Assembly: GCA_027487835.1 (NCBI GenBank)
Contig: JAIYCU010000028.1
Coordinates: forward strand, 22,930-86,929
Origin: Bacteroidota bacterium
Lineage (GTDB): Bacteria > Bacteroidota > Bacteroidia > UKL13-3
DNA: 64,000 nucleotides
Reading direction: 5' to 3'
In this document: positions 1-64,000 of the stretch, piece after piece
Layout: the number at the start of each line of letters is the position of its first letter
Position numbering within the stretch: position 1 is the stretch's first letter
Notes under the pieces: model-generated
The model's input: the letters and a program-made list of their open reading frames with translations, nothing else
Told to the model about the DNA's origin: nothing
Databases searched by the model: none
Translations under genes and position numbers: made by a program

Positions 1-47
1 AAGAACAAGGAAATCAATTTAGATTTTAGAGTAAGCATCTGTCAATA

Positions 48-407
48 TTATTTTATTTTTTTCGAAAGGATATAAGCCACAGAAACACCAATGGCATAAG
101 CCAGAATATCAATCCAGAGAAAGCCATGGCCCAGCACCAATGCTCCCAATTTGGTGGCACGAATGGCTTGCAACCAGGATGACTGATACAATTGTGTTAT
201 CTCGATTACGCAGCAAATAAGCCATGCATATACGGCAATTTTATGCGAAGGATGCTGGCTAAAACAAGTACTAAGCAGAAAAAAAATCATCACTGCATAC
301 AAGGCATCACCCGTTTCTGCTGGTAAAAAGCTAAGCTTTCTAGAAAAAATGCCCAATAGAATGGTGATGAAGGTAGCAATTGCAAATTTCAGATGGGGTT
401 TAATCAT
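48..407 (-). CDS. small integral membrane protein (about 4 TM helices; DUF2809-like guess)
   Basis: 119-aa ORF with a hydrophobic helix pattern and no catalytic motifs. Confidence 0.5.
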   Translation of the reverse strand: MIKPHLKFAIATFITILLGIFSRKLSFLPAETGDALYAVMIFFLLSTCFSQHPSHKIAVYAWLICCVIEITQLYQSSWLQAIRATKLGALVLGHGFLWIDILAYAIGVSVAYILSKKIK

Positions 408-431
408 AGGTGTTTAGCAGCCTTAATTGAA

Positions 432-1112
432 TTATTTCTTTAAGTAAATATATAGGCCCACTTGCAAAAAATCTCTACCTGTTTCGTCATTAATTTTATA
501 ATCAAATTGGTGAAGGTATCCAAGCATCATTGCATAAGTAGAAGAAGGCCTGTACTGAAGGTTTGCTGAAATTCTATTGCGTTCAAAATAGGGTTCTCTA
601 TCTGTAAAAAATATTTCATTGCTTGCTGTTACAACAAACTGCTTTTGGCCATCCATCAACTTTCCGAAAGGATAAGAAACGGAAAGTCTATACCTAAACC
701 TATTGCGATAGCCATTACTGGTAAAGCGCATTTCTGAACGATAGCGTTGTTCAACCTTAAACTTTAAAACGGTTTGGTTCAATACAAGTTGAGGCCATAA
801 TCTAAATTCATCATTGTTTTTAGGCACTACAAAATTTCCCCCTTCGCGGTATGTTTGATAAGTACCCGCGCCAAGTCCTATGCTTAAACCTGGTGCAACT
901 TTGTATTGAAATCCAGCCTTGGCTTCATAATAATGGAACTGATGGTAGAAGCCTAAAGAACGCAATTGCGATTCGGCAAAAACGCTCAACTTTGGCGTGG
1001 TTTGGTAGGAAAGACTAAGTATGTTCCAAGTTCCTAAACCGCTGTATTGCGCGTTGAGTAACTTAAAACTTATAGAAATCAGAAACAGTAATCTTGATTT
1101 TTTTTGCATCAT
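432..1112 (-). CDS. DUF2490-like outer-membrane beta-barrel protein
   Basis: The internal start MMQKKSRLLFLISISF gives a signal peptide. Alternating beta-strand pattern with an aromatic C-terminus. The ORF-track start at 1163 would overlap the terminator hairpin, so 1112 is preferred. Confidence 0.55.
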   Translation of the reverse strand: MMQKKSRLLFLISISFKLLNAQYSGLGTWNILSLSYQTTPKLSVFAESQLRSLGFYHQFHYYEAKAGFQYKVAPGLSIGLGAGTYQTYREGGNFVVPKNNDEFRLWPQLVLNQTVLKFKVEQRYRSEMRFTSNGYRNRFRYRLSVSYPFGKLMDGQKQFVVTASNEIFFTDREPYFERNRISANLQYRPSSTYAMMLGYLHQFDYKINDETGRDFLQVGLYIYLKK

Positions 1113-1162
1113 AAAGTTTGATAGTAACAATTTATAATGTCCATTGTTCTTCTTCAATACCA

Positions 1163-1199
1163 AAAAGAGGCTGTTTCAATAATTGAAACAGCCTCTTTT
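1163..1199. terminator. rho-independent terminator hairpin (aaaagaggctgtttcaa / ttgaaacagcctctttt), bidirectional
   Basis: Perfect 17-bp inverted repeat. It is followed by a T-tract on the minus strand, directly downstream of the 1230..1673(-) gene. Confidence 0.75.
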
Positions 1200-1229
1200 A
1201 TTTGTATTGGTTTGAACCAAGAAAACTAT

Positions 1230-1673
1230 TTAGAAAAATTTTGACACATTGCCTAACAATCCACCAAGATCACCAGCATTACCACCAGCAAGGGAACCTA
1301 AAATGCCTTGCATACTAAAGCTATCATCGTTTGGATCATTGGTTTTCTTAGACAAGCTGTTCATTACAATTGGAAGTAAGTTGTTTACAATTCCTTCCGA
1401 CTTGCTAGGTTCAATTCCAAACTTACTTGAAATTAGGTTTGCCACATGACTACCCATGTTAGACATTTCCAATCCATTAGCACTTGCACCATTTGAAATT
1501 AAGCTAGTGATACCTTCTAAACTTCCACCACCAGCAAGGTACTTTAAATGATCCATGATTCCTTCTGCAGTGGTATTAATTACTGCATCATTGTTTTCAT
1601 TCGGGACGTCGCTGTTGTTAATGATGGCGTCTGAGGCGTTTTCTTTTACAAGATTAATCAGTTGTTCTAACAT
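1230..1673 (-). CDS. hypothetical Gly/Ser/Asn-rich protein
   Basis: 147-aa ORF followed by an intrinsic terminator. No recognisable domain. Confidence 0.5.
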   Translation of the reverse strand: MLEQLINLVKENASDAIINNSDVPNENNDAVINTTAEGIMDHLKYLAGGGSLEGITSLISNGASANGLEMSNMGSHVANLISSKFGIEPSKSEGIVNNLLPIVMNSLSKKTNDPNDDSFSMQGILGSLAGGNAGDLGGLLGNVSKFF

Positions 1674-1780
1674 ATTTTTTTTACTTTGATATTCTACATC
1701 TTCTAATTACCACCAAAGGGTACCCATAAAATGTAGGAATAATTTATTTATAAAGTAAATATAGAAATTAAAATGGTAAT

Positions 1781-4700
1781 TTATTGGCTTACCATAATTT
1801 TCTCAGTATAAATTTCAGAGCCAATTTTTATGTTCACAAAATATAAACCTGCAGGCATTTGATGTTTGTGATTAGTAAAAATTAATCCCCCCTTATTTGA
1901 CAAAGTAAACTCTTCCATTACCTGGCCCATTATATTAATTACAGTAACCTGGGCTGGAGCCTCTTTTTCAAGCGTATTAATTGATAAGGTAAAATTATCA
2001 TGCGAAGGATTTGGATAAATTTCCAAAACATTCATTGGCAATTTATCGGTTTCAACCATTTCTTCTAATTCCATGTTTTGGCCCGACTTATTTAAAGTGG
2101 TTGTTCCATTTAAAACAAATGTTTTAGCTGATCCTGTTCCGCAATTGTTAATGGCTTCCACTCTTAAGGTACCCGACCTAAATAAATTTCCAAATGTTAA
2201 AGATAGGGTATCTGTTGTGGTGGTAATTACATTTCCTAATGCAGTGCCAGAATGAGCGGTAACATTTGTAGCAGGAATAGTCCATTTATAAGAAATCAAC
2301 TCACTTCCATTTGTTACACTTGCCGTGTACCTAACCCTTGTATTTTTAATAGCGGCACCATTGCTTGTAACTTTATAAACTACTGCCTTGTCTGTTTTTA
2401 TAGGCACTCTAAATGTCGACGCAAACCCCGCGTTATTAAATGGCTTTACCGAAATGAAGCCAGAAGTAAATAATGAATCAAAAACAACACCTATGCTGGT
2501 AGCAGTTGAAGAAACCACTTTTAGACCCGTTATTCTTGCAGTATCGTAACCTGCAATGGCTGAATCTCCAATTCGAGAAATCCTTGAACCTTTTGGAAGA
2601 ATATATTGATAACCCAAGTTCCTAACAGGTGTTGCCTCAACGGTAAAATCAAATTCTGAGCTTATACCCGAATTTACTTTAATTGGGCAGGCATTAGTTA
2701 AAACTGGAATCGCACGAATCACAGCATTATTTGACAAATTAATGGTTGGCGATTGAGAAAGCACAAAGTTTTGATTATTTACAATTTTGGCTACCACAGT
2801 TCCTTCTCTCAATAACCCTGTGCCAGAAACCACACTTAATAGCATCCCTTCAGATAATCCAGCAGTGGTTGACACGGTAACAAAAGTGGCAATATTTGAT
2901 GCGCCAGGTGCTGAGGTATAAGCTTCAAACTTATTTTGAGGAACTATGTAAGCATTAAGCACCGACCCAGCCGAAACATTTGAAGTCATGTTGTTTTTAA
3001 GCCTAAACTGTGTAGCATTTACAATTGAGTCAACCGTGTTGGATACTCCAATTATTCCAGCGCCTGATTTTAATCTTATAATGTCTCCTACCTTCAAGCC
3101 CAAAGTGTTGGTAACATTTACAATTTTTCCATTTGAACCTACACCCACAGTTGAAGTCCATGACGGATTGCCAAGGTTATAATTAGGATTTGATATAAGA
3201 TAGTTTATTCTAAAACCAGGCAAGGTCTTCGAAATTCTTACAGAATCTCTTGGAGAAAAACTATTAGAAACTGAACTCTGGGCATTGCAATAAATATACT
3301 TTGGTTTAGCAATAGTAGAAACAAACTTAACAGGATCAGTAAACCTAACTGCTAAAGTTCTAGTACCTTGTCCTGAAACAATCAACACGCCTGTAGGTAC
3401 TGTCCAATTGTAATAATCTGCATTGGGAACATTGGCACAAGTTAGACTTAACGCAGTAGTTGAGCTTGCTGTCCCAATTTCAATTGAATCTTGATTGATT
3501 ACCAAAGGATTTAGGGAAATTGGAGAAATTGTCATTGCAAGTAGTTGCCCACCTTCTACTAACTCGCTTGTTGTAGCATAATGCGCTTGACTCACAAACA
3601 AAAACTTTCCTGAACCTAAAATATTCCTCATATCAATAACCCCTGAGGCTTCTTCTTCTTGAGTCAAAAAGTTAGTTCCTCCAATTCTAAATCTAGTAGA
3701 ATCATGTTCAGCAAGCTGCAACAATTGGTCGGTAACAATATTATAAACCCAAGTTTTACTTAGGTGGGCATTGTTGCCAGCATTTTCCTGAATTATAATC
3801 CTACCCAGCGTATCAATGACAATATTGTCCATCATTTTGATTCCTTCTGTTCCATCTAAAACGGCTGTGATGGTTCCACCAAATTCAGGATTTCTGATAT
3901 TTGTAAATCTAAGTCGATATAACCTGCTAGGATTGCTAAAGGTATTTGAAGTAACAAAATAAAAATCGGCAGGAGTTTTAGGATCCCAAGCACCATCTTC
4001 TGGTTGTAAAAATTTAGTTACGCCTTGGGCATTACTCACAAGCTCAATACCAGCACCTGTTGAATCTTTCACAATTCCTAAGTCAACCATAGTAAAATTA
4101 GTATTAGGCGCAGGGAAGCTTCCATTTAATTCTTGGCTAAGTCCTGTAACTTTTACGGCAAATAATTTTCCATTTGTTAAACCAGCCTTTTCAATGGCAG
4201 AACCAGAATCTATTTTGTTACCAGAATAAAAATAGACTTGGCCTCCCATTTCATTGTCTAGGCCAGCAACTATTGTTCTTTGCCCTCTTGAAGGACAAAC
4301 CACCACATTCTCCCAATTTAATTTACCCAAAAAAGGAAGTTCCACGGTAGTATCTGCATTATCTCCTGTTAATACATGTGCAAAGGCTCTTCCTTCAGCG
4401 CCATTTTCTTCTCCACTTAATAAAATTCTGTCTAGCGTACCAAAAGTACTAGAGGAATTATATAAGGCCGATATAACGGGTAAATCTGCTGAACTCAATT
4501 TGCCAAATCCCATTGGCATTGGACTAGCCGAATCATATAAATCATAGCTTTGGGTTGCGCTGTTCCAAAGCTTTACTTTTTGGATCAAATCTGAACCACT
4601 TTCTATAGTTAAATCTGATTTGTTGATTATCCACTTTGAAACAAAAGCACCTGTTGAGCCATGCGCCCTAGTAATTCCTTGTGCACTTCCTAGTTTGTGG

Positions 4701-7114
4701 TTCATTAATAAAGTGAAGGTGCCATTGTTGTTATCATAAGCCCCTAAACCATCTGGTATGCCGACCATTTTATATCCACCAATTGCCTCTCCAACAGTTA
4801 GCACAGAAGCCAAACTTACTTGAGCGTTGCTAGCAGTTACATAATTTGTTACCGCCAAATTTCTAGTAACTGTTATCGTATATATTTTCACAGTTACGCC
4901 ATCTTCTGCTGTTACTTTTACTTCAATAGTATTGCTTCCGACATTTAATAAAAGCATCCCAGAAATTGTTTCATTTTCTAAATTTCCATATGCACCACCA
5001 TTGATTCTAACTTGAATGGTTGCACTGTCTTGTGATAAAGTTGGTGTAACTTTAAATCCTTTAAAGGCATTAGGTACAGTGCAGGTATAGCTTTGGTTCG
5101 AACCTAAAAAATTAGGGGAAAGATTTAAGCTATTAGGCACTAAATTTACTAGGTTTGCATCATTAGAAAAAACCCTAGTGATGTTCAAAATATAGGTTCT
5201 GGTGCTAATTCCGTCTTCAGCAGTTACACGTAAATAAAAGGTATTTAAACCATTTATTAATGCAAAAGTATCAGAAGGTTCACCACTAACAATTGGGTCA
5301 AAACTGATATTATTTCTGCTAATCTCAATTAAGGCATTGGTGTCGGAAATGGTTGGGGTTATGAGAACACTAGTTGCCATTAGCTCAGCAGCATAAGTAG
5401 AAGTTAAGGGAGAAAAACTTGGAGAAATAGCTCCTGTATTTAGCGACAAGTTATTTAAATTGGCATTTGCAGAAGGAATAGCAAAGTAAGCTGCGTGATT
5501 GTTTTCAATGGTTTGAATTTCAGTATTTGAATAGATATGCGTAAACAAAAGCAACTCATTCAATTTACCCGTATAAAAAACTTGGCCATTCGCAGCCACT
5601 TGGTTGGCGCCAATGGCCAAACTGCTCACAGCGGTTCTTGTTCCTGTATTTAAAGTAGCATTTGCCTCCAATGCATTGCGTGATGCGAAAATATTCGCAG
5701 CACCATTGCTTGAGTTTCTAGTAAAGGAATGGATTTTTGAGGCGGCATTATTACAGATAACATTTCCTGCTGTAGAAACATCACCCAAACCAGCACCGCC
5801 ATTCCCAGCTGTAAATTTGTTGTTGTAAATTCCATAGGCAAAATCGCTCGTGGTTCCGTTTTGGGTAGCACCCAGCAAACCATTCATGTTATGCCATGAA
5901 GCAGCGGCACCACTAGAATTATTTACACTCGTTGCATTATAAACCACGGTTCCACTTAAGTTAGTATTGAAACTACTGGTAGTTATGGTGAGAAACTTAT
6001 TTCCAGAAAACTGAAGACTGGGTTTAAGGTTATTTAAAACAATATCTCCTGCGCTAATAGCAATTGGTTGATTGCTTGTATTTGCTTGAAAGGCATTTCT
6101 ATTGCTATTCCCACTTTGATCATACCAAATTGCCACAGTTGCTGTGGTACTGCCCGAAACCAAAGAATTTAACTCATTACTTGTTACAGGAGAAATAGCA
6201 GTATCATAAGTTCCCAAAACAGCAGAAATATTTGAATTAAGCGAAAAATCTTTTGTTACACTATCAGGATATACATCATAAAAATTACCACCAATGTTAA
6301 CTCTTAATAAGGGGCCAGTATAAGTGGATGAAAGTAACCTTAGCGCATAAGACCCTTGTGGGAGTGAAGTTTCTGGTAAGCCAACAAAATTTAAGGCATT
6401 TAATCTTACTACAGAGATTGAATAGATTTTGATGGTTGTTCCATTTTGCGCAGTTACCTTAACTTGTATGTTATTGGTACCATAATTAAGTGCCAAAGCA
6501 CTTGAAGGGTTTCCGCTATTTACGGTGGCATAAGCCCCATTGTTTACTCTAACCTCAATGCTTGCATTGGCTTGGGCCTTTGTGGGTGTAACCGTAATGC
6601 TGCCAGTTGAACTCACAACATTAGTAACATAACTTAGCGTATTTCTGCCAAAACTTGGAGCAAGTGCACCAGAACTTATGGTTAAAGTATTTAAATCTGC
6701 ATTGGCAGATTGTATTGTATAGCAGAATGAACCTCTGTTCATTAAAGTATCACCACCGTTGCTTGAACCCGTTAAAACAGTGCCGCCCCCGCCCGAGGCC
6801 GTGATTGTCCAGGTAGGTGTGTTGTCATTATTGGTTCCGTTTGTGCTTACCCAAAAAGTGAAGGGTCCATTGTTAGGAGCAGTACCTGAAGCTACATAAG
6901 TAGATGAAGTTGAGTTTGGACCCATGGTATGAACCACATTACCCGCTAAATTTCTAATTTCACAATAGGTTTCATCATAATAGCTTGATCCACTAAGAGA
7001 AATTGAGTAGGTAGTTGTACCGCATTGGGCAAAGGCAGTATTTCCTTGCCATTGGATTACAAAAAGAAAGGCAATAACTAAGCTTTTTAAGGTATTTTTC
7101 AAAGATGGTTTCAT
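1781..7114 (-). CDS. giant T9SS-secreted multidomain protein: signal peptide, 3 cadherin-like beta-sandwich domains, LamG/ConA-like lectin domain, beta-propeller phosphatase-like (PhoX/DUF839-like) module, Ig-like region, T9SS type-A C-terminal sorting domain
   Basis: N-terminal signal peptide. Cadherin-like beta-sandwich repeats (TLTISSGALAPSF..., LSLNTGAISPSFSP..., NLVPNSLNLSPNF...). LamG-like GKLNELLLF motif. About 430-aa module at aa 772-1200 paralogous to a module in the 7285..13998 gene. C-terminal YPNPSHDNFTLS...GLYFVNIKIG matches the T9SS type-A tail. Confidence 0.85.
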   Translation of the reverse strand: MKPSLKNTLKSLVIAFLFVIQWQGNTAFAQCGTTTYSISLSGSSYYDETYCEIRNLAGNVVHTMGPNSTSSTYVASGTAPNNGPFTFWVSTNGTNNDNTPTWTITASGGGGTVLTGSSNGGDTLMNRGSFCYTIQSANADLNTLTISSGALAPSFGRNTLSYVTNVVSSTGSITVTPTKAQANASIEVRVNNGAYATVNSGNPSSALALNYGTNNIQVKVTAQNGTTIKIYSISVVRLNALNFVGLPETSLPQGSYALRLLSSTYTGPLLRVNIGGNFYDVYPDSVTKDFSLNSNISAVLGTYDTAISPVTSNELNSLVSGSTTATVAIWYDQSGNSNRNAFQANTSNQPIAISAGDIVLNNLKPSLQFSGNKFLTITTSSFNTNLSGTVVYNATSVNNSSGAAASWHNMNGLLGATQNGTTSDFAYGIYNNKFTAGNGGAGLGDVSTAGNVICNNAASKIHSFTRNSSNGAANIFASRNALEANATLNTGTRTAVSSLAIGANQVAANGQVFYTGKLNELLLFTHIYSNTEIQTIENNHAAYFAIPSANANLNNLSLNTGAISPSFSPLTSTYAAELMATSVLITPTISDTNALIEISRNNISFDPIVSGEPSDTFALINGLNTFYLRVTAEDGISTRTYILNITRVFSNDANLVNLVPNSLNLSPNFLGSNQSYTCTVPNAFKGFKVTPTLSQDSATIQVRINGGAYGNLENETISGMLLLNVGSNTIEVKVTAEDGVTVKIYTITVTRNLAVTNYVTASNAQVSLASVLTVGEAIGGYKMVGIPDGLGAYDNNNGTFTLLMNHKLGSAQGITRAHGSTGAFVSKWIINKSDLTIESGSDLIQKVKLWNSATQSYDLYDSASPMPMGFGKLSSADLPVISALYNSSSTFGTLDRILLSGEENGAEGRAFAHVLTGDNADTTVELPFLGKLNWENVVVCPSRGQRTIVAGLDNEMGGQVYFYSGNKIDSGSAIEKAGLTNGKLFAVKVTGLSQELNGSFPAPNTNFTMVDLGIVKDSTGAGIELVSNAQGVTKFLQPEDGAWDPKTPADFYFVTSNTFSNPSRLYRLRFTNIRNPEFGGTITAVLDGTEGIKMMDNIVIDTLGRIIIQENAGNNAHLSKTWVYNIVTDQLLQLAEHDSTRFRIGGTNFLTQEEEASGVIDMRNILGSGKFLFVSQAHYATTSELVEGGQLLAMTISPISLNPLVINQDSIEIGTASSTTALSLTCANVPNADYYNWTVPTGVLIVSGQGTRTLAVRFTDPVKFVSTIAKPKYIYCNAQSSVSNSFSPRDSVRISKTLPGFRINYLISNPNYNLGNPSWTSTVGVGSNGKIVNVTNTLGLKVGDIIRLKSGAGIIGVSNTVDSIVNATQFRLKNNMTSNVSAGSVLNAYIVPQNKFEAYTSAPGASNIATFVTVSTTAGLSEGMLLSVVSGTGLLREGTVVAKIVNNQNFVLSQSPTINLSNNAVIRAIPVLTNACPIKVNSGISSEFDFTVEATPVRNLGYQYILPKGSRISRIGDSAIAGYDTARITGLKVVSSTATSIGVVFDSLFTSGFISVKPFNNAGFASTFRVPIKTDKAVVYKVTSNGAAIKNTRVRYTASVTNGSELISYKWTIPATNVTAHSGTALGNVITTTTDTLSLTFGNLFRSGTLRVEAINNCGTGSAKTFVLNGTTTLNKSGQNMELEEMVETDKLPMNVLEIYPNPSHDNFTLSINTLEKEAPAQVTVINIMGQVMEEFTLSNKGGLIFTNHKHQMPAGLYFVNIKIGSEIYTEKIMVSQ

Positions 7115-7239
7115 TTGCTTGGGTAGTGCTAAATAAATTGGTAAAAAGTGCTTCTAAAATAAAGTAGTAAAAATAGTTAATTTAAACCTAGAATAAGGAT
7201 TACTTTAATTATTAAACTATTAAGTTATTTCTAACAAAA

Positions 7240-7267
7240 AAGCCCGCCAACTTTCGTTGGCGGGCTT
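7240..7267. terminator. rho-independent terminator (agcccgccaac-tttc-gttggcgggct) flanked by A/T tracts
   Basis: 11-bp GC-rich stem with a 4-nt loop. T-tract on the minus strand, directly downstream of the 7285..13998(-) stop. Confidence 0.8.
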
Positions 7268-7284
7268 TAAAAAAATACTTAGAA

Positions 7285-10200
7285 TTAGTTATTTACAATA
7301 ATCTTAATTGTGTTCAAGGTTGAACCAATTCTTACTTGTACAAAATATAATCCTGGTGTTAGGTTATGGTTTATTTCGCCCAATACCACTCCGTTGTTAT
7401 TATCAAAAGTGTACTCATCAACCACTTGTCCCATCATGTTTAAAATTGAAACGTTAGCAGATGCTTCCTTTTCTTCAGCAATAACGGATACAGTAAAGTT
7501 AGTTTGATTTGGATTTGGATAAACTGTCAACTTGTTGATTGATAAATTTGTAATCTCGATTTCTTCTATCAATTCAATCTCTTTACCAGCTTTGTTTAAA
7601 GAAGTTGTTCCATTTAAAGTAAATGTTTTTGAAGTACCAGTTCCGCAACTGTTCATCGCTTCAACTCTCAAACTTCCAGATTTAAACAAGTTTCCAAACA
7701 TTAATGAAAGCGTGTCTGTGGTTGTAGTTACAACATTAGCTAGAGCAGAACCCGATAGTGGCGTTACATTTACCGCAGGAATTGTCCATCTGTAACCCGT
7801 TACTTCGCTACCATTGGTAACACTCGCTCTATACCTTACAGCGGTATTTTTGATTGCTGCACCTGTGCTAGTTACTTTGTAAATAGATGCTTTGTCATTT
7901 CTAACGCTAACTCCAAAACTTGCACCAGTTCCAGCATTGTTGTAAGGAAACACCCTAATTGTGCGTGTTGTTAAAGAATTATCAAATACAACTCCGATTG
8001 AATTTGATTTAGTAAATACATCTAATAGAGCTACAGTTGCAGTATCATAACCAACAATGGTAGAATCTCCAATTCTTGAAATTCTTGCTCCATTAGGTAA
8101 CATAAATCTATAACCAATATTGTTAACTGGAGTGGCAACCACTGAGTAATCAACCTCTGAAGTAAAACCAGTAGTTACACTAATTGGGCAAATATTAGTT
8201 AAAACTGGGGTTCCAGCTAAAACTGCATTATTGCTTAAATTTACAATTGGTGTTAATGAAAGTACAAATTTGGTTGAATCAATTATTTTAGAAACAACTG
8301 TACCTGCTTTTAAGGTTCCTGCTCCTGAAACTAAATTTACAGACATTCCTTCTGCTAATCCAGCTGTGCTTGTTACAGTAATAATATTTAAGGCATTGGT
8401 TGCACCTGGAGCAGAAATATACCTAGCAAATGTATTTTGAGGTACAATGAACGACTTCAAGGTAGCACCAGCAGAAATTCCAACCGTAACATTGTTTTTC
8501 AAACGGAATTGTGTTGTGTTCAAAATTGAATCTACTGTATTGTTTAAACCTGTGTTTCCAGTTCCAGCAGTAACCTTAACTAAGTATCCAACTTTTAATC
8601 CAGCTGTACTTGAAACGTTCACAATATTAGCTGAAGAACCAGCAGTTGCAGTTGACATCCATTCTCCTTTGGTTAAGCTCATGTTTGGATTTCCAATAAT
8701 GGCCGCAATGGTAAATAATGGTCTAGTTTTAGTAATTCTTACACTATCTATTTTTGATGAAATTCCTGAAAGTAATATTCTTGCTTGACAAGTAATTACT
8801 CTTGGCTTAGCAACTGGGCTAGAGAATTTAGCAGGATTAGTAAATCTGACAGTTAAGTTAGTAGTTCCTTGTCCTGAAACAATAACAACTCCAGCAGGAA
8901 CTGTCCATCTATAATCATCGGCATTTGGAACCGCAGCGGCAGTAACATTTACTAAACTGTTTGAATCGATTACACCAATTTCAATAGAATCTTGAACAAT
9001 GGCAACATTTCCAACTGATAATTCTGAAATGCTCATGGCAAGCAATTGACCACCTTCTACCAATTCAGTAGTAGTTGGGTAATGTGCTTGGTCTACAAAT
9101 AAAAACTTGCCTTTACCTAAAATATTGTGCATGTCAATGATACCAGATGCTTCTTCATCTTGGGTCAAGAATTTAGAACCACCTGTAAGGAATCTAGCAG
9201 TATCATGACTAGCAATTTGAATTAACCTATCGCTTTCAATATTGTACATCCAAGTTTTACCTAAATGTGCTTGGTTACCAACATCTTCTTGAATAAAGAT
9301 ATTTCCAAAGCTATCGATAGCCATATTATCCATCATTTTAGCACCTTCAGTTCCATCTAAAACTGCTGTGATGGTTCCACCATCTTCTGGTTTAGCAATT
9401 GATTTGAAAGATAATCTCCATAAACGGCTAGGGGTTGTGAACGAAGCAGTGGTTAAGAAATAAAAGTCATTTGTTTTTCTTGGGTTCCATGCACCATCTT
9501 CAGGGCGTAAGAATGCAGTAACAGCATTTGCCGCACTTCTGCTATCTAAACTAGCTCCTGTTGAATCACGAACAATTCCTAAATCAACCATGGTAAATGG
9601 TGTATTGGCAGCAGGAATGCTTGCAGTAACTTCTGTAGCTAAACCAGTAACTTTTACGCCAAACACTTTACCATTATTCAAACCTGCTTTGTCAATTTCA
9701 GTTCCAAGCTTGGTTTTTGTACCAATATAAAAATACACTTGTCCGCCTGTTACATCATCTAATCCTGCCACAATGGTTTTATTTCCTTTTGCTGGACTAG
9801 CCACTGCATTTTCCCATGAGTATTTACCTAAATATGGTAACTCATAACTTGTTCCAGCATTCGTACCTGTTAAAATATGCGCAAATGCTCTTCCTTCTAC
9901 ACCTGATTCTTCTCCACTTAAGAAAATGCGCTCTGCAGTTCCTGTGGTGCCATTTAAAAATGCAGTCACTGGAGGTAAATCAGCAGAACATAAACGACTA
10001 ATACCAGCAGGCATTGGCGAACCAGCATTATACGTATTAAATGTTTTTGCAATTGGATCCCACAATTTAACAGTTGTAATTAAATCAGAACCACTTACAA
10101 CTGATAAGTCAGACTTATTAATAACCCATTTTGATATAAAAGCACCTTTTGAACCATGTGCTCTAACAACTCCTAATGAATTGTTTATTTCATGGTTCAT

Positions 10201-13200
10201 CAATAAAGTAAAGGTACCATTGTTATTATCATATGCTCCTAAACCATCAGGTATACCTGCCATTTTGTATGAACCAATGCCGTCACCAACTGTTAAAATT
10301 GAAGTAATGCTTACATCGCTTCTACTTGTTGTAACATATGGTGTTTGAGAACTGTTTGGACCAGCACCCATTCTGAAAATACCTTCTTGTCTTGAATTTA
10401 ACAATTGAATACGTCTATCCGCAGTAATTAAAGTATCACGTACGTTATAAGGATTTGTTGAATGATGCGTTCCCATATATTCTGCAAATGCATCTTGTTC
10501 TGAACCAATAGCCACAAAAGTTGCAATACCTGTCGCTTTAATTGCTGTATCCAAATTTACTCTATTAGAAATATTAGCAGGGAATGGATAATTATCTCCA
10601 CCTAAAGGAGAACCAATAGACAATGGATTAGCCAAGAAGTTTAAAGTAACAATCTTGTACACACGTGAAGTGTCACCGTGCAAATATCCTCCCATTACCA
10701 ATGTATCAAGGATATTTCCTAAAGAATCTGTGATGGCTAAAGATTGAATTCTATTACCTATTGTTTTTGTAGTATCATAACTAAAGGCAGCACCTCCAAT
10801 TTGTGGGAACTGACCCGGTGTAGCGGCAGGTTTTGTTGCAGCAACACCATGCTCTAGGATTCTTTTTAAACCAGCAGCATTTGTTGTTACAATCACAAGT
10901 CCATTATTGAAACGTAAAGAGTTTTCAATGTCTAATTGAGAAATATCTCCGCGTGCTTTGCCAGCCGAAGGATTAGCCAAGGTATTTTCAAAAACTGTAT
11001 TCATGCCAACAGCATTTATATTTCCGATAGCAGAACGAATACCTCCCCCATTTTTAATTGAAACTTTTACCTGGTTATCATATTGTTTAGCATACCATAA
11101 GTTTGCATCTGCCGATAAGTTACCAAAGTTAGTTTCTTCTGTTCTTACAAAATTTCTTCTTCCTTCTAAAAACACATTCGACTTACCAAATTTATTGCCG
11201 TCTTTGTTATTAATAACAGATGCAATTGCAGAAGTTAAGGTTCTAACGTTTGCACCTTTGCTACCAGCAGTGAAACCAGCAGTATAAGTACCATATAAAG
11301 CAGTAACCATTGCAGTATCAGCAGCATAAGCTCCATTTATAGTTGAATCTAGAAAATTTGGAAGTAATACACCTAATGAGTCAAAATCACAGACAAAACG
11401 ACCCACGTATTTCCACTCAGCCGTTGTGTTTAAAATGGCCAATGGCTGGTTATCATTATTAACTGTCAAGATCGGATATCTATCAGCAACTGTTGTTCCA
11501 ACTCTAATTCTATCATTACCATCTGCGCATAATGAATGTGAACCACCTGCTATTATAATGTCTACACCTTTTAATAATGGGGCTAAAGCTTTCTCATTTG
11601 CCAATTGTTGTAAGTGACTCATCAAAATAATTTTGTTGATTCCCATTGCTCTTAATGAATCAATCACTGGTTGTAATACTGAGGCTAATGCCGGCATGTT
11701 ATCTGTACCACCATTAATTACTGTGGTAGCTCCTGGTGAAGAAATAGAGGCCAATACTTGTGTGGTTGCCCCTACAATTCCAATTCTCTCGCCATTAGTT
11801 TCAATTATCGCAGAAGGAGCAATCCCTTTCTTTTGGCTATTAGCAGTAATATTAACAGAAGTTTTAAAACTATCTACCACTAATCTTTGCGCAGTAGTTA
11901 AGTAGCTTAAGTTAGCATCTGCAGCAAAATTTAAATTTGCACTCAAGTATGGAAACTGAGCACCAATCCAACGCTTGTCTGCACCATTGCTTCTAATGTC
12001 TACCCCAATAATACTATTCACTTCAGAAGTTCCTAAATCAAACTCGTGGTTACCAAAAGCTGAACCTTGGAAACCCATTATATTCATCATAGCAATATCA
12101 GTTCTACCAATTGCTGGTCTTATAGCTTGTGTTCCTGCATAATAACTACTAGCAGTATTACGCAAAGGAGTTTGCATACTTGCATCTTCTCCTGCACTTA
12201 AAAACGGACTAGGAATAAAACAATCTCCAGAAGCTAATTTAACTGTGTTAGGATAAGTACCTTCCAAGGTGTCTAATACAGCGGCAAAGTTTGGCGCATC
12301 AATGGGTGCATCAAGTCCACTTTCCATATCTGAAGCATGTAAAACTTGTAATTGGAAAGCACTACGTGAATTCACTTGGAAAATAGCAACGGTTCCACTT
12401 ACCTCATTTGATAATAAGATTAAATCTTTTCCATTTGGACTTTCATTTCTAGGAACAAAAACAATTCCTTCTGGACCTAAATCACCACCTGAATTTAATC
12501 CTGGTGTTTGAGAAAAGTTACGTGTATTGATATATTGAACAAAATAAGGATTATTAGGATTAGTGATATTATAGACCATAATACCGCCAATTCTTTCTAA
12601 ACCAACAAATGCATAAGTACTGTCTAGTATTTTTCCAATAGTTACTGATTCTGGTTCAGGACCTTTATTATCACTTCTATCATCTAAGGCATTTGTATTA
12701 TGTCCAGCATTAAAGTTACTAGGGAACATAGCCAAAGTTCTTTGTTCAAAATCGTCTTTGCTATCCCAAACCAAAGCACCCGTTGTGCCATTCCAAATAG
12801 AAAATGAACGGGATCCAAACGTAAATATACTGTCAATCTTACCATCACTGTTAAAATCACCATAGCGGTTGGTAACATTTAATCTACCTAATGCTCCTAA
12901 AGCTCTCAATGCTGTTACATTGGAAACTCCTCCAAATTTAACGGTATCCAGCACATAGGAAGTAGCGCCAAGACGCACTTCTTCATTGTTTGCAGCACCC
13001 CAATCAGCTCTTGCATCCCCTTCATTAGCAGTTACTAAAAAAGTTTGATTTCCTACATTGTAGCTTGAAATCGCATCAGGTTGATACATTCCAAATACTG
13101 GCCAATTAGCTATAGCAGCTTGTGCCGTAGTATTATTTAAACTTCTATCCGATGGATCGAAACCATTTCCAGTTAAATTATAGTTTTTAAAACCTAATGG

Positions 13201-13998
13201 TAATAGGGAAGTAACGGTTGCCGAATTAATATTAACTACAGCGATTGCGTTGTTTTCTTGGCAAGTAACCCAAGCAGTTAAATTATCGTCAGAAACAGTG
13301 ATATATTCAGGTTCTAAATCTTCTGCAACAGTTGAGTTTCTTAAAAAACTACCTCCTGATTGAATTCTTCCTGTAATTTTTATTTTAGAATCAATTACAG
13401 CAGGAGAATTGAAAGCTGTAAAACCAGCAGTTTGAACATTCGCTTGCGTTAAACCTGCAAAACCACCAGAAACATTAATGATAGAAACTGAACCTTCTGG
13501 GTCGATGGTGTATCCATTGTTTGGTTCGCCTTCGTTAGCAACCAAAACTCTATTACCATTAGGCGTAAAAACAACATTATCAGCATTTGCACCAACTTTT
13601 ACTTTACTAATAAAGTTTCCATTGATGTCCATAAATACAATGCTACTTGCATTTGTTTTGCCATTTGAGTCCAAAATAGCAGCCGCAATAATTCCTTTTT
13701 TGTTGCAAGCAACAGAGGTAATGTCACTTCCATAAGGAGCCATTGAAATAGAACTAATTTGAACTGGGCTAGCAGGATTAGCTAAATTAACAATCCTCAA
13801 AGAATTGTCAGGACCGTTTGTAACAAACATCCTTTTAGAACTTGGATCGTAAGCTGAAATTTCAGCTACACCTCCGTCTTGGTTGTAAGTTCCTATGGAG
13901 TATCTTCCAAGGAATTGCGCATTGATTTGCGCGTTAACTTTTGTGCCTGCAATTGTTAAGAGCAAGACAAACAAAAATTTGTAAAAAGATTTATTCAT
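7285..13998 (-). CDS. giant T9SS-secreted multidomain phosphoesterase: choice-of-anchor-I-like beta-propeller, metallophosphoesterase/5'-nucleotidase (UshA-like, N and C domains), PhoX/DUF839-like beta-propeller module, Ig-like region, T9SS type-A C-terminal domain
   Basis: Signal peptide. N-terminal region aa ~25-545 has a choice-of-anchor I pattern. LQVLHASDMESG metallophosphatase start at about aa 548. 5'-nucleotidase C-domain motifs (FGNLSADANLWY, IKNGGGIRS). Module at aa 1230-1660 paralogous to the 1781..7114 protein. C-terminal LTVYPNPNQTNFTVS...GLYFVQVRIG T9SS tail. Confidence 0.85.
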   Translation of the reverse strand: MNKSFYKFLFVLLLTIAGTKVNAQINAQFLGRYSIGTYNQDGGVAEISAYDPSSKRMFVTNGPDNSLRIVNLANPASPVQISSISMAPYGSDITSVACNKKGIIAAAILDSNGKTNASSIVFMDINGNFISKVKVGANADNVVFTPNGNRVLVANEGEPNNGYTIDPEGSVSIINVSGGFAGLTQANVQTAGFTAFNSPAVIDSKIKITGRIQSGGSFLRNSTVAEDLEPEYITVSDDNLTAWVTCQENNAIAVVNINSATVTSLLPLGFKNYNLTGNGFDPSDRSLNNTTAQAAIANWPVFGMYQPDAISSYNVGNQTFLVTANEGDARADWGAANNEEVRLGATSYVLDTVKFGGVSNVTALRALGALGRLNVTNRYGDFNSDGKIDSIFTFGSRSFSIWNGTTGALVWDSKDDFEQRTLAMFPSNFNAGHNTNALDDRSDNKGPEPESVTIGKILDSTYAFVGLERIGGIMVYNITNPNNPYFVQYINTRNFSQTPGLNSGGDLGPEGIVFVPRNESPNGKDLILLSNEVSGTVAIFQVNSRSAFQLQVLHASDMESGLDAPIDAPNFAAVLDTLEGTYPNTVKLASGDCFIPSPFLSAGEDASMQTPLRNTASSYYAGTQAIRPAIGRTDIAMMNIMGFQGSAFGNHEFDLGTSEVNSIIGVDIRSNGADKRWIGAQFPYLSANLNFAADANLSYLTTAQRLVVDSFKTSVNITANSQKKGIAPSAIIETNGERIGIVGATTQVLASISSPGATTVINGGTDNMPALASVLQPVIDSLRAMGINKIILMSHLQQLANEKALAPLLKGVDIIIAGGSHSLCADGNDRIRVGTTVADRYPILTVNNDNQPLAILNTTAEWKYVGRFVCDFDSLGVLLPNFLDSTINGAYAADTAMVTALYGTYTAGFTAGSKGANVRTLTSAIASVINNKDGNKFGKSNVFLEGRRNFVRTEETNFGNLSADANLWYAKQYDNQVKVSIKNGGGIRSAIGNINAVGMNTVFENTLANPSAGKARGDISQLDIENSLRFNNGLVIVTTNAAGLKRILEHGVAATKPAATPGQFPQIGGAAFSYDTTKTIGNRIQSLAITDSLGNILDTLVMGGYLHGDTSRVYKIVTLNFLANPLSIGSPLGGDNYPFPANISNRVNLDTAIKATGIATFVAIGSEQDAFAEYMGTHHSTNPYNVRDTLITADRRIQLLNSRQEGIFRMGAGPNSSQTPYVTTSRSDVSITSILTVGDGIGSYKMAGIPDGLGAYDNNNGTFTLLMNHEINNSLGVVRAHGSKGAFISKWVINKSDLSVVSGSDLITTVKLWDPIAKTFNTYNAGSPMPAGISRLCSADLPPVTAFLNGTTGTAERIFLSGEESGVEGRAFAHILTGTNAGTSYELPYLGKYSWENAVASPAKGNKTIVAGLDDVTGGQVYFYIGTKTKLGTEIDKAGLNNGKVFGVKVTGLATEVTASIPAANTPFTMVDLGIVRDSTGASLDSRSAANAVTAFLRPEDGAWNPRKTNDFYFLTTASFTTPSRLWRLSFKSIAKPEDGGTITAVLDGTEGAKMMDNMAIDSFGNIFIQEDVGNQAHLGKTWMYNIESDRLIQIASHDTARFLTGGSKFLTQDEEASGIIDMHNILGKGKFLFVDQAHYPTTTELVEGGQLLAMSISELSVGNVAIVQDSIEIGVIDSNSLVNVTAAAVPNADDYRWTVPAGVVIVSGQGTTNLTVRFTNPAKFSSPVAKPRVITCQARILLSGISSKIDSVRITKTRPLFTIAAIIGNPNMSLTKGEWMSTATAGSSANIVNVSSTAGLKVGYLVKVTAGTGNTGLNNTVDSILNTTQFRLKNNVTVGISAGATLKSFIVPQNTFARYISAPGATNALNIITVTSTAGLAEGMSVNLVSGAGTLKAGTVVSKIIDSTKFVLSLTPIVNLSNNAVLAGTPVLTNICPISVTTGFTSEVDYSVVATPVNNIGYRFMLPNGARISRIGDSTIVGYDTATVALLDVFTKSNSIGVVFDNSLTTRTIRVFPYNNAGTGASFGVSVRNDKASIYKVTSTGAAIKNTAVRYRASVTNGSEVTGYRWTIPAVNVTPLSGSALANVVTTTTDTLSLMFGNLFKSGSLRVEAMNSCGTGTSKTFTLNGTTSLNKAGKEIELIEEIEITNLSINKLTVYPNPNQTNFTVSVIAEEKEASANVSILNMMGQVVDEYTFDNNNGVVLGEINHNLTPGLYFVQVRIGSTLNTIKIIVNN

Positions 13999-14117
13999 AA
14001 ATATGTAAAAATTTATGACCCAAATAAACCTAATGTGTGTTACTGAAAGTTCCCTTAAATATTAACTAAACAACATTTAAAAGTAAACAACAATTTCTTC
14101 ATATATAAATCTACTTT

Positions 14118-16424
<2,307 letters not shown>

Positions 16425-16489
16425 TCAAAGCTAAGGGCTATATTTGATTCATAAAAACGATAGTTTCAATAATAACATTGATAAAATAG

Positions 16490-17428
16490 ATGAACATTCA
16501 ACAGTTTAAATATGTGTTAGCCCTAGAAGAACATAAGCATTTTGAAGTTGCAGCCGAGCGAAGCCATATTACCCAATCTACCTTAAGTACCATGATTTCT
16601 AAATTTGAGGATGAATTGGGCATTAAGATTTTTGACCGCAAAAAGAAACCCGTACAGCTAACCAACGAAGGGGTTGTAATTGTGGAACAATTAAAAGTGA
16701 TTATCAATCAAATTGAGCAACTCAAGGAAATCACCAAAGAAGTAAAAGGAGAAATTACAGGCACCTTAAGCTTATCTGTTATACCCACCTTGGCCCCCTT
16801 TCTACTTCCCCTTTTTCTGCAAGATTTTGCCAGTAAGTTCCCAAACCTTAACATAAAAGTGCGCGAAGAGCCTACTTCTGAAATTGTACGTAAGTTAAAA
16901 TCGAGGGAGCTTGATATTGGCTTGCTTTCTATCCCTTTAAAAGACAAGGAAATTTTGGAAGTGAAATTGTTTGATGAACCCTTTTTATTTTTTGATGCCA
17001 AGGCCATTACGCCCAAAAATGTTTCGGCCAATAAAATAAAGGTAGAAAATTTATGCTTAATGGAGGAGGGCCATTGCTTAAGAACGCAAGTATTGCGCCT
17101 GTGCGAGGTAAATACCTTTCCCACCAATAACAAACTTAATTTTGAATACAAAGCAGGTTCTATTGATAGTTTGTTGCGCTTTGTAAAGGCTAATCAAGCC
17201 AGTACCCTCCTTCCCTTTTTGGCCACACAAGAATTTAACGCCCAAGAAAAAACACATTTAAGTGCCTTTAAAGCACCTATACCCTACCGCACCATCGGAC
17301 TCGTAGTGCACAGGCATTTTGTGAAAAAGAAATTATTAGAGGCCCTTCAGCAAGAAATCATTGTAAAGATTTCAAGGTTTCTGCAACCGCTAGATATCAA
17401 GGGAGAAATGTTACTCCCTGTAGAATAA
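16490..17428 (+). CDS. oxyR: LysR-family hydrogen-peroxide sensor/regulator OxyR
   Basis: LysR N-terminal HTH. Divergently adjacent to katG. Redox cysteine pair GHCLRTQVLRLCE has the same 9-residue spacing as E. coli OxyR C199/C208. Confidence 0.85.
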   Translation: MNIQQFKYVLALEEHKHFEVAAERSHITQSTLSTMISKFEDELGIKIFDRKKKPVQLTNEGVVIVEQLKVIINQIEQLKEITKEVKGEITGTLSLSVIPTLAPFLLPLFLQDFASKFPNLNIKVREEPTSEIVRKLKSRELDIGLLSIPLKDKEILEVKLFDEPFLFFDAKAITPKNVSANKIKVENLCLMEEGHCLRTQVLRLCEVNTFPTNNKLNFEYKAGSIDSLLRFVKANQASTLLPFLATQEFNAQEKTHLSAFKAPIPYRTIGLVVHRHFVKKKLLEALQQEIIVKISRFLQPLDIKGEMLLPVE

Positions 17429-17567
17429 GGTGCGTAAAAAACTAATAGGTTCAAACCGAAACCTGCGCCTTAAAACCCTAGCGCCAAAATTGATAGAAAG
17501 GTTTATGGGATATTAATGGTAAATTTAAAAAATTATTACTTGCTCTTAATAAACTTTCTAAACCTGA

Positions 17568-18137
17568 ATGATAATTTATATTAAATACATGGTGAGTTTG
17601 CGTTGCAAAATGATTGTGAAAACTGAACTAGAAAATCTAGGCCTTCATTATATTGACATAGACTTTGGCAATGTTGAAATTTTGGAAAACATAAACGATA
17701 CACAACGCCAAACCCTGCATAAAAACTTAATGACAAATGGATTAATGTTACTTAGCCAAGAAAAAAGTGATCTCATTGATACAATTAAAAGCATCATTTT
17801 AAAAATGATTCATTATGCAGAAAATGATGAGGTCTCGAAATTAAACTTCTCTAATTACTTAGAACAAACCCTTGGCCACCCCTATGCCTACCTCTCTACC
17901 GTTTTTGCCGAGGTAAAAGGCATTACCATCGAACAATATATCATTCTCAATAAAGTAGAACGGGTAAAAGAATTAATCATTTATAATGAATTGAGCTTTC
18001 TAGAAATTGCCAATAAGTTATATTATAAAAATATTTCTCACCTCACTGGGCAGTTTAAAAGAATTACAGGTCTTTCTCCTTCTTACTTTAAAAAACTGGC
18101 CCAGCAAAGAAAACGCATTTTGACTGGCGACCATTAA
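17568..18137 (+). CDS. AraC-family transcriptional regulator
   Basis: C-terminal AraC-type HTH (LEIANKLYYKNISHLTGQFKRITGLSPSYF). Confidence 0.7.
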   Translation: MIIYIKYMVSLRCKMIVKTELENLGLHYIDIDFGNVEILENINDTQRQTLHKNLMTNGLMLLSQEKSDLIDTIKSIILKMIHYAENDEVSKLNFSNYLEQTLGHPYAYLSTVFAEVKGITIEQYIILNKVERVKELIIYNELSFLEIANKLYYKNISHLTGQFKRITGLSPSYFKKLAQQRKRILTGDH

Positions 18138-18253
18138 AGGCGTCCCCTAATGTGAGATTCCTATAACATTATTCCTAATATGTGTAAGGCCTGATTTTTT
18201 AATTGCCTGCATCTTTGCTGCGTTATTAATCTATAACAATTTATCGCAACAAA

Positions 18254-18895
18254 ATGAAAACAATTAAATTCATAGCCTTCGCTGCATTATTAATGCTTAG
18301 CGGCTCAATTTTTGCCCAAGACGCTGCGCTCGATAACAGAGCAAAAGTGCTGTTTGGCCTTAAAGCCGGACTTAATTATTCTAATGTTTACAATTCGAAA
18401 ACAGATGCTTTTAGGGCCGACCCTAAATTTGGCTTGGCAGGGGGTGCTTTCTTGAGTATTCCTATTACCAAGTATTTTGGATTTCAGCCAGAAATTCTAG
18501 TTTCACAAAAAGGATTTGAAGGCGAAGGCACCTTATTAGGCAGCAAGTATAACTTTAAAAGAACTACTACCTATATTGATATTCCGCTTCAAATTACAGT
18601 TAAACCTTCCGAATTTATATCCATTTTGGCTGGTCCACAATTTTCTTACCTCATTAAGCAAAAAGATGTTTTTACCAATACCAGTGTAAGCTTTTCGCAA
18701 GAGCAAGAATTTAAAAACGAAAACATCCGCAAAAACATCCTTGGCTTTGTGGTGGGCATTAACCTTAACTTAAGGGGCGTAATTTTAGGCACCCGTTTGG
18801 GTTGGGACATTAGCAATAACCATGGCGATGGCTCTTTTACCACCCCACAGTATAAAAACACTTGGTTTCAAGCCACCCTTGGCTTTACCTTATAA
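18254..18895 (+). CDS. outer-membrane beta-barrel protein (OmpW/porin-like small OMP)
   Basis: Signal peptide MKTIKFIAFAALLMLSGSIFAQ. Amphipathic beta-strand pattern. C-terminal aromatic LGFTL. Confidence 0.7.
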   Translation: MKTIKFIAFAALLMLSGSIFAQDAALDNRAKVLFGLKAGLNYSNVYNSKTDAFRADPKFGLAGGAFLSIPITKYFGFQPEILVSQKGFEGEGTLLGSKYNFKRTTTYIDIPLQITVKPSEFISILAGPQFSYLIKQKDVFTNTSVSFSQEQEFKNENIRKNILGFVVGINLNLRGVILGTRLGWDISNNHGDGSFTTPQYKNTWFQATLGFTL

Positions 18896-19023
18896 GTTGC
18901 TTTAATACTTAAACAAAAAACTACTTCTCCTTACTTTATTTTTCAAGAATCAACTTTTTGGTAACAAGGCTTTTTGCAGGTTTAGGCATATGTTAAAGGC
19001 CATCCCATGAATGATTAAAAAAA

Positions 19024-19896
19024 CTATGATTCCAATTCAGGTTTTCGGCCAATGTTTACAATATAGCCAAAAGCTGCAGCCGTAAAAAACATCACAAGGC
19101 TATATATCGCAGGAGGAATGCTCATGGCACTGTTCCCAATTACAGAAAGCGCAATATAAATTGCCAATGTACCATTGTGAATTCCAATTTCCATGCCTAT
19201 TGAAATGGATTGTTTTTTTGCAAGTTGAAACAACCTAGGAATGTAAAAACCAATCATCATACTCAACACATTAAATACCAAAGTTACGGTTCCAACTTGT
19301 AGAAAAAATGAAACAACATTGTCTTTTTCCTTCAATAAAGCCACCAAAATGATGGCAACTAAAAACAAGGCAGATACTACTTTAATAGGTTTCTCTAATT
19401 TGCTAGTCAAGGATGGTTTTCTAGATTTCAAATACATACCTATGGCAACAGGCACAAGCACAATAAAAAATACTTCAATAATCTTTTTAAACTGCATGGG
19501 AATGGTTTGGTCTGAACCCATGAAATATATAAAGGAATAATTGATGATAAAAGGCAAGGTAAAAAGCGAGAGAAGGCTATTTGCGGCGGTAAGCGAAATA
19601 TTAAGCGCAACATCGCCTTTGGCCAAATAACTAAACAAATTGGCTGTAGGGCCGCCGGGCGATGCCGACAAAAGCATGAGGCCTACAGCAAATTCTGGAG
19701 AAAGGTTAAACAATTTTGCCAGAAAAAAACAAAGAATGGGCAACAATAACATTTGACAAAACAGGCCAATAAATATGGCCTTTGGATAAACAATCACCCG
19801 TTTAAAGTCGGCAATTGAAAGGGATATACCCAAGCCTAGCATAATAATACCGAGCGCCAAAGGCAATAAAATTAAGGTAATGTAATTCGATTCCAT
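19024..19896 (-). CDS. bile acid:sodium symporter (BASS/SBF) family transporter
   Basis: 290 aa polytopic membrane protein. The LLSASPGGP motif is typical of the SBF family. Confidence 0.75.
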   Translation of the reverse strand: MESNYITLILLPLALGIIMLGLGISLSIADFKRVIVYPKAIFIGLFCQMLLLPILCFFLAKLFNLSPEFAVGLMLLSASPGGPTANLFSYLAKGDVALNISLTAANSLLSLFTLPFIINYSFIYFMGSDQTIPMQFKKIIEVFFIVLVPVAIGMYLKSRKPSLTSKLEKPIKVVSALFLVAIILVALLKEKDNVVSFFLQVGTVTLVFNVLSMMIGFYIPRLFQLAKKQSISIGMEIGIHNGTLAIYIALSVIGNSAMSIPPAIYSLVMFFTAAAFGYIVNIGRKPELES

Positions 19897-19983
19897 TCGT
19901 TTGATAGTTGTTTATAAGTAGCTTATCCTATACAAACATATCAATTTTTACCATTCAAAAAACACCCCTAAATCTATACTAAT

Positions 19984-20556
19984 TTATTGTTTAAAGGGAA
20001 TATCTATGAAAGACCCATTTTGAAGGGTAAGGGTATTTGAATTAATAGCAGCCTGAAAACTAAAATTTCCTGAGATGGTATTTTTAAGGGTGTCATAATT
20101 AGTTATGTTTAACACCCCTTTATTAATTGCATCAGTGGCATAATGTTGTAAAGTTTCGTTGCTTACGAGTGATAGCACTGCATAATTATTATTATCTAAG
20201 ATAAATGTACCCGTATCAGAAACATTACTTATAAATAATGTAATCCTACCTGCCCTATTTGAAGTATCATCCGTAAACTTTCCAAAACTCATTAAACTTA
20301 ATTCATTGGAATTTATGCCGCCTCTGCTAGCAAAATAATCTACACCACCGACTGGAGAACCAGCGGTAGTTTTAGTTGAACTCGTACTTACCCAATCTTT
20401 TTTAACGGAACTACTTCCAACGATTACCTTTGCCATGAATCCAACAGTAGGTTCATTTACCACCTTAACGGGTGCAGTAATGGTTTGTTCTTTTTCTTTT
20501 TTACAAGCCCCCGTTACTAGAAGCAATAACGCAAGCGCGATAATCGTTTTTTTCAT
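19984..20556 (-). CDS. hypothetical lipoprotein
   Basis: Internal start MKKTIIALALLLLVTGACKK gives a lipobox. Placed downstream of conserved element A. Confidence 0.55.
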   Translation of the reverse strand: MKKTIIALALLLLVTGACKKEKEQTITAPVKVVNEPTVGFMAKVIVGSSSVKKDWVSTSSTKTTAGSPVGGVDYFASRGGINSNELSLMSFGKFTDDTSNRAGRITLFISNVSDTGTFILDNNNYAVLSLVSNETLQHYATDAINKGVLNITNYDTLKNTISGNFSFQAAINSNTLTLQNGSFIDIPFKQ

Positions 20557-20654
20557 TTTTTTGTTAATTTTAATGTACATTATACTAATTAGACACTATT
20601 ATTCTAAAAGGTTGCCTCCCCATAAATTATTCCTTTCTAACATCACTTGGCCGA

Positions 20655-20760
20655 TATTGTTTACCAAACAAACTTACCTAATCCTTTTCAATCAAAAAAT
20701 ACAACTTATTTAAAAGCCATGGCAGGTTATGTTAAATTAAAAATTAAGGTATGTTTGGCG
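20655..20760 (-). promoter_or_regulatory. conserved promoter-bearing intergenic element, copy A (core reads GGTATTTTTTGATTGAAAAGGATTAGGTAAGTTTG on the minus strand)
   Basis: Shares the acccaatccttttcaatcaaaaaatac core and the gccatggcaggtt block with copies at 26.4, 28.4, 31.9, 41.3 and 46.45 kb. Contains a Bacteroidetes -7 TAnnTTTG box, 60-140 nt upstream of a minus-strand start. Confidence 0.6.
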
Positions 20761-20791
20761 GCCACCAGGAAACGATGACTGTAGTGTTCAG

Positions 20792-21466
20792 TTATTCCTT
20801 TAACCTTTTTCCTTCCGAATTTATATAAAAATTTTCTCCATTTTTTTGTGCATAAATTTCTACATTATTCTCAACTACCAATAAATCGTAAAGGAATGGA
20901 ATTACTATGTCTCCGTTTTTATTTATTGCCCCATAAGTATTATTTTTTTTTACTATTGCCAATCCATTAAAAAAATTATCAGCACCATCAAATTGAATTG
21001 GAATTTTTACATTTCCTAAGGTGTCTATAAAACCATATTTGCCATTTTTAATTACAGCACAAAGGCCCTCTGTAAAACCTGTGTAATTTTCATCTACTCC
21101 AATCATAATTGTTGTTTTTGAAATATCACCATTTGCACCATACTCATCTTGTTTATATATTCTTGCACCAATAGAAATATTAGTATCTATTTCATAAATT
21201 AGTGGAATAATAATTTGGTTTTTATAATTTAAGAACCCTAACTTATCATTTTGGACCACCTTTATTAGATTATATCTTATATCACCTATTTTGTCATAAT
21301 TTGCTGGAATAATAACATTTTTGTTTTCGTTTAACAGCCCAATTTTATTTTGAACCAAAAATGGTATGTATCCACTTTCAAAAGCGGTTAATAAAATAGT
21401 GTCTTGAGCAGAAACATAAAAACTGTTCAATAAAACTATCAGAATTAACTGAATTTTTCTTTTCAT
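20792..21466 (-). CDS. WG-repeat (KWG) containing secreted protein
   Basis: Repeated KYGFID...G..IP..FD / YGAINKNGDIVIPFLYD WG repeats. Signal peptide from the internal Met MKRKIQLILIVLL. Confidence 0.7.
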   Translation of the reverse strand: MKRKIQLILIVLLNSFYVSAQDTILLTAFESGYIPFLVQNKIGLLNENKNVIIPANYDKIGDIRYNLIKVVQNDKLGFLNYKNQIIIPLIYEIDTNISIGARIYKQDEYGANGDISKTTIMIGVDENYTGFTEGLCAVIKNGKYGFIDTLGNVKIPIQFDGADNFFNGLAIVKKNNTYGAINKNGDIVIPFLYDLLVVENNVEIYAQKNGENFYINSEGKRLKE

Positions 21467-21468
21467 AT

Positions 21469-22062
21469 TTAATCTTTTACATACTGAGGCAGACGACAAA
21501 TTTCTAGTTGCAGACGCCATTTACTATATGGTTCATTTCTTAGAGGCGCCTGTAGAATAGTAATTAATAAAATAGTAGACTTTGTAATGCTATTCCTTAA
21601 ATCTTTGATGCCAGACATACTATTTAGTTGTATTTCTGCTAGTACGGTATTGCTTTTTACAAGCACACAATTATCACTACTATACCGTCTGCCATTTTCA
21701 ATGATGGATGCCGTATAATATGTTTGAGCTCCTGTATCTGTATCTAGAACCTGAGGTATAATTTGATCAATCAGACTCATAGAAATTGTATAGGATACAT
21801 CAGTGTTGAATTTAAAGACGCTCTTTTTTTGCTCTAATTTTTTAAATTCGGCATCACGTACTGCATAATAGATAGAGTCTTTATAAAAAATTATTGTTTC
21901 ATCATAGTTTTTCTCTAATACGGCTGGCTTAGGATCTGTCCAAGTATTAGTAGTGCTATCGTATTGACTTATCAAAGTTTTTGTTACCAGATATTTGCCT
22001 TGAGAAAAAGAATAGTTACATGTTAGTGTAATTAAAAAACAAAGAGCAATTATTTTTTTCAT
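21469..22062 (-). CDS. hypothetical secreted protein
   Basis: Signal peptide MKKIIALCFLITLTCNYSFSQ. No recognisable domain. Confidence 0.5.
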   Translation of the reverse strand: MKKIIALCFLITLTCNYSFSQGKYLVTKTLISQYDSTTNTWTDPKPAVLEKNYDETIIFYKDSIYYAVRDAEFKKLEQKKSVFKFNTDVSYTISMSLIDQIIPQVLDTDTGAQTYYTASIIENGRRYSSDNCVLVKSNTVLAEIQLNSMSGIKDLRNSITKSTILLITILQAPLRNEPYSKWRLQLEICRLPQYVKD

Positions 22063-22064
22063 CT

Positions 22065-23603
22065 TTAAAGTTTTTGAATTGTTCGTACTTCACTAATTGT
22101 TAGGGCTCTGTTGTAAAACCTAAATTCATCTAATGCACCATTAAAAGGAACTCCTGAATTTGGAAATTCAGACTTTCCTATTACAATATCATAACCTGGT
22201 GCACCATTCCACAGATTCGAATAATTGCTTGGAAAATTCCAAAGCTCAATTCCATCCAAATACATCTTTAATTGATTACCAGATTTTGAAACTGCATAAT
22301 GATGCCAAGTACCAATATTGTTATTTACTCCACTTGTATTACCACCACCGTTACTACCTATGTAGTAACCGAAATTATTATTGGTAGAACTTAAAAGGAT
22401 TGCATACGCAACATTGTATAAAGTTCCAGTATTACCACCTTTATAAATTATTGTTTGCCATGATGTACTTTTATTACCATCTGCAGTCCCTGTTCCATCA
22501 CCATTGTCTGCCAAACGTGAATCAAATCTTGCCCAAAATGTAATTGTATAATCAGTATAGCTTGATGAAATACCAGAAGATCCCGCTAATTTAATTGAAC
22601 CCGGAGAGTTTAATCCTCCAAATTTGTAAGCTGCGTTGGATGTGCCATTTCTATCATTTGTTAGCGTGGCACCATTAACTAAACCATTGTAATTTGCACT
22701 TACAGTATTATTAGCATTACCCGTGAAAGGTAAATTTATTAATAAACCATTTTGAATATTATCGTTTGCATTAGTTACAACCGGAAACGCAACATAACAT
22801 TCTCTACTAATAACTGCAGTTGGTAAAAATGAATAGGGTATCCAAAAAAATCCTTGGTCTTGGACACTGGCTCCCCATGAATTTTGTATTTTAAACGCAC
22901 TTCTATCATTGTCATATCCAACAATTGTTACTGCATGTCCACCTAAATTTTGACCAGAAAAAGAATTGTAAACAGTATTAGTTTGAAGATTTTCATAAGC
23001 ATTAATTGCAATAAAAACTGGATACCCAGCAAGCAAACAAGATTTAATTCTGTTTGTATTGTTCTTATCAACTAATTTCCAACTATGTAACTTGTTTTTT
23101 GCTGCGGCAGTAATTTGTGCAGATGTTGGTTGGGAGGAACAGTCTGGGTCTGAGTATGGCATTTCAGCCAAGGTACATACTCCTTTATTTTTAAGTATCG
23201 AAAAATTATCTAGGTATGAGGAACCACCATATTTGCAATTATTACCTTGTCTTATCTGATTGTATAAGAATGATGGACTGCATAATTGAGAATTATCATT
23301 ATAATTAGTTCCGTTATTTTTGTTCATAAAATAACTCATACCTGCATAGGCTGTAGAAAATGAACAACAAGAACCAATGCCTCCTTGGTTTCCTACCGGG
23401 GGCATATTTAAACTGAAACTATTTGGCATTGTGCCCATGTCAAAATCTGAAATATTATCAATCTGGTCTAATTCTTTATCGCTTGCTTGGACAAACCCAA
23501 AGCCCTCCAATTGCTTTTTTAATTGTTTTTCACAAGAGGTAAAACCTACAATAATTGTAGACATTAAAAGGAAAAAGAATGAAAATTTCTTTATTTTAAT
23601 CAT
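22065..23603 (-). CDS. papain-family (C1) cysteine peptidase lipoprotein with C-terminal LamG/concanavalin-like domain
   Basis: Lipobox GFTSC. Catalytic Cys context QGGIGSCCSFS, His in GGHAVTIVGYDND, Asn in IQNSWG. C-terminal LamG-like motif NGALDEFRFYNRALTISEV. Confidence 0.8.
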   Translation of the reverse strand: MIKIKKFSFFFLLMSTIIVGFTSCEKQLKKQLEGFGFVQASDKELDQIDNISDFDMGTMPNSFSLNMPPVGNQGGIGSCCSFSTAYAGMSYFMNKNNGTNYNDNSQLCSPSFLYNQIRQGNNCKYGGSSYLDNFSILKNKGVCTLAEMPYSDPDCSSQPTSAQITAAAKNKLHSWKLVDKNNTNRIKSCLLAGYPVFIAINAYENLQTNTVYNSFSGQNLGGHAVTIVGYDNDRSAFKIQNSWGASVQDQGFFWIPYSFLPTAVISRECYVAFPVVTNANDNIQNGLLINLPFTGNANNTVSANYNGLVNGATLTNDRNGTSNAAYKFGGLNSPGSIKLAGSSGISSSYTDYTITFWARFDSRLADNGDGTGTADGNKSTSWQTIIYKGGNTGTLYNVAYAILLSSTNNNFGYYIGSNGGGNTSGVNNNIGTWHHYAVSKSGNQLKMYLDGIELWNFPSNYSNLWNGAPGYDIVIGKSEFPNSGVPFNGALDEFRFYNRALTISEVRTIQKL

Positions 23604-23683
23604 GTTTATATACTTTAAATTTGATTGTTAGAGTCGTATTATTATAATTTTTGTTCAAAATATTTTTTATCCTTTTTAGTTAT

Positions 23684-24205
23684 TTAAAAAGTCCTACAAA
23701 TTGATATCCCAACTAAATCACCATAGCCCTCTATAGTGTTTTTCAAATAATGACCTCTTAAAACTAAATCTCCTAAAAATTCGAATTTTAAAGCGAAAGT
23801 ACCCTCTAAACCTTGTCCAATAGTGGCGCCATATCTATCAGTACCAATTAAAAAAACTCCAAAACCTCCGCCAACTGAAAATCCAAAGCTCATATCTTCA
23901 GTGTCTTTGCCACCAGAAGCAAATCCATAGCTATATTCTAATTGTGGTGTTGCCCTATAGTTTATAGATTTCTCCTTAGTTAAAGAATCACTATAAATAA
24001 AACCAGCTAATTGAACTCCTAAGGAAATAGAAGTTTTATCAAATTTAAGAAAATTATATCGTGGCAAAACGGCAAATCCATATTGTAAAACAGGAAGGTC
24101 TTTGCTATCTAAAACATCCATTCCTATGTCTACATAGAAAGCTTTTTGACCAAATGATACAAATAATGATAAAGTAAAAATGAATGAAAGGGCTAATTTT
24201 TTCAT
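23684..24205 (-). CDS. small outer-membrane beta-barrel protein (hypothetical)
   Basis: Signal peptide, Gly/aromatic-rich beta-strand pattern, C-terminal ICRTF. Confidence 0.5.
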   Translation of the reverse strand: MKKLALSFIFTLSLFVSFGQKAFYVDIGMDVLDSKDLPVLQYGFAVLPRYNFLKFDKTSISLGVQLAGFIYSDSLTKEKSINYRATPQLEYSYGFASGGKDTEDMSFGFSVGGGFGVFLIGTDRYGATIGQGLEGTFALKFEFLGDLVLRGHYLKNTIEGYGDLVGISICRTF

Positions 24206-24368
24206 CGTGAATTAGTGATTATAGGTAAATATTAATGCCTGCTTTTGAATTACTATTAGTTATTTTTTGATTTTTCCAACTGACAATATCATTATTTTCA
24301 TTTTCGAGATGTTTGTTTTTAGTTAAGTTTTAATTGTATAATGGAAGAAGAACAAATTAAAATATTAC

Positions 24369-25388
24369 TTATTCTTCAGATACAACCATTGTTAAGGCTT
24401 GAGAATTGGGGCACATAACTTTTTTTCCATTTTGTTGAGCTGGAATCCATTTGCCCGAACTTAGTTTTATAACCCTTATTAATTCTTCTGCTACCAGATT
24501 ATCTCCACTCACTATCTCAATACCTCCAATTGTGCCATCTGACATGACAATAAATTTTACAACAGCTTTATATACACCTTCGGGTTTCCCTAAACTTTTC
24601 AAAATATCTGAGTTAACATTTATTGAAAGAAACTTGGACCAATCTCCATCAAATATTGCCCTTGTTTCAACTGCATCAAATGTTTCTTCTGGATTATCTG
24701 ATTCTTCAGTTATAACATCCCCTCTGTTTCCGATAGGCGTCCCATTGTTGTTATTAGGATAAAAAGCAAAAGGAATTTCTAAACCTCCACGATATTCCTT
24801 TTTGTTGCTAATAATATTATAGCCTCTTTCCATCCAAGCTTCTACAACCGTATTAGAAGCATTTACATCAATTAGATTATCTATAAAATCAATTTTATGA
24901 CTTGGGCTTGGCAAAGGCTCACCTTGTTTTGTGAAAATATATTTAATACATTTTTCTTCATGCAATGGCTTTATGACCCTAGATTGTTTGAGTCCCTTAT
25001 CTTGTAAGGGTTCATCCAAATCCAAACTAATAGCTGTGCCGTCTTTATACTCTTGATAACCTGTTCTTACTCCTCCATAATATTCCCCTAACCATCCAAA
25101 ATTAATACCTGAAGATTTTGGTAATGATGAACCAATTTTTGGTTGTTCTAAAGCATTATGGAAAGTTACATTGCAAAGTACTGGTGCATAAATATAAGTG
25201 CCTTTTGTATTTTTAAAGTAAATGGTTACTTCGTATTGGTCATAGTTTACATTGTCTATTGTCACAGAATTATACCTTGTTGCAGCGTATCCAAGTAATA
25301 TTCCATTTTCATTTATGAGGATTTCACTTTGCCCATTTACAAAAGCAAACTGAAATACCAAAATTGTGATTAAAAAGAGATTTTTCAT
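24369..25388 (-). CDS. hypothetical secreted protein with TonB-C-terminal-like domain
   Basis: Signal peptide. C-terminal VKFIVMSDGTIGGIEIVSGDNLVAEELIRVIK...GKKV resembles a TonB_C fold. Confidence 0.45.
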   Translation of the reverse strand: MKNLFLITILVFQFAFVNGQSEILINENGILLGYAATRYNSVTIDNVNYDQYEVTIYFKNTKGTYIYAPVLCNVTFHNALEQPKIGSSLPKSSGINFGWLGEYYGGVRTGYQEYKDGTAISLDLDEPLQDKGLKQSRVIKPLHEEKCIKYIFTKQGEPLPSPSHKIDFIDNLIDVNASNTVVEAWMERGYNIISNKKEYRGGLEIPFAFYPNNNNGTPIGNRGDVITEESDNPEETFDAVETRAIFDGDWSKFLSINVNSDILKSLGKPEGVYKAVVKFIVMSDGTIGGIEIVSGDNLVAEELIRVIKLSSGKWIPAQQNGKKVMCPNSQALTMVVSEE

Positions 25389-25513
25389 TTTGTTAATTTT
25401 TCGAATCGCCTCTTTTTTAAAGCGATGCTTATTTCATCCATTTTTTAAAAATTGTTTTAAAAAACAAGATTAAATCAACTATCAATAAAAAAAAATACCT
25501 ACTTCTAGGTATT

Positions 25514-26293
25514 TTATAGGCAATTTTCATTTATAACTTTTGCTACCAAATCAATGGGGTTTTTGCAATTTGCTTTTATTAAAATGTTTTTTCGATGCGT
25601 ATTAACTGTATGAAGGCTTATGCTAAGTTCTTTGGCTATATATTTACTGTTTTTACCCTCTACTATGTATTTCAATATTTCTTTTTCTCTTTTTGTAAAA
25701 ATATCAACCGACTTAGTTAAATTTTGTGTAGTTTCAATATTGTAATATGAGGGTTCGTTGTCAAATCCTATAATAGAAAAACTAGGTTTTCCTTCTTTTT
25801 TTATATGTGTAATATCGGTATGTAGTACAAGATTTACATAATAATTACTTTCATCAAATTCTATAGGTAATATTTGATGAAGCAAACGGATATAACCATT
25901 ATTTTTGGTTTTAATTCTATAATCATGCTGGGATTTATAACAACCTCTTTTTGCTAAAGCCAAACTGTTAAAAAACTCTACTGTGTAGGTTTCATAGCTT
26001 AGAAAATAGGGTTTGTCCTCAGGATGTATCTGATCTAAAAAAAACAATGCATTTATTTCGCTAGGCTCATAACCCAATACATTTAAAACATTTGGACTTA
26101 CATGTTCGATTTCCATTTGTCGAAAATTAAAAAACATATTGTAATGTTTGCCTATATGAGAAAAATCCAATATTTTTTTATTGAGTTCAAATGATAATTC
26201 TATATTTTTTGTATTGGAAATATTTTCTGATGTAATAACGTTTTCCCAAACTTTTGAGGCAGACTGATATAATGACGTTTTTGATTTATCCAT
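25514..26293 (-). CDS. LuxR/GerE-family transcriptional regulator with N-terminal PAS-like domain
   Basis: C-terminal LuxR HTH (EKEILKYIVEGKNSKYIAKELSISLHTVNTHRKNI). Confidence 0.75.
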   Translation of the reverse strand: MDKSKTSLYQSASKVWENVITSENISNTKNIELSFELNKKILDFSHIGKHYNMFFNFRQMEIEHVSPNVLNVLGYEPSEINALFFLDQIHPEDKPYFLSYETYTVEFFNSLALAKRGCYKSQHDYRIKTKNNGYIRLLHQILPIEFDESNYYVNLVLHTDITHIKKEGKPSFSIIGFDNEPSYYNIETTQNLTKSVDIFTKREKEILKYIVEGKNSKYIAKELSISLHTVNTHRKNILIKANCKNPIDLVAKVINENCL

Positions 26294-26387
26294 AACGATT
26301 TGTATGATAACAAGGGGTAGAAAAAGATTTGTGTTTTGGACAAAAGATATTTCGAGTAGTCGTCGTTTAAAATTATCACCACCGATT

Positions 26388-26465
26388 TAACTCCCGCAAC
26401 TTAATCTCAATAATTAAACATTTTTGAAAGCGATTTCAGGTTCAGCTAAATTAAAACTTTAAGGC
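26388..26465 (-). promoter_or_regulatory. conserved intergenic element, copy B (short variant)
   Basis: Shares gcaacttaatctcaataattaaac and the ...tcaggtt...aaattaaaacttt blocks with copy C. Lacks the acccaatcc core. Confidence 0.45.
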
Positions 26466-26556
26466 TTTGAATCAAGTCATCTCGAAACGCTAACTATTGT
26501 GCGGAGGATGTTTATTACCCTTATATTATTGCACAATTTAATTACACTATTGTATC

Positions 26557-28239
26557 TCAATTATAATTTCCAGTACCAGTAGCTACAAGATTTGTTGAAC
26601 CTGTGGAAATATTTTTCATTGTTATTGTGAAGGAAAATGATTTTGCTCCAGTTTTTGTAATTGTACCTGAGGTAGATTGAGATACTCCACCAAAAAGCGT
26701 TGCGGCCCAAAGATTACAATTATCGCCATTACCATTTACATTAAAAGTTCCTGACGAAGCATTAGGCATATTGTAAATGATAAAATTTTGGGCACCTATG
26801 ATAAGTACATCTATTCCGGTACAACCTAATCCTGTTGCTGCAATTGATGAACAACTACCATTAATTGTTTGCCCGTTATATGTAAACTGGCCTGTTCCTT
26901 CAGTGCCTCCACCGCCACTTCCATGTGGGTTAGAGATAGATCCGTCACAAATTTTGTTTAAATTTCCTAAACTCGTTACCCCTGAAGGAAAGGAAGCATA
27001 TTCCTTTATGATTTTGTCACTAATAGGTTCGTTTTTATTTTCTTCTTTTAATGGAATTCTTAACGAGTGTATTTTTATACCTCCATCATAGGCTGTTGGG
27101 AAAGTAATTTTTTCACTTTCAAATCCTTTATTTTCAAAAATAGATATATATGCGCCGTAATCATTACTTCCAAAATTAGCAGTAATAAAAGGATAATTCC
27201 CAACAGCACAACCAGCTGCATAATTGTTTGCACCTAAACCAAGGTTAATACCAATCGAAGATCTAAGATAAATAGAGAATCCAGGAATAGATTTAACATA
27301 ATTATCTAGCCTTGCAAAATCTAATTCAACTTGTACTACGTAACCATAATCAGGAACATAGCTATTTGGCACATAGTTAGGCATACAAACATTTTTAGAA
27401 TAAGTTATCGTTGCTGTAGGCTCCATTTTACCTAACGCACAAAAACTAGTTTGGGACGGTAATACCATTGTAACATCTAAACCAGAAACAGTTGGATTTG
27501 CCGACTCTTCCCAAATTTTTGCAGCCTCATCATAAGCAAAAACTTTTCCACCATTTTGAGCTGCATTTGCATACTTTCCAGGGACTTGAACCTTTAAACT
27601 AACACTACCTGTATTAGGAAATACTCTAACTCCGTTTACACTATAATTAATTGCTACCCATCCATAAATAAATAACCAATTATCATTACCACCGCTTAAT
27701 CCAGTGAAATCTTGTCCAGGAAATGCTTTTCTATAAAATTCAAAATCATCTGGTTTGATATATCGAATACTAATATTTACATTTCCAGTAACGGGTGTTC
27801 CATTTTCGTATTTAAATCCTCCACTACTATTAAATGTCCAACCAGTGTCAGTAACTGTCCCGCCTGTGCTAGGAATTGTGCTAGTTTCTACCGCCTTTAA
27901 CAACATAACTTTATAGGAGGTGTCGGGATTTGTAAAATTAAATAAATTAAGGCTACCGGTAAAATAGCCATCTTTTTTAACTTCAAATCTATACTTTCCA
28001 TAAGTTTCTTTGGGAGTATTAAATGTTGCAGATCCGGTTGAATTGCTGTTTGCCGTGTTTGTCCCATCACTAATTTTAGCATTGATAATAGGTTGATTGT
28101 TTTCATCAACAACCATGATTTTATAATTCTTTTCTTTGTACTGAGGGGAGATAGTTGTAGTGCTGTTAATGTTATCTTTTTTACAAGAGTATGCGCTAAT
28201 TATAAAAAGTGCAAAAATTAATTGGGGTAGATTTTTCAT
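26557..28239 (-). CDS. hypothetical surface lipoprotein (560 aa, beta-rich)
   Basis: Lipobox IISAYSCKKD. Gly/Asn/Thr-rich beta-sandwich-like composition. Confidence 0.55.
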   Translation of the reverse strand: MKNLPQLIFALFIISAYSCKKDNINSTTTISPQYKEKNYKIMVVDENNQPIINAKISDGTNTANSNSTGSATFNTPKETYGKYRFEVKKDGYFTGSLNLFNFTNPDTSYKVMLLKAVETSTIPSTGGTVTDTGWTFNSSGGFKYENGTPVTGNVNISIRYIKPDDFEFYRKAFPGQDFTGLSGGNDNWLFIYGWVAINYSVNGVRVFPNTGSVSLKVQVPGKYANAAQNGGKVFAYDEAAKIWEESANPTVSGLDVTMVLPSQTSFCALGKMEPTATITYSKNVCMPNYVPNSYVPDYGYVVQVELDFARLDNYVKSIPGFSIYLRSSIGINLGLGANNYAAGCAVGNYPFITANFGSNDYGAYISIFENKGFESEKITFPTAYDGGIKIHSLRIPLKEENKNEPISDKIIKEYASFPSGVTSLGNLNKICDGSISNPHGSGGGGTEGTGQFTYNGQTINGSCSSIAATGLGCTGIDVLIIGAQNFIIYNMPNASSGTFNVNGNGDNCNLWAATLFGGVSQSTSGTITKTGAKSFSFTITMKNISTGSTNLVATGTGNYN

Positions 28240-28367
28240 TTTTTTATTTTATGGCTATTTATTTTTTCAATTTTAATTTTTAAAATTTCTTTTTTTGAGT
28301 TTCAATAATAAGAATTAACTATCAATTTAATGGTGGCACTTTTGAGAAATTGACACAACTATTTAAC

Positions 28368-28490
28368 ACCTGCAACTTCATTTCGATAATTAAACCAACA
28401 TACCCAATGCTTTCCAACCAAAAAATACCTTGAAGAAATATGACATTATTAAAAGCCATTGCAAGTTCTGTTACATTAAAACTTACTTAA
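28368..28490 (-). promoter_or_regulatory. conserved promoter-bearing intergenic element, copy C
   Basis: cctgcaacttcatttcgataattaaac...acatacccaatgc...caaaaaatacc...gccattgcaagttctgtt. Upstream of the 26557..28239(-) start. Confidence 0.6.
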
Positions 28491-29184
28491 GGTTAATTCT
28501 GTATCCAACATTTAAAGAAATTAAACCATCATTTATAAACGGATAGCCTTCTAGAAGCGCAAATGCAGTTCCACTATTGCCAGGGCCATTATTTGGATAT
28601 GGATTACCAGTAGATAAGCCGGGATACCCCTCAGGGAAAATAAACCGCTGGTAATAACTTCCCATTAATATTCCACCTAACATCGCTTCAGCAAATAAAT
28701 TACCTCTCCCAATTTTTAATCTGCTTCCAATTGCTAAGGTGCAACCCAACCCTTGGGATAGGTATTTTTCATTGAAAGAAGGATAATTGGTGAAGCTGAT
28801 AACAGAGGATTGTTTATCTAGATGATAGCCAATTCCAATTTCTACATAAACCCCAGCCTTAGACTTTTTTATAGTACCCAATAAATATCTTGTCAAAACA
28901 CCTTCAAAAATTAAATACAAGTCAGGCTTTTTAGTAATATAATAATTGGACGCTGAATAATCGTAATATTGATTATTATAAAGTAGGGTTTTAAGTCCAA
29001 TCGCTGATTTCTCATTTTTTGCAAATTCATATTTTAAACTTCCTCCATAATTATTATTACCATCCTTTAAGGTGATTGCTGCGCTAAGAAATTGTTGCTT
29101 TATTTTCGAAGCGTCGCTATTTTGTGCATTTACACCGAAAGTGAAATGGATTATTGCGATAAACAAGGGTATTATTTTTTTCAT
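28483..29184 (-). CDS. hypothetical secreted/outer-membrane protein
   Basis: Signal peptide MKKIIPLFIAIIHFTFGVNAQ. 4-nt overlap with the upstream desaturase gene suggests an operon. Confidence 0.55.
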   Translation of the reverse strand: MKKIIPLFIAIIHFTFGVNAQNSDASKIKQQFLSAAITLKDGNNNYGGSLKYEFAKNEKSAIGLKTLLYNNQYYDYSASNYYITKKPDLYLIFEGVLTRYLLGTIKKSKAGVYVEIGIGYHLDKQSSVISFTNYPSFNEKYLSQGLGCTLAIGSRLKIGRGNLFAEAMLGGILMGSYYQRFIFPEGYPGLSTGNPYPNNGPGNSGTAFALLEGYPFINDGLISLNVGYRINLK

Positions 29185-30275
29185 CTTTGACTTGCGGCCC
29201 CGCCAAGCTCCTTTAGCCTGAGCAAATGTGATTTCACTGCTGATGCCAAGCTTGGTTGCTGTATGTAGGGAAACCCATACTTTTTAGAAGTGGCCTCCAC
29301 AATTTTTGAGATTTTGGGATAATGGATATGGCAAATATTTGGAAACAAATGGTGTTCAACCTGAAAATTTAAACCCCCAACATAACAATTCAACCACTTA
29401 TTCTTGGGTGCAAAATTGGCGGTGGTCATTAATTGGTGAACAGCCCATTCATTTTCTGCATTTTTATCATCATTAATAGTGGGTTGAGCAACACCTTCAA
29501 CAATATGAGCCAGTTGAAATACAAGCGCAAGAATAAAGCCTGCAACCAAGTGCATACATACAAATGCAATAAGAACCTGGTACCAGAGTAAATCTGTATA
29601 CATTATTGGCAAGGCAATTACAATAAATAGGTAAACCAATTTAACAATTATCATTAAGGAAAACTCCCAAATAGGTTTACCCAAATGTTGTTTCATTATG
29701 CCTGAACGATAATATCCTATCAATTGGGGTAAATCTCCAAAAAGCAAGGTGAAAGTCATTAAGGTATATAAAGGAAAGGTATATAAATGTTGGTATTTAT
29801 GAATAGGCTTTAAAGGCGTGTGTTCGGAAAATCGCATAATCCACCTTGTTTGTATGTCTTCATCTAATCCGTCTAAATTGGTATAGGCATGGTGAAAAAT
29901 ATTGTGCTGAATTTTCCAGTTAAACACATTGTTGCCAATTATATACATACTCCAACCCATTATTTTATTTACCCATTTGTGCTTGGAATAGGCGTTATGT
30001 AAAGCATCATGTGATACATTCATACCAATGCCGGCAGAACCTAAGCCAGTTAAAATAAACATTAAAAATGCCCACCAAAAAGAAAGGTTGAAATATAAAA
30101 CTGCTATAAATGGCAAAACAAACAAAGCAAAAACCAATACAGTTTTTAATGCCATCTTGTAATTCCCTTTGGGTGATACCCCATTGTCCTTAAAATAGGC
30201 GTTGACATTTTTTCTTAACTCTTTTGCAAAAAGTTTCTGACTTTCCATATCACTTTGAAATTTAACCAGCTTCAT
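29181..30275 (-). CDS. membrane fatty-acid desaturase (three His-box family)
   Basis: Histidine boxes HDALHN, HNIFHHAYTN and QVEHHLFP, plus multiple TM helices. Confidence 0.85.
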   Translation of the reverse strand: MKLVKFQSDMESQKLFAKELRKNVNAYFKDNGVSPKGNYKMALKTVLVFALFVLPFIAVLYFNLSFWWAFLMFILTGLGSAGIGMNVSHDALHNAYSKHKWVNKIMGWSMYIIGNNVFNWKIQHNIFHHAYTNLDGLDEDIQTRWIMRFSEHTPLKPIHKYQHLYTFPLYTLMTFTLLFGDLPQLIGYYRSGIMKQHLGKPIWEFSLMIIVKLVYLFIVIALPIMYTDLLWYQVLIAFVCMHLVAGFILALVFQLAHIVEGVAQPTINDDKNAENEWAVHQLMTTANFAPKNKWLNCYVGGLNFQVEHHLFPNICHIHYPKISKIVEATSKKYGFPYIQQPSLASAVKSHLLRLKELGGAASQR

Positions 30276-30303
30276 AATTTAATCCAATGAAAAAGTTTCT
30301 TTG

Positions 30304-30606
30304 CTATTCTATTTTTTCAACCTCAATCCAGCCTTCATTTTCATGCAGCATAAAACAGACAATTGCGTCTTTTGCTGAACCCCTACATTCCTTTATCTTC
30401 TTAAAAGTTACGGATACAGTAGCGCCCTCAGAAAAGGAGGATACTTTTTCGAGATTACAAACTTGATAGTCTTTGCCATCTAAACGCAAATAGGTCCCGG
30501 TGCAGTCACGCTCAACGGTTACGGTTAGATTTCTTTCCTTTTTGCAACTAGGAAAATATGCTATCAAAACAAGAAGGATTAAAAATAGTAAGTTTCTTTT
30601 ATTCAT
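30304..30606 (-). CDS. small hypothetical lipoprotein
   Basis: Internal start MNKRNLLFLILLVLIAYFPSCKKE gives a lipobox. Confidence 0.5.
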   Translation of the reverse strand: MNKRNLLFLILLVLIAYFPSCKKERNLTVTVERDCTGTYLRLDGKDYQVCNLEKVSSFSEGATVSVTFKKIKECRGSAKDAIVCFMLHENEGWIEVEKIE

Positions 30607-30849
30607 TTTGGCTATGTCTTTTGTGATTTGCAAATTAGTCTAAAGCTAAAACGGTTCAAAGTTATTTTTAGTTGTATGCTTGTTTAAAAGCAAAAAAGCC
30701 ATGCAAAAGGAGTTGAACTCCCCTCACACGGCCTTTAAGCATCTATTTATGAATGGAAAACTAGTCTTCTAGAGCCATAGGCAGTGTCCTCCCCTATTTT
30801 TCAAGTACAAGGATAAAAATCTTATTTATTTTGAGAGGTAGAATTAATT

Positions 30850-31800
30850 CTATTGTGGGGTCGTTAAAAATTCATGTATATCCTTTGTCCATTCGTTTTT
30901 ATATTTTTTCAAGTAGTTTTCGTGTCCAGCCTCCTGATAAATTTTCAATTTCTTCTGTCCTCCTAAATTTTTAAATATCTGGTTAATTTCTTCTCTGCTT
31001 ACTTTCTCATCTTTTGCTCCAGATAGTAAAAGTGTAGGGCAATTTATTTTCTTAGCGTAAACTGTTGGATTGTGTCCAAATGCCCAAAATCCATTTTGTA
31101 GTCCACCCCAAAAAACCAAAAGTCCTGCCATTGGAAATGTTGGTGCGTTCATTGTTTTAAACCTTGCACAAACTATCTTATACATAGAGCCAAATGGACA
31201 TTCAATGATTATTCCTTTGGGTTCAATGTGATAATCACTGATAGCTTTCATTGTGGCAACAGAACCCATAGAAGTTCCAAATAGGTAAATGTTTTGTTCT
31301 CCTTTATCAGTCAAGTAGTCATAACACGTTTTAACTTGTTCGGCTTCTAAAAATCCGATTGTAGTTTGGTTGCCTTCTGAACCGCCTGAGCCCATAAAGT
31401 CAACAAGAAAAGTGTTGTAACCAAGTCCAAGAATAATATCTGACTTGTCTAGCATTGAAGATTTGTTGCCTCCAAAACCATGAAAAAGAATTACTGTCCC
31501 TTTTGCGTTTTCTTTCTTAATACTCCAGCATTCAATCTCTTTATTACTTTTTAGTTTGATTGTTTCAAAGTCGCTTGAAGGAACAGTTGAGTTTTCAGAT
31601 CTTGGATTACTTACACCAAAAATTATAGTTTTTATTTTTTGTCCTGTTGATAGTTTTTTAGGGTCCTTTGTTTTTTCAACTTTACTATCATCAAAGTGAG
31701 TAAACTTGAACGAATGAAAAATTGCAACAAGGTTCATCAAAACGAAAATTGTCGTAAAAGTCCAAAGACTTCGTTTAATCCATTTTCTCTTATGCTTCAA
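30850..31800 (-). CDS. alpha/beta-hydrolase fold protein (S9/dienelactone-hydrolase-like)
   Basis: N-terminal TM anchor. HGFGGN oxyanion region. Nucleophile elbow GTSMGS. Confidence 0.75.
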   Translation of the reverse strand: MKHKRKWIKRSLWTFTTIFVLMNLVAIFHSFKFTHFDDSKVEKTKDPKKLSTGQKIKTIIFGVSNPRSENSTVPSSDFETIKLKSNKEIECWSIKKENAKGTVILFHGFGGNKSSMLDKSDIILGLGYNTFLVDFMGSGGSEGNQTTIGFLEAEQVKTCYDYLTDKGEQNIYLFGTSMGSVATMKAISDYHIEPKGIIIECPFGSMYKIVCARFKTMNAPTFPMAGLLVFWGGLQNGFWAFGHNPTVYAKKINCPTLLLSGAKDEKVSREEINQIFKNLGGQKKLKIYQEAGHENYLKKYKNEWTKDIHEFLTTPQ

Positions 31801-31844
31801 GTTTTATTTTTTAGGTGTCTGCCTTTTAGGTTTGCCACTAGCGT

Positions 31845-31930
31845 TTTAATCCCAGCAACTTCCTCTTTTATCTACAAACAAACATACCCAATCCTTTTCA
31901 TTCAAAAAATACCTGTAAGTGGATATGGTT
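31845..31930 (-). promoter_or_regulatory. conserved promoter-bearing intergenic element, copy D
   Basis: cccagcaacttcctctttt...caaacatacccaatccttttcattcaaaaaatacc, 50-130 nt upstream of the hydrolase start. Confidence 0.6.
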
Positions 31931-32394
31931 TCCTTTTCAAAATTTTGCTTTATTGATAGACTTACCTCTTTTGCTCTGATTACTTTTTTGCATGGCCAAA
32001 AAAGTAACCAAAAAAGCATCCCAGCCGCACCCTACCGTTCCGGTTTGTATGATTTGTTTTCATTCAAATATTATAATACCTAATTGTGGGTATAAGAAAA
32101 ATGCCGAGAAGAATAGCGTTTGAAACAAGTAAACCTAGATTTCAATTTAATACGCGCGTTCCATCTCTTGTATCACCCCATAAAAAAATGGCGCAATTAG
32201 CTTTTCATTTTGCCGACTTAGGCAGGTGCCTTTGGCTTTGGTAAAAACCTAAGCGAATAAGCACGCCAAAATTGCGTTTAGGTTAAGGCAACCTTTTTTG
32301 AAAGTTCAGCAATTGGTTTGCATTTAGTTTATTCTAAATCAAAAGGAACTTATTTTTCACAAAGTCATTTGGTACATTTTTTACTTTCAACATT

Positions 32395-33150
32395 TTAAAA
32401 AGGCAAGTTTACAGATTGACACCAAAAACGAATCTGATTAATTACATTTTCATTTATTAAAACGGCAGCATTACATTCACCATTACTTCTTGAATGGATT
32501 CCGATAGCCTGAAAACCGTCTTCTGTTTTTATCCAAATGGGCGAACCACTGTTTCGTTCTTCCGTAAACATATCATAATTAATGTATGACCCTTTGTTTT
32601 CAACACTGTTCGTACTATCAGTCCAAATTTCAAAAAAGTCTTTATCCCCTGGCGAACCTGTAATATTCACAGGGGTAGGTATGTTTTGCATTAATCCAAT
32701 CGCATTTAAAGAATAACAGCCACCAATTTTTTTATACAAAGTGGAATCTGGAAGAATAACTATTGAATAGTCTCTATTTATTTTCCAATTTATCCAATAA
32801 CCTGATTTGTAAAATTTGTTTATTCCTTTAACTAAACTAATCGTATCTGATGCCAAATAGGTTGCTGAATCAATTGAACCAAAATAAAGTTTTACGGTAT
32901 TAACAGAACCTGTGGGGTACCAAGCAAAATTATGACCAGCAGTAAGCAAAACTCTTGGATGTATTAAAAATCCGGTTCCCCAACGTGATGTTTTTCCTCT
33001 TGTCATTTCCATATAACAAGTGTATGAATTGGGCAAATTCGGTCCTGTGATTCTTTGTCTCTTAGATGAATCTAAAACGCAACTAACCTGTGATCTTACA
33101 CTGTGTAAAAATGCAAAAAACATGATTAAGTATAAAACTAGCGTTTTCAT
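32395..33150 (-). CDS. trypsin-like (S1-family) serine peptidase, secreted, with atypical motifs
   Basis: Signal peptide. LLTAGHNF in place of TAGHC. NSGSPIW in place of GDSGGP. Confidence 0.55.
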   Translation of the reverse strand: MKTLVLYLIMFFAFLHSVRSQVSCVLDSSKRQRITGPNLPNSYTCYMEMTRGKTSRWGTGFLIHPRVLLTAGHNFAWYPTGSVNTVKLYFGSIDSATYLASDTISLVKGINKFYKSGYWINWKINRDYSIVILPDSTLYKKIGGCYSLNAIGLMQNIPTPVNITGSPGDKDFFEIWTDSTNSVENKGSYINYDMFTEERNSGSPIWIKTEDGFQAIGIHSRSNGECNAAVLINENVINQIRFWCQSVNLPF

Positions 33151-33407
33151 AAATAAGAATTTAGTATTTCTTGATTGTTTCTAAGGGTTTTAATGTAGTC
33201 AAAGTTAAAGATTTTCTCATATTGTTAATAGAAATTCTATTTCCAAAATCAATGAGGAAATATATAACATGTTCAATAATCTAAGTGGTTTTACAAAGTT
33301 CTTTCAATTGCTTAAGGTGAATAACCATTGTTAAATCAACCTCAATTTATTATTTCTCATTAGTTTTAAATTATAGAAATTATTAACTAATGTAATTTGG
33401 TTTAAAG

Positions 33408-34781
33408 TTATTTGCCAATTTTTGTAGTAACGATTACTTGTAATCGATTATAATTTGGGCCTTCAAATTGACTATTAGAAAAATCCATTAAAGTGTATTG
33501 AATAGTAAGTCTATCCAAAATCAAGGCAAATGAAAGAGAATAATACCCGAAAGGTTTATTTGCAACCTTTAATGTTTCATAAAATTTCTTTGTACCATGA
33601 ACTAAACTTGCTGAACCCCGTATTGAAAACCCAAAAAATTTATCATCAGTGTTATTTACACGACTACCATTATCCCCAAATACTTGAAAAGGAACTAAAA
33701 TGCTTGGATTAATTTGGAAAACATTATTAATTAATAAATCATTTTCCGCAATATATCGGCCAGCAATTGGGGCATCAAGTCCAATATAATTAGCCAATTC
33801 CGTTGTAAATGAAATCTCAGTTAGGCTTTTTGAAATGTTATAGGAGATTAATGGATATCTTAGTCCTATCGAAAATTCCCCTCCACCGCTCACCGTTTTG
33901 TATAAAGTAGAACGAACCATATTTGAAGAGTCTATTTGATTTAGTTTTTCTAACAGTTGAGCGGAATCTAAACTGCTCCTTGTTGCTTCATCTAAACTTT
34001 CAGGTGTTATACGTGAAAGCATTGTATTTACAGATATTTGAATTGGGCCGCTGTAACCAGTAAATAAGTTACTTTTTATAGACCCAACAGAATCCCAACC
34101 TTCAATATTTACATTAGAAAGGAAATTGTTCTTTCTACTTTGCTGATAATACATCATAGATGTAGCAGAATTGCGACTGGGTAAAAATTTTAATTTCGGA
34201 TATTCAGAATATCTATTCCAAATGCTTCTAGACATTCTGTCGTGCTCAATCTGACAACTAGTGTATGCAATCTCGATTACTCGCTTAATTCTATCTTCCT
34301 TAACCTCATCATTTGATAACATTATTTCATCATACATTTTCAACTTTCTTCGATTGATTATTTTTTGAACAGAATCATTAACTATATTATTCAATTTCAG
34401 TCTCTTGCCATAATTCTCACGGTCAACCATACCTACTTGTTGAAACTGTTGTATTTGAGTTAAATCTGGGTGTAAATAAAAGATAATACGGTATAAAAGT
34501 TCCACATTTATAGCTTGTATAGAACTACCCACTTCTACCAAAGTATGTTTCATAATAAAACCAATAGTAGTGTCAATTGAGACTTTATAATAATAATCGG
34601 AAGAGTCTATTACAGTTACATTTGTTCCAACTTTTAACTTTCCAATTATATTATCCGGAGATGGAAATGTAAAAGAAGGTTTGGAATAAAGATATATTTC
34701 TTCAAAATCAACAACTTTTTGTTGACCAAATGATGAGATTGTCAAGAGCAGCAGCAATTGTATTAACAGTAGCTTTTTCAT
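33408..34781 (-). CDS. hypothetical secreted protein with N-terminal SH3b-like domain
   Basis: Signal peptide. YLYSKPS...GKLKVGTNVTVIDSSDYYYKVSIDTTIGFIMK is an SH3b-like pattern. Confidence 0.5.
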   Translation of the reverse strand: MKKLLLIQLLLLLTISSFGQQKVVDFEEIYLYSKPSFTFPSPDNIIGKLKVGTNVTVIDSSDYYYKVSIDTTIGFIMKHTLVEVGSSIQAINVELLYRIIFYLHPDLTQIQQFQQVGMVDRENYGKRLKLNNIVNDSVQKIINRRKLKMYDEIMLSNDEVKEDRIKRVIEIAYTSCQIEHDRMSRSIWNRYSEYPKLKFLPSRNSATSMMYYQQSRKNNFLSNVNIEGWDSVGSIKSNLFTGYSGPIQISVNTMLSRITPESLDEATRSSLDSAQLLEKLNQIDSSNMVRSTLYKTVSGGGEFSIGLRYPLISYNISKSLTEISFTTELANYIGLDAPIAGRYIAENDLLINNVFQINPSILVPFQVFGDNGSRVNNTDDKFFGFSIRGSASLVHGTKKFYETLKVANKPFGYYSLSFALILDRLTIQYTLMDFSNSQFEGPNYNRLQVIVTTKIGK

Positions 34782-35541
34782 TTAAGTTAGTTTTTATAGG
34801 TCAACGAATTTAATAAATTTTACACTTTGTTTTTTACTTTACATAAATTTAACCTGTATATTTAATAGACTTAAATTCAGCCAGCCCAATATTTAATTTA
34901 TTTACATAAATGTAAATTTCGGAAAGATACTATTAGGTTCTTACGTTCTTATTGCCGGTATGTTTTTAATTAATGTTAAGCTAACTTTTTTGTATACTTC
35001 GGTTTGTCTTTCATAAACAAGTCAGCCTTTTATTTTTCAAAAAGTTCAAATATAAACCTCATTCTGTTAGCATAAATTGTAAACGGCTTCGGTCTGCAGG
35101 CTAGGTCAAAAACTCTTTCTAATTCGTTTTAACCTTTTACTAATGCTGGAGGTATAGTCAAATGGTCGTAAAGGTCAGTAAGTGAATTAATAAGAAATTT
35201 TAATATTGCATCCAATACTTTTTAAGCTTTTGCAACAATTGCTTGTATTTATTTAACAATATGGTATAAGTATTGGGCTACACAAACAAATGCGCCTCTT
35301 GGCAATAACGCAACTGCTTTGGTAAAAAACCATAACAAATGGGCCTGCCATATTTCTCTGGTGGGTAGAATAATATAAGCTTCCTGTAAACAATTGGCTA
35401 AATGCAATATCTTGGGTTCAGTTTGATCCAACTCAAATTTTGCATACTTAAAAGCGGGTAAGTTTAAGACGTGCTTTTGGAAGAGAAAAGCGCAGAAGTA
35501 TTATAATAAGAAAAAATATAATATTGGAATTTTATAATGCC

Positions 35542-36726
35542 TTAAAATCTTGAAAACAGGGCTCTTAGAAAACATATAAAAGTATTATTAGTTAGTGATA
35601 AAATAAAAAGTCCAATAGCAAACACTGGAGTCAACCAAACTAAGAAACGAATAATGTTTAAATAGCTTTTTTGCTTACTGTGTAGATTATTAATTTTGGT
35701 AAATGTTGTTGTGAAATCATCACCAAGAATTCCAATTTTCTTATCATCAACAGAGTTTTCAAATCTATCAATATCATCTTTCACAAAGTCTATTGCAGAA
35801 AATTGATTACGCAGAAGAACTTCAAGTAAAACACTAAAAACAAATGCACTTAAAACCAAGGCGAAATTGAAATAGATTTTTTCGCCAGTAAGGTCAAATT
35901 GTCCAATTATTAATAAAAAAGCTGCTGGTATTGCCACAAGTTTTGTTTGTGCATCATTAATTACTGCTTGGATTTTTTTGCTGTATTCAATTATCTCCTT
36001 GTCAATTTCTGATTTAAATTTTTGATAAGAATACTTTTCTAAATATAAACTGTGGCTTTTATGGTAATTTAATGTAAGGTCTGAGAAGTTGGTAACCAAA
36101 AAATTGAATCTGTTTTTAGGTTCAATTATTTTTGATAGTGAAGCTATCAATTCATTTGTAAAAATAATTCGTCTCTCCTCCCTATCTGCTGAATCTTGAA
36201 TATGGCTAATTAAACTGTCTAGTTCTTTTATTTCAATTAAATCTTTGGCTGAATAATCCGTAGTTAGTATTAATTGCTTTGCTTGAAAAAAAACAATTTC
36301 ATTGCCCTTTTGATAATCTGAAATACTTCTTAAAAAAGAAATAAGTTTTGTAAATGCTGTATAATTTTGGATTTGAACTGGTTGAACTTGTTGGGTTGAA
36401 ACGTAATTCAGTGAGTTTACAAAGTATTTATTTTGAATATTAGATTGAGATGAGAAATTTATTAAATCTTCGAATGATTCAAAATACTTTTCATCTCCAA
36501 GTTGGTTGGAATATAGTCTTACTTTAATTCTATCGTTAATTGCAATTTGGTCAACTAGTTTATTTCGATTTAGAACAATTACAAAATTCTCAATGCAATT
36601 TGCGGCTGACAAACTTTTTAGTTTTTCTATTTCATCAAGATTAGGCACAAAAAAGCCGACTATTTCATTTCCTGAAATAGTAACTTCTTCAAGTCTTTGT
36701 CTTATCTGAATAAAATCGTTAAGCAT
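35542..36726 (-). CDS. hypothetical protein with C-terminal 3-TM region (candidate membrane effector; partner of the NdpA-like gene)
   Basis: 394 aa. The soluble N-terminal ~270 aa is charged and helical. TM helices are LVAIPAAFLLIIGQF, FALVLSAFVFSVLLEVLL and FLVWLTPVFAIGLFILSL. A 3-nt gap separates it from the upstream gene. Confidence 0.6.
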   Translation of the reverse strand: MLNDFIQIRQRLEEVTISGNEIVGFFVPNLDEIEKLKSLSAANCIENFVIVLNRNKLVDQIAINDRIKVRLYSNQLGDEKYFESFEDLINFSSQSNIQNKYFVNSLNYVSTQQVQPVQIQNYTAFTKLISFLRSISDYQKGNEIVFFQAKQLILTTDYSAKDLIEIKELDSLISHIQDSADREERRIIFTNELIASLSKIIEPKNRFNFLVTNFSDLTLNYHKSHSLYLEKYSYQKFKSEIDKEIIEYSKKIQAVINDAQTKLVAIPAAFLLIIGQFDLTGEKIYFNFALVLSAFVFSVLLEVLLRNQFSAIDFVKDDIDRFENSVDDKKIGILGDDFTTTFTKINNLHSKQKSYLNIIRFLVWLTPVFAIGLFILSLTNNTFICFLRALFSRF

Positions 36727-36729
36727 TGA

Positions 36730-37524
36730 TTATTCGGGGTCTTCTTCATTCGCAAATTGTCTTCTTAAATCATCAGGCAAATTAGTTATTCGTAATTCAT
36801 TTGTCTGTTGGTTGTAAAAAATACTTTCATTTACTAAGCCACTATCAAATTCAATTGTTAGTTTTTTGCTTCGATAAACGTAAAATTTCAAAGTCTTTAG
36901 TGTTTTATTGTGGCCTTTAATAAGAGAGCTTACTCTATAATCTTCACTCGCTGCAAATTCTTGAAACATGTCAGGCTCATCAGCACTTATCATTGATGAT
37001 ATGTGATGCAATGAAATATCCTCTTTTCTTCTAGTTTGAGCATAGCAATAATTCAGAACTTGATTTCTTAAATTTTCTTCTTCTTGAGTATCTAATTCTA
37101 GTTGTGGCAAATAATCGAGAAAAGCTCTTTTTAAGGATTCTGATGATTCTTTTGCAGATGTTTGGTCTGTACATCCAATAAATCTTTTAAAATAATTAGA
37201 AACATCTTTTCTTCCTCTTGCGAATGACAAATACGTTTCTTCATTATTGTCCCAACGAGTAACATTAACTGAATTGGCAACATCTAATTTGTCAATATCA
37301 AGACTGAATATTTCTTCAATACTCAAATTGTCATTTATATTGTATTGCTTTTTGTTGTTCAGCATTACAGTCATTACAAATTCTTCATTTTGTAGTGTAT
37401 AATGAGCAAAAACTACATAACCTCCTGTGGCTTGCGGAACTGCATTAATTACACCCAATAAATGATTCATTGCAGAAGCTGTGAAATCTAAAAACTGCTG
37501 TTCAACAAAGTAGTTTCTTAACAT
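36730..37524 (-). CDS. nucleoid-associated protein NdpA/YejK (NA37) family homolog
   Basis: [34 protein letters not shown] aligns with NdpA [34 protein letters not shown] aligns with YLTFLKGR. C-terminal [13 protein letters not shown] aligns with TIKGTPPNLRDQL. Confidence 0.6.
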   Translation of the reverse strand: [264 protein letters not shown]

Positions 37525-37736
37525 TGTTTGAAAAGGAAAAGTTACTGCATTCGGGTCAAAGATTCCATAGTTTGGATTTGACTTTTTGTAATAAACTTGC
37601 TTTATGTTTGTTACAAATTCTGTTTCTCTTTCACCGACTGGAAGTAGGTTTTCACGTAATGTTATTGTTGCATTACCTTGTGATTCTTTGTCCAGCCTGT
37701 GAACTATTATTGAGTGTAATTCTATATTATAAATTT

Positions 37737-38081
37737 TTACAATTCCCCTTTAAAAGCCTTGTCCAATAAACTTGGAATTAGTTTGGTTAATTCCTGTTCG
37801 GTTTGTTTGTGATGTTCTTTAACTGCATTTGTTTTATTGAGTAGTTCAACAAATTCTCTTTGCAATTCAATTGAAGGAACTGGAACTAATATTTTCATCA
37901 ACTTGTCTAAGCCCAATGTTTTGTTTCTTCCTATCACAATAATTTTTCCGTCAGTGAAAGTCCGCTGTTCAAGTATTAAATCGTCTGACCATTGGCTATC
38001 ATACAGCTTGGGCAACACTTCCTTTCGGCAAGTGTCCGCTTCGCTATCGTGATTGTCAATATGTATAGTTTTATCACTCAT
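37737..38081 (-). pseudogene. chimeric relic ORF: HsdR N-terminal domain fused to HsdS C-terminal conserved tail (type I R-M remnant)
   Basis: N-terminal SEADTCRKEVLPKLYDSQWSDDLILEQRTFTDGKIIVIGR matches HsdR_N (SEAxTRxxLIDPxLxxxGW...). C-terminal PVPSIELQREFVELLNKT...LIPSLLDKAFKGEL is the canonical HsdS C-terminus. Confidence 0.55.
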
Positions 38082-38145
38082 TTACTCGTCATAATATAGT
38101 TTGTCAAAATACCTTTTTTCTCGATGTATTGGCTCGGCTTTTTAA

Positions 38146-41100
38146 TTAAGTTGGTTGTTCATCCTCTATATTAATTTTTAGTACTATTGCAAATTGAGCA
38201 AAACTTGATGATAGGTTAGTTTTAGTTATGTTCCTATTTTTGTGATTTCTGAATTCATCTTCAACTTCTGCTGGTTCAAAATGTTCACCTAAGATAGTGG
38301 CTAAATAAATTGAAGTTAATTTGTCAAAATCATTAGTTGGCTTTTGGAAATTCAAATTAATTGTAGTTTTTAGTTTGTGAATTTTTGAGATTTCACTCTT
38401 TGGTATAGATGGAATCAAAATCTTACTCAAAGCCCATGAAGTAACTCGTTGCAAATTATAATCACCCGATTTAATCCATAATTTTGTCAAGTATATAACA
38501 TATTGTATCCTTAAACTATCTGGGAAAATATTTACTTCTCCTGACCAAGCAACACTCCAGCATATTGAGAAATGACAATGGGCATCATTTGTTTTGAGTA
38601 AGTCATACATAATTTTGAATATTTCCTCTGAAACTGAAATTTCTGAAATTCCTATTTCAAGTGGTCGAAATGATAAACCATACGCAAAGTTCATCATGCC
38701 TAATGCTGCTATACATTTATTTTCATTCGTTTCGCTTTTTAATGATAAAAGAATTTCATTTGGAATTGAAGATATATTTTCTGAATTCGCCAAGTCAGTA
38801 TAGAAAATGTCTGCTAAAGTTGACCCTAATGGGGACGAATATTTATCATCATATTTTCCAAAAAAACATTCTTTAACTCTTTTTCTAAATGCATTTCCAA
38901 ATTTATTTTTAAGAATAATATCTGTGTTTCCTCTTCCAAGGATTGTATAGATGTTTTTCGCATACCATTCAATTGCAGTGCCTAATAAGTCTGGACTAAT
39001 TTGAATTTCATTTGCAAGGCAGCTACCTAAAAGGGAGGGCGCAAGTTTATCTTCCTTTAGTTGTTCCTTTTTTTCTTTAGTGGCAATAATTTTTGATTCA
39101 GAAATTAAATATTCAATTAAGTCTTTTGTATCCCTTTCTAAAAGAACAGCAGCCAATGGTATTACCTCTTTCCAATTTTCATTATTTACATTTGGCTTAA
39201 TAATATCCACAACTTTACTTTCAATATCTGATAATGGAATAAACTTTTTTACTATCGCTTTCGCTGTCAAATACTCTTGGAAACTTAAATGCAAAAATTC
39301 ATATACCGCAGTTATGTTACCTGAATCAAGTTGTTTATGACCTGTCATTATTAGTAAGCTGCTTCTTGATTCAACCCTTTTTATAAATTCAGTGGGATTA
39401 ACATTTGTATAGCCTAAAATTTCTGGCATTTGTTTACGTGCATCAATGAGACAACCATTAAGTTCTTCTGAAGTAATCGTTTGTTGACCATTTTTAGTCA
39501 TCCAATATGCTACAAAAGCAAGTTGGGGTTCTGCTTCTTCAATGTCAAGAATTTCATGTCCTTCAACATTCCATGTCACTAAGAGAAGCTTAATCATTTC
39601 TTGATATAAAACACTTCTTTTAGTTGGAAGATACCCTGCCCATCTTTTAACAAAAAGTAGAGTAGTTAAGAGAAGTGGATTCTCGGCTAATACTACTATT
39701 CTATTGTCCTTTATAATTAAATCACTTAGCTTATTTGCTTCTTTAATTGTGTTTTCTGAGTCGTCTATAATTGCTTTGTGCCATTTTAAACACAGCTCTT
39801 CAATTTCCTCACCAATCAAATTTGAAACTGTATAGTTCTCACAATAAGTTGCTAATGAACCAGCTACAACTCTAAATCCCGCCTCTCGTGATGTTACTAT
39901 AATATTAATTGTAGGGTATGTTGCAATAAAGGTTCTCAGTTGGTTTACAAAGGCAATTCTATTCTTGTCTTCTGCAATTTCATCCAATCCGTCAATTAGT
40001 AACAACGCATTACCATTTTGCAATGACTTTGAAACTAAAATTGAAAAATCATCAGCGCAAGAATGAATTTCTGCTCTAGCAGGTATTCCGTTAATAATAT
40101 CAGTAATACTTAAAGTAACATTGTCCCCAAGTTCTCTACACCTTAAAAAAATTGGAAACCAATCTTTGTCAGGAAGTTTGTCATTTATTTGTATACGCCT
40201 TTCAGGGAAAGCATATGCAATTGCTATACGCTTAATAAGAGTTGATTTTCCGCCACCTGGCTTTGCAAGTATTGCAAGTTTTGATTTCTTTTCTAGGATT
40301 TCACCTATACCTTCTCTCGGTTTATCATCAAAATCAAATTCATCATTTATCCTTATTTGCAGTTTTTTACTCAAATGAAGAGGGACAAAAATATTTTCCA
40401 GCTTTACTTTAACCGAACCAGCTTCTTTATCAGTAGGTAATCCTTCAAATTGGATTTCACCTAATTCATTTTCTAAATACTTGAAATATTTTTCGCCTGT
40501 CTCTTTTAAGTTTCGTTTGGCTACTTTGGTTGTTTCCTCTTTGTTTAATAGGGTTAGTCCATCAAATAAATTTTTAATGTTATTGTCTATTAAAATTATC
40601 TCTTCTGCTAAATCTTTAATAAGAGGCTTTCCTTCCGCATGAACTAAAGCAACATGAGATGGTTTTTGTCCGTGCGAATCTGAATAATAAATTGCCCAAA
40701 CCCAACCTTTATCGTAAGCCAATAAATCGGCATAATCAAGCATATATAGCCCTGATATTAAATTAGATGAAGATGAAATTGCCTTCTCTATTGAGACTAA
40801 AACTCTTCCACGAATCAACTCCTCTACAATTTTTTCTGGCTTAATTAAAATTACTCTTTTATTGTCGGCTTCATTTTCTTGTTCAATTGCAGTTTCCTTA
40901 AAACCTGAAAGAGATATAAAATATCCTACAATGCTAATGCCTTTTGCCCCTTTTTCTTTTTTGCTTTTTCTTTTTTCGACATCAATAGCACCAACAAATT
41001 TGTTTATGTCCGCGCCACCTATTTTTTCTGAGTGAGCTTTACACTCAGCAATAGCTATTTTTTGTTCCGTTCTGTGATTTGAACTCAAATCTAATTCTCT

Positions 41101-41232
41101 GCCTGATTTGTGAATATTAAGCCTTGGTTCATCATATCCCAAAGTATGGAAAAGGTCAGACATCAATCGTCCAAAAAGATCACCTTTTTTGTTTGAATCA
41201 ATTTCTAAAATTTCAATGTTTCTAAGTTTCAT
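38146..41232 (-). CDS. NLR-like antiphage STAND protein: N-terminal Mrr-like PD-(D/E)xK nuclease, central NACHT NTPase, C-terminal helical-repeat sensor (bNACHT/Avs-like)
   Basis: N-terminal ELDL...AIAECK PD-(D/E)xK motif. Walker A AKPGGGKSTL. NACHT Walker B LLLIDGLDEI. NACHT-specific IIVTSRE. About 500-aa helical repeat C-terminus. Confidence 0.8.
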   Translation of the reverse strand: MKLRNIEILEIDSNKKGDLFGRLMSDLFHTLGYDEPRLNIHKSGRELDLSSNHRTEQKIAIAECKAHSEKIGGADINKFVGAIDVEKRKSKKEKGAKGISIVGYFISLSGFKETAIEQENEADNKRVILIKPEKIVEELIRGRVLVSIEKAISSSSNLISGLYMLDYADLLAYDKGWVWAIYYSDSHGQKPSHVALVHAEGKPLIKDLAEEIILIDNNIKNLFDGLTLLNKEETTKVAKRNLKETGEKYFKYLENELGEIQFEGLPTDKEAGSVKVKLENIFVPLHLSKKLQIRINDEFDFDDKPREGIGEILEKKSKLAILAKPGGGKSTLIKRIAIAYAFPERRIQINDKLPDKDWFPIFLRCRELGDNVTLSITDIINGIPARAEIHSCADDFSILVSKSLQNGNALLLIDGLDEIAEDKNRIAFVNQLRTFIATYPTINIIVTSREAGFRVVAGSLATYCENYTVSNLIGEEIEELCLKWHKAIIDDSENTIKEANKLSDLIIKDNRIVVLAENPLLLTTLLFVKRWAGYLPTKRSVLYQEMIKLLLVTWNVEGHEILDIEEAEPQLAFVAYWMTKNGQQTITSEELNGCLIDARKQMPEILGYTNVNPTEFIKRVESRSSLLIMTGHKQLDSGNITAVYEFLHLSFQEYLTAKAIVKKFIPLSDIESKVVDIIKPNVNNENWKEVIPLAAVLLERDTKDLIEYLISESKIIATKEKKEQLKEDKLAPSLLGSCLANEIQISPDLLGTAIEWYAKNIYTILGRGNTDIILKNKFGNAFRKRVKECFFGKYDDKYSSPLGSTLADIFYTDLANSENISSIPNEILLSLKSETNENKCIAALGMMNFAYGLSFRPLEIGISEISVSEEIFKIMYDLLKTNDAHCHFSICWSVAWSGEVNIFPDSLRIQYVIYLTKLWIKSGDYNLQRVTSWALSKILIPSIPKSEISKIHKLKTTINLNFQKPTNDFDKLTSIYLATILGEHFEPAEVEDEFRNHKNRNITKTNLSSSFAQFAIVLKINIEDEQPT

Positions 41233-41261
41233 TAATCTTTTGTTTTTAAAAAGTTATTTTG

Positions 41262-41490
41262 AAGCTGTAATGCCGCAAATTTGTTTTCCATCAACTAATT
41301 TAATACATGCAACTCCAACTTATTTAACAAACTTACCCAATCCTTTACAAACAAAAAATACCCAAAAGTGGGTATATGAAAATATTCTAAATGAATAATG
41401 ACACATTGCACATAAAGTATTAATAACTTAAAACGAAAGATTCAATACACATTTCTACAAACCATTGCAGGTTCCGTTCAACTAGAATTT
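41262..41490 (-). promoter_or_regulatory. conserved promoter-bearing intergenic element, copy E, containing perfect palindrome ATACCCAAAAGTGGGTAT (41358..41375)
   Basis: gcaactccaacttatttaacaaacttacccaatcctttacaaacaaaaaatacccaaaagtgggtat...aaccattgcaggttccgtt, upstream of the NACHT gene start. Confidence 0.65.
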
Positions 41491-41586
41491 ATCTCATTAT
41501 GTTAATTGTTTCTATTGGCATTCGATGGTTTTCAATCCATGGCTTGGCTTGGGGTCAAAATGAAATGCTTGCTGTTGTAGGCAGTG

Positions 41587-42063
41587 TTAAAGAGAAAACA
41601 CCAAAGGAATTACAATTGAAAAAATAAAAAGAATGTAATAAAATATATTTTCCCAAATTTTAAATAGAGAAATTAAAAAGTAGCTTATTTTATATTTACG
41701 TCTCATGTTTGGCTTAACTATTGTAATAAGGGGTCCATGTAAACTTAAAATATCTTTTTCATTAGATTTTATTAAATATTTCTCGAATAATTCGATTGTT
41801 TCTTGTAAATAAATATATCCAGTTAAAATTATTATGTGGAGAGTAAAAAATGTTATCACAATGCTTAATAGTAAAAGCTGAATTTGATTTAATTCAAAGC
41901 CTTTAGTTATTGAAAATCCAAAAGCCGAATTCCATAAAATTACAAACCAATACTTTAAATTTGTTAAATACTCGTATCTTTTTGTTCTAAGTTCAATAGT
42001 ATTGTTGAAATTTAAAAGCAGAAAGTCTCTTTTAAATTTTATATCTTCTGGCTTAAAGGACAT
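41587..42063 (-). CDS. small polytopic membrane protein (hypothetical)
   Basis: 158 aa with 3-4 predicted TM helices. Sits between the NACHT and RloC-like genes. Confidence 0.5.
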   Translation of the reverse strand: MSFKPEDIKFKRDFLLLNFNNTIELRTKRYEYLTNLKYWFVILWNSAFGFSITKGFELNQIQLLLLSIVITFFTLHIIILTGYIYLQETIELFEKYLIKSNEKDILSLHGPLITIVKPNMRRKYKISYFLISLFKIWENIFYYILFIFSIVIPLVFSL

Positions 42064-42440
42064 ACTTTGTTTTTTGCTTTAAAATTTGGGTATATAGAAT
42101 AACATTGTCATAATTTCAGAGTGTGAAAAACCTCATCAAACTTTTTAGTGTAAAAATATCAAAAAATGAATGATTAGGCAAGTATCTTGGTAGTTAAATT
42201 TGCATCAGCAAAACAATTATGGATAACATCAAAGTTAGTAATATCGATCAGATGGAGCTTTGTTGTAATTCTGGAGATACCTTTACACTTCTTCCATTTT
42301 TTTGTTTCTGGATAGACTCATATTTCACTCCAAAGCTTTTTACAAAGCCTATTAAAGTTTTGCCAGTTTGTTGGTTTTCTTAATGATTTTGAAATTTCCA
42401 TTATTAAATGCGAGGTGTCCCTAAAGGTTATAGCTTAACA

Positions 42441-42556
42441 ATTCGGAGGTTTGCGATGGCGGGGATTATTAGCACTAAACTTCATTCGGAGAACTGAATT
42501 TCCACCTTGCACAAAAGTGTCTGCGATGCACGGAACCCCGCCTATTGCAAATGTGC
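42441..42556. other. GC-rich structured element E2: 15-bp long-range stem (tttgcgatGGCGGGG ... CCCCGCCtattgcaa) enclosing about 70 nt, 3' of the RloC-like gene
   Basis: Local GC far above surroundings. Homologous (about 65-70% identity) to element E1 at 45075..45205. Stem base pairs covary with E1 (C:G vs T:A, G:C vs C:G). Shared inner motif GTGTCTGnGAnGCACnGAACC. Confidence 0.6.
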
Positions 42557-42604
42557 TGCTACAAGTTGGGCTTTTGTCTGTCTGAATATATGTTGTTTCA
42601 AATG

Positions 42605-44995
42605 TCATAATTGAACTTCAATTAAGTTAAGAGTGTCTTGTATTAGGTTGTCCAATTCAGGTTCAGTAATAGTATTAGGGTTAATACCTAACATTGTGTA
42701 ATCTGGAGTTGGGTCACCATGATGTGGTTTCCAGGAAACTCCATTAATTAAATGAAGTGTAGATATTATTGTTGTCCTGTTTGCATTGTCCCTAAATACA
42801 ACTGGCAATGTATCTAAAAATGTAATTAATCTTCCAAATGTTTGTATTCCTGTCATAGTTCGAACTTCCTTGTAGAATTTGAACCGTAAATGTGCTTCAA
42901 GAACATTTCTCAACCAACCTAAAACAGTGTCTTTAATTGCATGGTTTGGGTTACTTCTAAAAGCCTCCAATGCTTCAATATGTTTAAAGTATTCAATTTT
43001 TACCAATTCTTCTAAATCACATAGTTCAAGTTTAGATGCTTTGGCTACGAAATCTTCCTTTATACGAAGTGTGCATTTTAAGGTTGCTCCAATGTCTTTG
43101 CCTATTTCATGAAGAAAATATTCATTGTGGCTTAAAACAACCACCTGCTTTAGTTGTTGAAATAATGTTCTAATAATTCCAATTGTATAGGTTCTTCTAT
43201 TAGTATCTAAACTTGATAAAGGGTCATCAAAAATTAAAATTTTATCTTGGCGGTTTGGATCAATGTCAAGTTTGGATAAAAAGAACGCTAAAGCAATTGT
43301 GCTTTTATCTCCCTCGCTCAAACATTCCTTGGCATTAAATGGTTGATTTGGGACAAATGATATGTCCTTGCCGTCTATTGTCAATTTGTAAGCGATTTTG
43401 CTTTGTGTTGCTCTTCCTGCTGGAGCAACATGAACAACATCCTCTATTCTAAAAAGTGTCTTGAAAACATTGCCCAAATAATGGTTGATACGTGTCTGGT
43501 AGCTATTGAAAAAAGTTGCTGCTGTGGTTTGCTGTTGTTGCGATAAAGCTGTGTATGCTGTTTCTAAACCTCTAAGTGTTTGTTTCTCGGCAGACAATTG
43601 AGTGCAAAGCGTAACAATGGGAGTTTCATATCTCTTTTTAATTCTTTTTAGTCTATCAACCGCAAGCTGTGCATTTGCAGCAGTCTGAATACCTGCACGA
43701 AAAGTTGTAATTGCAGCATTGTAAGTTGTAATGCTTTGATTGTAGCTTTCAATGTTTGTGTTAATGGTCTGTCCAGAAGACAGAAAAACAGTAGCGGTGG
43801 CGGTAGCCACCGCTACTGTAGGATTTTGTATTTTTTGTTGGAGTGAATCAATTAACCTTTGAAACTCTGCTCTTAAAACAGTTTCGTCCGCAATGATGTT
43901 AAAAATTGGTGGATGAACTGTATTTGGCAAGTGCGTAGCCCATAACGTTACTCTCCCTGTATTTGTCTGATTGATATTGTTTATCGCTTGTATGGCAGCG
44001 TCCAAATTGAAGTTTTGAAGCGAAGTCAAATGTGATTGTAGTCGTAGAACTAAAGCGTTAAAGTCAGCATTAAATTTAGTGATATAGGCGTTTAGAATTT
44101 CAACATTGCCATCAATAGTCTGCATACAAAATGGACAAGAAATTGTGGGTTCATTTGCTGCTTGTTTTCTCTCCACATATGCAAATCCTCTTTGCAGCCA
44201 ATTTTCAGGTCCGTCAAGTCCGTTGTCTGTCAAGTCTTGACAATGATTTGAAAACAAAGTTTCCAAAGCTGCATTTTGAATTGCTTGTGATGTTGTCTGT
44301 AAGTCTGTGATAAGAGAAGTGAAATCAATACCCGATATTATTCGGGTGAGAGCAGTAAGTTGTTGTAATGTTTGAATTATTGTGTTTGCATTCGCACTCG
44401 CTAATGCAGCCTCCGCCGCTGTAATTTGTTGGTCAATTCCGCTAGATTGTGTTACAGGAATAGCAAGAAATGAAGTAATTAAGTCAGCGGTCAAACTGTT
44501 TCCCACTTGCTGAATTAATTGTTGTTCAATATTTGTTATTGATTGTTTTGATATGACTTTAGCAGCTTTGTTTTGTTCAATTTGATTTTGAATTGCAATT
44601 CCTTGTGCACCGATAACAAATTGATGAAGTTGCTTTTTATGTTCATCATTAAAGTCAAACCCTGAATAGATATTGTCGTTGACAAAATGAATGTCAAAAA
44701 TCTCAATATTATCAAAAGGAGTTGTCCAACCAGCAGCCCTTAAGGTGTGAAATGTATTCGGTGTCCCTGTTTGAGTTATTTGTGCTGCTTGTGCTGCTAT
44801 ATGGTTTGTAGAAATTCTACTTCTAACGATTTCAGGTTTGTTGGTTGTCAAGGAACGAAACACTGAAGTTAGTGTGGTTTTACCACCTCCATTGTTGCCA
44901 TAAATTAAGGTCAGCTTTTGAAAATTAATCTGTCCAGCAGCAGTGTAGTTGCGGAATTTTCCAATGGAAGTAAGTCGTTCAACTTTGTTTATCAT
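42605..44995 (-). CDS. RloC/PrrC-like anticodon-nuclease-type ABC ATPase (AAA_13-like): split ABC head with long coiled-coil insert, CxxC zinc-hook, C-terminal HEPN-like domain
   Basis: Walker A GNNGGGKTT at the N-terminus. About 450-aa Gln/Ala-rich coiled-coil with SCPFC. ABC signature LSEGDKSTIALAFFL, Walker B ILIFDDP, H-loop VLSHN. C-terminal roughly 190 aa carry an Rx5H match to the HEPN Rx4-6H motif (LRNVLEAH). Confidence 0.7.
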   Translation of the reverse strand: MINKVERLTSIGKFRNYTAAGQINFQKLTLIYGNNGGGKTTLTSVFRSLTTNKPEIVRSRISTNHIAAQAAQITQTGTPNTFHTLRAAGWTTPFDNIEIFDIHFVNDNIYSGFDFNDEHKKQLHQFVIGAQGIAIQNQIEQNKAAKVISKQSITNIEQQLIQQVGNSLTADLITSFLAIPVTQSSGIDQQITAAEAALASANANTIIQTLQQLTALTRIISGIDFTSLITDLQTTSQAIQNAALETLFSNHCQDLTDNGLDGPENWLQRGFAYVERKQAANEPTISCPFCMQTIDGNVEILNAYITKFNADFNALVLRLQSHLTSLQNFNLDAAIQAINNINQTNTGRVTLWATHLPNTVHPPIFNIIADETVLRAEFQRLIDSLQQKIQNPTVAVATATATVFLSSGQTINTNIESYNQSITTYNAAITTFRAGIQTAANAQLAVDRLKRIKKRYETPIVTLCTQLSAEKQTLRGLETAYTALSQQQQTTAATFFNSYQTRINHYLGNVFKTLFRIEDVVHVAPAGRATQSKIAYKLTIDGKDISFVPNQPFNAKECLSEGDKSTIALAFFLSKLDIDPNRQDKILIFDDPLSSLDTNRRTYTIGIIRTLFQQLKQVVVLSHNEYFLHEIGKDIGATLKCTLRIKEDFVAKASKLELCDLEELVKIEYFKHIEALEAFRSNPNHAIKDTVLGWLRNVLEAHLRFKFYKEVRTMTGIQTFGRLITFLDTLPVVFRDNANRTTIISTLHLINGVSWKPHHGDPTPDYTMLGINPNTITEPELDNLIQDTLNLIEVQL

Positions 44996-45074
44996 GCTTG
45001 AAAGGTGTTCTTGTCAATTGTTTGTATTATGCAGTCAGCTTCATGTTAGCACGGTCGTCATAGCCTTGCTGGTA

Positions 45075-45205
45075 AAGTTTTCGGGCTTGGCGAAGGTGGC
45101 GATTTTCACCACAAATGTTGATGCGGAGAACCAAACTTTGATTAACCTCAAATGTGTCTGTGAAGCACTGAACCGCCACTTTTGCCAAACCCGTGTTATG
45201 TGCAG
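45075..45205. other. GC-rich structured element E1 (homolog of E2): long-range stem ttggcgaaGGTGGCG ... CGCCACttttgccaa, between the SIR2 and RloC-like genes
   Basis: Direct-orientation homolog of E2. 15-bp stem with two G·T wobbles. Compensatory changes relative to E2. Covers the spurious 62-aa ORF 45027..45215. Confidence 0.6.
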
Positions 45206-45211
45206 TATTTT

Positions 45212-46393
45212 TCACTTTATAAATTCAGATTTTTCAAGATTTGGATAAGTCTCAATGAATTCCTCAAACGTGCCTTTAAAGGTTTCAAGTTGACCAATTT
45301 GCTTTTGGGAGAAAATTTGATTTACTTTTTCCCAATGAGCATCTGATGATGTTGGGTCTACTACTTTGATTATAGGTTTATTTCTATTCCAATTTAAAGC
45401 ATGTTGTAATAAATTTAAAAATGCTAGGTCTGATTGAGGAAATGAATATCCGATTATAATAATTTCTTGTGCTTCAATTAGTGATTTGAATGTTCCATCC
45501 CAAAGTTCTTTAGCTGTAGAATTTTCGTTCTTACCTAAAATTGGGGCAACTAAATCATGTTCAAGTTTTGCTCCACAAATGCCACATTTAAATCGGTCAA
45601 ATAAATTTCTTATTTCTTCTGTACTATGTTTGTCATCGTAATACATTGAGTAACTATTCACAATTTTGTAGTTATGGATAGTCTTACAGTTTGGACATTT
45701 AAACCAATCAAACGACCCATGTAATTTAATCAATTCATGGTGTTTACTGTAAGTCCATTTATATTGTTCATTACGGATTAAATGAGCTCCGTCACTAAAT
45801 GTATAGATTGGTACTATATAATGTGGCACAACATTAAAATTGCTTTCTACGCCAACTACACCCCAGATGTGGTCAAAATATTCGTCATCAAGTTTACAGT
45901 CATAGTTAAATGATATAGTACTTAATACCGGTATGTTATTGTCGTTAATTGTTTTGAACCATAGTCTATCAAAGAAATTTTTGTATAATTCTTTTGAGTT
46001 GTCTAAAAAAATTGTGTTATCAATGAATTTAGAAGTTTTGTTGTCAATGGCAGAAAAGATAATTTTTGTAAGCGTTTTAAATACTTTAGTTAAAGTGTCT
46101 TGGTTCAGAAGATAATTGTCAACATGAATTATAGAATTGTTTCGTATAAAATAATCAAGTTGTCCCAAGAGATTTTCATAATCAATCCACTCTTTTTCCA
46201 AGTCTTTTCCTTGCAATTCCAAAACAATTGATTTTACTATTGTAAATACTTCCTTAAAATGACTTGATTTACATTCCTTGATAAATTCAATTATAGATGT
46301 TGGAAGCTGATTAAGAGTTGGAATTCCATAAGCAAAAGAAGCTCCTGCCCCGAAGACACAAGCTGTTCTCTTTATATTTTTATGGTCTGTCAT
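45212..46393 (-). CDS. SIR2-like (SIR2_2/DSR-type) defense-associated protein with C-terminal Cys-rich zinc-ribbon
   Basis: N-terminal ACVFGAGASFAYGIP matches the SIR2_2 hallmark (hFhGAGhS..GhP). C-terminal CPNCK...CGICG. Defense-island context. Confidence 0.65.
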   Translation of the reverse strand: MTDHKNIKRTACVFGAGASFAYGIPTLNQLPTSIIEFIKECKSSHFKEVFTIVKSIVLELQGKDLEKEWIDYENLLGQLDYFIRNNSIIHVDNYLLNQDTLTKVFKTLTKIIFSAIDNKTSKFIDNTIFLDNSKELYKNFFDRLWFKTINDNNIPVLSTISFNYDCKLDDEYFDHIWGVVGVESNFNVVPHYIVPIYTFSDGAHLIRNEQYKWTYSKHHELIKLHGSFDWFKCPNCKTIHNYKIVNSYSMYYDDKHSTEEIRNLFDRFKCGICGAKLEHDLVAPILGKNENSTAKELWDGTFKSLIEAQEIIIIGYSFPQSDLAFLNLLQHALNWNRNKPIIKVVDPTSSDAHWEKVNQIFSQKQIGQLETFKGTFEEFIETYPNLEKSEFIK

Positions 46394-46417
46394 TTAATAT
46401 TGCAAATAACTTGATTA

Positions 46418-46500
46418 TAAACGCACTAATGCACCCAATATCAAACAAACATACCCAATCCTTTTTAATCAAAAAATACCCAAAAGTGGGTATATTTAAA
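46418..46500 (-). promoter_or_regulatory. conserved promoter-bearing intergenic element, copy F, containing palindrome ATACCCAAAAGTGGGTAT (46476..46493)
   Basis: caaacatacccaatcctttttaatcaaaaaatacccaaaagtgggtat is near-identical to copy E. On the coding strand it carries the TTTTTTG / TATGTTTG (-33/-7-like) boxes just upstream of the SIR2 gene. Confidence 0.65.
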
Positions 46501-46510
46501 ATAGTCTATT

Positions 46511-47002
46511 TTAAGATTCCTTATTTATAATCTCTGAGTAATTGCTGTTAGCAAGAGCTAACTTTTTTGATTTAACTAAATTTTTTAGGTCTTTGAGGGA
46601 ATAGCCAGATGTTTTTTGGAAATGAGGTAAATCCGTAAATTTCCAATCACCTCCCCACTCCCATCCATACCTTTTACAAATGGTTACTACTTCAAACCAA
46701 TCCGCTCTTCCATCTTTATCAAAATCTACATTGGTTTCCCAACTAGCATTATCAAATTTACTATTGCCTTTATTATCAACTAATAAAACGATATCAAATG
46801 CTAATCCGTAATTATGATAACTCTGGACGCTTTTAGCATTTGTAACTTTTTTGCCTGGCTTGGTTCTGCCAATCGCATACAGCTCATCTTGTTCTTTAAA
46901 CGTTCTTAAGGCGTATGAAAATCTACAAATGGCTCTTCCAGGTAAAGCTTGGTAAATTTCACTATACATTTCAATTACTTCTTTTCTAAGCAATGGGTGC
47001 AT
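46511..47002 (-). CDS. peptidase M15 family (L-Ala-D-Glu / D-Ala-D-Ala peptidase, endolysin-like)
   Basis: SVQSYHNYGLAFDIV and DWFEVVTICKRYGWEWGGDW...DLPHFQ match the zinc-binding H/D/H architecture of M15/VanY-like cell-wall peptidases. Confidence 0.75.
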   Translation of the reverse strand: MHPLLRKEVIEMYSEIYQALPGRAICRFSYALRTFKEQDELYAIGRTKPGKKVTNAKSVQSYHNYGLAFDIVLLVDNKGNSKFDNASWETNVDFDKDGRADWFEVVTICKRYGWEWGGDWKFTDLPHFQKTSGYSLKDLKNLVKSKKLALANSNYSEIINKES

Positions 47003-47100
47003 TAATTTAATGCGTTCTAAGGTAATTTTATCCTTAATGGCTGATAATAGGTTTAATGGTTTTACAATTTATATTTTCATTTTTTAGATTTCCAAAAAAT

Positions 47101-47128
47101 AGCACTGCACAAAATTTTGTGCAGTGCT
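47101..47128. promoter_or_regulatory. perfect 28-bp palindrome AGCACTGCACAAAATTTTGTGCAGTGCT flanked by A6/T6 tracts, in divergent intergenic region
   Basis: Exact inverted repeat with no mismatches. Lies between the divergently oriented M15 peptidase start (47002) and the 47184(+) gene. Confidence 0.5.
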
Positions 47129-47183
47129 ATTTTTTGTTTTCAAGAATTTTTGTTAAATAATGTAGGCTTAAATTTTTTAAAAC

Positions 47184-47918
47184 ATGAAAGTATTAAAAGA
47201 TGGTGCCATGACGCGCCAAGCAGCAAACTTCTATTCCCTTATTGAGATGGCTACCAATTTGGGCACAGAATTTAAACCTATTAAAGAGCAATTGAAACTC
47301 GACAAGTTAAATGCTCTACACAGCAATGTGATTAAAGCCATTGATGATTGGACGCAAGCGGAGAACGCCTTACAACGGGCTACTTCTTTAAGAAAAGACA
47401 CATTTGACAAACTCAATTCCTTTGTTACTTTAATCCATCGAGAGGTTAAAATAGCAGGTATTGATGGCGAGGTAAAGGGGGACATCGAATTAACCCTAAA
47501 GCAGATTCGTGGCAATAAAAGAGTAACTAAAAGTAAAGAAGATAAGCCAATTGAAAACAGCGCTGTTGCCAAAACAAGTTACAAAAATGCTTCTATGGAA
47601 AAGAAGCTAGATATATTTGCCAAACTAGTTGACATTTTAAGTGTTACACCAGAGTATGATAGCAGCTATGCAGATTTAAAAGTGCAGGCCTTAAAAGACA
47701 AGGTAGTTGAATTAAACACTTTACAACAAAATTATCTTTCCGCAATACTAACTCTTCAAGATGCCCGCTCCAAACGTGATATAATTTTAGACGACCCTGC
47801 CACTGGCATGATTAGGGTAGGTCAACTTTTAAAAGAATTTCTCAGAATTTACTACAAAGATTCCAAGACCCAACTCAAAACCATTAGTGCTATTAAGTTG
47901 ACCAAACGTACAAATTAA
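47184..47918 (+). CDS. hypothetical protein (244 aa, charged/helical)
   Basis: ORF only. No recognisable motif. Confidence 0.45.
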   Translation: MKVLKDGAMTRQAANFYSLIEMATNLGTEFKPIKEQLKLDKLNALHSNVIKAIDDWTQAENALQRATSLRKDTFDKLNSFVTLIHREVKIAGIDGEVKGDIELTLKQIRGNKRVTKSKEDKPIENSAVAKTSYKNASMEKKLDIFAKLVDILSVTPEYDSSYADLKVQALKDKVVELNTLQQNYLSAILTLQDARSKRDIILDDPATGMIRVGQLLKEFLRIYYKDSKTQLKTISAIKLTKRTN

Positions 47919-48054
47919 TTAGTTCTAACATTTTATTATAGTAGGGATAAGTGGGAAAATAATGGCTTCCTACTTATCCCTTTTTTTGGCACGATCCCAA
48001 AAAGTGTTTTGATAATCTGATAAATGTTTTAACTTCCCCGACAAATATTATGGC

Positions 48055-48285
48055 CTATCCGACAAAGGTTTTGACCTCCCCGTTAAGTGCTTTTGCCTCC
48101 CTGACAAATGTTTTTACTTGCCCGACAAATGTTTTGACCTCCCCGATAAGTGCTTTTGCCTCCCCGACAAATGTTTTTACTCGCCCGATAAATACTTTTG
48201 CCTCCCCGACAAATGTTTTTACTCGCCCGACAAATGTTTTGACCTCCCCGACAAAAGTTTTTGCCTCCCCGTTACTTCTGAAAAC
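48055..48285. repeat. minisatellite: about 11 tandem copies of a 21-bp unit (consensus CCCGACAAATGTTTTGACCTC with TTTTACTCG / TTTGCCTC variants)
   Basis: Direct tandem repeats visible by eye. Both overlapping ORFs (48050..48415+, 48055..48309-) only translate the repeat into heptad-like repeats. Confidence 0.85.
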
Positions 48286-48514
48286 CTTGACTAAGTATCC
48301 AAATTCCAATGCATCAGTAAATCCGTTTTATCTGATAAACATATTTTTCATGCGCCACTTGAATGAGGCCATAAACAATATTTCTATAAAAAAACAAATA
48401 CAAGACCATAATTAATATGACTTAATCCTATAAGTAGGATTTACCTTTATCAATAGGTAGATTTTTCTTTTATAGTATCTCTTAAGTATTTACGATTGTA
48501 TAAAAAATTAAACC

Positions 48515-49189
48515 ATGGTAAATACATTAAAACCAAACGAGAAAAAATACTTGTTGATTCATGCAAAATTTGAATCGCTAAAAACTACTGAAGAAGGATT
48601 ACACAACATTCAATGGGAGTGTTTGTATAAGGGTTTATTGGCAGAAGAAATATTAATTCAATATGAGCAACTTAAAAACAAATACGATATAATTATTATT
48701 GATAGGTATTTACCTGTTATGGATACGCTAAATTTTTTAATTAAATATAGAGAGCTAGATCCCATAACACCAGTACTGGTTATAGCGCATGGATTTAATT
48801 TTGAAGACTACCATCAAATTAAATTAATGTCAAACACTTACTATGGACCAAAAGAAATATCTATGCTAAAACTTAGTCTTCAAAATTTTCATAAAAATGA
48901 AATCTTAGACCTAGAGCACTCCCTTATAAAACATTGGGTAGAATTAACAAACACCTATTCGCTAGTGACTTTTGAGGGGGCAATTGAAAAAATTAAAATA
49001 ACAACTTTCGAACAAAACTTATTGAATTTAATTGGAAAAGGTTTAAGCAATAAAGAATTAGCTAAACAATTAAAGGCGAGTATGTCTCATGTTCATCATA
49101 CAAAAAGCAAACTCACCAAAACATTTGGCCTATCACATAACCGCTTGCTACTTGCCTATGGTGTTATTTATAATTACATTGAAATTTAA
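48515..49189 (+). CDS. LuxR/GerE-family regulator with N-terminal receiver-like domain
   Basis: C-terminal HTH NLIGKGLSNKELAKQLKASMSHVHHTKSKL. N-terminal alpha/beta receiver-like region. Confidence 0.65.
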   Translation: MVNTLKPNEKKYLLIHAKFESLKTTEEGLHNIQWECLYKGLLAEEILIQYEQLKNKYDIIIIDRYLPVMDTLNFLIKYRELDPITPVLVIAHGFNFEDYHQIKLMSNTYYGPKEISMLKLSLQNFHKNEILDLEHSLIKHWVELTNTYSLVTFEGAIEKIKITTFEQNLLNLIGKGLSNKELAKQLKASMSHVHHTKSKLTKTFGLSHNRLLLAYGVIYNYIEI

Positions 49190-49337
49190 AAAAACTTACA
49201 GATTCCAAATTCTCTGATAAAATCTTCCAGTAGCAATGAGCTACTAATTAATTTAAAGAAAGAGTCGATGCAATATTGACCTTTTTTTTGTGCATAGGAG
49301 TGTATAGAAGCTCAGTGCCCTAAGACTTTACCAACCC

Positions 49338-50948
49338 TTAATACTTAATTACCTTCACCACCTTTGCCGCGGCAAAAGCATCTTGAACCTTGAGAAAGTA
49401 ACAACCATTGTGGAGGTGGTTTAAATCAATGGCATTGTCTTGGGCTGAAAGCAAACCCGCTGCCACCTTATTGCCATTGCTCTGAAACAATTCATAGGAA
49501 ATTTCTGTGGCAGGCCAATTTTCAAAGGTAAGTTGAACCTTGCCACTGGTAGGATTTGGATATAGGTTGAAGTTAGGCTGCACACCTTCTCCCTCGTTCC
49601 CAATTTTAGCCAGGTATTGTGCATACATATACCCACAATCCAAAGTTTTATTGCCCACTTCTATTTTAAAGTTAAAAGAACTGCTTACATACAAGTTGTT
49701 CCATTGGTCTTCGAATATCCATACCGCATATGGCACATTTGGAAAGAGATAAGAATCGATTTCTTTTCCATTTTGTGCTTCATAGCTTACCCGGCAAAGG
49801 CCATAATAGTGATGGTACTCTAGGCTAATGGAATCCCATATATCTGTTAGCCTACCATACACCACAGGGTTATCCTCTGAATTTGTCATAATCTTAGTCA
49901 TGTAAAATTCAGTGGTATCCCTTCTATATCTTGGGGTGGGTTTTATCCAGCTTACCTTTCCTTGGCTGTTTAATTTTGAAACAAAGTAAGCGTAGCTTGA
50001 AAAATTATACAGCAGACTGTCATTTAAGAAAGTTTCACCTTCTGAGGAGCCTAATAAATAGGCGTCTCCCTTTGTATCAAAACATAAATCATGCACATAA
50101 TTAAAATCTTTACCACTTAAAATACTGGTGTATTGAGATTGCCCATTTGCCTGCAATTTGAGGATAGAAAAATCTATGCCCCCTTTGGTAATAAAGGTAT
50201 CTCCCTCCCAAGTAAGTGCTTCTTGAAATTGCCCAAAGGCAAATAAATCGCCGGTAGGCGTAACTTTTATTTTAGGACAAAAAACCATCCCTTGCAAGGT
50301 GCGCACCCAAAGCAATTGGCCCTGTGTATTAAATTTTGAAATAAAAAATTTAGACCCACCTGTTTTAGCACCATACAAAACCGTATCCCCTATGGACAAA
50401 GGATACTCAAAAGAGCCGGCTAAATAGCAGTTAGAAGAATCATCCAATAAAACTTGATAGGCATAATTGCCGCTAGCACCCCCAATTGCTTTTGCCCATT
50501 GCGCTTTGCCATTGGCACTATATTTTGTTAGAAAAATATCTGTAGCGCCACCATTGGCAGTTAGGGTTATGTTATCAAAAGAAAGGGAATTGTAAAAAAA
50601 GCCAGTTATAAAAAGTTCTCCTTGTGCATTGGCGCAAATACCCTGACTTTGCAGCGCAGCGCCATAGCTGTTAGAGGAAGTTGCCGCCCACACCAATTGC
50701 CCTTTGGTATCATACTTTGCAGCAAAAACATTTTCTAGGCCATTTGAAGACAAGCTTACCCCATCAATCGTTTTCCAAAGCTGGTGGTAAACACCCCCAG
50801 CATAACTATTGCCGGCCTTATCTACATAAAAAGAACCTGATTGAGCACCCCAAGTTTGTTTTAGCCAACTGGTTTGTTGCGCTTTTACCACTTTTGAGGC
50901 AACAAAGGCAAGGTGCAAAAAAAACAAAAAATGAGCAGCTGTTTTCAT
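49338..50948 (-). CDS. T9SS-secreted beta-propeller (SBBP-repeat-like) protein with type-A C-terminal sorting domain
   Basis: Signal peptide. Repeated G..Y..G...D..GN.YV.G blades. C-terminal LYPNPTSGKVQL...GCYFLKV T9SS tail. Confidence 0.75.
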   Translation of the reverse strand: MKTAAHFLFFLHLAFVASKVVKAQQTSWLKQTWGAQSGSFYVDKAGNSYAGGVYHQLWKTIDGVSLSSNGLENVFAAKYDTKGQLVWAATSSNSYGAALQSQGICANAQGELFITGFFYNSLSFDNITLTANGGATDIFLTKYSANGKAQWAKAIGGASGNYAYQVLLDDSSNCYLAGSFEYPLSIGDTVLYGAKTGGSKFFISKFNTQGQLLWVRTLQGMVFCPKIKVTPTGDLFAFGQFQEALTWEGDTFITKGGIDFSILKLQANGQSQYTSILSGKDFNYVHDLCFDTKGDAYLLGSSEGETFLNDSLLYNFSSYAYFVSKLNSQGKVSWIKPTPRYRRDTTEFYMTKIMTNSEDNPVVYGRLTDIWDSISLEYHHYYGLCRVSYEAQNGKEIDSYLFPNVPYAVWIFEDQWNNLYVSSSFNFKIEVGNKTLDCGYMYAQYLAKIGNEGEGVQPNFNLYPNPTSGKVQLTFENWPATEISYELFQSNGNKVAAGLLSAQDNAIDLNHLHNGCYFLKVQDAFAAAKVVKVIKY

Positions 50949-51006
50949 AACTATAACAGATGAATTATCTACTCAAGGATACGATAAATTTTTAAGAGAA
51001 ACTTTT

Positions 51007-51645
51007 TTATAGCTTAAACCCAAGTCGGATAGAAAACTCTAAGGGAAAAAAGGATGGCTTTGAAAAGAGTAATTTGACAGCCTCTTCCTTGCTAAGATCA
51101 CTGCTTGTTACTTGGAAGAGATTGTAGTAGGAATATCCATAATTAAATTGCAGAATAGTTTTTTTCTCTTTTTTAAAAAACAATTGATGTCCAAGCCCTA
51201 TGCCTGTACCGATATATTTCCCTTTAAATTTTTCTGTACTCATCATACCAAAGAGAAATCCTTCTCTTGTATCGGTATAATCTATGCTGCCACCCATTAA
51301 ATTTCCATACCCATACGTTTCAAACCTTGGGTGAAGAACAAAATGGTAACGGTATTCGGCGCTAAAACGGCTACCATTCAAGGTTAATTCATAATCTGTA
51401 TTAAAAAGAGTTTCGCCTTTTCTTTTAAGGTAGTAAGCTGTAAACCCAGCTAGGATGACATGCCTATCAGAAAACCGATAAGCCAATTGAGGGTTAAATT
51501 TATAGAATAATGAGATAGGTTGATTCACATAAAGCCATATCCCATTTTTTTGAAGCGTATCGGTTTTAGCAAGGTCTTGACTGTTGGCACCTATGCTAAA
51601 ACAAAGCATAACCAAGAGGAGTGAAATGCAATTTTTGTGTTTCAT
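51007..51645 (-). CDS. outer-membrane beta-barrel protein (hypothetical)
   Basis: Signal peptide from the internal Met MKHKNCISLLLVMLCFSIGANSQ. Beta-strand pattern. C-terminal RLGFKL. Confidence 0.55.
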   Translation of the reverse strand: MKHKNCISLLLVMLCFSIGANSQDLAKTDTLQKNGIWLYVNQPISLFYKFNPQLAYRFSDRHVILAGFTAYYLKRKGETLFNTDYELTLNGSRFSAEYRYHFVLHPRFETYGYGNLMGGSIDYTDTREGFLFGMMSTEKFKGKYIGTGIGLGHQLFFKKEKKTILQFNYGYSYYNLFQVTSSDLSKEEAVKLLFSKPSFFPLEFSIRLGFKL

Positions 51646-51690
51646 AAACAAATGAATTAAATAGGGTAAAATAAAAATCAATATAAACTA

Positions 51691-52251
51691 TCAATTAAAA
51701 ACATAGCCAAACCTTAGTTTTAAATCAATGGGTGTACCAGGGCCCCCTAAATAAAAATCACCTTCATAAGAAAAACTTCTATTGCCACTTAAAATGCCTA
51801 CATTTAAGCCTATAGTGGGTTGGAAGAAATAGTTCTTTTCTTTATCCAAAAAAATATTCCAACCAAAGCCAGACCCAAACGAATAATAAGATTCTAAATC
51901 GTAATTCTTCCCGGGTCCATATTGACCAATGGCTAGTCTGCCATAATAAAACCGTTGAGATTTTGGCTTGCTTTTATGAAAGGTTTGTAACTCTAAGGCC
52001 ACTTGAGGGCCAATACAAAGACTACTATTGAAATAGCTAGCACTTAAAAAGAGGGTTAACTGTTTTGTTTTATAACCCAAATAAATAGTAGGCTTAGTAA
52101 TCCATGTTAAAGGTTGCCTCACCATTAGCGTAAAATGGTTTTTAGGAATAGAATTTTGGGCTTGGGGGATAGTATCTTGCGCTGCACTACTATGAGCATA
52201 TAAGATGCTTAACAACAAACATAAAAGCTTAAAAAAATTAGACTTCATCAT
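51691..52251 (-). CDS. outer-membrane beta-barrel protein (hypothetical)
   Basis: Signal peptide MMKSNFFKLLCLLLSILYAHSSAAQ. C-terminal RFGYVFN. Confidence 0.55.
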   Translation of the reverse strand: MMKSNFFKLLCLLLSILYAHSSAAQDTIPQAQNSIPKNHFTLMVRQPLTWITKPTIYLGYKTKQLTLFLSASYFNSSLCIGPQVALELQTFHKSKPKSQRFYYGRLAIGQYGPGKNYDLESYYSFGSGFGWNIFLDKEKNYFFQPTIGLNVGILSGNRSFSYEGDFYLGGPGTPIDLKLRFGYVFN

Positions 52252-52285
52252 AGGTTTTAGTATTTTTATGATACGAACTTAATTA

Positions 52286-52324
52286 GAAATACAAGTTACA
52301 AAAACAAGTTAAAACTTGTATTTC
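52286..52324. promoter_or_regulatory. 12-bp inverted repeat GAAATACAAGTT / AACTTGTATTTC with a third ACAAGTT copy in the loop
   Basis: Perfect arms. Lies in the divergent intergenic region between the 52251(-) and 52393(+) starts. Confidence 0.4.
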
Positions 52325-52392
52325 TTACTGCATAAAACTGTAACAGTAAATCATAAAAAAAATCAATTTCCAAAATTTAACTAACTTGCCTT

Positions 52393-52695
52393 TTGAAAAT
52401 GGATCCTAAATCACCTAACACACAAGCAGGATTTTTGCAATCTATTAACCTAATGCTTTTAGGTGGATTATTGCTTTTGGCGGTAATTGTGGCCGCAAAC
52501 AAGCTTCTCATCCACTATTTATACGCCAATTCACCCTTTCCTAATAATTGGTTAGGCAATTTAGCCAAAACAGAAAGTAAAACTTTTAGCATAGTATCAA
52601 GTATAGAACTATACCTTACTTGGTTTGCCTTGTGTTTATCGTTATTGGGGATGATAAGTGTGATTATAAAACTGGTTAAAACCTGGCAAGACTAA
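52393..52695 (+). CDS. small membrane protein (hypothetical)
   Basis: 100 aa with 2-3 TM helices. Sits immediately upstream of rsmE. Confidence 0.45.
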   Translation: MKMDPKSPNTQAGFLQSINLMLLGGLLLLAVIVAANKLLIHYLYANSPFPNNWLGNLAKTESKTFSIVSSIELYLTWFALCLSLLGMISVIIKLVKTWQD

Positions 52696-52699
52696 GCGC

Positions 52700-53416
52700 A
52701 TGCAATACTTTTTTTATGAAAATTTAGAAGGCAGTGCGTTTGCCTTTGGCGAAGAAGAATCTAAACATTGCATTAAGGTATTGCGGCACAAACGCGGCGA
52801 TACCTTACAATTGATTGATGGCAAAGGCAATTGGGCCGAAGCCCTGATTGAGGAAGAACACCCCAAGCATTGCAGCGGTAAGATTACCAAACGCGTGCAC
52901 CATGCCCCTACCATGCCCTACCATTTTACCTTGAGCATAGCGCCCACCAAACAACATGAACGCATGGATTGGTTGGTAGAGAAAGCCGTGGAGATGGGGG
53001 TGCATTGCATTCAGTTTATACAATGCAAAAACAGCGAAAGGCCCAAAATAAACCTAGAACGTTTGCATAAAATTGCCATTAGCGCCCTCAAACAAAGCAA
53101 GCAGTTTTATTTACCTACTTTTAAACCCTTGGTGCCATTAGAAACTGCCTTGTCAACTGCCACGCAAGACCTAAAACTAATTGCCTATTGCTTGAGTGCG
53201 CAAGACCAAAGCCTTTATGCCTATTTGCAACAAAGGCCTAGCCATATTCATCTGTTGGTGGGACCCGAAGGGGATTTTACCCCTGCAGAAGTGGCACTTG
53301 CCCTTGAAAATGGTTTTAATACCTGTAGCTTAGGTCCGCATATTTTAAGAACCGAAACTGCTGCTTTGTATGCCCTTGCAGCAAGCGCTGCGGTATTGGG
53401 TCAAACCAAACCTTAG
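52700..53416 (+). CDS. rsmE: 16S rRNA (uracil1498-N3)-methyltransferase RsmE
   Basis: N-terminal PUA-like region (HCIKVLRHKRGDTLQLIDGKGNWAEALIEE). C-terminal SPOUT fold with LLVGPEGDFTPAEV. Confidence 0.8.
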   Translation: MQYFFYENLEGSAFAFGEEESKHCIKVLRHKRGDTLQLIDGKGNWAEALIEEEHPKHCSGKITKRVHHAPTMPYHFTLSIAPTKQHERMDWLVEKAVEMGVHCIQFIQCKNSERPKINLERLHKIAISALKQSKQFYLPTFKPLVPLETALSTATQDLKLIAYCLSAQDQSLYAYLQQRPSHIHLLVGPEGDFTPAEVALALENGFNTCSLGPHILRTETAALYALAASAAVLGQTKP

Positions 53417-53419
53417 CTA

Positions 53420-54646
53420 CTAGTGCGCCAAGTACTTTTTAAACCGCTTAATGGCTTTTTTAAATGTGCTTGTGCTAATGGTATTGTTATAAATTTCATT
53501 GCCTTTTGTAAAGCGTAAATCGGTGGCCACAATTCCAATTCTTTTTATACCATTTAGGGTATTTGTGTCGGCGGGAGGCAACACAATGGTATTCTCATAC
53601 ACTTTATACACTTGGGTGGTCTTTGGCAAGTATTCAAACATTTTATCATTGATATAAATGCCTGCCCTGTTTTGCGCCATGGCAGGATATACAATGAGGT
53701 TATGGTGTATGCTCACTTGCAAGCCAAAACATTCTATGGCATTGCCATAGCTATAAAAGATTTTATTATAGGCCACCTCTGCTTGGCAAGGTTGCCCAAT
53801 GATAATGCCACTCATTTGGTTAGGAATCCTTGCATAACTATCATACGAAATCACATTATGGGCTACCCAAACACCTTTAGCAGCCGCAACCTGTATGGCA
53901 TCCCAGCCGCTGCTATCTATGCTGTTTTGATAAATGGCTACGCCAATAATGGCATGTGGCAAAACTGAAACCGTATCTTTAAGGCCCTTGCAAGGTAGGT
54001 TCAACCCGAACCCATTATTATAAAAACTATTGCCAATATACATTCCTTCATTGCCTACATGATGGATATAGTTATGGTGTATTTGAATATCATATAAAAC
54101 AAACTGTTTAAACCTTGGCAAGTCTTTGCAAACAGGGTCGGTTTTAATAGAAATTCCTGAAGAACCAATATAAGAAATCTCTACGCCACAGATTTCTATA
54201 TTGCTGCTAAAATCATTAAAGCTAATGGCATTGCCTTTTGGCAGTTGTGTAATGGTAATGCCATAGGCCTTTTTGCGTTTGCTAATGCCTTGTAGTTTTA
54301 GGTATCGCACCCCAGCGAATGCGAGTCCGTAAAAACCATCTACTGGTTTGGTAATGATAACAGGCCCTTGCCAATTGCAAATGACAATGGGGTGCAGGGA
54401 ATCGCCTTGTAGATTTTCAAACTTCATGGGTGCACGGGTACCTGCAAGGATGGCCAAGGTATCGCCCGCTCCTGCATGTAAATAAAGTGCATTAAACACT
54501 TCATGGGCACTGCCCACTGGGAGGCTGTCTACTTGGCGTATCCAATCTATATGGGGTTTTATGAGAAAGGTTTTGGCTTCTGTTTGAACCCAAGCAAGGA
54601 TGCCCAAACTTAGGCCGAATAAAAATTGCTTTGATAATAGTGGCAT
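53420..54646 (-). CDS. right-handed parallel beta-helix (pectin-lyase-fold) secreted protein
   Basis: Signal peptide. Repeated N/H-rich beta-helix rungs (IHHNYIHHVGNEGMYIGNS, IHHNLIVYP). Confidence 0.6.
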   Translation of the reverse strand: MPLLSKQFLFGLSLGILAWVQTEAKTFLIKPHIDWIRQVDSLPVGSAHEVFNALYLHAGAGDTLAILAGTRAPMKFENLQGDSLHPIVICNWQGPVIITKPVDGFYGLAFAGVRYLKLQGISKRKKAYGITITQLPKGNAISFNDFSSNIEICGVEISYIGSSGISIKTDPVCKDLPRFKQFVLYDIQIHHNYIHHVGNEGMYIGNSFYNNGFGLNLPCKGLKDTVSVLPHAIIGVAIYQNSIDSSGWDAIQVAAAKGVWVAHNVISYDSYARIPNQMSGIIIGQPCQAEVAYNKIFYSYGNAIECFGLQVSIHHNLIVYPAMAQNRAGIYINDKMFEYLPKTTQVYKVYENTIVLPPADTNTLNGIKRIGIVATDLRFTKGNEIYNNTISTSTFKKAIKRFKKYLAH

Positions 54647-54654
54647 CGTTCTAC

Positions 54655-55506
54655 TTAAAACGCAAAGAGTAGTCCGACCGAAATACCAATATTATCAAAC
54701 GGCAAGCCAACAGATAGCGATTGATTGGGCGCATCATTGCTAATGGGTTGAGAAGAATCAACTACATACTTATCTTCATATATTGTTTTTCGAGCCCTTG
54801 CGCTTAAGGAGTTAATGGCATCATTGCCATCAATGGTATATTTTACTACTTCAGCTTGACTAGGTTCATACCGTACCGATTGCAAATTACATTCTCCAAA
54901 AAAACTGAGTTGCTTAGACACTTGGTATTCCAAACCAATACCTGCCTGATAGCCAAATGCGAGTCCACCACTCACTTTATTTTCTCTATAGATGGACTTA
55001 TTATTGGCGTTAATAGTTGAAACATCCGTTTGTATGATGGTATAGTTACCTAAACCAAATACCAACCCAAATTTGGCATAAGGGCTTAGCTTTTCAAAGG
55101 GATAATGTACTAAAAAAGTTGGGCTTATAAATGCCATGCGGGTGGTATAACTATTCTCAACCAAGGAATTTCCATAATTGACTATTTCTTGTTTGTTAAA
55201 AATAGTGGAGGTAGCACCGCGTAAATAGTTTACGCCAAGCTCTAGGCCGATAGTTTTATTTAAGCGATAGCCAAAGGCCAATCCGCCTTGCAAGCCACTG
55301 GCCCATTTAATTTGGGTTCTATCGTAGGTATATTTGATGCTACCAGACCCATTATCTACCATGGTATAATTAAAGCCAATATTCCCATTAATGGCAAACT
55401 GATAGCCAGTAGAAACCTTTAGGTAACCTTTCTGTGCATGGGTATTTGTGAGGGCGATAAGAAAAAAGAAAAGTAAAAGGCTAGGTTTAAAGAAATTAAT
55501 TTTCAT
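54655..55506 (-). CDS. outer-membrane beta-barrel (porin-like) protein
   Basis: Signal peptide. Alternating beta pattern. C-terminal LLFAF. Confidence 0.6.
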   Translation of the reverse strand: MKINFFKPSLLLFFFLIALTNTHAQKGYLKVSTGYQFAINGNIGFNYTMVDNGSGSIKYTYDRTQIKWASGLQGGLAFGYRLNKTIGLELGVNYLRGATSTIFNKQEIVNYGNSLVENSYTTRMAFISPTFLVHYPFEKLSPYAKFGLVFGLGNYTIIQTDVSTINANNKSIYRENKVSGGLAFGYQAGIGLEYQVSKQLSFFGECNLQSVRYEPSQAEVVKYTIDGNDAINSLSARARKTIYEDKYVVDSSQPISNDAPNQSLSVGLPFDNIGISVGLLFAF

Positions 55507-55576
55507 GCTATTGATAAATTATTAGGATTACAAGGTAAAGAATTTTACGTACACATTTGGATGCTTTTTTAAAAAA

Positions 55577-56425
55577 ATGTATGTTGCTGCAATGCAAAAA
55601 GTCATTTCTTGCTTCATGGGAATTTTCTTGCCCTTTCTCTTGTTTGCGGTGAACCCACCCAAGGCAAGTTTAGGATTTTTACCCAAAGAAAGTAAAGAAT
55701 TCTTACCCAAGTACAAATTCATTTCTAGCTTTACCGCAGATAGCCGTGCCCACCGATTAAGCTTTGCGAGAAACTCAGACCAAAACAGTTATACCGCCTC
55801 CATGGGTGGGAGCTTTGCCTTGCTTAACCATCGCTTGGGCCAAATACCATTGCAATGGAGTGCATCGGGCTCAACTTGGTTAACCTTGCAAAGAACCAAA
55901 GGTTCAGGAGGTGTGGTAAACAATGATTTTTTTGCAGATATTTGGGTAGATGCGGCTTTAACCAGCCATTGGTATTTGCGTTTTGGAACAGGGCATAGTT
56001 CGCAACATTTATCAGACGATGCCATATTATTGGGTTTGCCTTTTAGTAATTATGCCAAAGATTATCATTTTGTGGGCGCAATTTTTAAAAAGAAAAAACT
56101 TCAAGCCTATTCTTTGGCTTATTTTAATTATAATTTTAAAACACAAGGCGACATTTCTAGAAAGTGGTTGTTTCAGGCAGGTTTTGAACATGCCCCTTTG
56201 CGCATTAAAGACAATGTTTTTGGGTATTATGCCTTAGACATTAAATGCAGGGAAGAATTACGGTTTGAACCCACCGTGAATATGCAAATAGGATGCAAGG
56301 TAATAGATGAGGAAGGTGCTGCGTTCAGGATTGCCTTGGATCAAACCATAGGAAAAGAAGAACGTGGTAGTTTTATGTATCAAACTCGTAATTTTGCGCG
56401 ACTAGCCCTTTATTTCGACTTTTAA
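55577..56425 (+). CDS. hypothetical protein (possible outer-membrane associated)
   Basis: ORF with hydrophobic N-terminus and C-terminal LALYFDF. Confidence 0.45.
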   Translation: MYVAAMQKVISCFMGIFLPFLLFAVNPPKASLGFLPKESKEFLPKYKFISSFTADSRAHRLSFARNSDQNSYTASMGGSFALLNHRLGQIPLQWSASGSTWLTLQRTKGSGGVVNNDFFADIWVDAALTSHWYLRFGTGHSSQHLSDDAILLGLPFSNYAKDYHFVGAIFKKKKLQAYSLAYFNYNFKTQGDISRKWLFQAGFEHAPLRIKDNVFGYYALDIKCREELRFEPTVNMQIGCKVIDEEGAAFRIALDQTIGKEERGSFMYQTRNFARLALYFDF

Positions 56426-56427
56426 TT

Positions 56428-57309
56428 ATGCGTAGTGTTCAAACCCTTATATTATTTCTTACTACCTTACTAGCACAAGGTGTGTTGGCACAAGACAGCC
56501 TAAGTACGCCTAAGTTTAGTAATCGCCAAAAAATAATTATGGGCAGTTTAGTACTGCAACAAGCAGGCAGTATGTATTTAGAATACAAATGGTGGTGGGA
56601 GCATAACTACCATGATTTTCACCATGAAAATGATGGGGGCTTAAATAATTACAGTTTAGGAATAGATAAAGTAGGCCATTTTTATACTTCTTATATGTAT
56701 AGCAACCTATTATATGAGTTAATGAAATGGGGCAAATTCTCAGAAAAGAGCAGCGAATGGGTGAGTGTTGCCCTTCCCTTTGCCTGGGCATTAAGTATAG
56801 AAGTTGGGGATGGCTTTTCTAAATTTGCATTTAGTAGTCAGGATTTACTAGCAAACTCAATGGGCATTGCCTATGCCTTGGCCCAAAGAAAAGTGGATGT
56901 TTTACAAAAGTTCAAATTCAAATACAGCTATTACCCTTCGCCATATTTTAGAGAAAGGGATATGAAAGGCTGGTCATTGGTTTCTGATTACGACGGACAC
57001 ATTTATTGGTTAACGGCAGATGTGCACGGACTCTTGCCCAAAAGGTTTAAGCCGTATTGGCCAAAATACCTAAACTTGGGTGCGGGTTATGGCATACAAA
57101 ACTTTAGACCTTTAGATCCTTTTACAGATGGGCCCATGTTATTGCGGAAGTTTCATATTGGCTTTGATTATAACTTAGCTAAAATAAAGGTAAGCAAACC
57201 CGGTTGGCAAGCCTTATTAAAAATGGCAGATCATTATCACTTACCTGCACCCGGATTTTCGAAAGTTGGCGGGGATAACTGGCGGTTTAAGGCATTATTG
57301 TTGCAGTAA
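56428..57309 (+). CDS. secreted hypothetical protein (DUF2279-like periplasmic protein)
   Basis: Signal peptide MRSVQTLILFLTTLLAQGVLAQ. DKVGHF motif. A 2-nt gap to the upstream gene suggests an operon. Confidence 0.45.
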   Translation: MRSVQTLILFLTTLLAQGVLAQDSLSTPKFSNRQKIIMGSLVLQQAGSMYLEYKWWWEHNYHDFHHENDGGLNNYSLGIDKVGHFYTSYMYSNLLYELMKWGKFSEKSSEWVSVALPFAWALSIEVGDGFSKFAFSSQDLLANSMGIAYALAQRKVDVLQKFKFKYSYYPSPYFRERDMKGWSLVSDYDGHIYWLTADVHGLLPKRFKPYWPKYLNLGAGYGIQNFRPLDPFTDGPMLLRKFHIGFDYNLAKIKVSKPGWQALLKMADHYHLPAPGFSKVGGDNWRFKALLLQ

Positions 57310-57588
57310 GGCCTTGATTTAAGGGCTTACTATAAATAGTCGCACCTAAAAAGCCACTTACATAGAAATTTTATCCTCTAAAATAAGCAAGCAATTCCCA
57401 TTTTGGGGTTAATAGCTGCCTTTTTCCCTTTTTAATACACACATTGCGACAATTAATACAGCAACTCAAATAAATTTATATCTATTGGTATAAAATTTAA
57501 GGCAATTAAACATTTTAGTTGAAGACTTAATGGGATAAAAAATAGCTTCACATATTATTAATGTAGTCCGTTCTACCTAAATTAATCT

Positions 57589-60500
57589 ATGAAACACGTT
57601 TACAAGCAAATGAAATTCGTATTAGGTTTATCCTTATTCGCATTATTCTGTTTAGTTGGAATCAATGCCAATGGGCAAACTGCCTCTGTCACCTTGGGAA
57701 GCAACCCCGCGTGTCTGGGAGTAAGCAATGCAATTGAAATTACCTATTCTGGGTTAAGCACAGGTGATGAATATGCCGTGAAATGGGGAGCCACAACGGT
57801 AGGTACTATTACCGCGCCGCATTCAGGATCAGGCACTGTTAACCTAAACACCAATAGTTTAGTTTCAACTTCCCCAACTGGGTTCGAGTTTGAAAATCAA
57901 ACAACACCTGGCATTGATGCTACAGCAAGTTTTACCTTAAATGACTTGCCAGCTGCACCTGGTTTTGATTCAGATTATTCTGGAATTTATGACGGGACCT
58001 TTCATACGGGAGTGGTAACAGTTAATGTAGGAGAATCAGTGGTTTGGTATACCGCTTCTAGCGGTGGTAGTGAAACCGATGGTTTAAAAGCAGCAGGAAC
58101 TGCTACTTTTTATGCAGCGGCAAAAATAGATGCAACAGGTTGTTTTAGTAGTTCAAGAACTTCTGCGGATGTTGCAATAGGTGCAAAAACATTAACGGTA
58201 AATGTAACAGCACAAAATAAAGAATATGATGGAAACGATGCTGCAGCCTTAAGTTCAGCTTCATTTTCAGGCGCACTTGGCGGTGATGATGTAAACATCG
58301 GTGGAACAGTAACCGCTAACTTTAATGATAAAACAGTTGATAATGGCAAAGCAGTATCTTTATCTGGTGTTTATACCAAATCTGGCACAGATGCTGGAAA
58401 TTACAGCATTACCCAACCAAGTGGCTTAACGGCTGATATCACTCCAAAAGAATTAACGGTAAATGTTTCAGTTAGTGATAAAGAATATGACGGCAATGAT
58501 GTGGCAACCTTAGGTTCTGCTTCATTTATTGGGGTTGTAGGCGCAGATGATGTAAACATAGGTGGAACAGTAACGGCTAACTTTAATAATAAAACAGTTT
58601 CTTTTGGCAAACCAGTTTCTTTTAATGGTACTTATACAAAATCTGGTACAGATGCTGGTAACTATTACATTACGCAACCTAGTGGTGCTATAGCTAATGT
58701 TAATTACAAGGCATTAACGGTTAATGTATCTGCAAATAACAAAGAATATGATGGAAATGATGTTGCAACTTTAAGTTCGGCATCATTTGTTGGCGTTATA
58801 GGTGGCGATGATGTAACACTTGGTGGAACAGTTACGGCTAACTTTCTTGATAAAACAGTTGATAATGGCAAAGCAGTTGACTTAAATGGTGCTTATACTA
58901 AATCTGGAACAGATGCTGGAAATTACAACCTTACACAACCGAGTGGGTTAACGGCTGATATTACTCCAAAAGAATTAACGGTAAATGTTACCGCTAATAA
59001 TAAAGAATACGATGGAAATGATGGCGCAACTTTAGGTTCTGCTTCTTTTGTTGGTGTTGTAGGTGGTGATGATGTTACAATTGGGGGAACAGTTACTGCT
59101 AACTTTAATAACAAAACGGTTAATAATGGCAAGGCAGTTTCTTTATCTGGTGTTTATACCAAATCTGGAACTGATGCAGATAATTACAGCATAACTCAAC
59201 CAACAGGCTTAACTGCTAATGTTACCGCCAAAGAATTAACAGTAAGTGTAACCGCTAATAGCAAAGAATATGATGGCAATGATGGCGCAACTTTAGGTTC
59301 TGCTTCTTTTGTTGGCGTTGTAGGTGGTGATGATGTTACAATTGGGGGGACAGTAACTGCTAACTTTAATAACAAAACAGTTAATAATGGCAAGGCAGTT
59401 TCTTTATCTGGATTTTATACCAAATCTGGAACTGATGCTGGAAATTACAGCATTACCCAACCAACAGGTTTAACAGCAAATGTTACCGCCAAAGAATTAA
59501 CAGTAAGTGTTACTGCTAATAACAAAGAATATGATGGCAATGATGTGGCAACTTTAAGTTCAGCCTCTTTTGTTGGCGTTGTGGGCGGTGATGATGTTAC
59601 AATTGGTGGAACAGTGACGGCTAACTTTAATAACAAAACGGTTAATAATGGCAAGGCAGTTTCTTTATCTGGAGTTTATACCAAATCTGGTGCAGATGCT
59701 GGAAATTACAGCATTACCCAACCAAGTGGTTTAACCGCAAATGTTACAGCTAAAAATTTAAACATAAGTGTTACGGCCCAAAACAAAATATTTGATGGAA
59801 ACGATGAAGCTACTTTAAATTCAGCAAGCTTCAGTAATTTGATTTCTGGAGATGATGTAACCCTTGGTGGCACCGTAACTGCTAATTTTAACAATATTAA
59901 TGTTGGTAATACAAAGCCTGTTTCTCTTACAGGAACTTATACAAAATCAGGACCTGATGCTGGTAATTATAACTTAATTCAGCCAAGTGGTTTAACAGCA
60001 AACATTACACACCAACCAATAACTATTACGGCCCTTAACCAAGCTAAATGCCAAGGTACAGGCGTTACTTTAAATGGAACAGAGTTTAGCATTTCAGGTA
60101 TTATTTCTCCTGATGAAGTAACTTCGGTTACCTTAACTACGAGTGGTGCATCAAGCGGAGCGGCTGCAAGTTCTACGCAATATGCCATTGTTCCAAGTGC
60201 TGCTGTAGGTTCAGGATTATCTAATTATAGTATCAGTTATGTAAATGGTGGATTCTTAGTAAGATCTAATCCTACTGCTAGTTTCTCATTTAATGACAAT
60301 ACACAATGCTTTGTTGGACATGGGTTCAACCTAAGCAATACTTCTTCTAATGGAAGCACAACTGGTTCTGGCACAATTAACGCTTGGAGCTGGACCGCAA
60401 CAGGTTCTAGCAATGCAGCCTTTACAGGTGTTGGTCCACATGGCCCATTAACCTATGCTAGTCATGGCGATTATACTATTAACTTAAGCGTTACTGACCA

Positions 60501-63500
60501 ACATGGTTGTACCAATAGCACTAACTTTACTAATAATGTAAGGGTTTACCAACACCCAACCGCTTCTTTTACTACAGCTGAAACCAGCGGTACTGCAAAC
60601 AATGATTATAATATTTGTACTGGAGCAACCGTAACTTTTAATGGTTCTGGTTCTAGCTTTGGTTTTGGCGCAAGCAGTTTACTTTACCAATGGAGAAAAG
60701 ACAATGTTGACCAAGTTGGGTCAGGCGCAACTTCTTCAATCTATACTCCAGCTGTAAACGCAGTGAGCAACCCAGATGCCATTACTTACACTTTAAGAGT
60801 AACTGACAACAATGGTTGTACAAGCAATGCTTTTGCAACAGAGCCTTCTCAAGTAATAAATGTTTATCCTTTTGCTAACCCAAGTTTAACAACTCCTGAT
60901 ATGGGCGCTCAAGGTTCTTATGGAACAACTTCTTTAAATGGAAATGGTGGTCAATTAATTTGTAATGGAGCCGCTATTTTTAGTGGATCAGCAACTATTC
61001 CTTCAGGTTCTGTAGTATCATATATATTTAACTACGGAGATGGAAGTTTATTAGAAGCGGTTACTGACCCAAGTTTAATGAAGCATACCTTCCCTACTGT
61101 AACAAATGTGCCATGGGGAACCCCAGGAGAGCCAAATGTGAGGTATAGCATTCAAATGACTGCGGTTACAAACCAAGGTTGTTCTACTAGCACAACTATT
61201 TCAAGAGATATTAAGACAGGCCCTGATGCAAGTGTTGGCTTAACAGATGCCGCCACTCAAAACTTGACTGGCAATAGCTTTGAGTTTTTATTTGGCAATG
61301 TTGATAGACATCCATCTTATAAAATAACCAACTTATGGGATTTTGGAGATGGCACTACCACTACCGCCTCTTATTTAAACATCACGCCAAAAATTTATAC
61401 GGCAGCAGGAAACTATCGCGCCCATTTGATCATTTACACCAATACAGGTTGTACAGATACTGCGCATTATGATGTAACTGTAACGCCAGCAGCCGCAGCA
61501 TCTTTTAGCGTAACGCCTAATAGCTGTGCAAACAGAAATGTTGCATTTAACAGTGGAGCGAGTGTAGGTGCAATTTCTTATGCATGGAATTTTGGAGATG
61601 GAAATACTTCTACCCTAGCCAATCCAACACATACTTATGCTGCAGATGGCAGTTTTACTGCAACTTTAACCATTAATGGCGGTGTATCAACTACCAACCA
61701 AAGTGTTACGGTAATTACCAACCCAATTGCAGGAACAATTAGTTCAAATCTAAATTCTTGCACCAATGAATATACATTTAGCAGCAATGCCACAGGTTCA
61801 AACCTTAGCTATGCATGGAGCCTTGCAGGCGGATCAGGCGCTGCTTCTACCACTTCAAGCATCCAAAGAAGTTACAGCACAAGTGCAACAGCTACCGTTG
61901 ATTTAACGGTAACAGCAAATGGCGCTTGTTCTACATTGGTAAGTCAATTATCATTTACACCAGAAGTTGCCATACCAGGCCCAGATGCTGGTGTTTCTGC
62001 AACATTGGTTAGTGCTTGTTCTACCTCAGTAACCATAACTAATTCATCAGTTAATGCAGATACTTACGAGGTAAAAGTTGATGCGGGTGCGTATGCATCG
62101 CAAACTACATTTCCATATAATATAGACTATTTAACGCCAGGGGTACATACAATTTATCTTAAAGCAAGTGCCTCAGGTTTGTGTCCAGATGAAACATCAG
62201 TGAATGTTACCATCGCGCCTGCACTTGCAGGATTTGATGCAACACCTCCAGCTTGTGGCAAAACAATAAGTTTTACAAATACATCGAGCATTAGTTATGG
62301 CACAGCAACCTATAATTGGAATTTTAATTCAGGCGAAGGAACCTCAACCAGCACCAACCCAGATTTTACCTTTGCAACAGGAGGAAGTAAACCTGTTACT
62401 TTGACTGTAACAACAGTATCTGGATGTACAATTGGCGTTACGGGTGGCGTAAATGTGAGTACATTAGTTGGACCAACTGCAAGCTATAGCCATTCTGCAG
62501 CAACAGGATGTGGAAATGGAAAACAGTTTACGAATACCACAATTGGTTCAGGATTAACTTTCAATTGGAATTTTGGAGATAATACCAATACCAACGTAGA
62601 AAACCCTATTAAATATTTTGCAAGTAGCGGCAATCACCAAGTTATCTTAACTGTATCTGACGGGGTTTGTTCGAACAGCAGCACCCAAACTATTAGCATT
62701 TCACCTTTTAGCGGCAATGCAGCCTCTTTTGAAGAAGGAAACGGTAGTTATACGCAAGCTTTAAGTGGAAATAATTTCTACTTTGAGAATACCACTACCC
62801 ATACTGCAAATGGCGGTTGGACCCCTAGCTACTCATGGAATTTTGGCGATGCAACCACTAGCACCAACACCCATGTATTTAATAAAACATATGCGGCAGC
62901 AGGAACTTATACCATCACACTAACAGCCACATCAAGTTTAGGTTGTTCAACAACTTTCACTAGAAACGTTACAATTACTGCTTCAAATACTGCAAATTTC
63001 AGTTATACGCCTAATGCCTGTGGAAGTTTAGATATTGCTTTCAACAGTTCAGCCTCTATTGGTGCAACTGCTTACAGCTGGAATTTTGGAGATGGAAACT
63101 CATCTACCTTGGCAAACCCAACACATACTTATGCGGCTGCAGGTACTTATGCAGTAATATTGACCATCAATGGAAGTGTGGTTTCTACACCTCAGTCGGT
63201 TATTGTAACAACTGCTCCTACTGGAGTATCAATTACACCTGCTTCAAATGCTTGTACCTCTACCTATTCTTATACCGCAGCGGCTACAGGAAGCAACTTA
63301 ACTTACCATTGGAGTTTTACGAATGTAGATGGAGGTTCGCTTTCAAGTACTTCGGCGGTGGTTAACAAAAGTTATACTGCATCGGGTACAGAAAATGCAA
63401 CGCTAACAGTATCTTCTGGTGCTTGCTCTACTTCGGTTACATTAAGTGGCTATTCAGTTTCGGTAGCAGGGGCATTAGTGACTGCTAACTTAACAGTATC

Positions 63501-64000
63501 GGCTGCAGATGCATGTTCAGGTGTTAGAACCTTAAACAATACGGGCAGCACTGCAGTTTCTTATCAAGTTAGGATAGATAATGGATCATTTACAAATCAA
63601 ACTACCTTCCCTTACGACATTACTGGACTAAGCGCTGGTCAGCATAGGATTGCTTTAAAATCAATTAATGGCAGTTGCGAAGATATTGATGAAGATACAA
63701 TTGAGGTTGGAAGTGTAACAGCAGGATTTACCCCAACACCAAGTACTTGTAACAAAAGTGTATCTTTCTTAAACACTACTGTTGCTTCTTATGGTGCACC
63801 AACTTATGCTTGGACCTTTACAGGAGCAAGCCCAAGTAGCAGTACAAGTACCAACCCTAGCACTACTTATACAAGTTCTGGCATCAACAGTGCAAGCTTA
63901 GTGGCAACCTTAAGTAATGGATGTTCTTCAACAAGTACTAATGCAACCATTAATGTTTCAAGTGGTACTGGCCCAGTGCCATCGTTTTCAAGTAGTTTCA
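57589..64000 (+). CDS. giant surface adhesin (partial, runs off the window): signal peptide, 7 tandem about 87-aa MBG/YDG-type repeats, then more than 10 PKD-like domains with a 1.4-kb higher-order duplication
   Basis: Translated manually in frame 1 from ATG 57589 (alternative ATG 57610) with no stop before 64000. Repeats KELTVNV.A.NKEYDGND.ATL.SASF.GV.GGDDV.IGGTVTANFN.KTV.NGKAVSLSG.YTKSGTDAGNY.ITQP.GLTA. PKD signatures WNFGDG..S...NPTH.Y. Confidence 0.85.
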   Translation, partial: MKHVYKQMKFVLGLSLFALFCLVGINANGQTASVTLGSNPACLGVSNAIEITYSGLSTGDEYAVKWGATTVGTITAPHSGSGTVNLNTNSLVSTSPTGFEFENQTTPGIDATASFTLNDLPAAPGFDSDYSGIYDGTFHTGVVTVNVGESVVWYTASSGGSETDGLKAAGTATFYAAAKIDATGCFSSSRTSADVAIGAKTLTVNVTAQNKEYDGNDAAALSSASFSGALGGDDVNIGGTVTANFNDKTVDNGKAVSLSGVYTKSGTDAGNYSITQPSGLTADITPKELTVNVSVSDKEYDGNDVATLGSASFIGVVGADDVNIGGTVTANFNNKTVSFGKPVSFNGTYTKSGTDAGNYYITQPSGAIANVNYKALTVNVSANNKEYDGNDVATLSSASFVGVIGGDDVTLGGTVTANFLDKTVDNGKAVDLNGAYTKSGTDAGNYNLTQPSGLTADITPKELTVNVTANNKEYDGNDGATLGSASFVGVVGGDDVTIGGTVTANFNNKTVNNGKAVSLSGVYTKSGTDADNYSITQPTGLTANVTAKELTVSVTANSKEYDGNDGATLGSASFVGVVGGDDVTIGGTVTANFNNKTVNNGKAVSLSGFYTKSGTDAGNYSITQPTGLTANVTAKELTVSVTANNKEYDGNDVATLSSASFVGVVGGDDVTIGGTVTANFNNKTVNNGKAVSLSGVYTKSGADAGNYSITQPSGLTANVTAKNLNISVTAQNKIFDGNDEATLNSASFSNLISGDDVTLGGTVTANFNNINVGNTKPVSLTGTYTKSGPDAGNYNLIQPSGLTANITHQPITITALNQAKCQGTGVTLNGTEFSISGIISPDEVTSVTLTTSGASSGAAASSTQYAIVPSAAVGSGLSNYSISYVNGGFLVRSNPTASFSFNDNTQCFVGHGFNLSNTSSNGSTTGSGTINAWSWTATGSSNAAFTGVGPHGPLTYASHGDYTINLSVTDQHGCTNSTNFTNNVRVYQHPTASFTTAETSGTANNDYNICTGATVTFNGSGSSFGFGASSLLYQWRKDNVDQVGSGATSSIYTPAVNAVSNPDAITYTLRVTDNNGCTSNAFATEPSQVINVYPFANPSLTTPDMGAQGSYGTTSLNGNGGQLICNGAAIFSGSATIPSGSVVSYIFNYGDGSLLEAVTDPSLMKHTFPTVTNVPWGTPGEPNVRYSIQMTAVTNQGCSTSTTISRDIKTGPDASVGLTDAATQNLTGNSFEFLFGNVDRHPSYKITNLWDFGDGTTTTASYLNITPKIYTAAGNYRAHLIIYTNTGCTDTAHYDVTVTPAAAASFSVTPNSCANRNVAFNSGASVGAISYAWNFGDGNTSTLANPTHTYAADGSFTATLTINGGVSTTNQSVTVITNPIAGTISSNLNSCTNEYTFSSNATGSNLSYAWSLAGGSGAASTTSSIQRSYSTSATATVDLTVTANGACSTLVSQLSFTPEVAIPGPDAGVSATLVSACSTSVTITNSSVNADTYEVKVDAGAYASQTTFPYNIDYLTPGVHTIYLKASASGLCPDETSVNVTIAPALAGFDATPPACGKTISFTNTSSISYGTATYNWNFNSGEGTSTSTNPDFTFATGGSKPVTLTVTTVSGCTIGVTGGVNVSTLVGPTASYSHSAATGCGNGKQFTNTTIGSGLTFNWNFGDNTNTNVENPIKYFASSGNHQVILTVSDGVCSNSSTQTISISPFSGNAASFEEGNGSYTQALSGNNFYFENTTTHTANGGWTPSYSWNFGDATTSTNTHVFNKTYAAAGTYTITLTATSSLGCSTTFTRNVTITASNTANFSYTPNACGSLDIAFNSSASIGATAYSWNFGDGNSSTLANPTHTYAAAGTYAVILTINGSVVSTPQSVIVTTAPTGVSITPASNACTSTYSYTAAATGSNLTYHWSFTNVDGGSLSSTSAVVNKSYTASGTENATLTVSSGACSTSVTLSGYSVSVAGALVTANLTVSAADACSGVRTLNNTGSTAVSYQVRIDNGSFTNQTTFPYDITGLSAGQHRIALKSINGSCEDIDEDTIEVGSVTAGFTPTPSTCNKSVSFLNTTVASYGAPTYAWTFTGASPSSSTSTNPSTTYTSSGINSASLVATLSNGCSSTSTNATINVSSGTGPVPSFSSSF

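Follow-up and report, generated by a model that had tools for sequence, protein, structure and literature searches.

The window, by which we mean the whole 64-kb stretch of Bacteroidota DNA that was analysed, carries on its minus strand a short open reading frame which joins the beginning of a type I restriction subunit gene (hsdR) to the end of a specificity subunit gene (hsdS). Downstream of this hsdR'-'hsdS (R'-'S) chimera lie a gene for a nucleoid-associated protein of the NA37/YejK kind and one for a protein with hydrophobic segments; upstream are found genes encoding a Mrr_cat-NACHT protein, an RloC/PrrC-like AAA_13 protein and a SIR2-like protein. The coordinates are collected in Table 1, together with the identifiers of related sequences. 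Still further upstream a 536-amino acid protein (49338-50948, minus strand) contains a Por_Secre_tail domain (type IX secretion sorting), in keeping with a host among the Bacteroidota. Rfam and tRNA scans of the 64-kb window returned nothing, so the window holds no integration site of the tRNA type.

Table 1. Features of the locus and identifiers of the related sequences
Feature	Position or identifiers	Strand	Evidence
hsdR'-'hsdS chimeric ORF, deletion scar, 114 codons	37737..38081	-	ORF listing and separate family matches of the halves
Unambiguously hsdR-derived codons 1-50	37933..38081	-	89.6% nt identity to L011 hsdR 5' end
Deletion junction, one copy of the 9-nt repeat AGGAAGAAA	37924..37932	-	three-way base alignment
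Unambiguously hsdS-derived 3' end, last ~62 codons and stop	37737..37923	-	L011 hsdS 3' end 92.9% nt, L012 90%
Kept hsd leader/promoter-proximal stretch, 52 nt upstream of ATG	38082..38133	-	homologous to L011 sequence upstream of hsdR
NA37/YejK-like nucleoid-associated protein gene, downstream partner 1	36730..37725	-	Pfam NA37 profile 1-325
394-aa protein, C-terminal hydrophobic (transmembrane-like) segments, partner 2	35542..36726	-	gene contexts, hydropathy analysis
Mrr_cat + NACHT (STAND NTPase) protein, 1028 aa	38146-41232	-	five homolog loci L013-L017
AAA_13 RloC/PrrC-like protein, 796 aa, CPFC motif	42605-44995	-	PADLOC PDC-S06 E=5e-70, weak PrrC E=4e-8
SIR2-like protein, 393 aa, after the AAA_13 gene	45212-46393	-	PADLOC SIR2/Aga_SIR2
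R'-'S chimeras	P0030, P0035, P0042, P0051, P0052, P0059, P0062-P0064, P0082-P0121 and others
Loci of R'-'S chimeras	L006, L018, L055, L058, L064, L073, L086
Extra-gene cassettes	L043, L056, L078/L085, L065, L060, L079, L091/L059, L096, L099

The chimeric reading frame and its junction

Searched separately against NCBIfam, PDB and PADLOC, the two halves of the ORF each matched the family predicted for them by the first-pass annotation. Residues 13-59 correspond to the N-terminus of HsdR, aligning with residues 25-73 of PDB 3h1t_A (E=6e-5) and with the NCBIfam EcoAI/FtnUII HsdR profile (positions 2-48, E=5e-6). Residues 60-114 correspond to the extreme C-terminus of HsdS (5ybb_D/3okg_A residues 340-398 of 398, E=2e-5), and 36 PADLOC Specificity_I models match this half (best E=4.5e-11), most of them running to or near the C-terminus of the profile. 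Pfam gave no hit on the ORF or on either half, HSDR_N and Methylase_S staying below threshold and nothing appearing even at E≤10, because the fragments are too short; likewise the 25 bits reached with the NCBIfam model NF046051 are far from its cutoff of 550, a homology at the fragment level only. The ORF is confirmed as a real in-frame HsdR-N::HsdS-C fusion. Its parts had been put at roughly 55 amino acids of HsdR and 50 of HsdS; the identities stand, and the sizes are corrected to 52 and about 62 codons, respectively.

Codons 1-50 represent the N-terminal third of the HsdR nuclease domain and share 94% amino acid identity with P0004 and P0005. The latter, the nearest relative of the N-terminal half, is carried on a 9-kb contig (L011) with hsdR, hsdM and hsdS in this order. 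The HsdS remainder corresponds to residues 322-385 of a 385-residue reference HsdS (P0077), and comprises the last part of the second target-recognition domain together with the conserved helix at the C-terminus.

A blastn comparison with L011 aligns the locus in two pieces. Window positions 38133..37924 match L011 85..295 (89.6%, E=4e-77), beginning 52 nt before the ATG, and positions 37932..37735 match L011 5046..5243 (92.9%, E=5e-82), stopping 2 nt after the stop codon; upstream of window position 38133 and of L011 position 85 the flanks differ. Matches of this strength cannot be put down to chance. The two alignments share nine nucleotides, AGGAAGAAA. The L011 hsdR copy is read as ATA GGA AGA AAA GCA (Ile-Gly-Arg-Lys-Ala) at codons 50-53, the hsdS copy as GCA GGA AGA AAC AAA (Ala-Gly-Arg-Asn-Lys) about 62 codons before the stop. 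Base-by-base inspection of the window reveals a single copy, with hsdR sequence 5' and hsdS sequence 3' of it. The same pair of repeats is present in L037, and in an intact cassette of the L011/L103 kind hsdR would continue past codon 53 with KARRKKAKRFDY....

Deletions between short direct repeats can arise independently of RecA, through slipped strands or through illegitimate recombination at microhomologies; lacI of E. coli provides the textbook example. The present locus has the same appearance, with one copy of the 9-mer at the window junction and both copies, ~4.76 kb apart, in L011. In L011 coordinates 4759 bp (~4.75 kb) are absent from the window; the length and content of the deleted segment are estimates, the parents being known through relatives at 77-93% identity instead of an intact allele in this strain itself, and some relatives have additional genes inside the operon. 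Short repeats are plentiful in the L011 cassette (34 direct-repeat pairs of 9 nt or longer with one copy in hsdR and one in hsdS, and 151 pairs overall), so that a hotspot need not be invoked. That the fusion was selected to be in frame was considered and rejected: the repeat has the same codon phase in both parents, which makes the open frame a by-product, and out-of-frame scars exist elsewhere.

The junction could also be an assembly artefact, or the product of recombination between two hsd cassettes instead of a deletion within one operon, the assembly being derived from a metagenome and the ends of hsd being conserved between cassettes. This we regard as exceedingly improbable. A stretch of 945 nt recurs without any difference on three more contigs from separate runs, and a fourth contig has the ORF unchanged; the 9-nt repeat is far below the k-mer length of the assembler; L011 is nearest for both halves, and their similar divergence from it (89.6% and 92.9%) fits a single parental cassette; and the continuity of the hsdS 3' end with the NA37-like gene is common to the relatives.

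Little of a restriction system is left. The nuclease core of HsdR_Vv requires Glu26, Asp77, Glu92 and Lys94, and the nuclease domain comprises ~140 residues (PMC2777439). One of the four residues is present in the ORF, E14 being the equivalent of Glu26; the hsdR part ends at codon 52, approximately HsdR_Vv residue 66, and the equivalents of Asp77, Glu92 and Lys94 lie beyond the break. About 40 of the ~140 nuclease-domain residues remain, without RecA-like or motor domains, which falls short of a complete PD-(D/E)xK core with an SF2 motor. In place of an HsdS with its target-recognition domain(s) and conserved regions there are the last ~62 residues only. No hsdM was found in the 64-kb window by tblastn with two HsdM proteins (none at E≤1), nor was any further hsdR or hsdS sequence. 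Judged from its domain content, the peptide should be unable to restrict, methylate or recognise DNA, and the strain would have lost one methylation specificity.

The ancestral cassette and its downstream gene pair

The ancestral arrangement was reached through homologs of the downstream NA37-like gene. A metagenome scan with the ORF itself recovered 80 hsd loci, 0 of which had the flanks of the window; the genomic contexts of identical proteins all belong to one population and are silent on the ancestral state; and the upstream NACHT-Mrr gene, when used as a synteny anchor, led to five homolog loci with no hsd or island gene within 10 kb. Through the NA37 homologs, the intact operon which the first-pass annotation had suggested should be sought at the syntenic position in relatives was located, hsdR-hsdM-hsdS being followed there directly by the same NA37-like gene and 394-aa gene (L103-L106, L100/L101). 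In L103 the genes ahead of NA37 are intact, with products of 796 (HsdR), 533 (HsdM) and 373 aa (HsdS); over L103-L105, L106 and L100/L101 the corresponding ranges are 796-801, 532-533 and 373-382 aa, with NA37 and the 394-aa gene following. The partner of the NA37-like gene in the relatives (392-394 aa) is directly downstream of the hsd operon and NA37, and in relatives and window alike ~12 nt separate the hsdS stop from the NA37 start.

From the 9-mer through the hsdS 3' end, NA37 and the 394-aa gene the window aligns contiguously with L103 9793..12163, and its hsdR part aligns separately with the 5' end of L103 hsdR (4910..5041). This contiguous match, together with the intact operon present there, indicates an ancestral unit hsdR-hsdM-hsdS-NA37-394aa and a deletion internal to it. 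The R-M-S order is found in all of the ~35 related loci having at least two hsd genes. Homology to the relatives ends at the edges of the cassette, and the outer flanks vary among genomes. The earlier proposal that a deletion took most of hsdR, hsdM and most of hsdS is borne out by the junction, read at base resolution, and by the parents, which in L011 and L103 are collinear and in the same orientation, with hsdR and hsdS parts ~4.75 kb apart.

We propose that an ancestral cassette, hsdR-hsdM-hsdS-(NA37-like gene)-(394-aa membrane protein gene), underwent one deletion of ~4.75 kb between the two 9-nt direct repeats. Lost with it were the remainder of hsdR, including three of the four nuclease catalytic residues and the entire helicase/motor, the complete hsdM gene, and whatever of hsdS precedes the end of its second target-recognition domain. 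Since the two repeats code for Gly-Arg in the same phase, the product is in frame by chance. The mechanism, as far as the scar alone can tell, may have been RecA-independent slipped-strand or microhomology-mediated deletion. Expression is possible, since the frame is open and the start codon is kept together with the 52 nt of conserved hsd leader, and a 114-aa peptide may still be made.

The parental system resembles the EcoAI/EcoEI family (type IB). The N-terminal half of the ORF matches the EcoAI/FtnUII HsdR model, and the relatives possess an HsdR containing EcoEI_R_C, an N6_Mtase HsdM and a Methylase_S HsdS in the order R-M-S. Unlike the systems of this family, the ORF has no PD-(D/E)xK core, motor, methyltransferase or target-recognition domain, and is a remnant rather than a member. 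It is, with high probability, the non-functional residue of a type I operon of the EcoAI family (type IB-like), left by one repeat-to-repeat deletion.

The gene immediately downstream shows a defect of its own. The NA37-like frame is open up to the stop codon of the scar, yet the called gene (36730-37524) specifies 264 aa versus ~331 aa in its homologs, which begin MELHS, and the NA37 profile is complete only if translation begins upstream of the called ATG. At 37725-37723 (minus strand) the window has ATA where L103, L106, L100 and P0217 (98% identity) have the ATG start, and this ATA is common to all four contigs of the population. Since none of the first ~67 codons is ATG, GTG or TTG, gene callers take an internal ATG (264 instead of 331 aa). 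The ATA may represent either the loss of the start codon or a rare non-canonical start; the former fits with decay of the entire cassette.

In the relatives the 394-aa gene always follows the NA37-like gene, and this two-gene module (NA37-like plus a 392-396-aa protein) is conserved across L100-L110. Its neighbours are hsd operons in the close lineage, a Mrr_cat/NA-iREase1 gene in L108 and other genes in L110. PADLOC v2 has no match for either protein, and the 394-aa protein has no Pfam family. Type II PANGU consists of a YejK-like nucleoid-associated sensor, Pag2A, and a transmembrane effector, Pag2B, and operons of this type have been reported to be linked to R-M systems (bioRxiv 10.64898/2026.04.06.716658). 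The window pair resembles it in architecture, being a conserved combination of an NA37/YejK-like protein and a protein with hydrophobic segments beside restriction genes; unlike type II PANGU, its sensor gene has ATA as start codon.

Chimeric scars in other genomes

In a search of 5.8 billion proteins the ORF had one full-length match, an identical sequence from the same population, and the other strong matches covered one half only. HMMER, run exhaustively against 1.84 billion representatives, returned 1591 matches with no close full-length relative; among the best 150 of these, about two dozen short proteins match both halves. A widespread family of 114-aa proteins, which would have spoken against a scar, is thus absent.

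All 216 proteins retrieved were compared with a full-length HsdR (P0204) and the reference HsdS (P0077), and 38 of them, in ~33 clusters, proved to have an HsdR N-terminus followed by an HsdS C-terminus. Their junctions are scattered, HsdR breaking off between residues ~31 and ~281 and HsdS re-entering between ~231 and ~368 (reference residues), and several fall on residues common to both parents (QAK, YL/LL, GR), the signature of microhomology. Inspection of the DNA shows scars of both sorts, in frame in L058 and L086, out of frame in L055, L073 and L064. The L006 chimera adjoins SecE and Spt5-NGN, an archaeal-type context, and has no hsdM nearby. The possibility that these proteins form a conserved family was discarded on account of the scattered junctions, the mixture of in-frame and out-of-frame scars and the want of any shared architecture; the recurrent R'-'S chimeras are independent scars.

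As a rival reading, the chimera might be a functional small protein. It could for example act through its HsdS C-terminal helix, binding the HsdM of another type I system and modulating or poisoning restriction, or could be a regulator. The ORF is intact, its leader and start codon have been kept, and R'-'S chimeras turn up repeatedly, in 30 or more sequence clusters. In one cluster from another lineage (P0064) an analogous chimera is an intact 152-aa ORF in four variants differing by up to 5%; its survival across variants means that persistence of such ORFs is not rare. We nonetheless consider a function very unlikely. The junctions follow no conserved architecture, out-of-frame scars stand alongside the in-frame ones, the exact protein occurs in one population only, and no other type I system was found in the window. 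The polarised substitutions of the window lineage number eight nonsynonymous to six synonymous, as opposed to 5:19 in intact relatives (Fisher p=0.035, on only 14 changes); this nonsynonymous excess suggests, on small numbers, relaxed constraint.

Erosion of the cassette is not peculiar to the window, members of the family being often found inactivated. hsdR is frameshifted in L011; in L100 it is broken into five ORFs and hsdS is shortened, the same locus being intact in L101 (two metagenomes); L005 has hsdS as two separate ORFs; in L024 hsdR is interrupted by an IS-like insertion behind residue ~95 of its product; and L052 has an R stub and, beyond a 0.9-kb foreign insert with a 221-aa ORF, an S tail.

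A partial hsdS with its conserved C-terminal region also brings to mind half-HsdS proteins and hsdS shufflons, and a half-size HsdS of 184 aa does occur in relatives (P0002, P0014). Half-HsdS proteins and shufflons, however, have a complete target-recognition domain, act with HsdM and are reversible by way of inverted repeats. The scar lacks a recognition domain, hsdM and inverted repeats alike, and its deletion is irreversible. As a separate observation, additional HsdS C-terminal tails of ~32 residues (reference 354-385) were seen downstream of hsdS, in different frames, at L099 10127-11720 and L068 12874-13340; these may be silent hsdS cassettes or remnants.

The upstream island and the meaning of the scar

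PrrC and RloC are classically linked to hsd loci. From this linkage the first-pass annotation had suggested that the RloC-containing island may have grown inside an hsd locus and then displaced it, in which case the two hsd ends would mark the limits of inserted or replacement DNA. The AAA_13 protein, with its weak similarity to PrrC, is encoded in the same island, 4.5 kb upstream of the scar, a 158-aa ORF and the 1028-aa NACHT gene lying between. Nor are foreign genes within such operons uncommon: intact cassettes often accommodate a single additional gene in the hsdR-hsdM or the hsdM-hsdS interval, and ~10 related cassettes carry unrelated genes in this way. The embedded genes encode YhcG/DUF1016, AbiEii, SLFN/AlbA_2-HATPase_c_4, RhuM-Fic, DUF559 and GIY-YIG proteins and a 23S_rRNA_IVP four-helix protein, and the R stub and S tail of L052 enclose an insert.

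The arrangement of the window is nevertheless different, and this origin of the island appears highly improbable. The remnants are fused directly at the 9-nt repeat with nothing between them, homology to the relatives stops at the cassette edges, and none of the genes embedded in the relatives' cassettes is of the AAA_13 type. An ACNase gene inside or adjoining an hsd operon is not what is found here, the AAA_13 gene being neither in nor next to the hsd remnant and unlinked to hsd in the relatives examined. None of the five NACHT homolog loci has an hsd or other island gene within 10 kb; none of the 80 hsd loci from the metagenome scan has a close NACHT, RloC-like or NA37 homolog; and among ~90 related hsd loci there is no AAA_13/RloC-like or NACHT gene within 10 kb. 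The notion of displacement by an RloC island was accordingly abandoned. What accompanies hsd as a conserved partner here is neither RloC nor PrrC but the NA37-like pair downstream.

The NACHT homologs, 52-85% identical, come from Algoriphagus, Sphingobacteriales, Mucilaginibacter, Paludibacteraceae and a Bacteriovorax MAG, and their loci (L013-L017) have no neighbours in common with the window. The Mrr_cat-NACHT gene looks like a horizontally mobile single-gene defence module. The AAA_13 and SIR2-like genes are further defence modules of the island, unlinked to the hsd scar in relatives. The island is a mosaic of independent modules, of which one has decayed; it most probably did not grow inside this hsd locus.

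Decay of R-M systems by deletion between short repeats is well known, and in biological terms the scar is ordinary gene decay, a defence system having been lost by deletion; it opens no long-standing question. In the literature searched we found no account treating R'-'S chimeric scars as a class. The locus offers a case of the erasure of a type I R-M operon at base resolution, with both parental repeats visible in a relative. It also carries a warning for annotation. Dozens of R'-'S chimeras in public data go under the names "type I restriction enzyme R subunit", "S subunit" or "hypothetical protein"; such mislabelling would inflate counts of R-M genes.

It is very unlikely that the R'-'S chimeras, which recur in dozens of lineages and once in an archaeal-type context, are more than debris. 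Loss of EcoAI-family cassettes through short repeats might be a common and selectable route to the "off" state, in-frame peptides with the HsdS assembly helix could interfere with resident type I enzymes, or hsdRMS and the NA37-like/membrane pair might be a co-dependent unit of five genes. Were the last true, loss of the R-M core would free the sensor gene from selection, which would explain its change from ATG to ATA. On the preferred reading, that of a non-functional deletion remnant, the strain is probably without one of the methylation/restriction specificities of its relatives, and the adjacent NAP-sensor module may also be decaying.

Follow-up and report, generated by a model that had tools for sequence, protein, structure and literature searches.

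An intact bacterial NLR-like gene of an uncultured Bacteroidota, combining an Mrr-type nuclease domain, a NACHT module and a presumed armadillo-like C-terminal sensor

The window considered here, the whole 64,000-nucleotide stretch of DNA that was analysed, carries on its negative strand a long gene whose product had been proposed from its letters to be a nuclease-bearing, NLR-like antiphage sensor, which raises the question of what this protein is and whether it is likely to serve in defense. The ORF list and translation give a single uninterrupted reading frame with an ATG start, and the 1028-aa length given in the original prediction was confirmed.

38146..41232, negative strand: complete CDS, 1028 aa plus stop, encoding an Mrr_cat nuclease, a beta-rich linker domain, a NACHT module and an armadillo-like sensor (ORF list, translation, homologues)

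The chance of an ORF this long is approximately e^-80, calculated for a GC content of about 32% and a stop frequency of about 0.076 per codon, and the start methionine is shared by full-length homologues of 1011-1073 aa with 51-85% identity to the window protein. The motif strings quoted in the original prediction were all located in the translation, namely E46-L-D48-L, A62-E63-C-K65, G326GGKST331, L410LLIDGLDEI419 and I444IVTSRE450. The gene is intact and encodes a bacterial NLR-like protein in which a DNA-cutting domain is joined to a NACHT ATP switch and a fast-evolving armadillo-like sensor. Residues described below as invariant are those unchanged in a family alignment of 35 homologous sequences.

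The N-terminal region contains the putative effector, followed by a domain without assignment.

40810..41232, negative strand: residues 1-141, N-terminal nuclease domain of the PD-(D/E)xK / Mrr_cat type (Pfam, invariant residues, model)
41089-41091, 41044-41046 and 41038-41040, negative strand: putative catalytic residues D48, E63 and K65, respectively (invariance in alignment)
40543..40791, negative strand: residues 148-230, unassigned beta-rich domain that follows the nuclease and precedes the NACHT module (AlphaFold model)

The Mrr-like nuclease anticipated at this position is supported by three lines of evidence: a Pfam match to Mrr_cat PF04471 above the curated cut-off (27.3 bits against 21, E 4e-6, residues 19-137), the invariance of E46, D48, E63 and K65, which include a D...ExK triad, and an AlphaFold model in which the order of elements (helix 13-30, strands 47-53 and 58-65, helix 73-92, strand 100-107, helix 113-121 and strand 128-130) fits the alpha-beta-beta-beta-alpha-beta core of PD-(D/E)xK nucleases. 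Searches of PDB sequences with the full protein and with a profile of the N-terminal 235 residues returned no useful match and no solved sequence relative. The adjoining beta-rich domain is modelled with strands 163-173, 176-184 and 193-198 and a helix at 206-219 (pLDDT about 87-92) and contains the invariant residues D169, G176, W177, Y182, H198 and G201; Pfam and PDB sequence searches gave no match to this domain.

The central part of the protein is a nucleotide-binding module with the motifs of the STAND NTPase NACHT clade, for which Pfam PF05729 and Koonin & Aravind 2000 served as the reference.

39247..40527, negative strand: NACHT module, residues 236-662, comprising pre-NBD strands, NBD, helical domain 1 and winged helix (Pfam, motifs, Foldseek)
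40240-40260, negative strand: Walker A, P325-T331 (invariant motif)
39979-40005, negative strand: Walker B, L410-E418 (invariant motif)
39886-39894, negative strand: TSR motif, T447-S-R449 (invariant motif)
39289-39291, negative strand: winged-helix His648 (invariant residue)

NACHT PF05729 matches residues 322-487 above its curated cut-off (39.4 bits against 26.7, E 7e-10), spanning profile positions 6-166 of 167, and is precomputed for nearly all of the 120 homologues listed. Invariant positions are found in the Walker A motif P325-GGGKST-331 (G326, G328, K329, S330 and T331), in the NACHT-type D-G-L-D-E Walker B L410-LLIDGLDE-418 (D414, D417 and E418), in the sensor-1-type TSR motif (T447, S448 and R449) and in the winged-helix FxHxxxQE motif within Y644-EFLHLSFQEY (H648, Q652 and E653). 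The helix carrying H648 comes after a beta-hairpin (627-646) in the model, and His648 is, by motif and topology, the probable equivalent of NLRC4 H443. When the AlphaFold model (pLDDT 83) was compared with the PDB using Foldseek, the best 32 neighbors were all NLRC4, NLRP3, NLRP2/7, NAIP5 or related NLR chains, led by NLRC4 (5e-11) and NLRP3 (1e-10), with ORC/Cdc6 first appearing at E 2e-4.

A homologue of equal length from Deltaproteobacteria bacterium HGW-Deltaproteobacteria-12, PKN68616.1, is 76% identical over its full length and is entered as P0016, 'Mrr_cat+NACHT', in bNACHT clade 2 by Kibby et al. (2022/2023, Table S1), who placed its NACHT module at 214-712. The window protein can be assigned to the same clade with this homologue as a proxy. 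The Pfam score, the invariant Walker B, TSR and His residues, the NLR neighbors and the clade-2 listing of this homologue place the NTPase within the NACHT clade, as had been proposed; an NTPase outside STAND/NACHT and an N-terminus lacking a nuclease fold were both checked for, and the interpretation survived each. PADLOC includes AVAST and PD-lambda-4 models, and a PADLOC-DB 2.0 scan of the protein matched no defense NTPase model, giving only two weak matches at E<=1, both in the nuclease region. The earlier label of 'NACHT/Avs-type' should therefore be narrowed to bNACHT, its Avs part being dropped because no PADLOC defense NTPase model was matched. The sole match in a scan of NCBIfam was EruA, which at 25.5 bits is far below the threshold of 1000.

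The Mrr catalytic type of the nuclease also fits a modification-dependent type IV restriction enzyme, in which the NTPase would be a motor or regulator acting on DNA and the signal would be modified DNA itself. Two observations agree with such a role: the model behind the weak PADLOC matches is that of a type IV methyl-directed restriction enzyme (E 0.009), and the gene adjoins what remains of a type I R-M operon. However, these E-values are far above a credible threshold and the matches cover the nuclease fold alone. The NTPase, with its winged helix and NLR-like fold, is a switch of the STAND/NACHT kind and not a McrB/Res/SNF2-type GTPase or helicase motor, and Pfam and PDB profile searches detected no DNA-binding or modified-base-reading domain. 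Restriction of this kind is very unlikely.

The remainder of the protein is the presumed sensor.

38182..39234, negative strand: C-terminal armadillo/HEAT-like alpha-solenoid, residues 667-1017, presumed sensor (models, Foldseek, conservation)

The long helical-repeat C-terminus that had been predicted is all-helical in two AlphaFold models, one of them a stand-alone model of the region with pLDDT 88 and pTM 0.88, and the description can be refined to armadillo/HEAT-like repeats: the best structural neighbors in Foldseek are designed armadillo proteins and importin-alpha (1.5e-4 to 1e-2), a sensor profile search of the PDB gave weak importin-alpha matches only (E 0.02), and a Pfam Arm repeat is present in one relative. 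Conservation differs markedly by domain, with mean identity to homologues of 77-81% for the NBD, HD1 and WHD and 73% for the nuclease, against 37% (minimum 21%) for the distal sensor, residues 761-1017, which is the fastest-evolving part of the protein. For the C-terminal domain of clade 14, the same contrast between a conserved core and a diverging C-terminus was described as the signature of an arms race (Kibby et al.). The fast-diverging solenoid would bind a cue of infection, for which a phage protein is the most likely candidate and a perturbed host factor a possible one.

An alternative with the same architecture is a guard, whose solenoid would keep watch over a chaperone or other host protein altered by infection and would not contact a phage protein directly. 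There is precedent in bNACHT25, a nuclease-NACHT protein that senses through DnaJ (PMC12169576), and no phage-encoded activator was found for the clade-2 protein bNACHT20 (Lee et al., PMC13581612). The proximal sensor, residues 667-760, retains 62% identity with invariant W687, E689, R700, N741 and Q744 and could fit a conserved host partner, whereas the rapid divergence of the distal sensor, the occurrence of the family in phyla whose host proteomes differ greatly and the direct binding of phage proteins in most characterised Avs families (Lee et al., PMC13581612) favor direct recognition. Guarding is a plausible but unlikely reading of this gene.

The family to which the protein belongs is large, with 594 cluster representatives at E<=1e-30 from many phyla, and its spread is patchy across Bacteroidota, Campylobacterota, Desulfobacterota, Bdellovibrionota and Clostridia. 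Relatives, which carry the RefSeq name 'NACHT domain-containing protein', may have an extra N-terminal TIR or calcineurin-like domain or a C-terminal LON substrate-binding domain, showing the modularity expected of STAND immune proteins. Full-length relatives were not found in plasmid and phage collections, and the family accessions are absent from the two preprint files that were searched of Lee et al., whose classification comprises 589 STAND clades and 684 sensor clusters. Both the family and its architecture are already in the published bNACHT catalogue, and the window gene is an ordinary additional member.

In the window, the gene sits among defense-like genes, including a SIR2-like gene together with an AAA_13 protein that matches the PADLOC candidate PDC-S06 at 5e-70, the type I R-M remnant (a chimeric hsdR/hsdS) and a pair related to the anti-phage genes DS1_1/DS1_2 of NCBIfam. 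A search around the cluster for hallmarks of mobile elements turned up no tRNA, integrase or transposase. The cluster shows signs of decay in the hsdR/hsdS remnant, in short ORF fragments at 42064-42604 and in an NA37-type gene that lacks a canonical start. In other genomes, neighbors of the homologues are mostly non-defense genes, with some defense-like or mobile-element genes. Clustering of all ORFs lying up to 8 kb to either side of 34 homologues gave no conserved partner, with no neighbor family common to more than 5 of 36 loci; the lack of a neighboring gene conserved across 32 homologous loci suggests that the NACHT gene acts alone. A 158-aa membrane-like ORF upstream was considered as a partner of the system and ruled out, there being no conserved neighbor at homologous loci.

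The decay of the surrounding cluster would also fit a protein with no defense role, either a STAND protein used in other signalling or an inactive relic, and defense and non-defense STAND clades are interspersed (Lee et al.). On the other hand, the ORF is full length with every catalytic and nucleotide-binding residue kept, the effector is a predicted nuclease and not a DNA-binding or signalling output, and the gene has its own promoter-like block, so that the lack of a defense role is very unlikely.

This block lies within a repeated sequence, element E, in the 5' flank of the gene.

41321..41382, negative strand: element E, terminator-like hairpin plus promoter-like block (direct repeat, terminator-like scan)

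Element E was picked up by a terminator-like scan and consists of a 7-bp hairpin, ATACCCAC-TTTT-GGGTAT, and a T-run, followed by the block AAAGGATTGGGTAAGTTTGTT with TAnnTTTG; it repeats directly at 46439-46500 with 87% identity. The original prediction had set the gene directly upstream of this element, which does not hold: since the gene is on the negative strand, element E is upstream of the start codon, by 89-150 nt, though it lies beyond the gene in forward coordinates. Its description as an operator-like palindrome fared no better. The folding energy of the hairpin is ordinary (z -1.0 and -1.6), and a 21-nt block is present in 5 copies across the window, where 0.01 would be expected, and every copy precedes a negative-strand start codon by 51-154 nt. 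Three non-defense genes share the 40-nt promoter-like block with the NACHT gene and the SIR2-like gene. Since the promoter-like block recurs before five window genes, some of them unrelated, element E is not an operator specific to the NACHT gene. The possibilities that it belongs to the NACHT family or is a widespread mobile or intergenic element were also rejected, as the stretches fetched for 35 loci with homologues in other genomes do not contain it and no exact copy was present in two metagenome scans.

A more speculative and rather doubtful proposal is that the solenoid recognises a linear motif or a peptide in extended form, or else some cue outside the folds known to trigger Avs families; a second, independent one is that the 40-nt block marks a set of genes co-regulated by one dedicated regulator or sigma factor. 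Peptide recognition is raised by four invariant tryptophans (W892, W896, W919 and W933) on three successive solenoid helices and by the weak importin-alpha profile matches; if true, bacterial NLR-like immunity would gain a mode of recognition, or a class of trigger, that is new to it.

The preferred interpretation is that the gene product is probably an antiphage protein of the STAND/NLR-like type that acts alone as a single polypeptide and whose nuclease would be activated by ligand-triggered, ATP-dependent oligomerisation. From the conserved motifs and NLR-like fold, the resting protein would be a closed, autoinhibited monomer with ADP held in the NACHT module and touched by His648. Binding of the cue by the solenoid would lead to ADP/ATP exchange and oligomerisation via the NBD, HD1 and WHD, as in Avs3/4, Avs8, bNACHT11 and animal NLRs. 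By analogy with bNACHT25 and Avs8A, the oligomer would gather the Mrr-type PD-(D/E)xK domains for Mg2+-dependent cleavage of double-stranded DNA, destroying phage DNA, host DNA or both, and aborting infection. Antiphage activity of the window protein is expected by analogy with these systems. The observations that point against it are the lack of a PADLOC defense NTPase match, the far sub-threshold level of the one NCBIfam match, the mostly non-defense neighbors elsewhere and the lack of a full-length relative on plasmids or phages. A further one is that for bNACHT27, 30 and 37, which are tested clade-2 genes, the 'Phage Defense' cell is empty in Table S2 of Kibby et al.

The gene adds an intact example of a catalogued bacterial NLR subfamily within a small defense-like cluster, and its practical value is modest; the result will not surprise a specialist. 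The family is large, reaches many phyla and has members that swap effectors and sensors, and since no Avs or bNACHT protein with a known trigger appears to share its sensor, it is a reasonable candidate for trigger screens.

Among known systems, the closest is the clade-2 Mrr_cat+NACHT protein PKN68616.1, which resembles the window protein in its Mrr_cat, NACHT and C-terminal regions with no difference in kind; the subfamily is known from catalogue entries, to which the window protein adds a further ortholog from an uncultured Bacteroidota genome. Tested members of the same clade are bNACHT20 and bNACHT37. The latter aligns with the window protein at 28% over a stretch of 94 residues that runs from the pre-NBD strands up to the P-loop (E 5e-8), a calcineurin-like domain is found in bNACHT20 and in one relative of the window protein, and the bNACHT20 sensor cluster has anti-phage activity (Lee et al., PMC13581612). 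Their effectors differ, however, being calcineurin-like/SidE in bNACHT20 and SIR2 plus HEPN in bNACHT37, and their sensors differ too.

The E. coli proteins bNACHT25 and bNACHT32 (clade 6) likewise have an N-terminal PD-(D/E)xK DNase, a central NACHT and a C-terminal helical domain, and in bNACHT25 the nuclease is needed for defense (D48A abolishes it) and a winged-helix His mutant is hyperactive (PMC12169576). They differ in belonging to another NACHT clade, in being shorter (752 aa) and in having an NCH1 domain instead of the armadillo-like solenoid. Homology with bNACHT25, suggested by the common 'D48', was considered and rejected: BLASTP aligns only 101 residues, at 27%, in the region that the P-loop and Walker B delimit, leaving the nucleases unaligned. 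The shared numbering is a coincidence.

The best functional analogue is Avs8A (PD-lambda-4), which also joins an Mrr-family nuclease to a STAND NTPase with a sensor at its C-terminus, and whose DNA cleavage is switched on by a protein trigger and requires ATP and Mg2+ (PMC12236752). Avs8A differs in having a second gene, Avs8B, and in sensing HK97-fold capsid proteins, whereas the window gene has no conserved partner and its protein matched no PADLOC defense model. Lee et al. (PMC13581612) equate Avs8 with PD-lambda-4 and not with a bNACHT, and it is not described as NACHT there or in PMC12236752. The closest structures to the NACHT module are those of the animal NLRs NLRC4, NLRP3 and NAIP5 (E 5e-11 to 3e-6), which follow the same tripartite logic but share only 12-15% sequence identity and have LRR sensors and CARD/PYD adaptor effectors in place of an enzymatic nuclease.

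The NACHT gene at 38146..41232 is one negative-strand open reading frame that begins with ATG and runs for 1028 codons, which fits the single Mrr nuclease-NACHT-repeat gene proposed in the original prediction; by arithmetic, an open frame of this length at ~32% GC cannot be of chance origin. Every motif quoted in that prediction was found in its place in the translation, including the nuclease motifs E46-L-D48-L and A62-E63-C-K65 and the NTPase motifs G326GGKST331, L410LLIDGLDEI419, and I444IVTSRE450. Both Pfam domains that it had proposed to check exceeded their curated cut-offs, NACHT (PF05729) at residues 322-487 with 39.4 bits against 26.7 and Mrr_cat (PF04471) at residues 19-137 with 27.3 bits against 21. 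When the protein was aligned with 34 full-length homologues (51-85% identity), the PD-(D/E)xK catalytic set of E46, D48, E63, and K65 was invariant, as were Walker A residues G326, G328, K329, S330, and T331, the NACHT-type Walker B and two downstream acidic residues (D414, D417, and E418), and T447, S448, and R449. H648, Q652, and E653 are likewise invariant within YEFLHLSFQEY, the predicted winged-helix histidine motif. The histidine of this motif (NLRC4 H443) is a defining residue of the NACHT module according to Kibby et al. (10.1101/2022.07.19.500537).

An AlphaFold2 model built on this 35-sequence alignment was confident (mean pLDDT 82.9, pTM 0.71).

Domains in the AlphaFold2 model
Residues 1-141: nuclease core, alpha-beta-beta-beta-alpha-beta
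Residues 148-230: beta-rich middle domain, unassigned
NACHT module: pre-NBD strands, NBD (309-470), helical domain (474-552), and winged helix (564-662)
Residues 667-1017: all-helical C-terminal region

Foldseek searches of the PDB returned animal NLRs at ranks 1-32 (NLRC4, NLRP3, NLRP2/7, and NAIP5; E 5e-11 to 3e-6), with ORC/Cdc6 and HEAT/armadillo proteins ranking below all 32. Modelled alone, residues 664-1028 reached pLDDT 88.1 and pTM 0.88, the nearest structures being designed armadillo proteins and importin-alpha. A C-terminal sequence profile gave weak importin-alpha matches (E 0.02) over a segment with four invariant tryptophans, and the Pfam Arm repeat scored in the C-terminus of one relative. 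Together, these results indicate that the helical-repeat C-terminus originally proposed is real and armadillo/HEAT-like.

A word-indexed search identified 985 relatives, the best 120 of which are mostly 1000-1050 aa, 51-85% identical, and, where named, annotated as "NACHT domain-containing protein" or "restriction endonuclease". When representatives of 50%-identity clusters were searched exhaustively, 14,047 proteins passed E<=1e-3 and 594 passed E<=1e-30. Among GTDB species genomes, close relatives occur in Bacteroidota, Campylobacterota, Desulfobacterota, Bdellovibrionota, and many Clostridia, as well as in one Nanoarchaeota MAG and one Cyanobium MAG, a patchy spread typical of horizontally moving genes. 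The homologues on the Nanoarchaeota-assigned contig JAGLMD010000031.1 (locus L007, 72% identity) and the Cyanobium-assigned contig CALRLS020000202.1 (locus L033, 61% identity) represent either cross-domain or cross-phylum transfer or binning error.

Mean identity to the homologues is 77-81% in the NBD, HD1, and WHD, 73% in the nuclease, and 56% in the middle domain, falling from 62% in the proximal solenoid to 37% in its distal part (761-1017; minimum 21%). Some relatives align only from approximately residue 300 on and others only to approximately residue 755. Pfam variants carry an extra N-terminal TIR domain or an extra calcineurin-like phosphoesterase, or end in a LON substrate-binding domain where the solenoid would be. 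Immune STANDs have been described as combining a conserved switch, swappable ends, and a rapidly evolving C-terminus in this way. The NACHT gene is a well-preserved, ordinary member of a family already in the catalogue, and the original prediction was essentially right in both observation and interpretation.

To describe gene neighbourhoods, ORFs were called within +/-8 kb of the 34 homologues and in the window and clustered by BLASTP. No neighbour family was common to more than 5 of 36 loci, so the NACHT gene functions with no dedicated partner. At 32 homologous loci, the nearest genes (121 in all, two or fewer per side) were heterogeneous, with a few defence-like genes (PtuA/AriA-type ATPases, PDC-M62A/B, and ResIII), a few mobile-element genes (IS200 transposase, resolvase), and many ordinary genes. 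In the window, the NACHT gene sits amid defence-like genes, all on the negative strand.

Genes around the NACHT gene
45212-46393, negative strand: SIR2-like gene, upstream, 393 aa, weak SIR2 and PADLOC SIR2 matches
42605-44995, negative strand: AAA_13 ATPase gene, upstream, 796 aa, PADLOC candidate PDC-S06 at 5e-70
41587-42063, negative strand: 158-aa ORF with several hydrophobic helices
37737-38081, negative strand: 114-aa HsdR/HsdS chimera ORF, directly downstream
36730-37725, negative strand: DS1_1-related gene, NCBIfam DS1_1_antiphage at 2e-29, below the curated cut-off
35542-36726, negative strand: DS1_2-related gene, NCBIfam DS1_2_antiphage at 6e-19, below the curated cut-off

The SIR2-like gene followed by the AAA_13 ATPase gene (42605-46393) is possibly a two-gene defence system; the ATPase matches LmuB, mad3, and PrrC more weakly than PDC-S06. 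The AAA_13 coding region contains a perfect 14-bp GC-rich palindrome at 43788-43819 (ACAGTAGCGGTGGC/GCCACCGCTACTGT), flagged on both strands by the terminator-like scan, and a 57-aa ORF (42435-42608) overlaps the stop codon of this gene (ATGA). The AAA_13 gene and the 158-aa ORF are separated by 540 nt (42064-42604) that contain no long ORF, only short fragments such as 42318-42401 ("MEISKSLRKPTNWQNFNRLCKKLWSEI"), and are probably the remains of one or more decayed genes. The 158-aa ORF had no match in Pfam, PADLOC, or NCBIfam and is not kept beside NACHT homologues at other loci.

Downstream, the chimera pairs residues 13-58, which match the N-terminus of EcoAI-type HsdR (NCBIfam NF046051), with residues 50-114, which match the C-terminus of type I HsdS (PADLOC Specificity_I, 4.5e-11). 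The ORF looks like what is left of a type I R-M operon after a deletion. The DS1-related pair comes next, its first gene matching Pfam NA37 (1.5e-52); the NCBIfam DS1_1 model describes a "nucleoid-associated anti-phage protein" of NA37 fold. This frame is open to 37740, yet has no ATG, GTG, or TTG before 37524, and the conserved N-terminus "IELHSIIVHRLDKE" starts at an ATA codon (37723-37725); either the start codon has been mutated or translation begins at a non-canonical one. The defence-like cluster has no tRNA, integrase, or transposase around it. The host is an uncultured member of the Bacteroidota: T9SS sorting domains are encoded in the window, and for another window gene the closest named homologues are from Bacteroidota and Bacteroidia MAGs.

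The 158-aa ORF is set apart from the NACHT gene by the conserved element E, with its terminator-like hairpin and promoter-like block.

Element E and the 21-nt block in the window
41321-41382, negative strand: element E, 5' of the NACHT gene
46439-46500, negative strand: second copy of element E, 87% identical, just 5' of the SIR2-like gene
20667-20687, negative strand: 21-nt block
28393-28413, negative strand: 21-nt block
31877-31897, negative strand: 21-nt block
41326-41346, negative strand: 21-nt block
46444-46464, negative strand: 21-nt block

On the negative strand, element E consists of a 7-bp hairpin (ATACCCAC TTTT GGGTAT) and a T-run, followed by AAAGGATTGGGTA[A/T]GTTTGTT, which includes TAnnTTTG, the -7 motif of Bacteroidetes promoters. 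Both copies were flagged by the terminator-like scan. The promoter-like block of ~40 nt, of which there are five copies, reads GTATTTTTTG..AAAGGATTGGGTAnGTTTGTTTG on the negative strand. The 21-nt block occurs five times against 0.01 expected by chance, each copy 51-154 nt upstream of a negative-strand start codon, and the five genes behind it are functionally unrelated (a DUF6252 protein, a 560-aa protein, an alpha/beta hydrolase, the NACHT gene, and the SIR2-like gene). All five copies fall within a lower-GC stretch at 20-47 kb. Element E was absent from the fetched stretches of 35 loci with NACHT homologues in other genomes, no exact copy was found in JGI metagenome contigs, and the folding energy of its hairpin is unremarkable.

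The original prediction had seen an operator-like palindrome here, with the NACHT gene directly upstream of it; in terms of transcription the gene lies downstream. Since the block precedes five genes, and element E is missing from the stretches fetched at the other loci and has a hairpin of ordinary folding energy, an operator tied to the NACHT gene was rejected, and element E is a host-specific terminator/promoter module. For the five-copy block, a strong consensus promoter and a shared regulon are both possible. The two copies of element E form direct repeats 5118 nt apart, with the SIR2 and AAA_13 genes, the ORF fragments, and the 158-aa ORF between them. This arrangement hints at insertion or exchange of the intervening block between two copies of one intergenic module; no recombinase gene was found near 41321-46500.

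Based on precedents and conserved residues, the resting protein would be ADP-bound and closed until its armadillo-like sensor binds an infection cue, either directly or, as may also be the case, in a guard-type manner. Binding would lead to nucleotide exchange and oligomerisation, and the juxtaposed Mrr domains would then cut DNA and abort the infection. The protein is unlikely to be a type IV restriction enzyme or to act outside defence, because it has a STAND switch and intact catalytic residues and no DNA-reading domain was found in it.

Comparison with characterized systems places the protein in bNACHT clade 2, a membership established by sequence through the close proxy PKN68616.1 of Deltaproteobacteria bacterium HGW-Deltaproteobacteria-12, which is 76% identical across the whole length and is listed in that clade as "Mrr_cat+NACHT" (Mrr_cat 17-130, NACHT 214-712) in Table S1 of Kibby et al. 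(10.1101/2022.07.19.500537). The proposed "NACHT/Avs-type" label narrows to bNACHT, as no PADLOC defence model matched the protein. The tested clade-2 genes are bNACHT20, 27, 30, and 37, with an empty "Phage Defense" cell for the last three in Table S2 (Kibby et al., 10.1101/2022.07.19.500537); the bNACHT20 sensor cluster has anti-phage activity, its activator not being identified (Lee et al., Nature 2026, PMC13581612). The well-studied nuclease-NACHT protein bNACHT25/32 requires its nuclease for defence (D48A), has hyperactive His mutants, and senses through DnaJ (PMC12169576), but is a clade 6 protein whose alignment with the window protein runs solely from the P-loop to Walker B. The best functional analogue is Avs8A (PD-lambda-4), in which an Mrr effector is likewise joined to a STAND protein and capsid protein sets off ATP- and Mg2+-dependent DNA cleavage (PMC12236752).

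What the first reader, a model, noticed from the sequence alone, without database searches (positions are those of the whole stretch)
41358..46493. Identical perfect palindrome ATACCCAAAAGTGGGTAT upstream of both the NACHT and the SIR2 defense genes
Only copies E (41358..41375) and F (46476..46493) of the conserved element contain this 7-4-7 perfect inverted repeat. On the coding strand it sits just upstream of the -33 region, and GGGTAT recurs at the -7 box. That is a classic operator layout. It suggests the two defense genes share a dedicated transcription factor, in the way BrxR/CapH-type repressors control defense islands. Neither regulator gene is obvious in the window.
Basis: seen in the sequence. 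Interest (0 to 1): 0.6.

Follow-up and report, generated by a model that had tools for sequence, protein, structure and literature searches.

The report
LuxR-type box before two defence genes
The identical 18-base palindrome in front of the NACHT and SIR2 anti-phage genes sits in the same promoter position where a family of PAS-LuxR regulators, one of them encoded in this window, keeps its own conserved box, so the two genes probably share a regulator, although the palindrome also looks like a weak transcription terminator.

Summary
ATACCCAAAAGTGGGTAT occurs twice, exactly, at 41358-41375 and 46476-46493, upstream of the minus-strand Mrr-NACHT and SIR2 genes.

Read on the coding strand it is a hairpin followed by a T-run, so my first reading was a terminator fused to a repeated promoter module. 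Comparative data changed that.

- **A third copy.** A perfect 7-4-7 palindrome (ATACCTA-N4-TAGGTAT, 25495-25512) follows the stop codon of a PAS_3-GerE (LuxR-type) regulator gene at 25514-26293.
- **Association with the regulator.** 330 kb of homologous regulator loci hold 21 perfect and 5 one-off copies of ATAsCTA-N4-TAGsTAT. 309 kb of control DNA holds none. The box lies downstream or upstream of the regulator gene.
- **Fixed geometry.** The box usually lies exactly 22 nt from a Bacteroidota -7 box (TAnnTTTG), which centres it at about -43.5.
- **Protein-DNA covariation.** Box position 4 covaries with the recognition-helix residue that aligns with NarL Val189.
- **Fit of E and F.** They share the geometry and the position-4 type of the window's regulator. 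They differ at one symmetric position (T:A to C:G).

Best reading (about 0.6): a NarL/LuxR-type, activator-positioned box shared by both defence promoters, perhaps also acting as a terminator. It is not a BrxR/CapH-style operator. Binding is untested.

The parts
46476..46493 (-). Box F. Minus strand ATACCCA-CTTT-TGGGTAT. Read in NarL style as 7-2-7 it is TACCCAC-TT-TTGGGTA. Predicted to span -52 to -35 of the SIR2 promoter. It begins 17 nt after the stop of the M15 peptidase gene.
46470..46475 (-). TTTTTG directly after box F. It is the T-rich -33 region (TTTG) of the promoter. It would also be the U-tract if the hairpin terminates transcription.
   Evidence: -33/-7 consensus from PMC6847099 and PMC2483708
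46446..46453 (-). -7 box TATGTTTG (TAnnTTTG), exactly 22 nt after box F. The predicted transcription start is near 46441/46440. The SIR2 ATG is at 46393.
   Evidence: -7 box at -12 to -5 from PMC9723704 and PMC6847099
45212..46393 (-). SIR2-like defence gene (393 aa)
41358..41375 (-). Box E, identical 18-mer. Predicted to span -52 to -35 of the NACHT promoter. It lies 211 nt after the stop of a 158-aa membrane protein gene.
41328..41335 (-). -7 box TAAGTTTG, exactly 22 nt after box E. The predicted start is near 41323/41322. The NACHT ATG is at 41232.
38146..41232 (-). Mrr_cat + NACHT defence gene (1028 aa)
25514..26293 (-). PAS_3 + GerE (LuxR-type HTH) regulator, 259 aa. Its recognition helix is SLHTVN-T-HRKNI. 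It is the candidate regulator of the boxes.
25495..25512 (-). Consensus box ATACCTA-GAAG-TAGGTAT, 1 nt after the regulator's stop codon. It is followed by T9 and, 22 nt on, by a -7-like TAATCTTG (25465-25472).
32076..32093 (-). Hybrid box C' (minus strand ATACCCA-CAAT-TAGGTAT). One arm is of the E/F type and the other is of the consensus type. No -7 box stands in register.
31909..31926 (-). Decayed box of module copy C (ATATCCA-CTTA-CAGGTAT). Its -7 box TATGTTTG is at 31879-31886, upstream of an alpha/beta hydrolase gene.
28393..28428 (-). Module copy B. It has the promoter core and only a right half-site (AAGGTAT).
20667..20702 (-). Module copy A. It has the promoter core and no box.

Best explanation
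The 18-mer is a NarL/LuxR-type dimer site, two inverted heptamers TACCCAn in 7-2-7 spacing. It is placed at a fixed distance upstream of a Bacteroidota sigma-A promoter: 22 nt before the -7 box TAnnTTTG, so it is centred at about -43.5 and abuts the T-rich -33 region.

The NACHT and SIR2 genes each carry one copy. A dimer of a GerE-HTH regulator would therefore bind both promoters and set their activity together. From this position it would most likely activate, as NarL does at yeaR, although occlusion of the -33 region is also possible.

The best candidate is the PAS_3-GerE regulator encoded at 25514-26293, or a paralogue elsewhere in the genome. Its PAS domain would make expression depend on an unknown signal.

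On the mRNA strand the same sequence is a 7-bp hairpin followed by U's. It may therefore also stop read-through from the upstream gene.

Shown here:
- the sequence and geometry of E and F;
- the association of this kind of box with the regulator family;
- the fixed box-to-promoter spacing;
- the covariation between a helix residue and a box base.

Inferred:
- binding of the regulator to E and F;
- the direction of regulation;
- the transcription start sites.
For: 1. **Box next to the regulator.** A perfect box ATACCTA-N4-TAGGTAT follows the stop of the window's PAS_3-GerE gene. The same stem follows the stop in orthologues at 65-70% amino-acid identity and in a 91% nt-identical relative. The loop and the flanks differ.

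2. **Enrichment.** In 330 kb around homologues, 21 loci have a perfect ATAsCTA-N4-TAGsTAT and 5 have a one-off copy. 309 kb of unrelated loci have none within one deviation.

3. **Not just a terminator.** The box lies after the stop in close orthologues. In distant homologues it lies upstream of, or divergent from, the regulator (L060, L062, L065, L094, L101, L123). In L065 and L123 the upstream neighbour is divergently oriented, so there is no gene to terminate.

4. **Fixed geometry.** Of 21 non-redundant outside sites, 13 have TTTG exactly in register, at 27-30 nt from the box end. Nine have a full TAnnTTTG. Random positions give 1.6% and 0.12%. In L062, L094 and L123 the -7 box is on the side facing away from the regulator. 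E, F and C show the identical 22-nt spacing.

5. **Covariation.** The helix residue X in HTVN-X-HRKN tracks box position 4/15. X=T goes with C:G in 9 of 10 cases. X=N/A/S goes with G:C in 11 of 11. X=I goes with A:T in the single case (Fisher p = 3e-5). X aligns with NarL Val189, a base-contacting residue (PMC10853779). The window's regulator has T, and E and F are of the C type.

6. **The E/F variant is seen elsewhere.** T6-to-C is the change in 3 of 6 natural one-off boxes (L101, L116, window C'). TACCCAn still fits the NarL heptamer TACYYMT (PMC4886647).

7. **Precedents.** NarL activates yeaR from a 7-2-7 site centred at -43.5 (PMC10853779). Streptomyces PAS-LuxR regulators bind palindromes in the -35 region (PMC9774167).

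8. **Local conservation.** E and F are identical over 26 nt while their flanks differ. The spacer between the -33 and -7 regions has 4 of 5 variable bases changed.

9. **The box is local.** SIR2 homologues elsewhere have no such box, so it belongs to this genome's promoters and not to the gene.
Against: - Positions 6/13 are T/A in all 21 perfect regulator-linked boxes, but C/G in E and F. No full CCA-type box was seen in any other locus.
- By plain similarity to the consensus, a two-deviation site is not rare. Four independent ones occur in the 309 kb control. Only the perfect symmetry, the promoter register and the position-4 type make E and F stand out.
- The regulator gene is 16-21 kb from E and F.
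- Hairpin plus T-run is also what a terminator looks like. F sits 17 nt after a stop codon, where a relative's M15 gene has an unrelated hairpin plus T-run.
- In close orthologues the helix codons lie only about 100 nt from the box, so linkage could inflate the covariation.
- No binding, transcription start or expression data exist.
- The source genome could not be scanned.
Confidence: 0.6

Rival explanations
1. The palindrome is only an intrinsic terminator. As RNA it folds into a 7-bp stem with a 4-nt loop, followed by a U-tract. It would end the upstream transcript: M15 peptidase for F, and the SIR2/PDC-S06/orf158 unit for E. The repeated promoter core then restarts transcription. E and F would be identical because the terminator-promoter module was duplicated.
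For: - The consensus scan flags both copies on the minus strand.
- RNA folds of -7.9 and -9.3 kcal/mol have z-scores of -2.5 and -2.7.
- F begins 17 nt after a stop codon.
- Only about 8 of 42 genes in the window have a hairpin plus T-run within 260 nt of the stop, and E, F and 25495 are among them.
- The M15 orthologue in a relative has a different hairpin plus T-run at the same place.
- Copy C, which has strong terminators further upstream, has let the hairpin decay.
- Position 4/15 always stays complementary (C:G, G:C or A:T).
Against: - The T-run is an invariant part of the promoter core in all five copies, including A and B, which have no hairpin. It therefore does not need a terminator to explain it.
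- The stem is weak, with 3 G:C pairs of 7.
- The related box keeps its sequence down to about 30% regulator identity.
- The related box also occurs in divergent promoter regions where there is nothing to terminate.
- It holds a fixed 22-nt distance to a -7 box on either side.
- It tracks a residue of the recognition helix.
- None of these last four points is expected for a terminator.
Confidence: 0.22
2. It is the operator of a dedicated defence-island repressor of the BrxR/CapH kind (WYL-wHTH or XRE-type), encoded elsewhere in the genome.
For: The same perfect palindrome stands before two defence genes only. Defence systems are often under such repressors (my own knowledge of BrxR and CapH/CapP).
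Against: - No WYL, XRE or similar gene lies beside either gene or anywhere in the 64 kb. The HTH genes found are LysR, AraC, PAS-LuxR and a degenerate REC-GerE protein.
- The box ends at about -35 and does not overlap the -7 box or the predicted start.
- The half-sites match the NarL/LuxR heptamer and the box of the PAS-GerE family.
- Related copies precede non-defence genes.
Confidence: 0.06
3. It is the conserved core of a recombination or duplication junction. E and F would be direct repeats bracketing the 5.1-kb SIR2/PDC-S06/orf158 block, as attL and attR would after a cassette inserts into a promoter module.
For: - E and F are direct repeats that flank exactly that block.
- Identity is confined to 26 nt, with divergent arms.
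- The region downstream of the M15 peptidase gene is a defence-island hotspot, and a relative has a different island there.
Against: - No recombinase or integrase is in the window.
- A 4-nt spacer is short for a tyrosine-recombinase core.
- The attC reading failed. Single-stranded DNA folds of the whole elements are no better than shuffles (z about 0).
- The inverted repeats that would flank an invertible promoter are weak.
- No empty site was found.
Confidence: 0.05

Closest known systems
NarL 7-2-7 site at the E. coli yeaR promoter (NarL/FixJ, LuxR-type HTH)
   Same: - Both have two inverted heptamers separated by 2 bp: TAACCAA-TA-AATGGTA at yeaR and TACCCAA-AA-GTGGGTA here on the plus strand.
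- The heptamer fits TACYYMT.
- Both are centred at -43.5, just upstream of the -35/-33 element.
- Both are read by a GerE-type recognition helix in which the residue aligned with Val189 contacts bases (PMC10853779, PMC4886647).
   Different: - The promoter here is of the Bacteroidota sigma-A(Bfr) type (-33/-7) and not sigma-70.
- The candidate regulator has a PAS domain, not a phospho-receiver domain.
- Binding and activation are not shown.
Streptomyces PAS-LuxR regulators (PimM, PteF) and their 16-bp box CTVGGGAWWTCCCBAG
   Same: The protein has the same domain order, an N-terminal PAS domain and a C-terminal LuxR HTH. The box is palindromic and lies at the -35 region of the target promoters. 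These regulators act as activators (PMC9774167).
   Different: - The box sequence and the polarity of its arms are unrelated.
- The phylum is different.
- The targets there are antibiotic biosynthesis genes.
- The Bacteroidota family has a solved member (PDB 3clo), but I found no described box or function for it.
BrxR / CapH-type regulators of defence islands
   Same: One palindromic site stands in front of defence genes, which implies shared transcriptional control.
   Different: - No adjacent regulator gene is present.
- The box does not overlap the core promoter.
- The half-sites are of the LuxR/NarL type.
- The same kind of box also serves non-defence genes.
Rho-independent (intrinsic) terminators
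   Same: A stem-loop is followed by a T-run on the coding strand, and F lies 17 nt after a stop codon.
   Different: - The stem is weak.
- The T-run belongs to the promoter core.
- The stem sequence is conserved across phylum-level distances.
- It stands in fixed register with a -7 box.
Reused or 'mobile' promoters (similar upstream regions before unrelated genes; PMC3575422)
   Same: A core of about 36 nt (plus flanking blocks in some copies) recurs upstream of five unrelated genes within 27 kb.
   Different: No transposition signature was found. The family was absent from the genome, metagenome and viral collections scanned.

Membership tests
NarL/FixJ-LuxR-type 7-2-7 dimer site | Two inverted heptamers separated by 2 bp | tested here: met
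   Plus strand TACCCAA-AA-GTGGGTA lies inside the perfect 7-4-7 palindrome.
NarL/FixJ-LuxR-type 7-2-7 dimer site | Heptamer fits TACYYMT | tested here: met
   TACCCAA and TACCCAC fit 6 of 7 positions, the last position being the exception. Consensus from PMC4886647.
NarL/FixJ-LuxR-type 7-2-7 dimer site | Placed just upstream of the -35/-33 element (about -43.5) when activating | tested here: met
   The box ends 22 nt before TAnnTTTG, which occupies -12 to -5. This puts the box at -52 to -35 (PMC9723704, PMC6847099, PMC10853779). The start site is predicted, not mapped.
NarL/FixJ-LuxR-type 7-2-7 dimer site | Bound by a GerE-HTH protein dimer | not testable with these tools
   Candidates are the genes at 25514-26293 and, more weakly, 48515-49189.
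Box of the Bacteroidota PAS_3-GerE regulators (defined here) | ATAsCTA-N4-TAGsTAT with complementary position 4/15 | tested here: not met
   E and F are ATACCCA-N4-TGGGTAT. Positions 6/13 are C/G, whereas they are T/A in all 21 perfect boxes. The other 12 arm positions match.
Box of the Bacteroidota PAS_3-GerE regulators (defined here) | -7 box TAnnTTTG exactly 22 nt from the box end | tested here: met
   E has TAAGTTTG and F has TATGTTTG in register. 13 of 21 outside boxes have TTTG in register, against 1.6% of random positions.
Box of the Bacteroidota PAS_3-GerE regulators (defined here) | Position 4 matches the regulator's helix residue (T with C, N/A/S with G, I with A) | tested here: met
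   The window's regulator has T, and E and F have C at position 4.
Box of the Bacteroidota PAS_3-GerE regulators (defined here) | Lies next to the regulator gene | tested here: not met
   E and F lie 15 and 20 kb from the gene. The box at 25495 meets this feature.
Intrinsic terminator | Stem-loop directly followed by a U-tract on the transcribed strand | tested here: met
Intrinsic terminator | Stable, G+C-rich stem | tested here: inconclusive
   The stem has 7 bp with 3 G:C pairs and folds at -7.9 kcal/mol. Clear terminators in the window fold at -24 to -26 kcal/mol.
Intrinsic terminator | RNA 3' ends at the U-tract | not testable with these tools
   No transcript data are available.
BrxR/CapH-type defence regulator and operator | Regulator gene (WYL-wHTH or XRE type) adjacent to the defence genes | tested here: not met
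   Pfam, PADLOC and NCBIfam scans of all neighbouring genes found none.
BrxR/CapH-type defence regulator and operator | Operator overlapping the core promoter or start site | tested here: not met
   The box ends at about -35.
Integron attC site (considered for the blocks that flank the core) | Strongly folding imperfect palindrome with R''/R' boxes, plus an integrase or an array of such sites | tested here: not met
   RYYYAAC- and GTTRRRY-like words are present, but the single-stranded DNA folds are no better than shuffles (z about 0). No integrase is in the window.
Invertible (phase-variable) promoter | Good inverted repeats flanking the promoter, and a nearby invertase | tested here: not met
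   Only one copy has a 12-nt repeat at 83% identity. No recombinase is present, and all copies have the same orientation.

The most novel reading that the evidence does not exclude
A widespread but uncharacterised Bacteroidota PAS-LuxR regulator family has its own 18-bp box, ATAsCTA-N4-TAGsTAT, at -43.5 of sigma-A(Bfr) promoters. Its specificity is set by the residue equivalent to NarL Val189. In this genome a variant of the box places two unrelated anti-phage genes (Mrr-NACHT and SIR2) under that signal-sensing regulator, so that immunity is switched by a PAS-sensed cue and not by a dedicated island repressor.
Probability: 0.35. Interest if true: 0.7.

Novelty: new member of a known kind. Interest (0 to 1): 0.55.

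Why it matters
Little is known about how Bacteroidota regulate anti-phage genes. The known defence regulators (BrxR, CapH) are local repressors.

If the reading holds, it gives a concrete, testable link between a PAS-sensor LuxR regulator and two defence promoters.

Independently of the defence question, it defines a regulator-box pair for a large, uncharacterised regulator family. That pair comes with a fixed promoter geometry and a candidate specificity residue. It could be used to predict regulons across the phylum and to build inducible Bacteroidota promoters.

It also warns that a 'hairpin plus T-run' in Bacteroidota intergenic DNA can be an activator box next to a T-rich -33 region and not a terminator.

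Tried and rejected
1. **Terminator-only reading.** This was my first view. I demoted it.

2. **attC or integron cassette reading of the flanking blocks.** Rejected: there is no significant single-stranded fold and no integrase.

3. **Invertible promoter.** Rejected: the inverted repeats are weak, there is no invertase, and all copies face the same way.

4. **Known RNA family.** No Rfam match at gathering threshold or at E up to 1.

5. **Finding the repeat family elsewhere.**
   - The core pattern gave only chance coding hits in 185,579 species genomes.
   - A looser pattern gave nothing in metagenomes or viral contigs.
   - The source contig could not be retrieved. Only short identical Logan contigs turned up.

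6. **Palindrome travelling with the SIR2 gene.** Homologues at 43-71% identity in other contexts have no box and no core.

7. **Conserved target gene downstream of the regulator's box.** The neighbours are mostly unrelated. They include T9SS cargo, exported proteins, UvrD-like helicases and a histidine kinase.

8. **The module as a recent copy of the 25495 promoter.** The 22-nt spacers share only 9 of 22 bases (read). The shared layout therefore looks functional and not inherited.
Full report
**1. The observation**

ATACCCAAAAGTGGGTAT occurs exactly at 41358-41375 and 46476-46493 and nowhere else in the window. Allowing up to 3 mismatches gives 5 matches where 0.11 are expected (sequence). It is a perfect 7-4-7 inverted repeat.

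All neighbouring genes are on the minus strand. The 18-mers lie upstream of an Mrr_cat+NACHT gene (38146-41232) and a SIR2-like gene (45212-46393). Between them lie a PDC-S06/AAA_13 gene and a 158-aa membrane protein gene.

Both 18-mers form the 5' edge of a repeated core, GTATTTTTTG-N5-AAAGGATTGGGTAWGTTTGTT. The core has five copies, all on the minus strand, upstream of five unrelated genes:

| Copy | Downstream gene |
|---|---|
| A | DUF6252 |
| B | 560-aa protein |
| C | alpha/beta hydrolase |
| E | NACHT |
| F | SIR2 |

The core contains TTTG and, 16 nt later, TAnnTTTG. These are the Bacteroidota -33/-7 promoter elements (PMC6847099, PMC2483708, PMC9723704).

Only E and F have the perfect palindrome. 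C has a decayed one. An imperfect copy (C', 32076-32093) lies 167 nt upstream of C.

**2. First reading: a terminator**

On the coding strand the sequence is ATACCCACTTTTGGGTAT followed by TTTTTG.

- The consensus scan calls both copies terminator-like.
- The RNA hairpin is modest, at -7.9 and -9.3 kcal/mol with z about -2.6.
- F starts 17 nt after the stop of an M15 peptidase gene.
- The orthologous gene in a related genome carries an unrelated hairpin plus T-run at the same place, followed by a different defence island.
- Few genes in the window have such a structure within 260 nt of their stop codon.

This looked like a duplicated terminator-promoter module.

**3. What changed the picture**

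A third perfect 7-4-7 palindrome, ATACCTA-GAAG-TAGGTAT, lies at 25495-25512. It starts 1 nt after the stop of a PAS_3+GerE (LuxR-type HTH) regulator gene at 25514-26293.

Orthologues of this regulator at 65-70% amino-acid identity carry the same stem after their stop codons. The loops differ (TTAG, TTGA) and the flanks are unrelated. A 91% nt-identical relative keeps three things: the box, the T-run, and a -7-like TAATCTTG 22 nt on. Its spacer and the following gene differ.

I then fetched 80 loci that encode homologues and scanned them.

- 21 have a perfect ATAsCTA-N4-TAGsTAT and 5 have a one-off copy.
- 309 kb of unrelated loci have none within one deviation.
- In close orthologues the box follows the stop codon.
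- In distant homologues it lies upstream of the regulator. In L065 and L123 it sits in a divergent promoter region where no gene needs terminating. In L060 it lies after a separate G+C-rich terminator.

**4. Geometry**

The box stands at a fixed distance from a promoter. Of 21 non-redundant boxes outside the window, 13 have TTTG exactly 27-30 nt from the box end. Nine have a full TAnnTTTG at 23-30 nt. Random positions in the same loci give 1.6% and 0.12%. Several others miss by one base.

In L062, L094 and L123 the -7 box lies on the side facing away from the regulator gene.

The -7 box occupies -12 to -5 (PMC9723704, PMC6847099). The box therefore spans -52 to -35 and is centred at -43.5.

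E (TAAGTTTG at 41328-41335), F (TATGTTTG at 46446-46453) and C share exactly this 22-nt spacing.

NarL, a GerE-HTH protein, activates the yeaR promoter from a 7-2-7 site, TAACCAATAAATGGTA, centred at -43.5 (PMC10853779). Read the same way, E and F are TACCCAA-AA-GTGGGTA and the regulator's own box is TACCTAn-NN-nTAGGTA. Both fit the NarL heptamer TACYYMT (PMC4886647) at six of seven positions.

**5. Protein-DNA covariation**

Box position 4/15 varies (C:G, G:C or A:T) but is always symmetric. It tracks one residue, X, of the recognition helix HTVN-X-HRKN (Fisher p = 3e-5).

| Residue X | Box type at position 4/15 | Count |
|---|---|---|
| T | C:G | 9 of 10 (L065 is the exception) |
| N, A or S | G:C | 11 of 11 |
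| I | A:T | 1 case (L051) |

L044 and L046 are 90% identical overall, yet they differ in both X (T versus N) and box type. X aligns with NarL Val189, one of the three base-contacting residues (PMC10853779).

One caveat applies. In close orthologues the helix codons lie about 100 nt from the box, so linkage could contribute. The rule nevertheless holds for 6 of the 7 boxes that lie far from the helix codons (L060, L062, L094, L101, L107, L123; L065 is the exception).

Taken together, sections 3-5 make it very likely that this palindrome family is the cognate box of the PAS_3-GerE regulators. I found no description of this in the literature. A structural-genomics entry exists for a family member (PDB 3clo).

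**6. Do E and F belong?**

For:
- They have the same 7-4-7 form and the same 22-nt register to a perfect -7 box.
- Position 4 is C, as expected for the window's regulator (X = T).
- C' is a hybrid, with one consensus arm and one E/F-type arm.
- T6-to-C is the deviation in 3 of 6 natural one-off boxes (L101, L116, C').
- The spacer between box and -7 box shares only 9 of 22 bases with that of the 25495 promoter. The common layout is therefore not simply inherited.
- E and F are identical over 26 nt while their flanks have diverged.

Against:
- Positions 6/13 are T/A in every perfect regulator-linked box.
- No full CCA-type box was seen elsewhere.
- Two-deviation matches to the consensus are not rare in control DNA.
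- The regulator gene is 15-20 kb away.
- A paralogous regulator cannot be excluded. Nor can the degenerate REC+GerE protein at 48515-49189.

**7. Weighing the explanations**

| Explanation | Confidence |
|---|---|
| Shared LuxR/NarL-type box at -43.5 of both defence promoters, possibly also a weak terminator | about 0.6 |
| Terminator only | about 0.22 |
| Operator of a dedicated BrxR/CapH-like repressor | about 0.06 |
| Recombination scar flanking the 5.1-kb SIR2 block | about 0.05 |

Within the first explanation, I put about 0.4 on the window's own regulator being the binder.

The box type is not restricted to defence genes.

**8. Novelty**

The kind of site is known: a LuxR-family dimer box at about -43.5. 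Three things appear to be new:
- this box for this Bacteroidota regulator family;
- the possible coupling to NACHT and SIR2 defence genes.

Nothing here demonstrates binding or regulation.

Noticed in passing
window 45075-45195 and 42435-42560 (minus strand); L030 15632-15823: A G+C-rich element of about 115 nt with a 20-bp closing stem follows the SIR2 gene. Its RNA fold is -47 kcal/mol with z = -5.6. A weaker copy follows the PDC-S06 gene. A relative's defence island holds a similar 5' half (GTTTGGCAAAAGTGGCG.TTCAG...CAGACAC) between a DUF4365 gene and hsdR. There is no Rfam match. Two Logan contigs break inside the element, at 45171.
   Followed up: partly
window 26340-26480, 20703-20775, 28429-28482, 41383-41500 (minus strand): The promoter core is flanked in copies A, B and E by two further conserved blocks: TTTTAATTTAACAnAACCTGCAATGGCTTTTAAAAATG upstream and GTTGCAGGTGTTAAAT downstream. 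In copy X, upstream of the PAS-LuxR gene itself, both blocks are present but the 49-nt core is precisely absent. Their function is unknown. The attC and invertible-promoter readings were not supported.
   Followed up: partly
window 46511-47002 and L030 10001-20513: The region downstream of the M15 (CwlK-like) peptidase gene is a defence-island hotspot. This genome has SIR2, PDC-S06, Mrr-NACHT, an hsdS fragment (37737-38081), an NA37-like gene and a weak DS1_2-antiphage-like gene (35542-36726). The relative GCA_027487655.1 instead has DUF1508, KTSC, HATPase_c_3, DUF4365 and a type I restriction-modification system.
   Followed up: partly
window 48439-48468 and 48515-49189: A second GerE-like protein (a degenerate receiver domain plus a LuxR HTH, with weak scores) lies 1.5 kb beyond the island. 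About 50 nt upstream of it is a hairpin, ATTTACCT-N8-AGGTAGAT plus T's. It has TACCT/AGGTA arms at a different spacing from the box.
   Followed up: no
window 46446-46453, 41328-41335, 31879-31886, 19930-19937: The -7 boxes here read TATGTTTG or TAAGTTTG, with G at -9. In Flavobacterium johnsoniae, G at -10/-9 is reported to be almost absent (TAHHTTTG; PMC6847099). The sequence just before the -7 box (TTGGGTA, or TTAGGTA in copy A) repeats the right arm of the box and shows the same A/G alternation.
   Followed up: no
window 25473-25494 left flank, and 25513-25542: The 25495 box also has TTTG in register (AACTTTTG) on its other side, pointing back into the regulator gene. This would allow an antisense or bidirectional promoter.
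   Followed up: no
window 47998-48312 and 58184-60049: There is a tandem 21-nt repeat (10 copies) inside a 121-aa ORF. There is also a 261-nt repeat (7 copies, 63-82% identity) inside a large ORF near the end of the window.
   Followed up: no
window 47090-47150: A palindromic intergenic stretch lies between the divergent M15 peptidase gene and the 47184 gene. Logan contig L001 matches 47107-47136 in both orientations. It gives only weak, sub-threshold Rfam hits.
   Followed up: no

Follow-up and report, generated by a model that had tools for sequence, protein, structure and literature searches.

What are the two GC-rich repeats that bracket an RloC-like gene in the 64-kb stretch of Bacteroidota DNA analyzed here (the window)? 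An earlier note on this DNA offered two readings of the repeats, which we refer to as E1 and E2: cassette-style recombination sites resembling integron attC, or a family of structured RNAs. Our results indicate that E1 and E2 are very probably structure-specific recombination sites that function analogously to integron attC, within an integron-like cassette platform widespread in Bacteroidota. The first of the two readings was supported, on the strength of additional copies, arrays, a covarying stem, AAC/GTT cores, a boundary signature, a recombinase with an attI-like core and exact breakpoints.

E1 and E2 had been described as direct repeats of about 65-70% identity that are richer in GC than their surroundings. 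We found that both lie on the + strand, with 64% identity from box to box, 68% in the loop and 74% in a wider alignment with flanks, and that their local GC content is 0.43-0.45 vs about 0.30-0.35 outside, in agreement with this description. An inner motif said to be common to both, GTGTCTGNGANGCACNGAACC, was found at exactly two places in the window, where 0.02 occurrences would be expected. The proposal of a stem of about 15 bp around some 70 nt was correct as to the long outer stem and the enclosed segment (71-72 nt) but not as to its length, which is slightly greater at 19-20 bp. Likewise, the elements are real but had been drawn too narrowly; their limits including the end boxes are given in Table 1. 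Each site carries one substitution in a core triplet, AAC to AAA in E1 and GTT to GCT in E2. An nhmmer profile of the family, built without window sequences, detected E1 with E=1e-39 and E2 with E=5e-43. Covariance model R1, which had both elements among its 106 training rows, scored E1 at 146.6 bits on the + strand vs 15.6 on the - strand and E2 at 120 bits, and the fold z-scores of E1 were -3.2 and -4.0. As previously noted, the elements stand 3' of same-strand ORFs, with a SIR2-like gene followed by E1 and the AAA_13/RloC-like gene followed by E2 (both ORFs on the - strand).

Table 1. Positions of the cassette-related features in the window.
Feature	Position	Strand	Basis or remark
E1, attC-like site, subtype B	45061-45212	+	profile, covariance model, fold
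E1 left (R') box, TAAA	45073-45076	+	family consensus TAAC; C->A at 45076
E1 5' arm	45083-45101	+	
E1 loop	45102-45173	+	72 nt
E1 3' arm	45174-45192	+	
E1 right (R'') box, GTTA	45195-45198	+	variable outer bases 45199-45205
E2, attC-like site, subtype A	42424-42575	+	profile, covariance model
E2 left (R') box, TAAC	42436-42439	+	
E2 5' arm	42445-42464	+	
E2 loop	42465-42535	+	71 nt
E2 3' arm	42536-42555	+	
E2 right (R'') box, GCTA	42558-42561	+	family consensus GTTA; T->C at 42559
RloC-like (AAA_13) gene cassette, 2517 nt	42559-45075	-	similarity breakpoints in homologous loci
RloC-like ORF, 796 aa	42605-44995	-	
RloC-like cassette 5' leader, 80 nt			starts at TTTACCAGCAAGG (consensus G|TTACCGGCAAGG)
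RloC-like cassette 3' trailer, 46 nt			ends at CCCAACTTGTAG|C (consensus CCAGCCGGTAA|C)
SIR2-like gene cassette (probable)	45196-46409	-	start G|TTATTTGCAA (46410 downwards), end in E1 R'' box
SIR2-like ORF, 393 aa	45212-46393	-	SIR2_2/SIR2 and PADLOC SIR2 matches
Putative attI-like core remnant, GCGTTTATAATCAAGTTA...	46397-46425	-	directly upstream of SIR2-like cassette
62-aa ORF over E1, not a gene	45027-45215	-	
57-aa ORF over E2, not a gene	42435-42608	-	called as gene in Logan contigs

A third, degenerate site was suspected by eye near 41510-41590 but had no covariance-model support, and the D5/D7 repeats were likewise unsupported as attI-like or attC-like sites. Logan contigs break on both sides of the E1 loop. 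An inverton (invertible promoter) at E1 was considered and dropped because these breaks match the limits within which E1 is identical to the family consensus and because copies in the opposite orientation are absent.

The two elements belong to a family of sites of about 135 nt. A genome scan yielded true copies at 112 of 118 pattern-matched loci, almost all from Bacteroidota, and the family contains two subtypes that match E2 (A) and E1 (B). Among 204 copies counted, all those at a given locus always occupied one strand. Arrays contained up to 7 copies per 8 kb, with 13 in one locus (L169), and usually a single ORF lay between successive sites. The longest ORF was on the strand opposite to the sites in 79 of 84 spacers, usually filling 90-100% of the spacer, and the cargo was highly diverse, its largest cluster comprising only 5 of 613 ORFs. 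A motif scan of viral contigs gave two chance matches, both without the stem, and no homologs of the window's four proteins were present in the first 200 loci fetched. The earlier note would have been refuted if there were no further copies, if no fold were conserved or if the elements were fragments of coding sequence; all three possibilities were tested and none applies.

Each site is an imperfect palindrome, in which a TAAC box, an unpaired spacer of 5-6 nt, a 19-bp stem, a loop of about 72 nt, the return arm, a 2-nt spacer and a GTTA box follow one another. In 106 diverse family members, 16 of the 19 stem pairs change on both sides and 86.8% of stem cells are paired, for a covariation score of 0.371 vs 0.151 in shuffled and at most 0.10 in slid controls. 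A G.T pair is kept in 101 of these copies and the core pairs in 94-100. No conserved bulged (extrahelical) bases were seen. The earlier note had inferred compensatory changes from two stem positions of E1 and E2. Because one copy is shifted by 1 nt relative to the other, these positions proved not to be in strict register, and the E1/E2 pair alone would not prove covariation; the covariation itself stands on the larger family. Loop sizes range from 65 to 75 nt, with a median of 72, and in 73 of 106 copies the two cores lie 120 nt apart. Loop sequences show periodicities of 19 and 37 nt, with four phased repeats of about 18.5 nt. Of 191 copies, 136 have TAAC/GTTA or CAAC/GTTA boxes. Agreement with the canonical attC consensus, RYYYAAC/GTTRRRY, is confined to its core, the family copies having conserved TAAC/GTTA boxes.

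Outside the core, the bases of the boxes pair at 4.24 of 7 positions across an ORF; the corresponding values are 2.50 for the two boxes of one site and 2.28 for random pairs (p=9e-13). The variable outer bases belong to the neighboring ORF, and the crossover is therefore placed in the AAC/GTT core. Homologous RloC-like loci showed the same boundaries directly: similarity begins and ends exactly at G|TT (TTACC...) and AA|C, and a mobile cassette is thereby defined in the window. The unit measures 2516-2517 nt in the window, L217, L211 and L218, and identity is 82-90% within it vs 54-75% outside (L217, L211, L209 and L218). Family sites flank the unit in L217, L216 and L211, and no flanking site was found at the homologs in L209 and L212-L215. 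The boxes of the window pair poorly across the RloC-like ORF (3 of 7). Site bodies are not inherited together with the gene, and breakpoints occur at both boxes, which would imply either that both strands, i.e., both boxes, are in use or that site bodies turn over.

By definition, RloC combines a long ABC/AAA_13 ATPase, whose coiled-coil insert has a CxxC zinc hook, with a PrrC-like anticodon-nuclease region at the C terminus. The product of the RloC-like gene matched AAA_13 (3e-44) and also SMC_N in Pfam, and PDC-S06 (5e-70) and, over residues 543-712, PrrC (4e-8) in PADLOC. Its middle region contains CPFC, and its homologs are labeled 'wobble nucleotide-excising tRNase' by JGI.

The start box of the SIR2-like gene, TTGCAAATAAC (46400-46410), pairs with the right box of E1, GTTATGTGCAG, through the 4 core bases and, among the 7 outer bases, 5 Watson-Crick pairs and 1 G.T pair; at least 5 outer pairs arise in 6.9% of random box pairings. 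This pairing is suggestive, but not proof, that the segment is a second cassette. A profile of 14 attI-like cores, all taken from just downstream of array-associated recombinase genes, found its best match in the whole window (both strands) at the upstream edge of this segment. The match is weak (E=0.11, 9.2 bits), and the putative attI-like remnant rests on its position. In the best explanation, the window holds a fossil array within a defense island that has no recombinase of its own and consists of an attI-like core, the SIR2-like cassette, E1, the RloC-like cassette and E2. Both defense genes have probably become fixed, and a promoter upstream of them probably drives their joint transcription.

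We compared the family with integron attC sites and cassette arrays, especially those of sedentary chromosomal integrons, e.g. the Vibrio cholerae repeats (PMC8618304, PMC5027507). Shared features are the imperfect palindrome, AAC...GTT core triplets, a stem in which the structure and not the sequence is conserved, and an unpaired internal spacer. As in integrons, each cassette has one promoterless, co-oriented ORF followed by its site (79 of 84 spacers), the boundary falls at G|TT with the distal half of R' belonging to the next cassette, the array head carries an attI-like site and a tyrosine recombinase, and the cargo includes defense, toxin-antitoxin and resistance genes. In contrast to attC, whose terminal structure varies in length, the family has a fixed length of about 120 nt between cores, conserves a G.T wobble instead of extrahelical bases, holds phased repeats in its loop and is nearly identical in sequence across Bacteroidota orders. 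Unlike in integrons, the cargo gene and the site bodies are inherited separately, breakpoints lie at both boxes and the array recombinase is mostly co-directional with the cassettes. Thus, among the criteria for integrons sensu stricto, the AAC/GTT cores with a structure-conserved stem, the single co-oriented ORFs, the G|TT crossover signature and the attI-like core (its function being inferred) are satisfied, but the IntI-specific domain and the extrahelical bases and variable-length terminal structure are not. The window also resembles a CALIN of IntegronFinder, which is defined by at least two attC sites, as recognized by that program's covariance model, within 4 kb and no IntI: its two sites are separated by 2.5 kb and no recombinase was found within its 64 kb, which fits a decayed array, but the sites are of the non-canonical Bacteroidota type. 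Acinetobacter pdif (XerC/XerD) modules are similar in that gene modules bounded by inverted short sites are moved by a Xer-type recombinase (PMC7399989). However, pdif sites are 28-bp double-stranded sequences without a long hairpin or covarying stem, and no arrays headed by a dedicated recombinase gene are described for them.

A tyrosine recombinase gene adjoins the arrays in 6 loci derived from the motif and in 18 of the 80 derived from the recombinase, among them all 8 close relatives with enough flank. No downstream site was detectable for 29 of 39 more distant homologs with at least 1.5 kb of downstream sequence. In 14 loci, an attI-like core, CGTATATTnnGA G|TTA, lies 100-270 nt past the recombinase stop codon and is followed by variable sequence after GTTA. 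The link between recombinase and sites is one of co-location only. It could be argued, then, that E1 and E2 are ordinary attC sites served by a bona fide IntI encoded elsewhere and that the adjacent Xer-like genes are bystanders; the AAC/GTT cores, the hairpin with its internal loop, the single-ORF co-oriented cassettes and the G|TT boundaries are common to both systems, and integrons have been reported sporadically in Bacteroidota. We consider this improbable. An additional domain around patch III is the criterion for an integron integrase (Messier & Roy 2001, cited in PMC9668308). This IntI-specific region is missing from every recombinase found beside arrays; four array-adjacent proteins lacked 31+11 residues of it when aligned with IntI1. 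The array recombinases scored 176-192 bits against TIGR02249, in two stretches and below the cutoff of 265; their best profile was the XerA-type NF040815, and the closest solved structure was XerA (4A8E), ahead of IntI4 (2A3V). The array recombinase is therefore Xer-like in these comparisons, with an extra N-terminal domain. Further evidence against a distant IntI comes from the conserved attI-like core directly after the Xer-like genes, from the fixed length, repeat-bearing loop and lack of conserved extrahelical bases of the sites, and from the tet(X) literature, in which standard tools have called no integron. The family is not a canonical IntI integron, since its recombinase has no IntI-specific domain and its sites are unlike canonical attC.

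The second reading in the earlier note, a structured-RNA family (cis-regulatory element, terminator/attenuator or sRNA) transcribed with or antisense to the flanking genes, gained no support and is in our view highly improbable. A strong covarying stem, a conserved pair that is compatible with G.U and an intergenic position 3' of ORFs would all suit an RNA. However, the better-folding strand is antisense to the genes. Box complementarity across the ORF and exact breakpoints are signatures of DNA exchange that an RNA role does not predict, and a recombinase and an attI-like core are associated with the sites. Rfam 15 gave no match in the window at gathering thresholds and none on E1 or E2 at E values up to 10, and no tRNA or tmRNA was found. 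A secondary effect at the RNA level, on a polycistronic mRNA, is not excluded.

Selfish miniature repeats of the MITE or REP type, spread by transposition into intergenic DNA, would also be multicopy, nearly identical in distant genomes, bounded by terminal inverted repeats and associated with contig breaks. This explanation is hardly tenable in view of the single orientation per locus, nearly always antisense to the neighboring ORFs, and the regular spacing of copies one ORF apart. Moreover, the end boxes of one copy pair at close to the random level, whereas those flanking an ORF are complementary, and neither target-site duplications nor a recurrent transposase were seen.

Finally, the 57- and 62-aa ORFs can be dismissed as small genes translationally coupled to the upstream ORFs: both begin with a 4-nt overlap (ATGA and GTGA) on the upstream stop codon, one of them is annotated in Logan contigs (Table 1) and 70 of 106 copies keep one gene-sense frame open, but the frame is interrupted in the other 36, 17 copies have no open frame, substitutions track base-pairing rather than codon position, and E1 and E2 share about 65% identity as DNA but only about 35% as peptides. 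They are best explained as by-products of E2 and E1, in line with the earlier claim that E1 accounts for the spurious 62-aa ORF; the frame is broken in about one-third of the family.

If E1 and E2 are recombination sites, their covariation and the analogy with attC suggest that one DNA strand would fold, so that the paired boxes and the first stem turn (GCTAA...TTTGC) may mimic a double-stranded core site. The tyrosine recombinase at the array head, beside the attI-like core, would then cleave TAA|C and exchange cassettes. This single-stranded DNA mechanism is inferred; no recombination was observed here. Against it, the asymmetry between strands is small: the + strand is on average only 1.2 kcal/mol more stable, and it is the more stable one in 66 of 106 copies. 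Recombination on either strand would explain the breakpoints at both boxes.

Integrons are regarded as rare among Bacteroidota, and the extra domain of IntI is considered necessary for attC recombination. Taken together, our observations suggest, by only a slight balance of probability, that Bacteroidota have their own, IntI-independent analogue of the integron. In it, a relative of the Xer recombinases, lacking the IntI insertion and having an additional domain at its N terminus, would act on fixed-length hairpins, probably on either strand, and the loop repeats may be accessory binding sites. This platform would be the native home of tet(X), blaOXA-347-type genes, estT, lnu and aph(3')-IVb, the 'xerD' beside tet(X3), tet(X5) and tet(X14) would be a truncated integrase carried out of Flavobacteriaceae by ISCR2/IS26, and the system would also traffic defense genes (RloC-like, SIR2-like). 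If so, structure-specific cassette capture evolved or diversified beyond IntI, and cassette arrays as stores of anti-phage defense extend to a second major phylum. Standard tools rely on recognizing the IntI signature, and the platform may therefore go unreported as a complete integron. There would also be a testable answer to how tet(X) and neighboring resistance genes move in Flavobacteriaceae and why 'xerD' adjoins them. For the window, it would account for the repeats with their unusual GC content, for both spurious short ORFs and for the places where the assembly breaks.

With respect to resistance genes, we found that tet(X), blaOXA and aph(3')-IVb are flanked by sites of the same family on plasmids from Riemerella and Sphingobacterium. 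Independent copies with perfectly complementary boxes (GTTATGTGCC / GGCACATAAC) flank tet(X2), and 12 sites on one Riemerella plasmid follow resistance genes. A blastn search of plasmids with the element gave one diverged match only, the rest being visible with the covariance model. Previous studies noted xerD next to tet(X) in the tet(X3), tet(X5) and tet(X14) contexts, as an unexplained neighbor and without mention of an integron, mobile element or site family (PMC7473080, PMC7494873). On an Acinetobacter plasmid, the 'xerD' beside tet(X3) proved to be homologous to the array recombinase (51% identity, 2e-65), though truncated. Our literature search for an earlier description of an integron-like system in Bacteroidota found only these xerD remarks and a 2026 report on Riemerella anatipestifer, in which aph(3')-IVb, carrying 27 bp of its 5' flank and 140 bp of its 3' flank, integrated independently of homology (PMC13148043). 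The 140-bp attC-like 3' element described there for aph(3')-IVb, lnu(H) and blaRATA belongs to the same family; that report concerns one species, leaves the mechanism unresolved, names no recombinase or attI and covers neither the spread of the family across the phylum nor cargo other than resistance genes. On pRCAD0416RA-1, the site that follows aph(3')-IVb is a family member (67.6 bits), and the distance from G|TT to the ATG is 28 nt. The reported integration matches the boundaries inferred here.

An earlier note proposed that two GC-rich direct repeats bracketing the RloC-like gene, E1 and E2, are either cassette-style recombination sites (attC-like or another ssDNA-recombinase target) or structured RNAs. 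Our results support the attC-like proposal: the repeats are real (64-68% identical to one another, with a GC content of 0.43-0.45) and belong to an integron-like system. A 21-nt motif common to both occurs twice in the window against 0.02 expected occurrences, and when 185,579 species genomes were scanned for this motif, 118 loci were returned, 112 of which contained the whole ~135-nt element. The hosts are nearly all Bacteroidota (Flavobacteriales, Chitinophagales, Cytophagales, Saprospiraceae and Sphingobacteriales), with a few loci from Ignavibacteria/Chlorobi bins. Two main subtypes were found, A near-identical to E2 and B near-identical to E1, and a profile built without the window detected 204 copies in these loci and scored E2 at 5e-43 and E1 at 1e-39. 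Many copies are located at contig ends. Logan contigs that cover the window sequence end at 45106 and 45171, the points where E1 turns identical to the subtype-B consensus, which implies that those samples hold more near-identical copies. Rfam and ARAGORN searches gave no match on the elements, and no prior description of the phylum-wide family was found in the literature searched, although papers beyond it are not excluded.

The stem of about 15 bp around 70 nt inferred previously was correct as to the loop (71-72 nt), while the outer stem proved longer, at 19-20 bp. In a structure alignment of 106 family copies, thinned to <86% identity, the 19-bp stem was paired in 86.8% of cells, and both sides had changed at 16 of the 19 pairs. 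The stem covariation score was 0.371, compared to 0.151 when shuffled and at most 0.10 with slid partners. Core pairs in the TAAC/GTTA boxes hardly varied, and one stem position was G.T in 101 copies. The loop spans 65-75 nt, the two cores lie 120 nt apart in 73 copies, and loop autocorrelation at 19 and 37 nt is due to four phased CACNAA-type repeats. With DNA parameters, the strand corresponding to the window + strand, antisense to the cargo ORFs, was slightly more stable (mean -1.2 kcal/mol; 66 of 106 copies). The possibility that the element is coding sequence was ruled out because the gene-sense frame is broken in one third of copies. Three sites join a subtype-B left half to a subtype-A right half, suggesting recombination or conversion inside site bodies. 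Two others carry insertions of 47-76 nt between loop repeats 3 and 4, and these insertions resemble one another.

All copies within one locus lie on the same strand, with a median spacing of 1.2 kb; arrays grow to 13 sites in L169, and L089 packs 7 into 5 kb. As in the window, the longest ORF of a spacer runs opposite to the model orientation in 79 of 84 cases, usually occupying 90-100% of its spacer, and the encoded proteins are extremely diverse. Three kinds of pairing were compared for the seven variable positions that lie beyond the cores. Boxes within one site formed 2.50 Watson-Crick pairs of 7 and random pairs 2.28, while the two boxes flanking the same ORF formed 4.24 (at least 6 in 29%; p=9e-13). 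The boxes are thus complementary across the ORF, like those of integron cassettes, which show this pattern because the crossover falls in the core triplet.

Homologues of the RloC-like gene fall into more than 120 protein clusters of 74-92% identity, nearly all of 796-797 aa, which range over Bacteroidota orders and Chlorobiales, many on contigs of 2.5-2.9 kb. In an alignment of six loci, the limits of similarity are exact: G|TTACCGGCAAGG on the 5' side, 80 nt upstream of the ATG, and CCAGCCGGTAA|C on the 3' side, 46 nt past the stop codon. This unit of 2516-2517 nt is 82-90% identical inside versus 54-75% outside, and its two ends are mutually complementary. Family sites flank the gene in L217 (135.9 and 67.5 bits), L216 and L211. 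The site bodies are not alike from locus to locus, which implies either crossover at each of the two boxes or turnover of the bodies. No family site was found beside the gene in L209 and L212-L215, where it lies in conjugative elements or islands. In L212/L213 the 2.5-kb unit stands between traG and relaxase genes, and in L209 in a chromosomal island; even so, G|TTAC remains the 5' boundary of the unit. Such site-less units may represent insertion at secondary GTT sites.

A tblastn search with an IntI1 query identified full-length tyrosine recombinases (L044, L106, L113 and L055) and fragments (L013 and L040), all at array ends. They contain Phage_int_SAM_4 and Phage_integrase domains and an additional N-terminus of 70-130 aa, lack the 31+11-residue IntI-specific region (by alignment to IntI1), and fall under the integron-integrase cutoff, best matching XerA-type models and the XerA structure. 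The system thus fails the defining IntI test for an integron, and its site anatomy also differs from that of canonical integrons. A metagenome search starting from the recombinase found sites in 18 of 80 loci, among them every one of the 8 close relatives whose flanks were long enough; recombinase and array were co-directional or divergent. In 14 loci a conserved core, CGTATATTnnGA G|TTA, lies downstream of the recombinase stop codon, with direct repeats upstream and variable sequence after GTTA. Judged from sequence, without functional data, this core is an attI-like junction. In L125, L126, L134 and L137, 2-3 direct repeats (e.g. AATACAAAAAGTACGACAAAA or GCGCATTTTGTATTG) precede it, 100-270 nt past the stop codon, recalling the accessory integrase-binding repeats of attI1.

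Features of the window and of comparison loci from other genomes, metagenomes and plasmids
Sequence	Positions	Strand	Feature
Window	45061-45212	+	E1, subtype B
Window	45076		E1 core change, AAC to AAA
Window	42424-42575	+	E2, subtype A
Window	42559		E2 core change, GTT to GCT
Window	46397-46425		attI-like match
Window	45212-46393	minus	SIR2-like protein, 393 aa
Window	42605-44995	minus	AAA_13/PDC-S06 (RloC-like) ATPase, 796 aa
Window		minus	158-aa ORF, downstream of RloC-like gene
Window	38146-41232	minus	Mrr_cat nuclease fused to NACHT STAND NTPase, 1028 aa; downstream of RloC-like gene, adjoins cassettes
Window	41510-41590		Suspected third site (no covariance-model support)
Window	20662-20723, 28388-28449, 31872-31933, 41321-41382, 46439-46500		D5, 62-nt direct repeats
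Window	47998-48312		21-nt tandem repeat x10
Window	48050-48415		121-aa ORF
Window	58184-60049		261-nt tandem repeat x7
L012	2004-2155		Chimeric site
L044	6351-6502		Chimeric site
L056	358-509		Chimeric site
L123	7351-7580		Site with loop insertion
L109	246-477		Site with loop insertion
L212/L213	6001-8391		RloC-like unit without flanking site
L209	6001-8391		RloC-like unit without flanking site
L205 (pWB8, NZ_CP123862.1)	8673-10153		tet(X2) region
L205 (pWB8)	14687-15899		blaOXA-347 region
L206 (NZ_CP094260.1)	6399-6992		'xerD', directly upstream of tet(X3)
L206	4936-5035		Weak site remnant after tet(X3)

The window host is Bacteroidota-like (~32% GC, with a Por_Secre_tail protein near the region), and the Mrr_cat-NACHT, SIR2-like and RloC-like genes mark a defence island. 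E1 occupies the 216-nt gap separating the SIR2-like from the RloC-like gene, and E2 follows the stop codon of the latter; each carries one core change, at positions conserved in at least 94% of family copies. The covariance model, trained on copies including E1 and E2, found no other family site in the window, and no recombinase was found in its 64 kb. The best window match to an attI-like profile scored weakly and lies where predicted, immediately upstream of the SIR2-like gene, and its box pairs with the right box of E1. Our reading is that the locus is a remnant without a recombinase, consisting of an attI-like core, SIR2-like cassette, E1, RloC-like cassette and E2. Just 3' of the 158-aa ORF, a third site in strong decay (GGCATTCGATGG ... 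AAATGCTTGCTGTTGTAGGCAG) was suspected by eye but lacked covariance-model support.

Other repeats were also observed in the window. The D5 copies at 41321 and 46439 are 87% identical and enclose the three-gene block. Read on the minus strand, every D5 copy has a terminator-like hairpin and T-run and, after them, a TAnnTTTG motif of the Bacteroidota -7 type, and D5 is probably a terminator-promoter module driving the cassettes. A neighbouring 53-nt repeat family, D7, is present beside some D5 copies. The 21-nt tandem repeat lies inside the 121-aa ORF, and the 261-nt tandem repeat is probably a repetitive surface-protein gene.

Finally, this system appears to include clinically important resistance genes among its cassettes. 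Two full sites (130 and 134 bits), their outer boxes perfectly complementary, enclose tet(X2) on the Sphingobacterium plasmid pWB8, where blaOXA-347 has a 3' site plus a weak site upstream. Riemerella plasmid pRCAD0416RA-1 (L208, NZ_CP073240.1) contains 12 sites on a single strand, most of which come straight after genes for resistance or toxin-antitoxin functions (aadS, three tet(X), lnu(I), RelE/HTH, blaOXA, estT, phosphotransferase and aph(3')-IVb), and no array-type recombinase is annotated on it. Seven of its cassettes are contiguous: lnu(I), RelE/HTH, blaOXA, tet(X), estT, phosphotransferase and aph(3')-IVb. A 2026 study showed that, in R. anatipestifer, integration of aph(3')-IVb flanked by 27 bp on its 5' side and 140 bp on its 3' side needs no homology; its authors remarked on a fold resembling attC and regarded the mechanism as unresolved (PMC13148043). 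The G|TT-to-ATG distance measured here is 28 nt. The role of the 'xerD' gene beside tet(X3) has been called unknown (PMC7473080, PMC7494873). In Acinetobacter we found it to be a truncated homologue of the array recombinase (51% identity), with a weak site remnant (22.9 bits) downstream of tet(X3).
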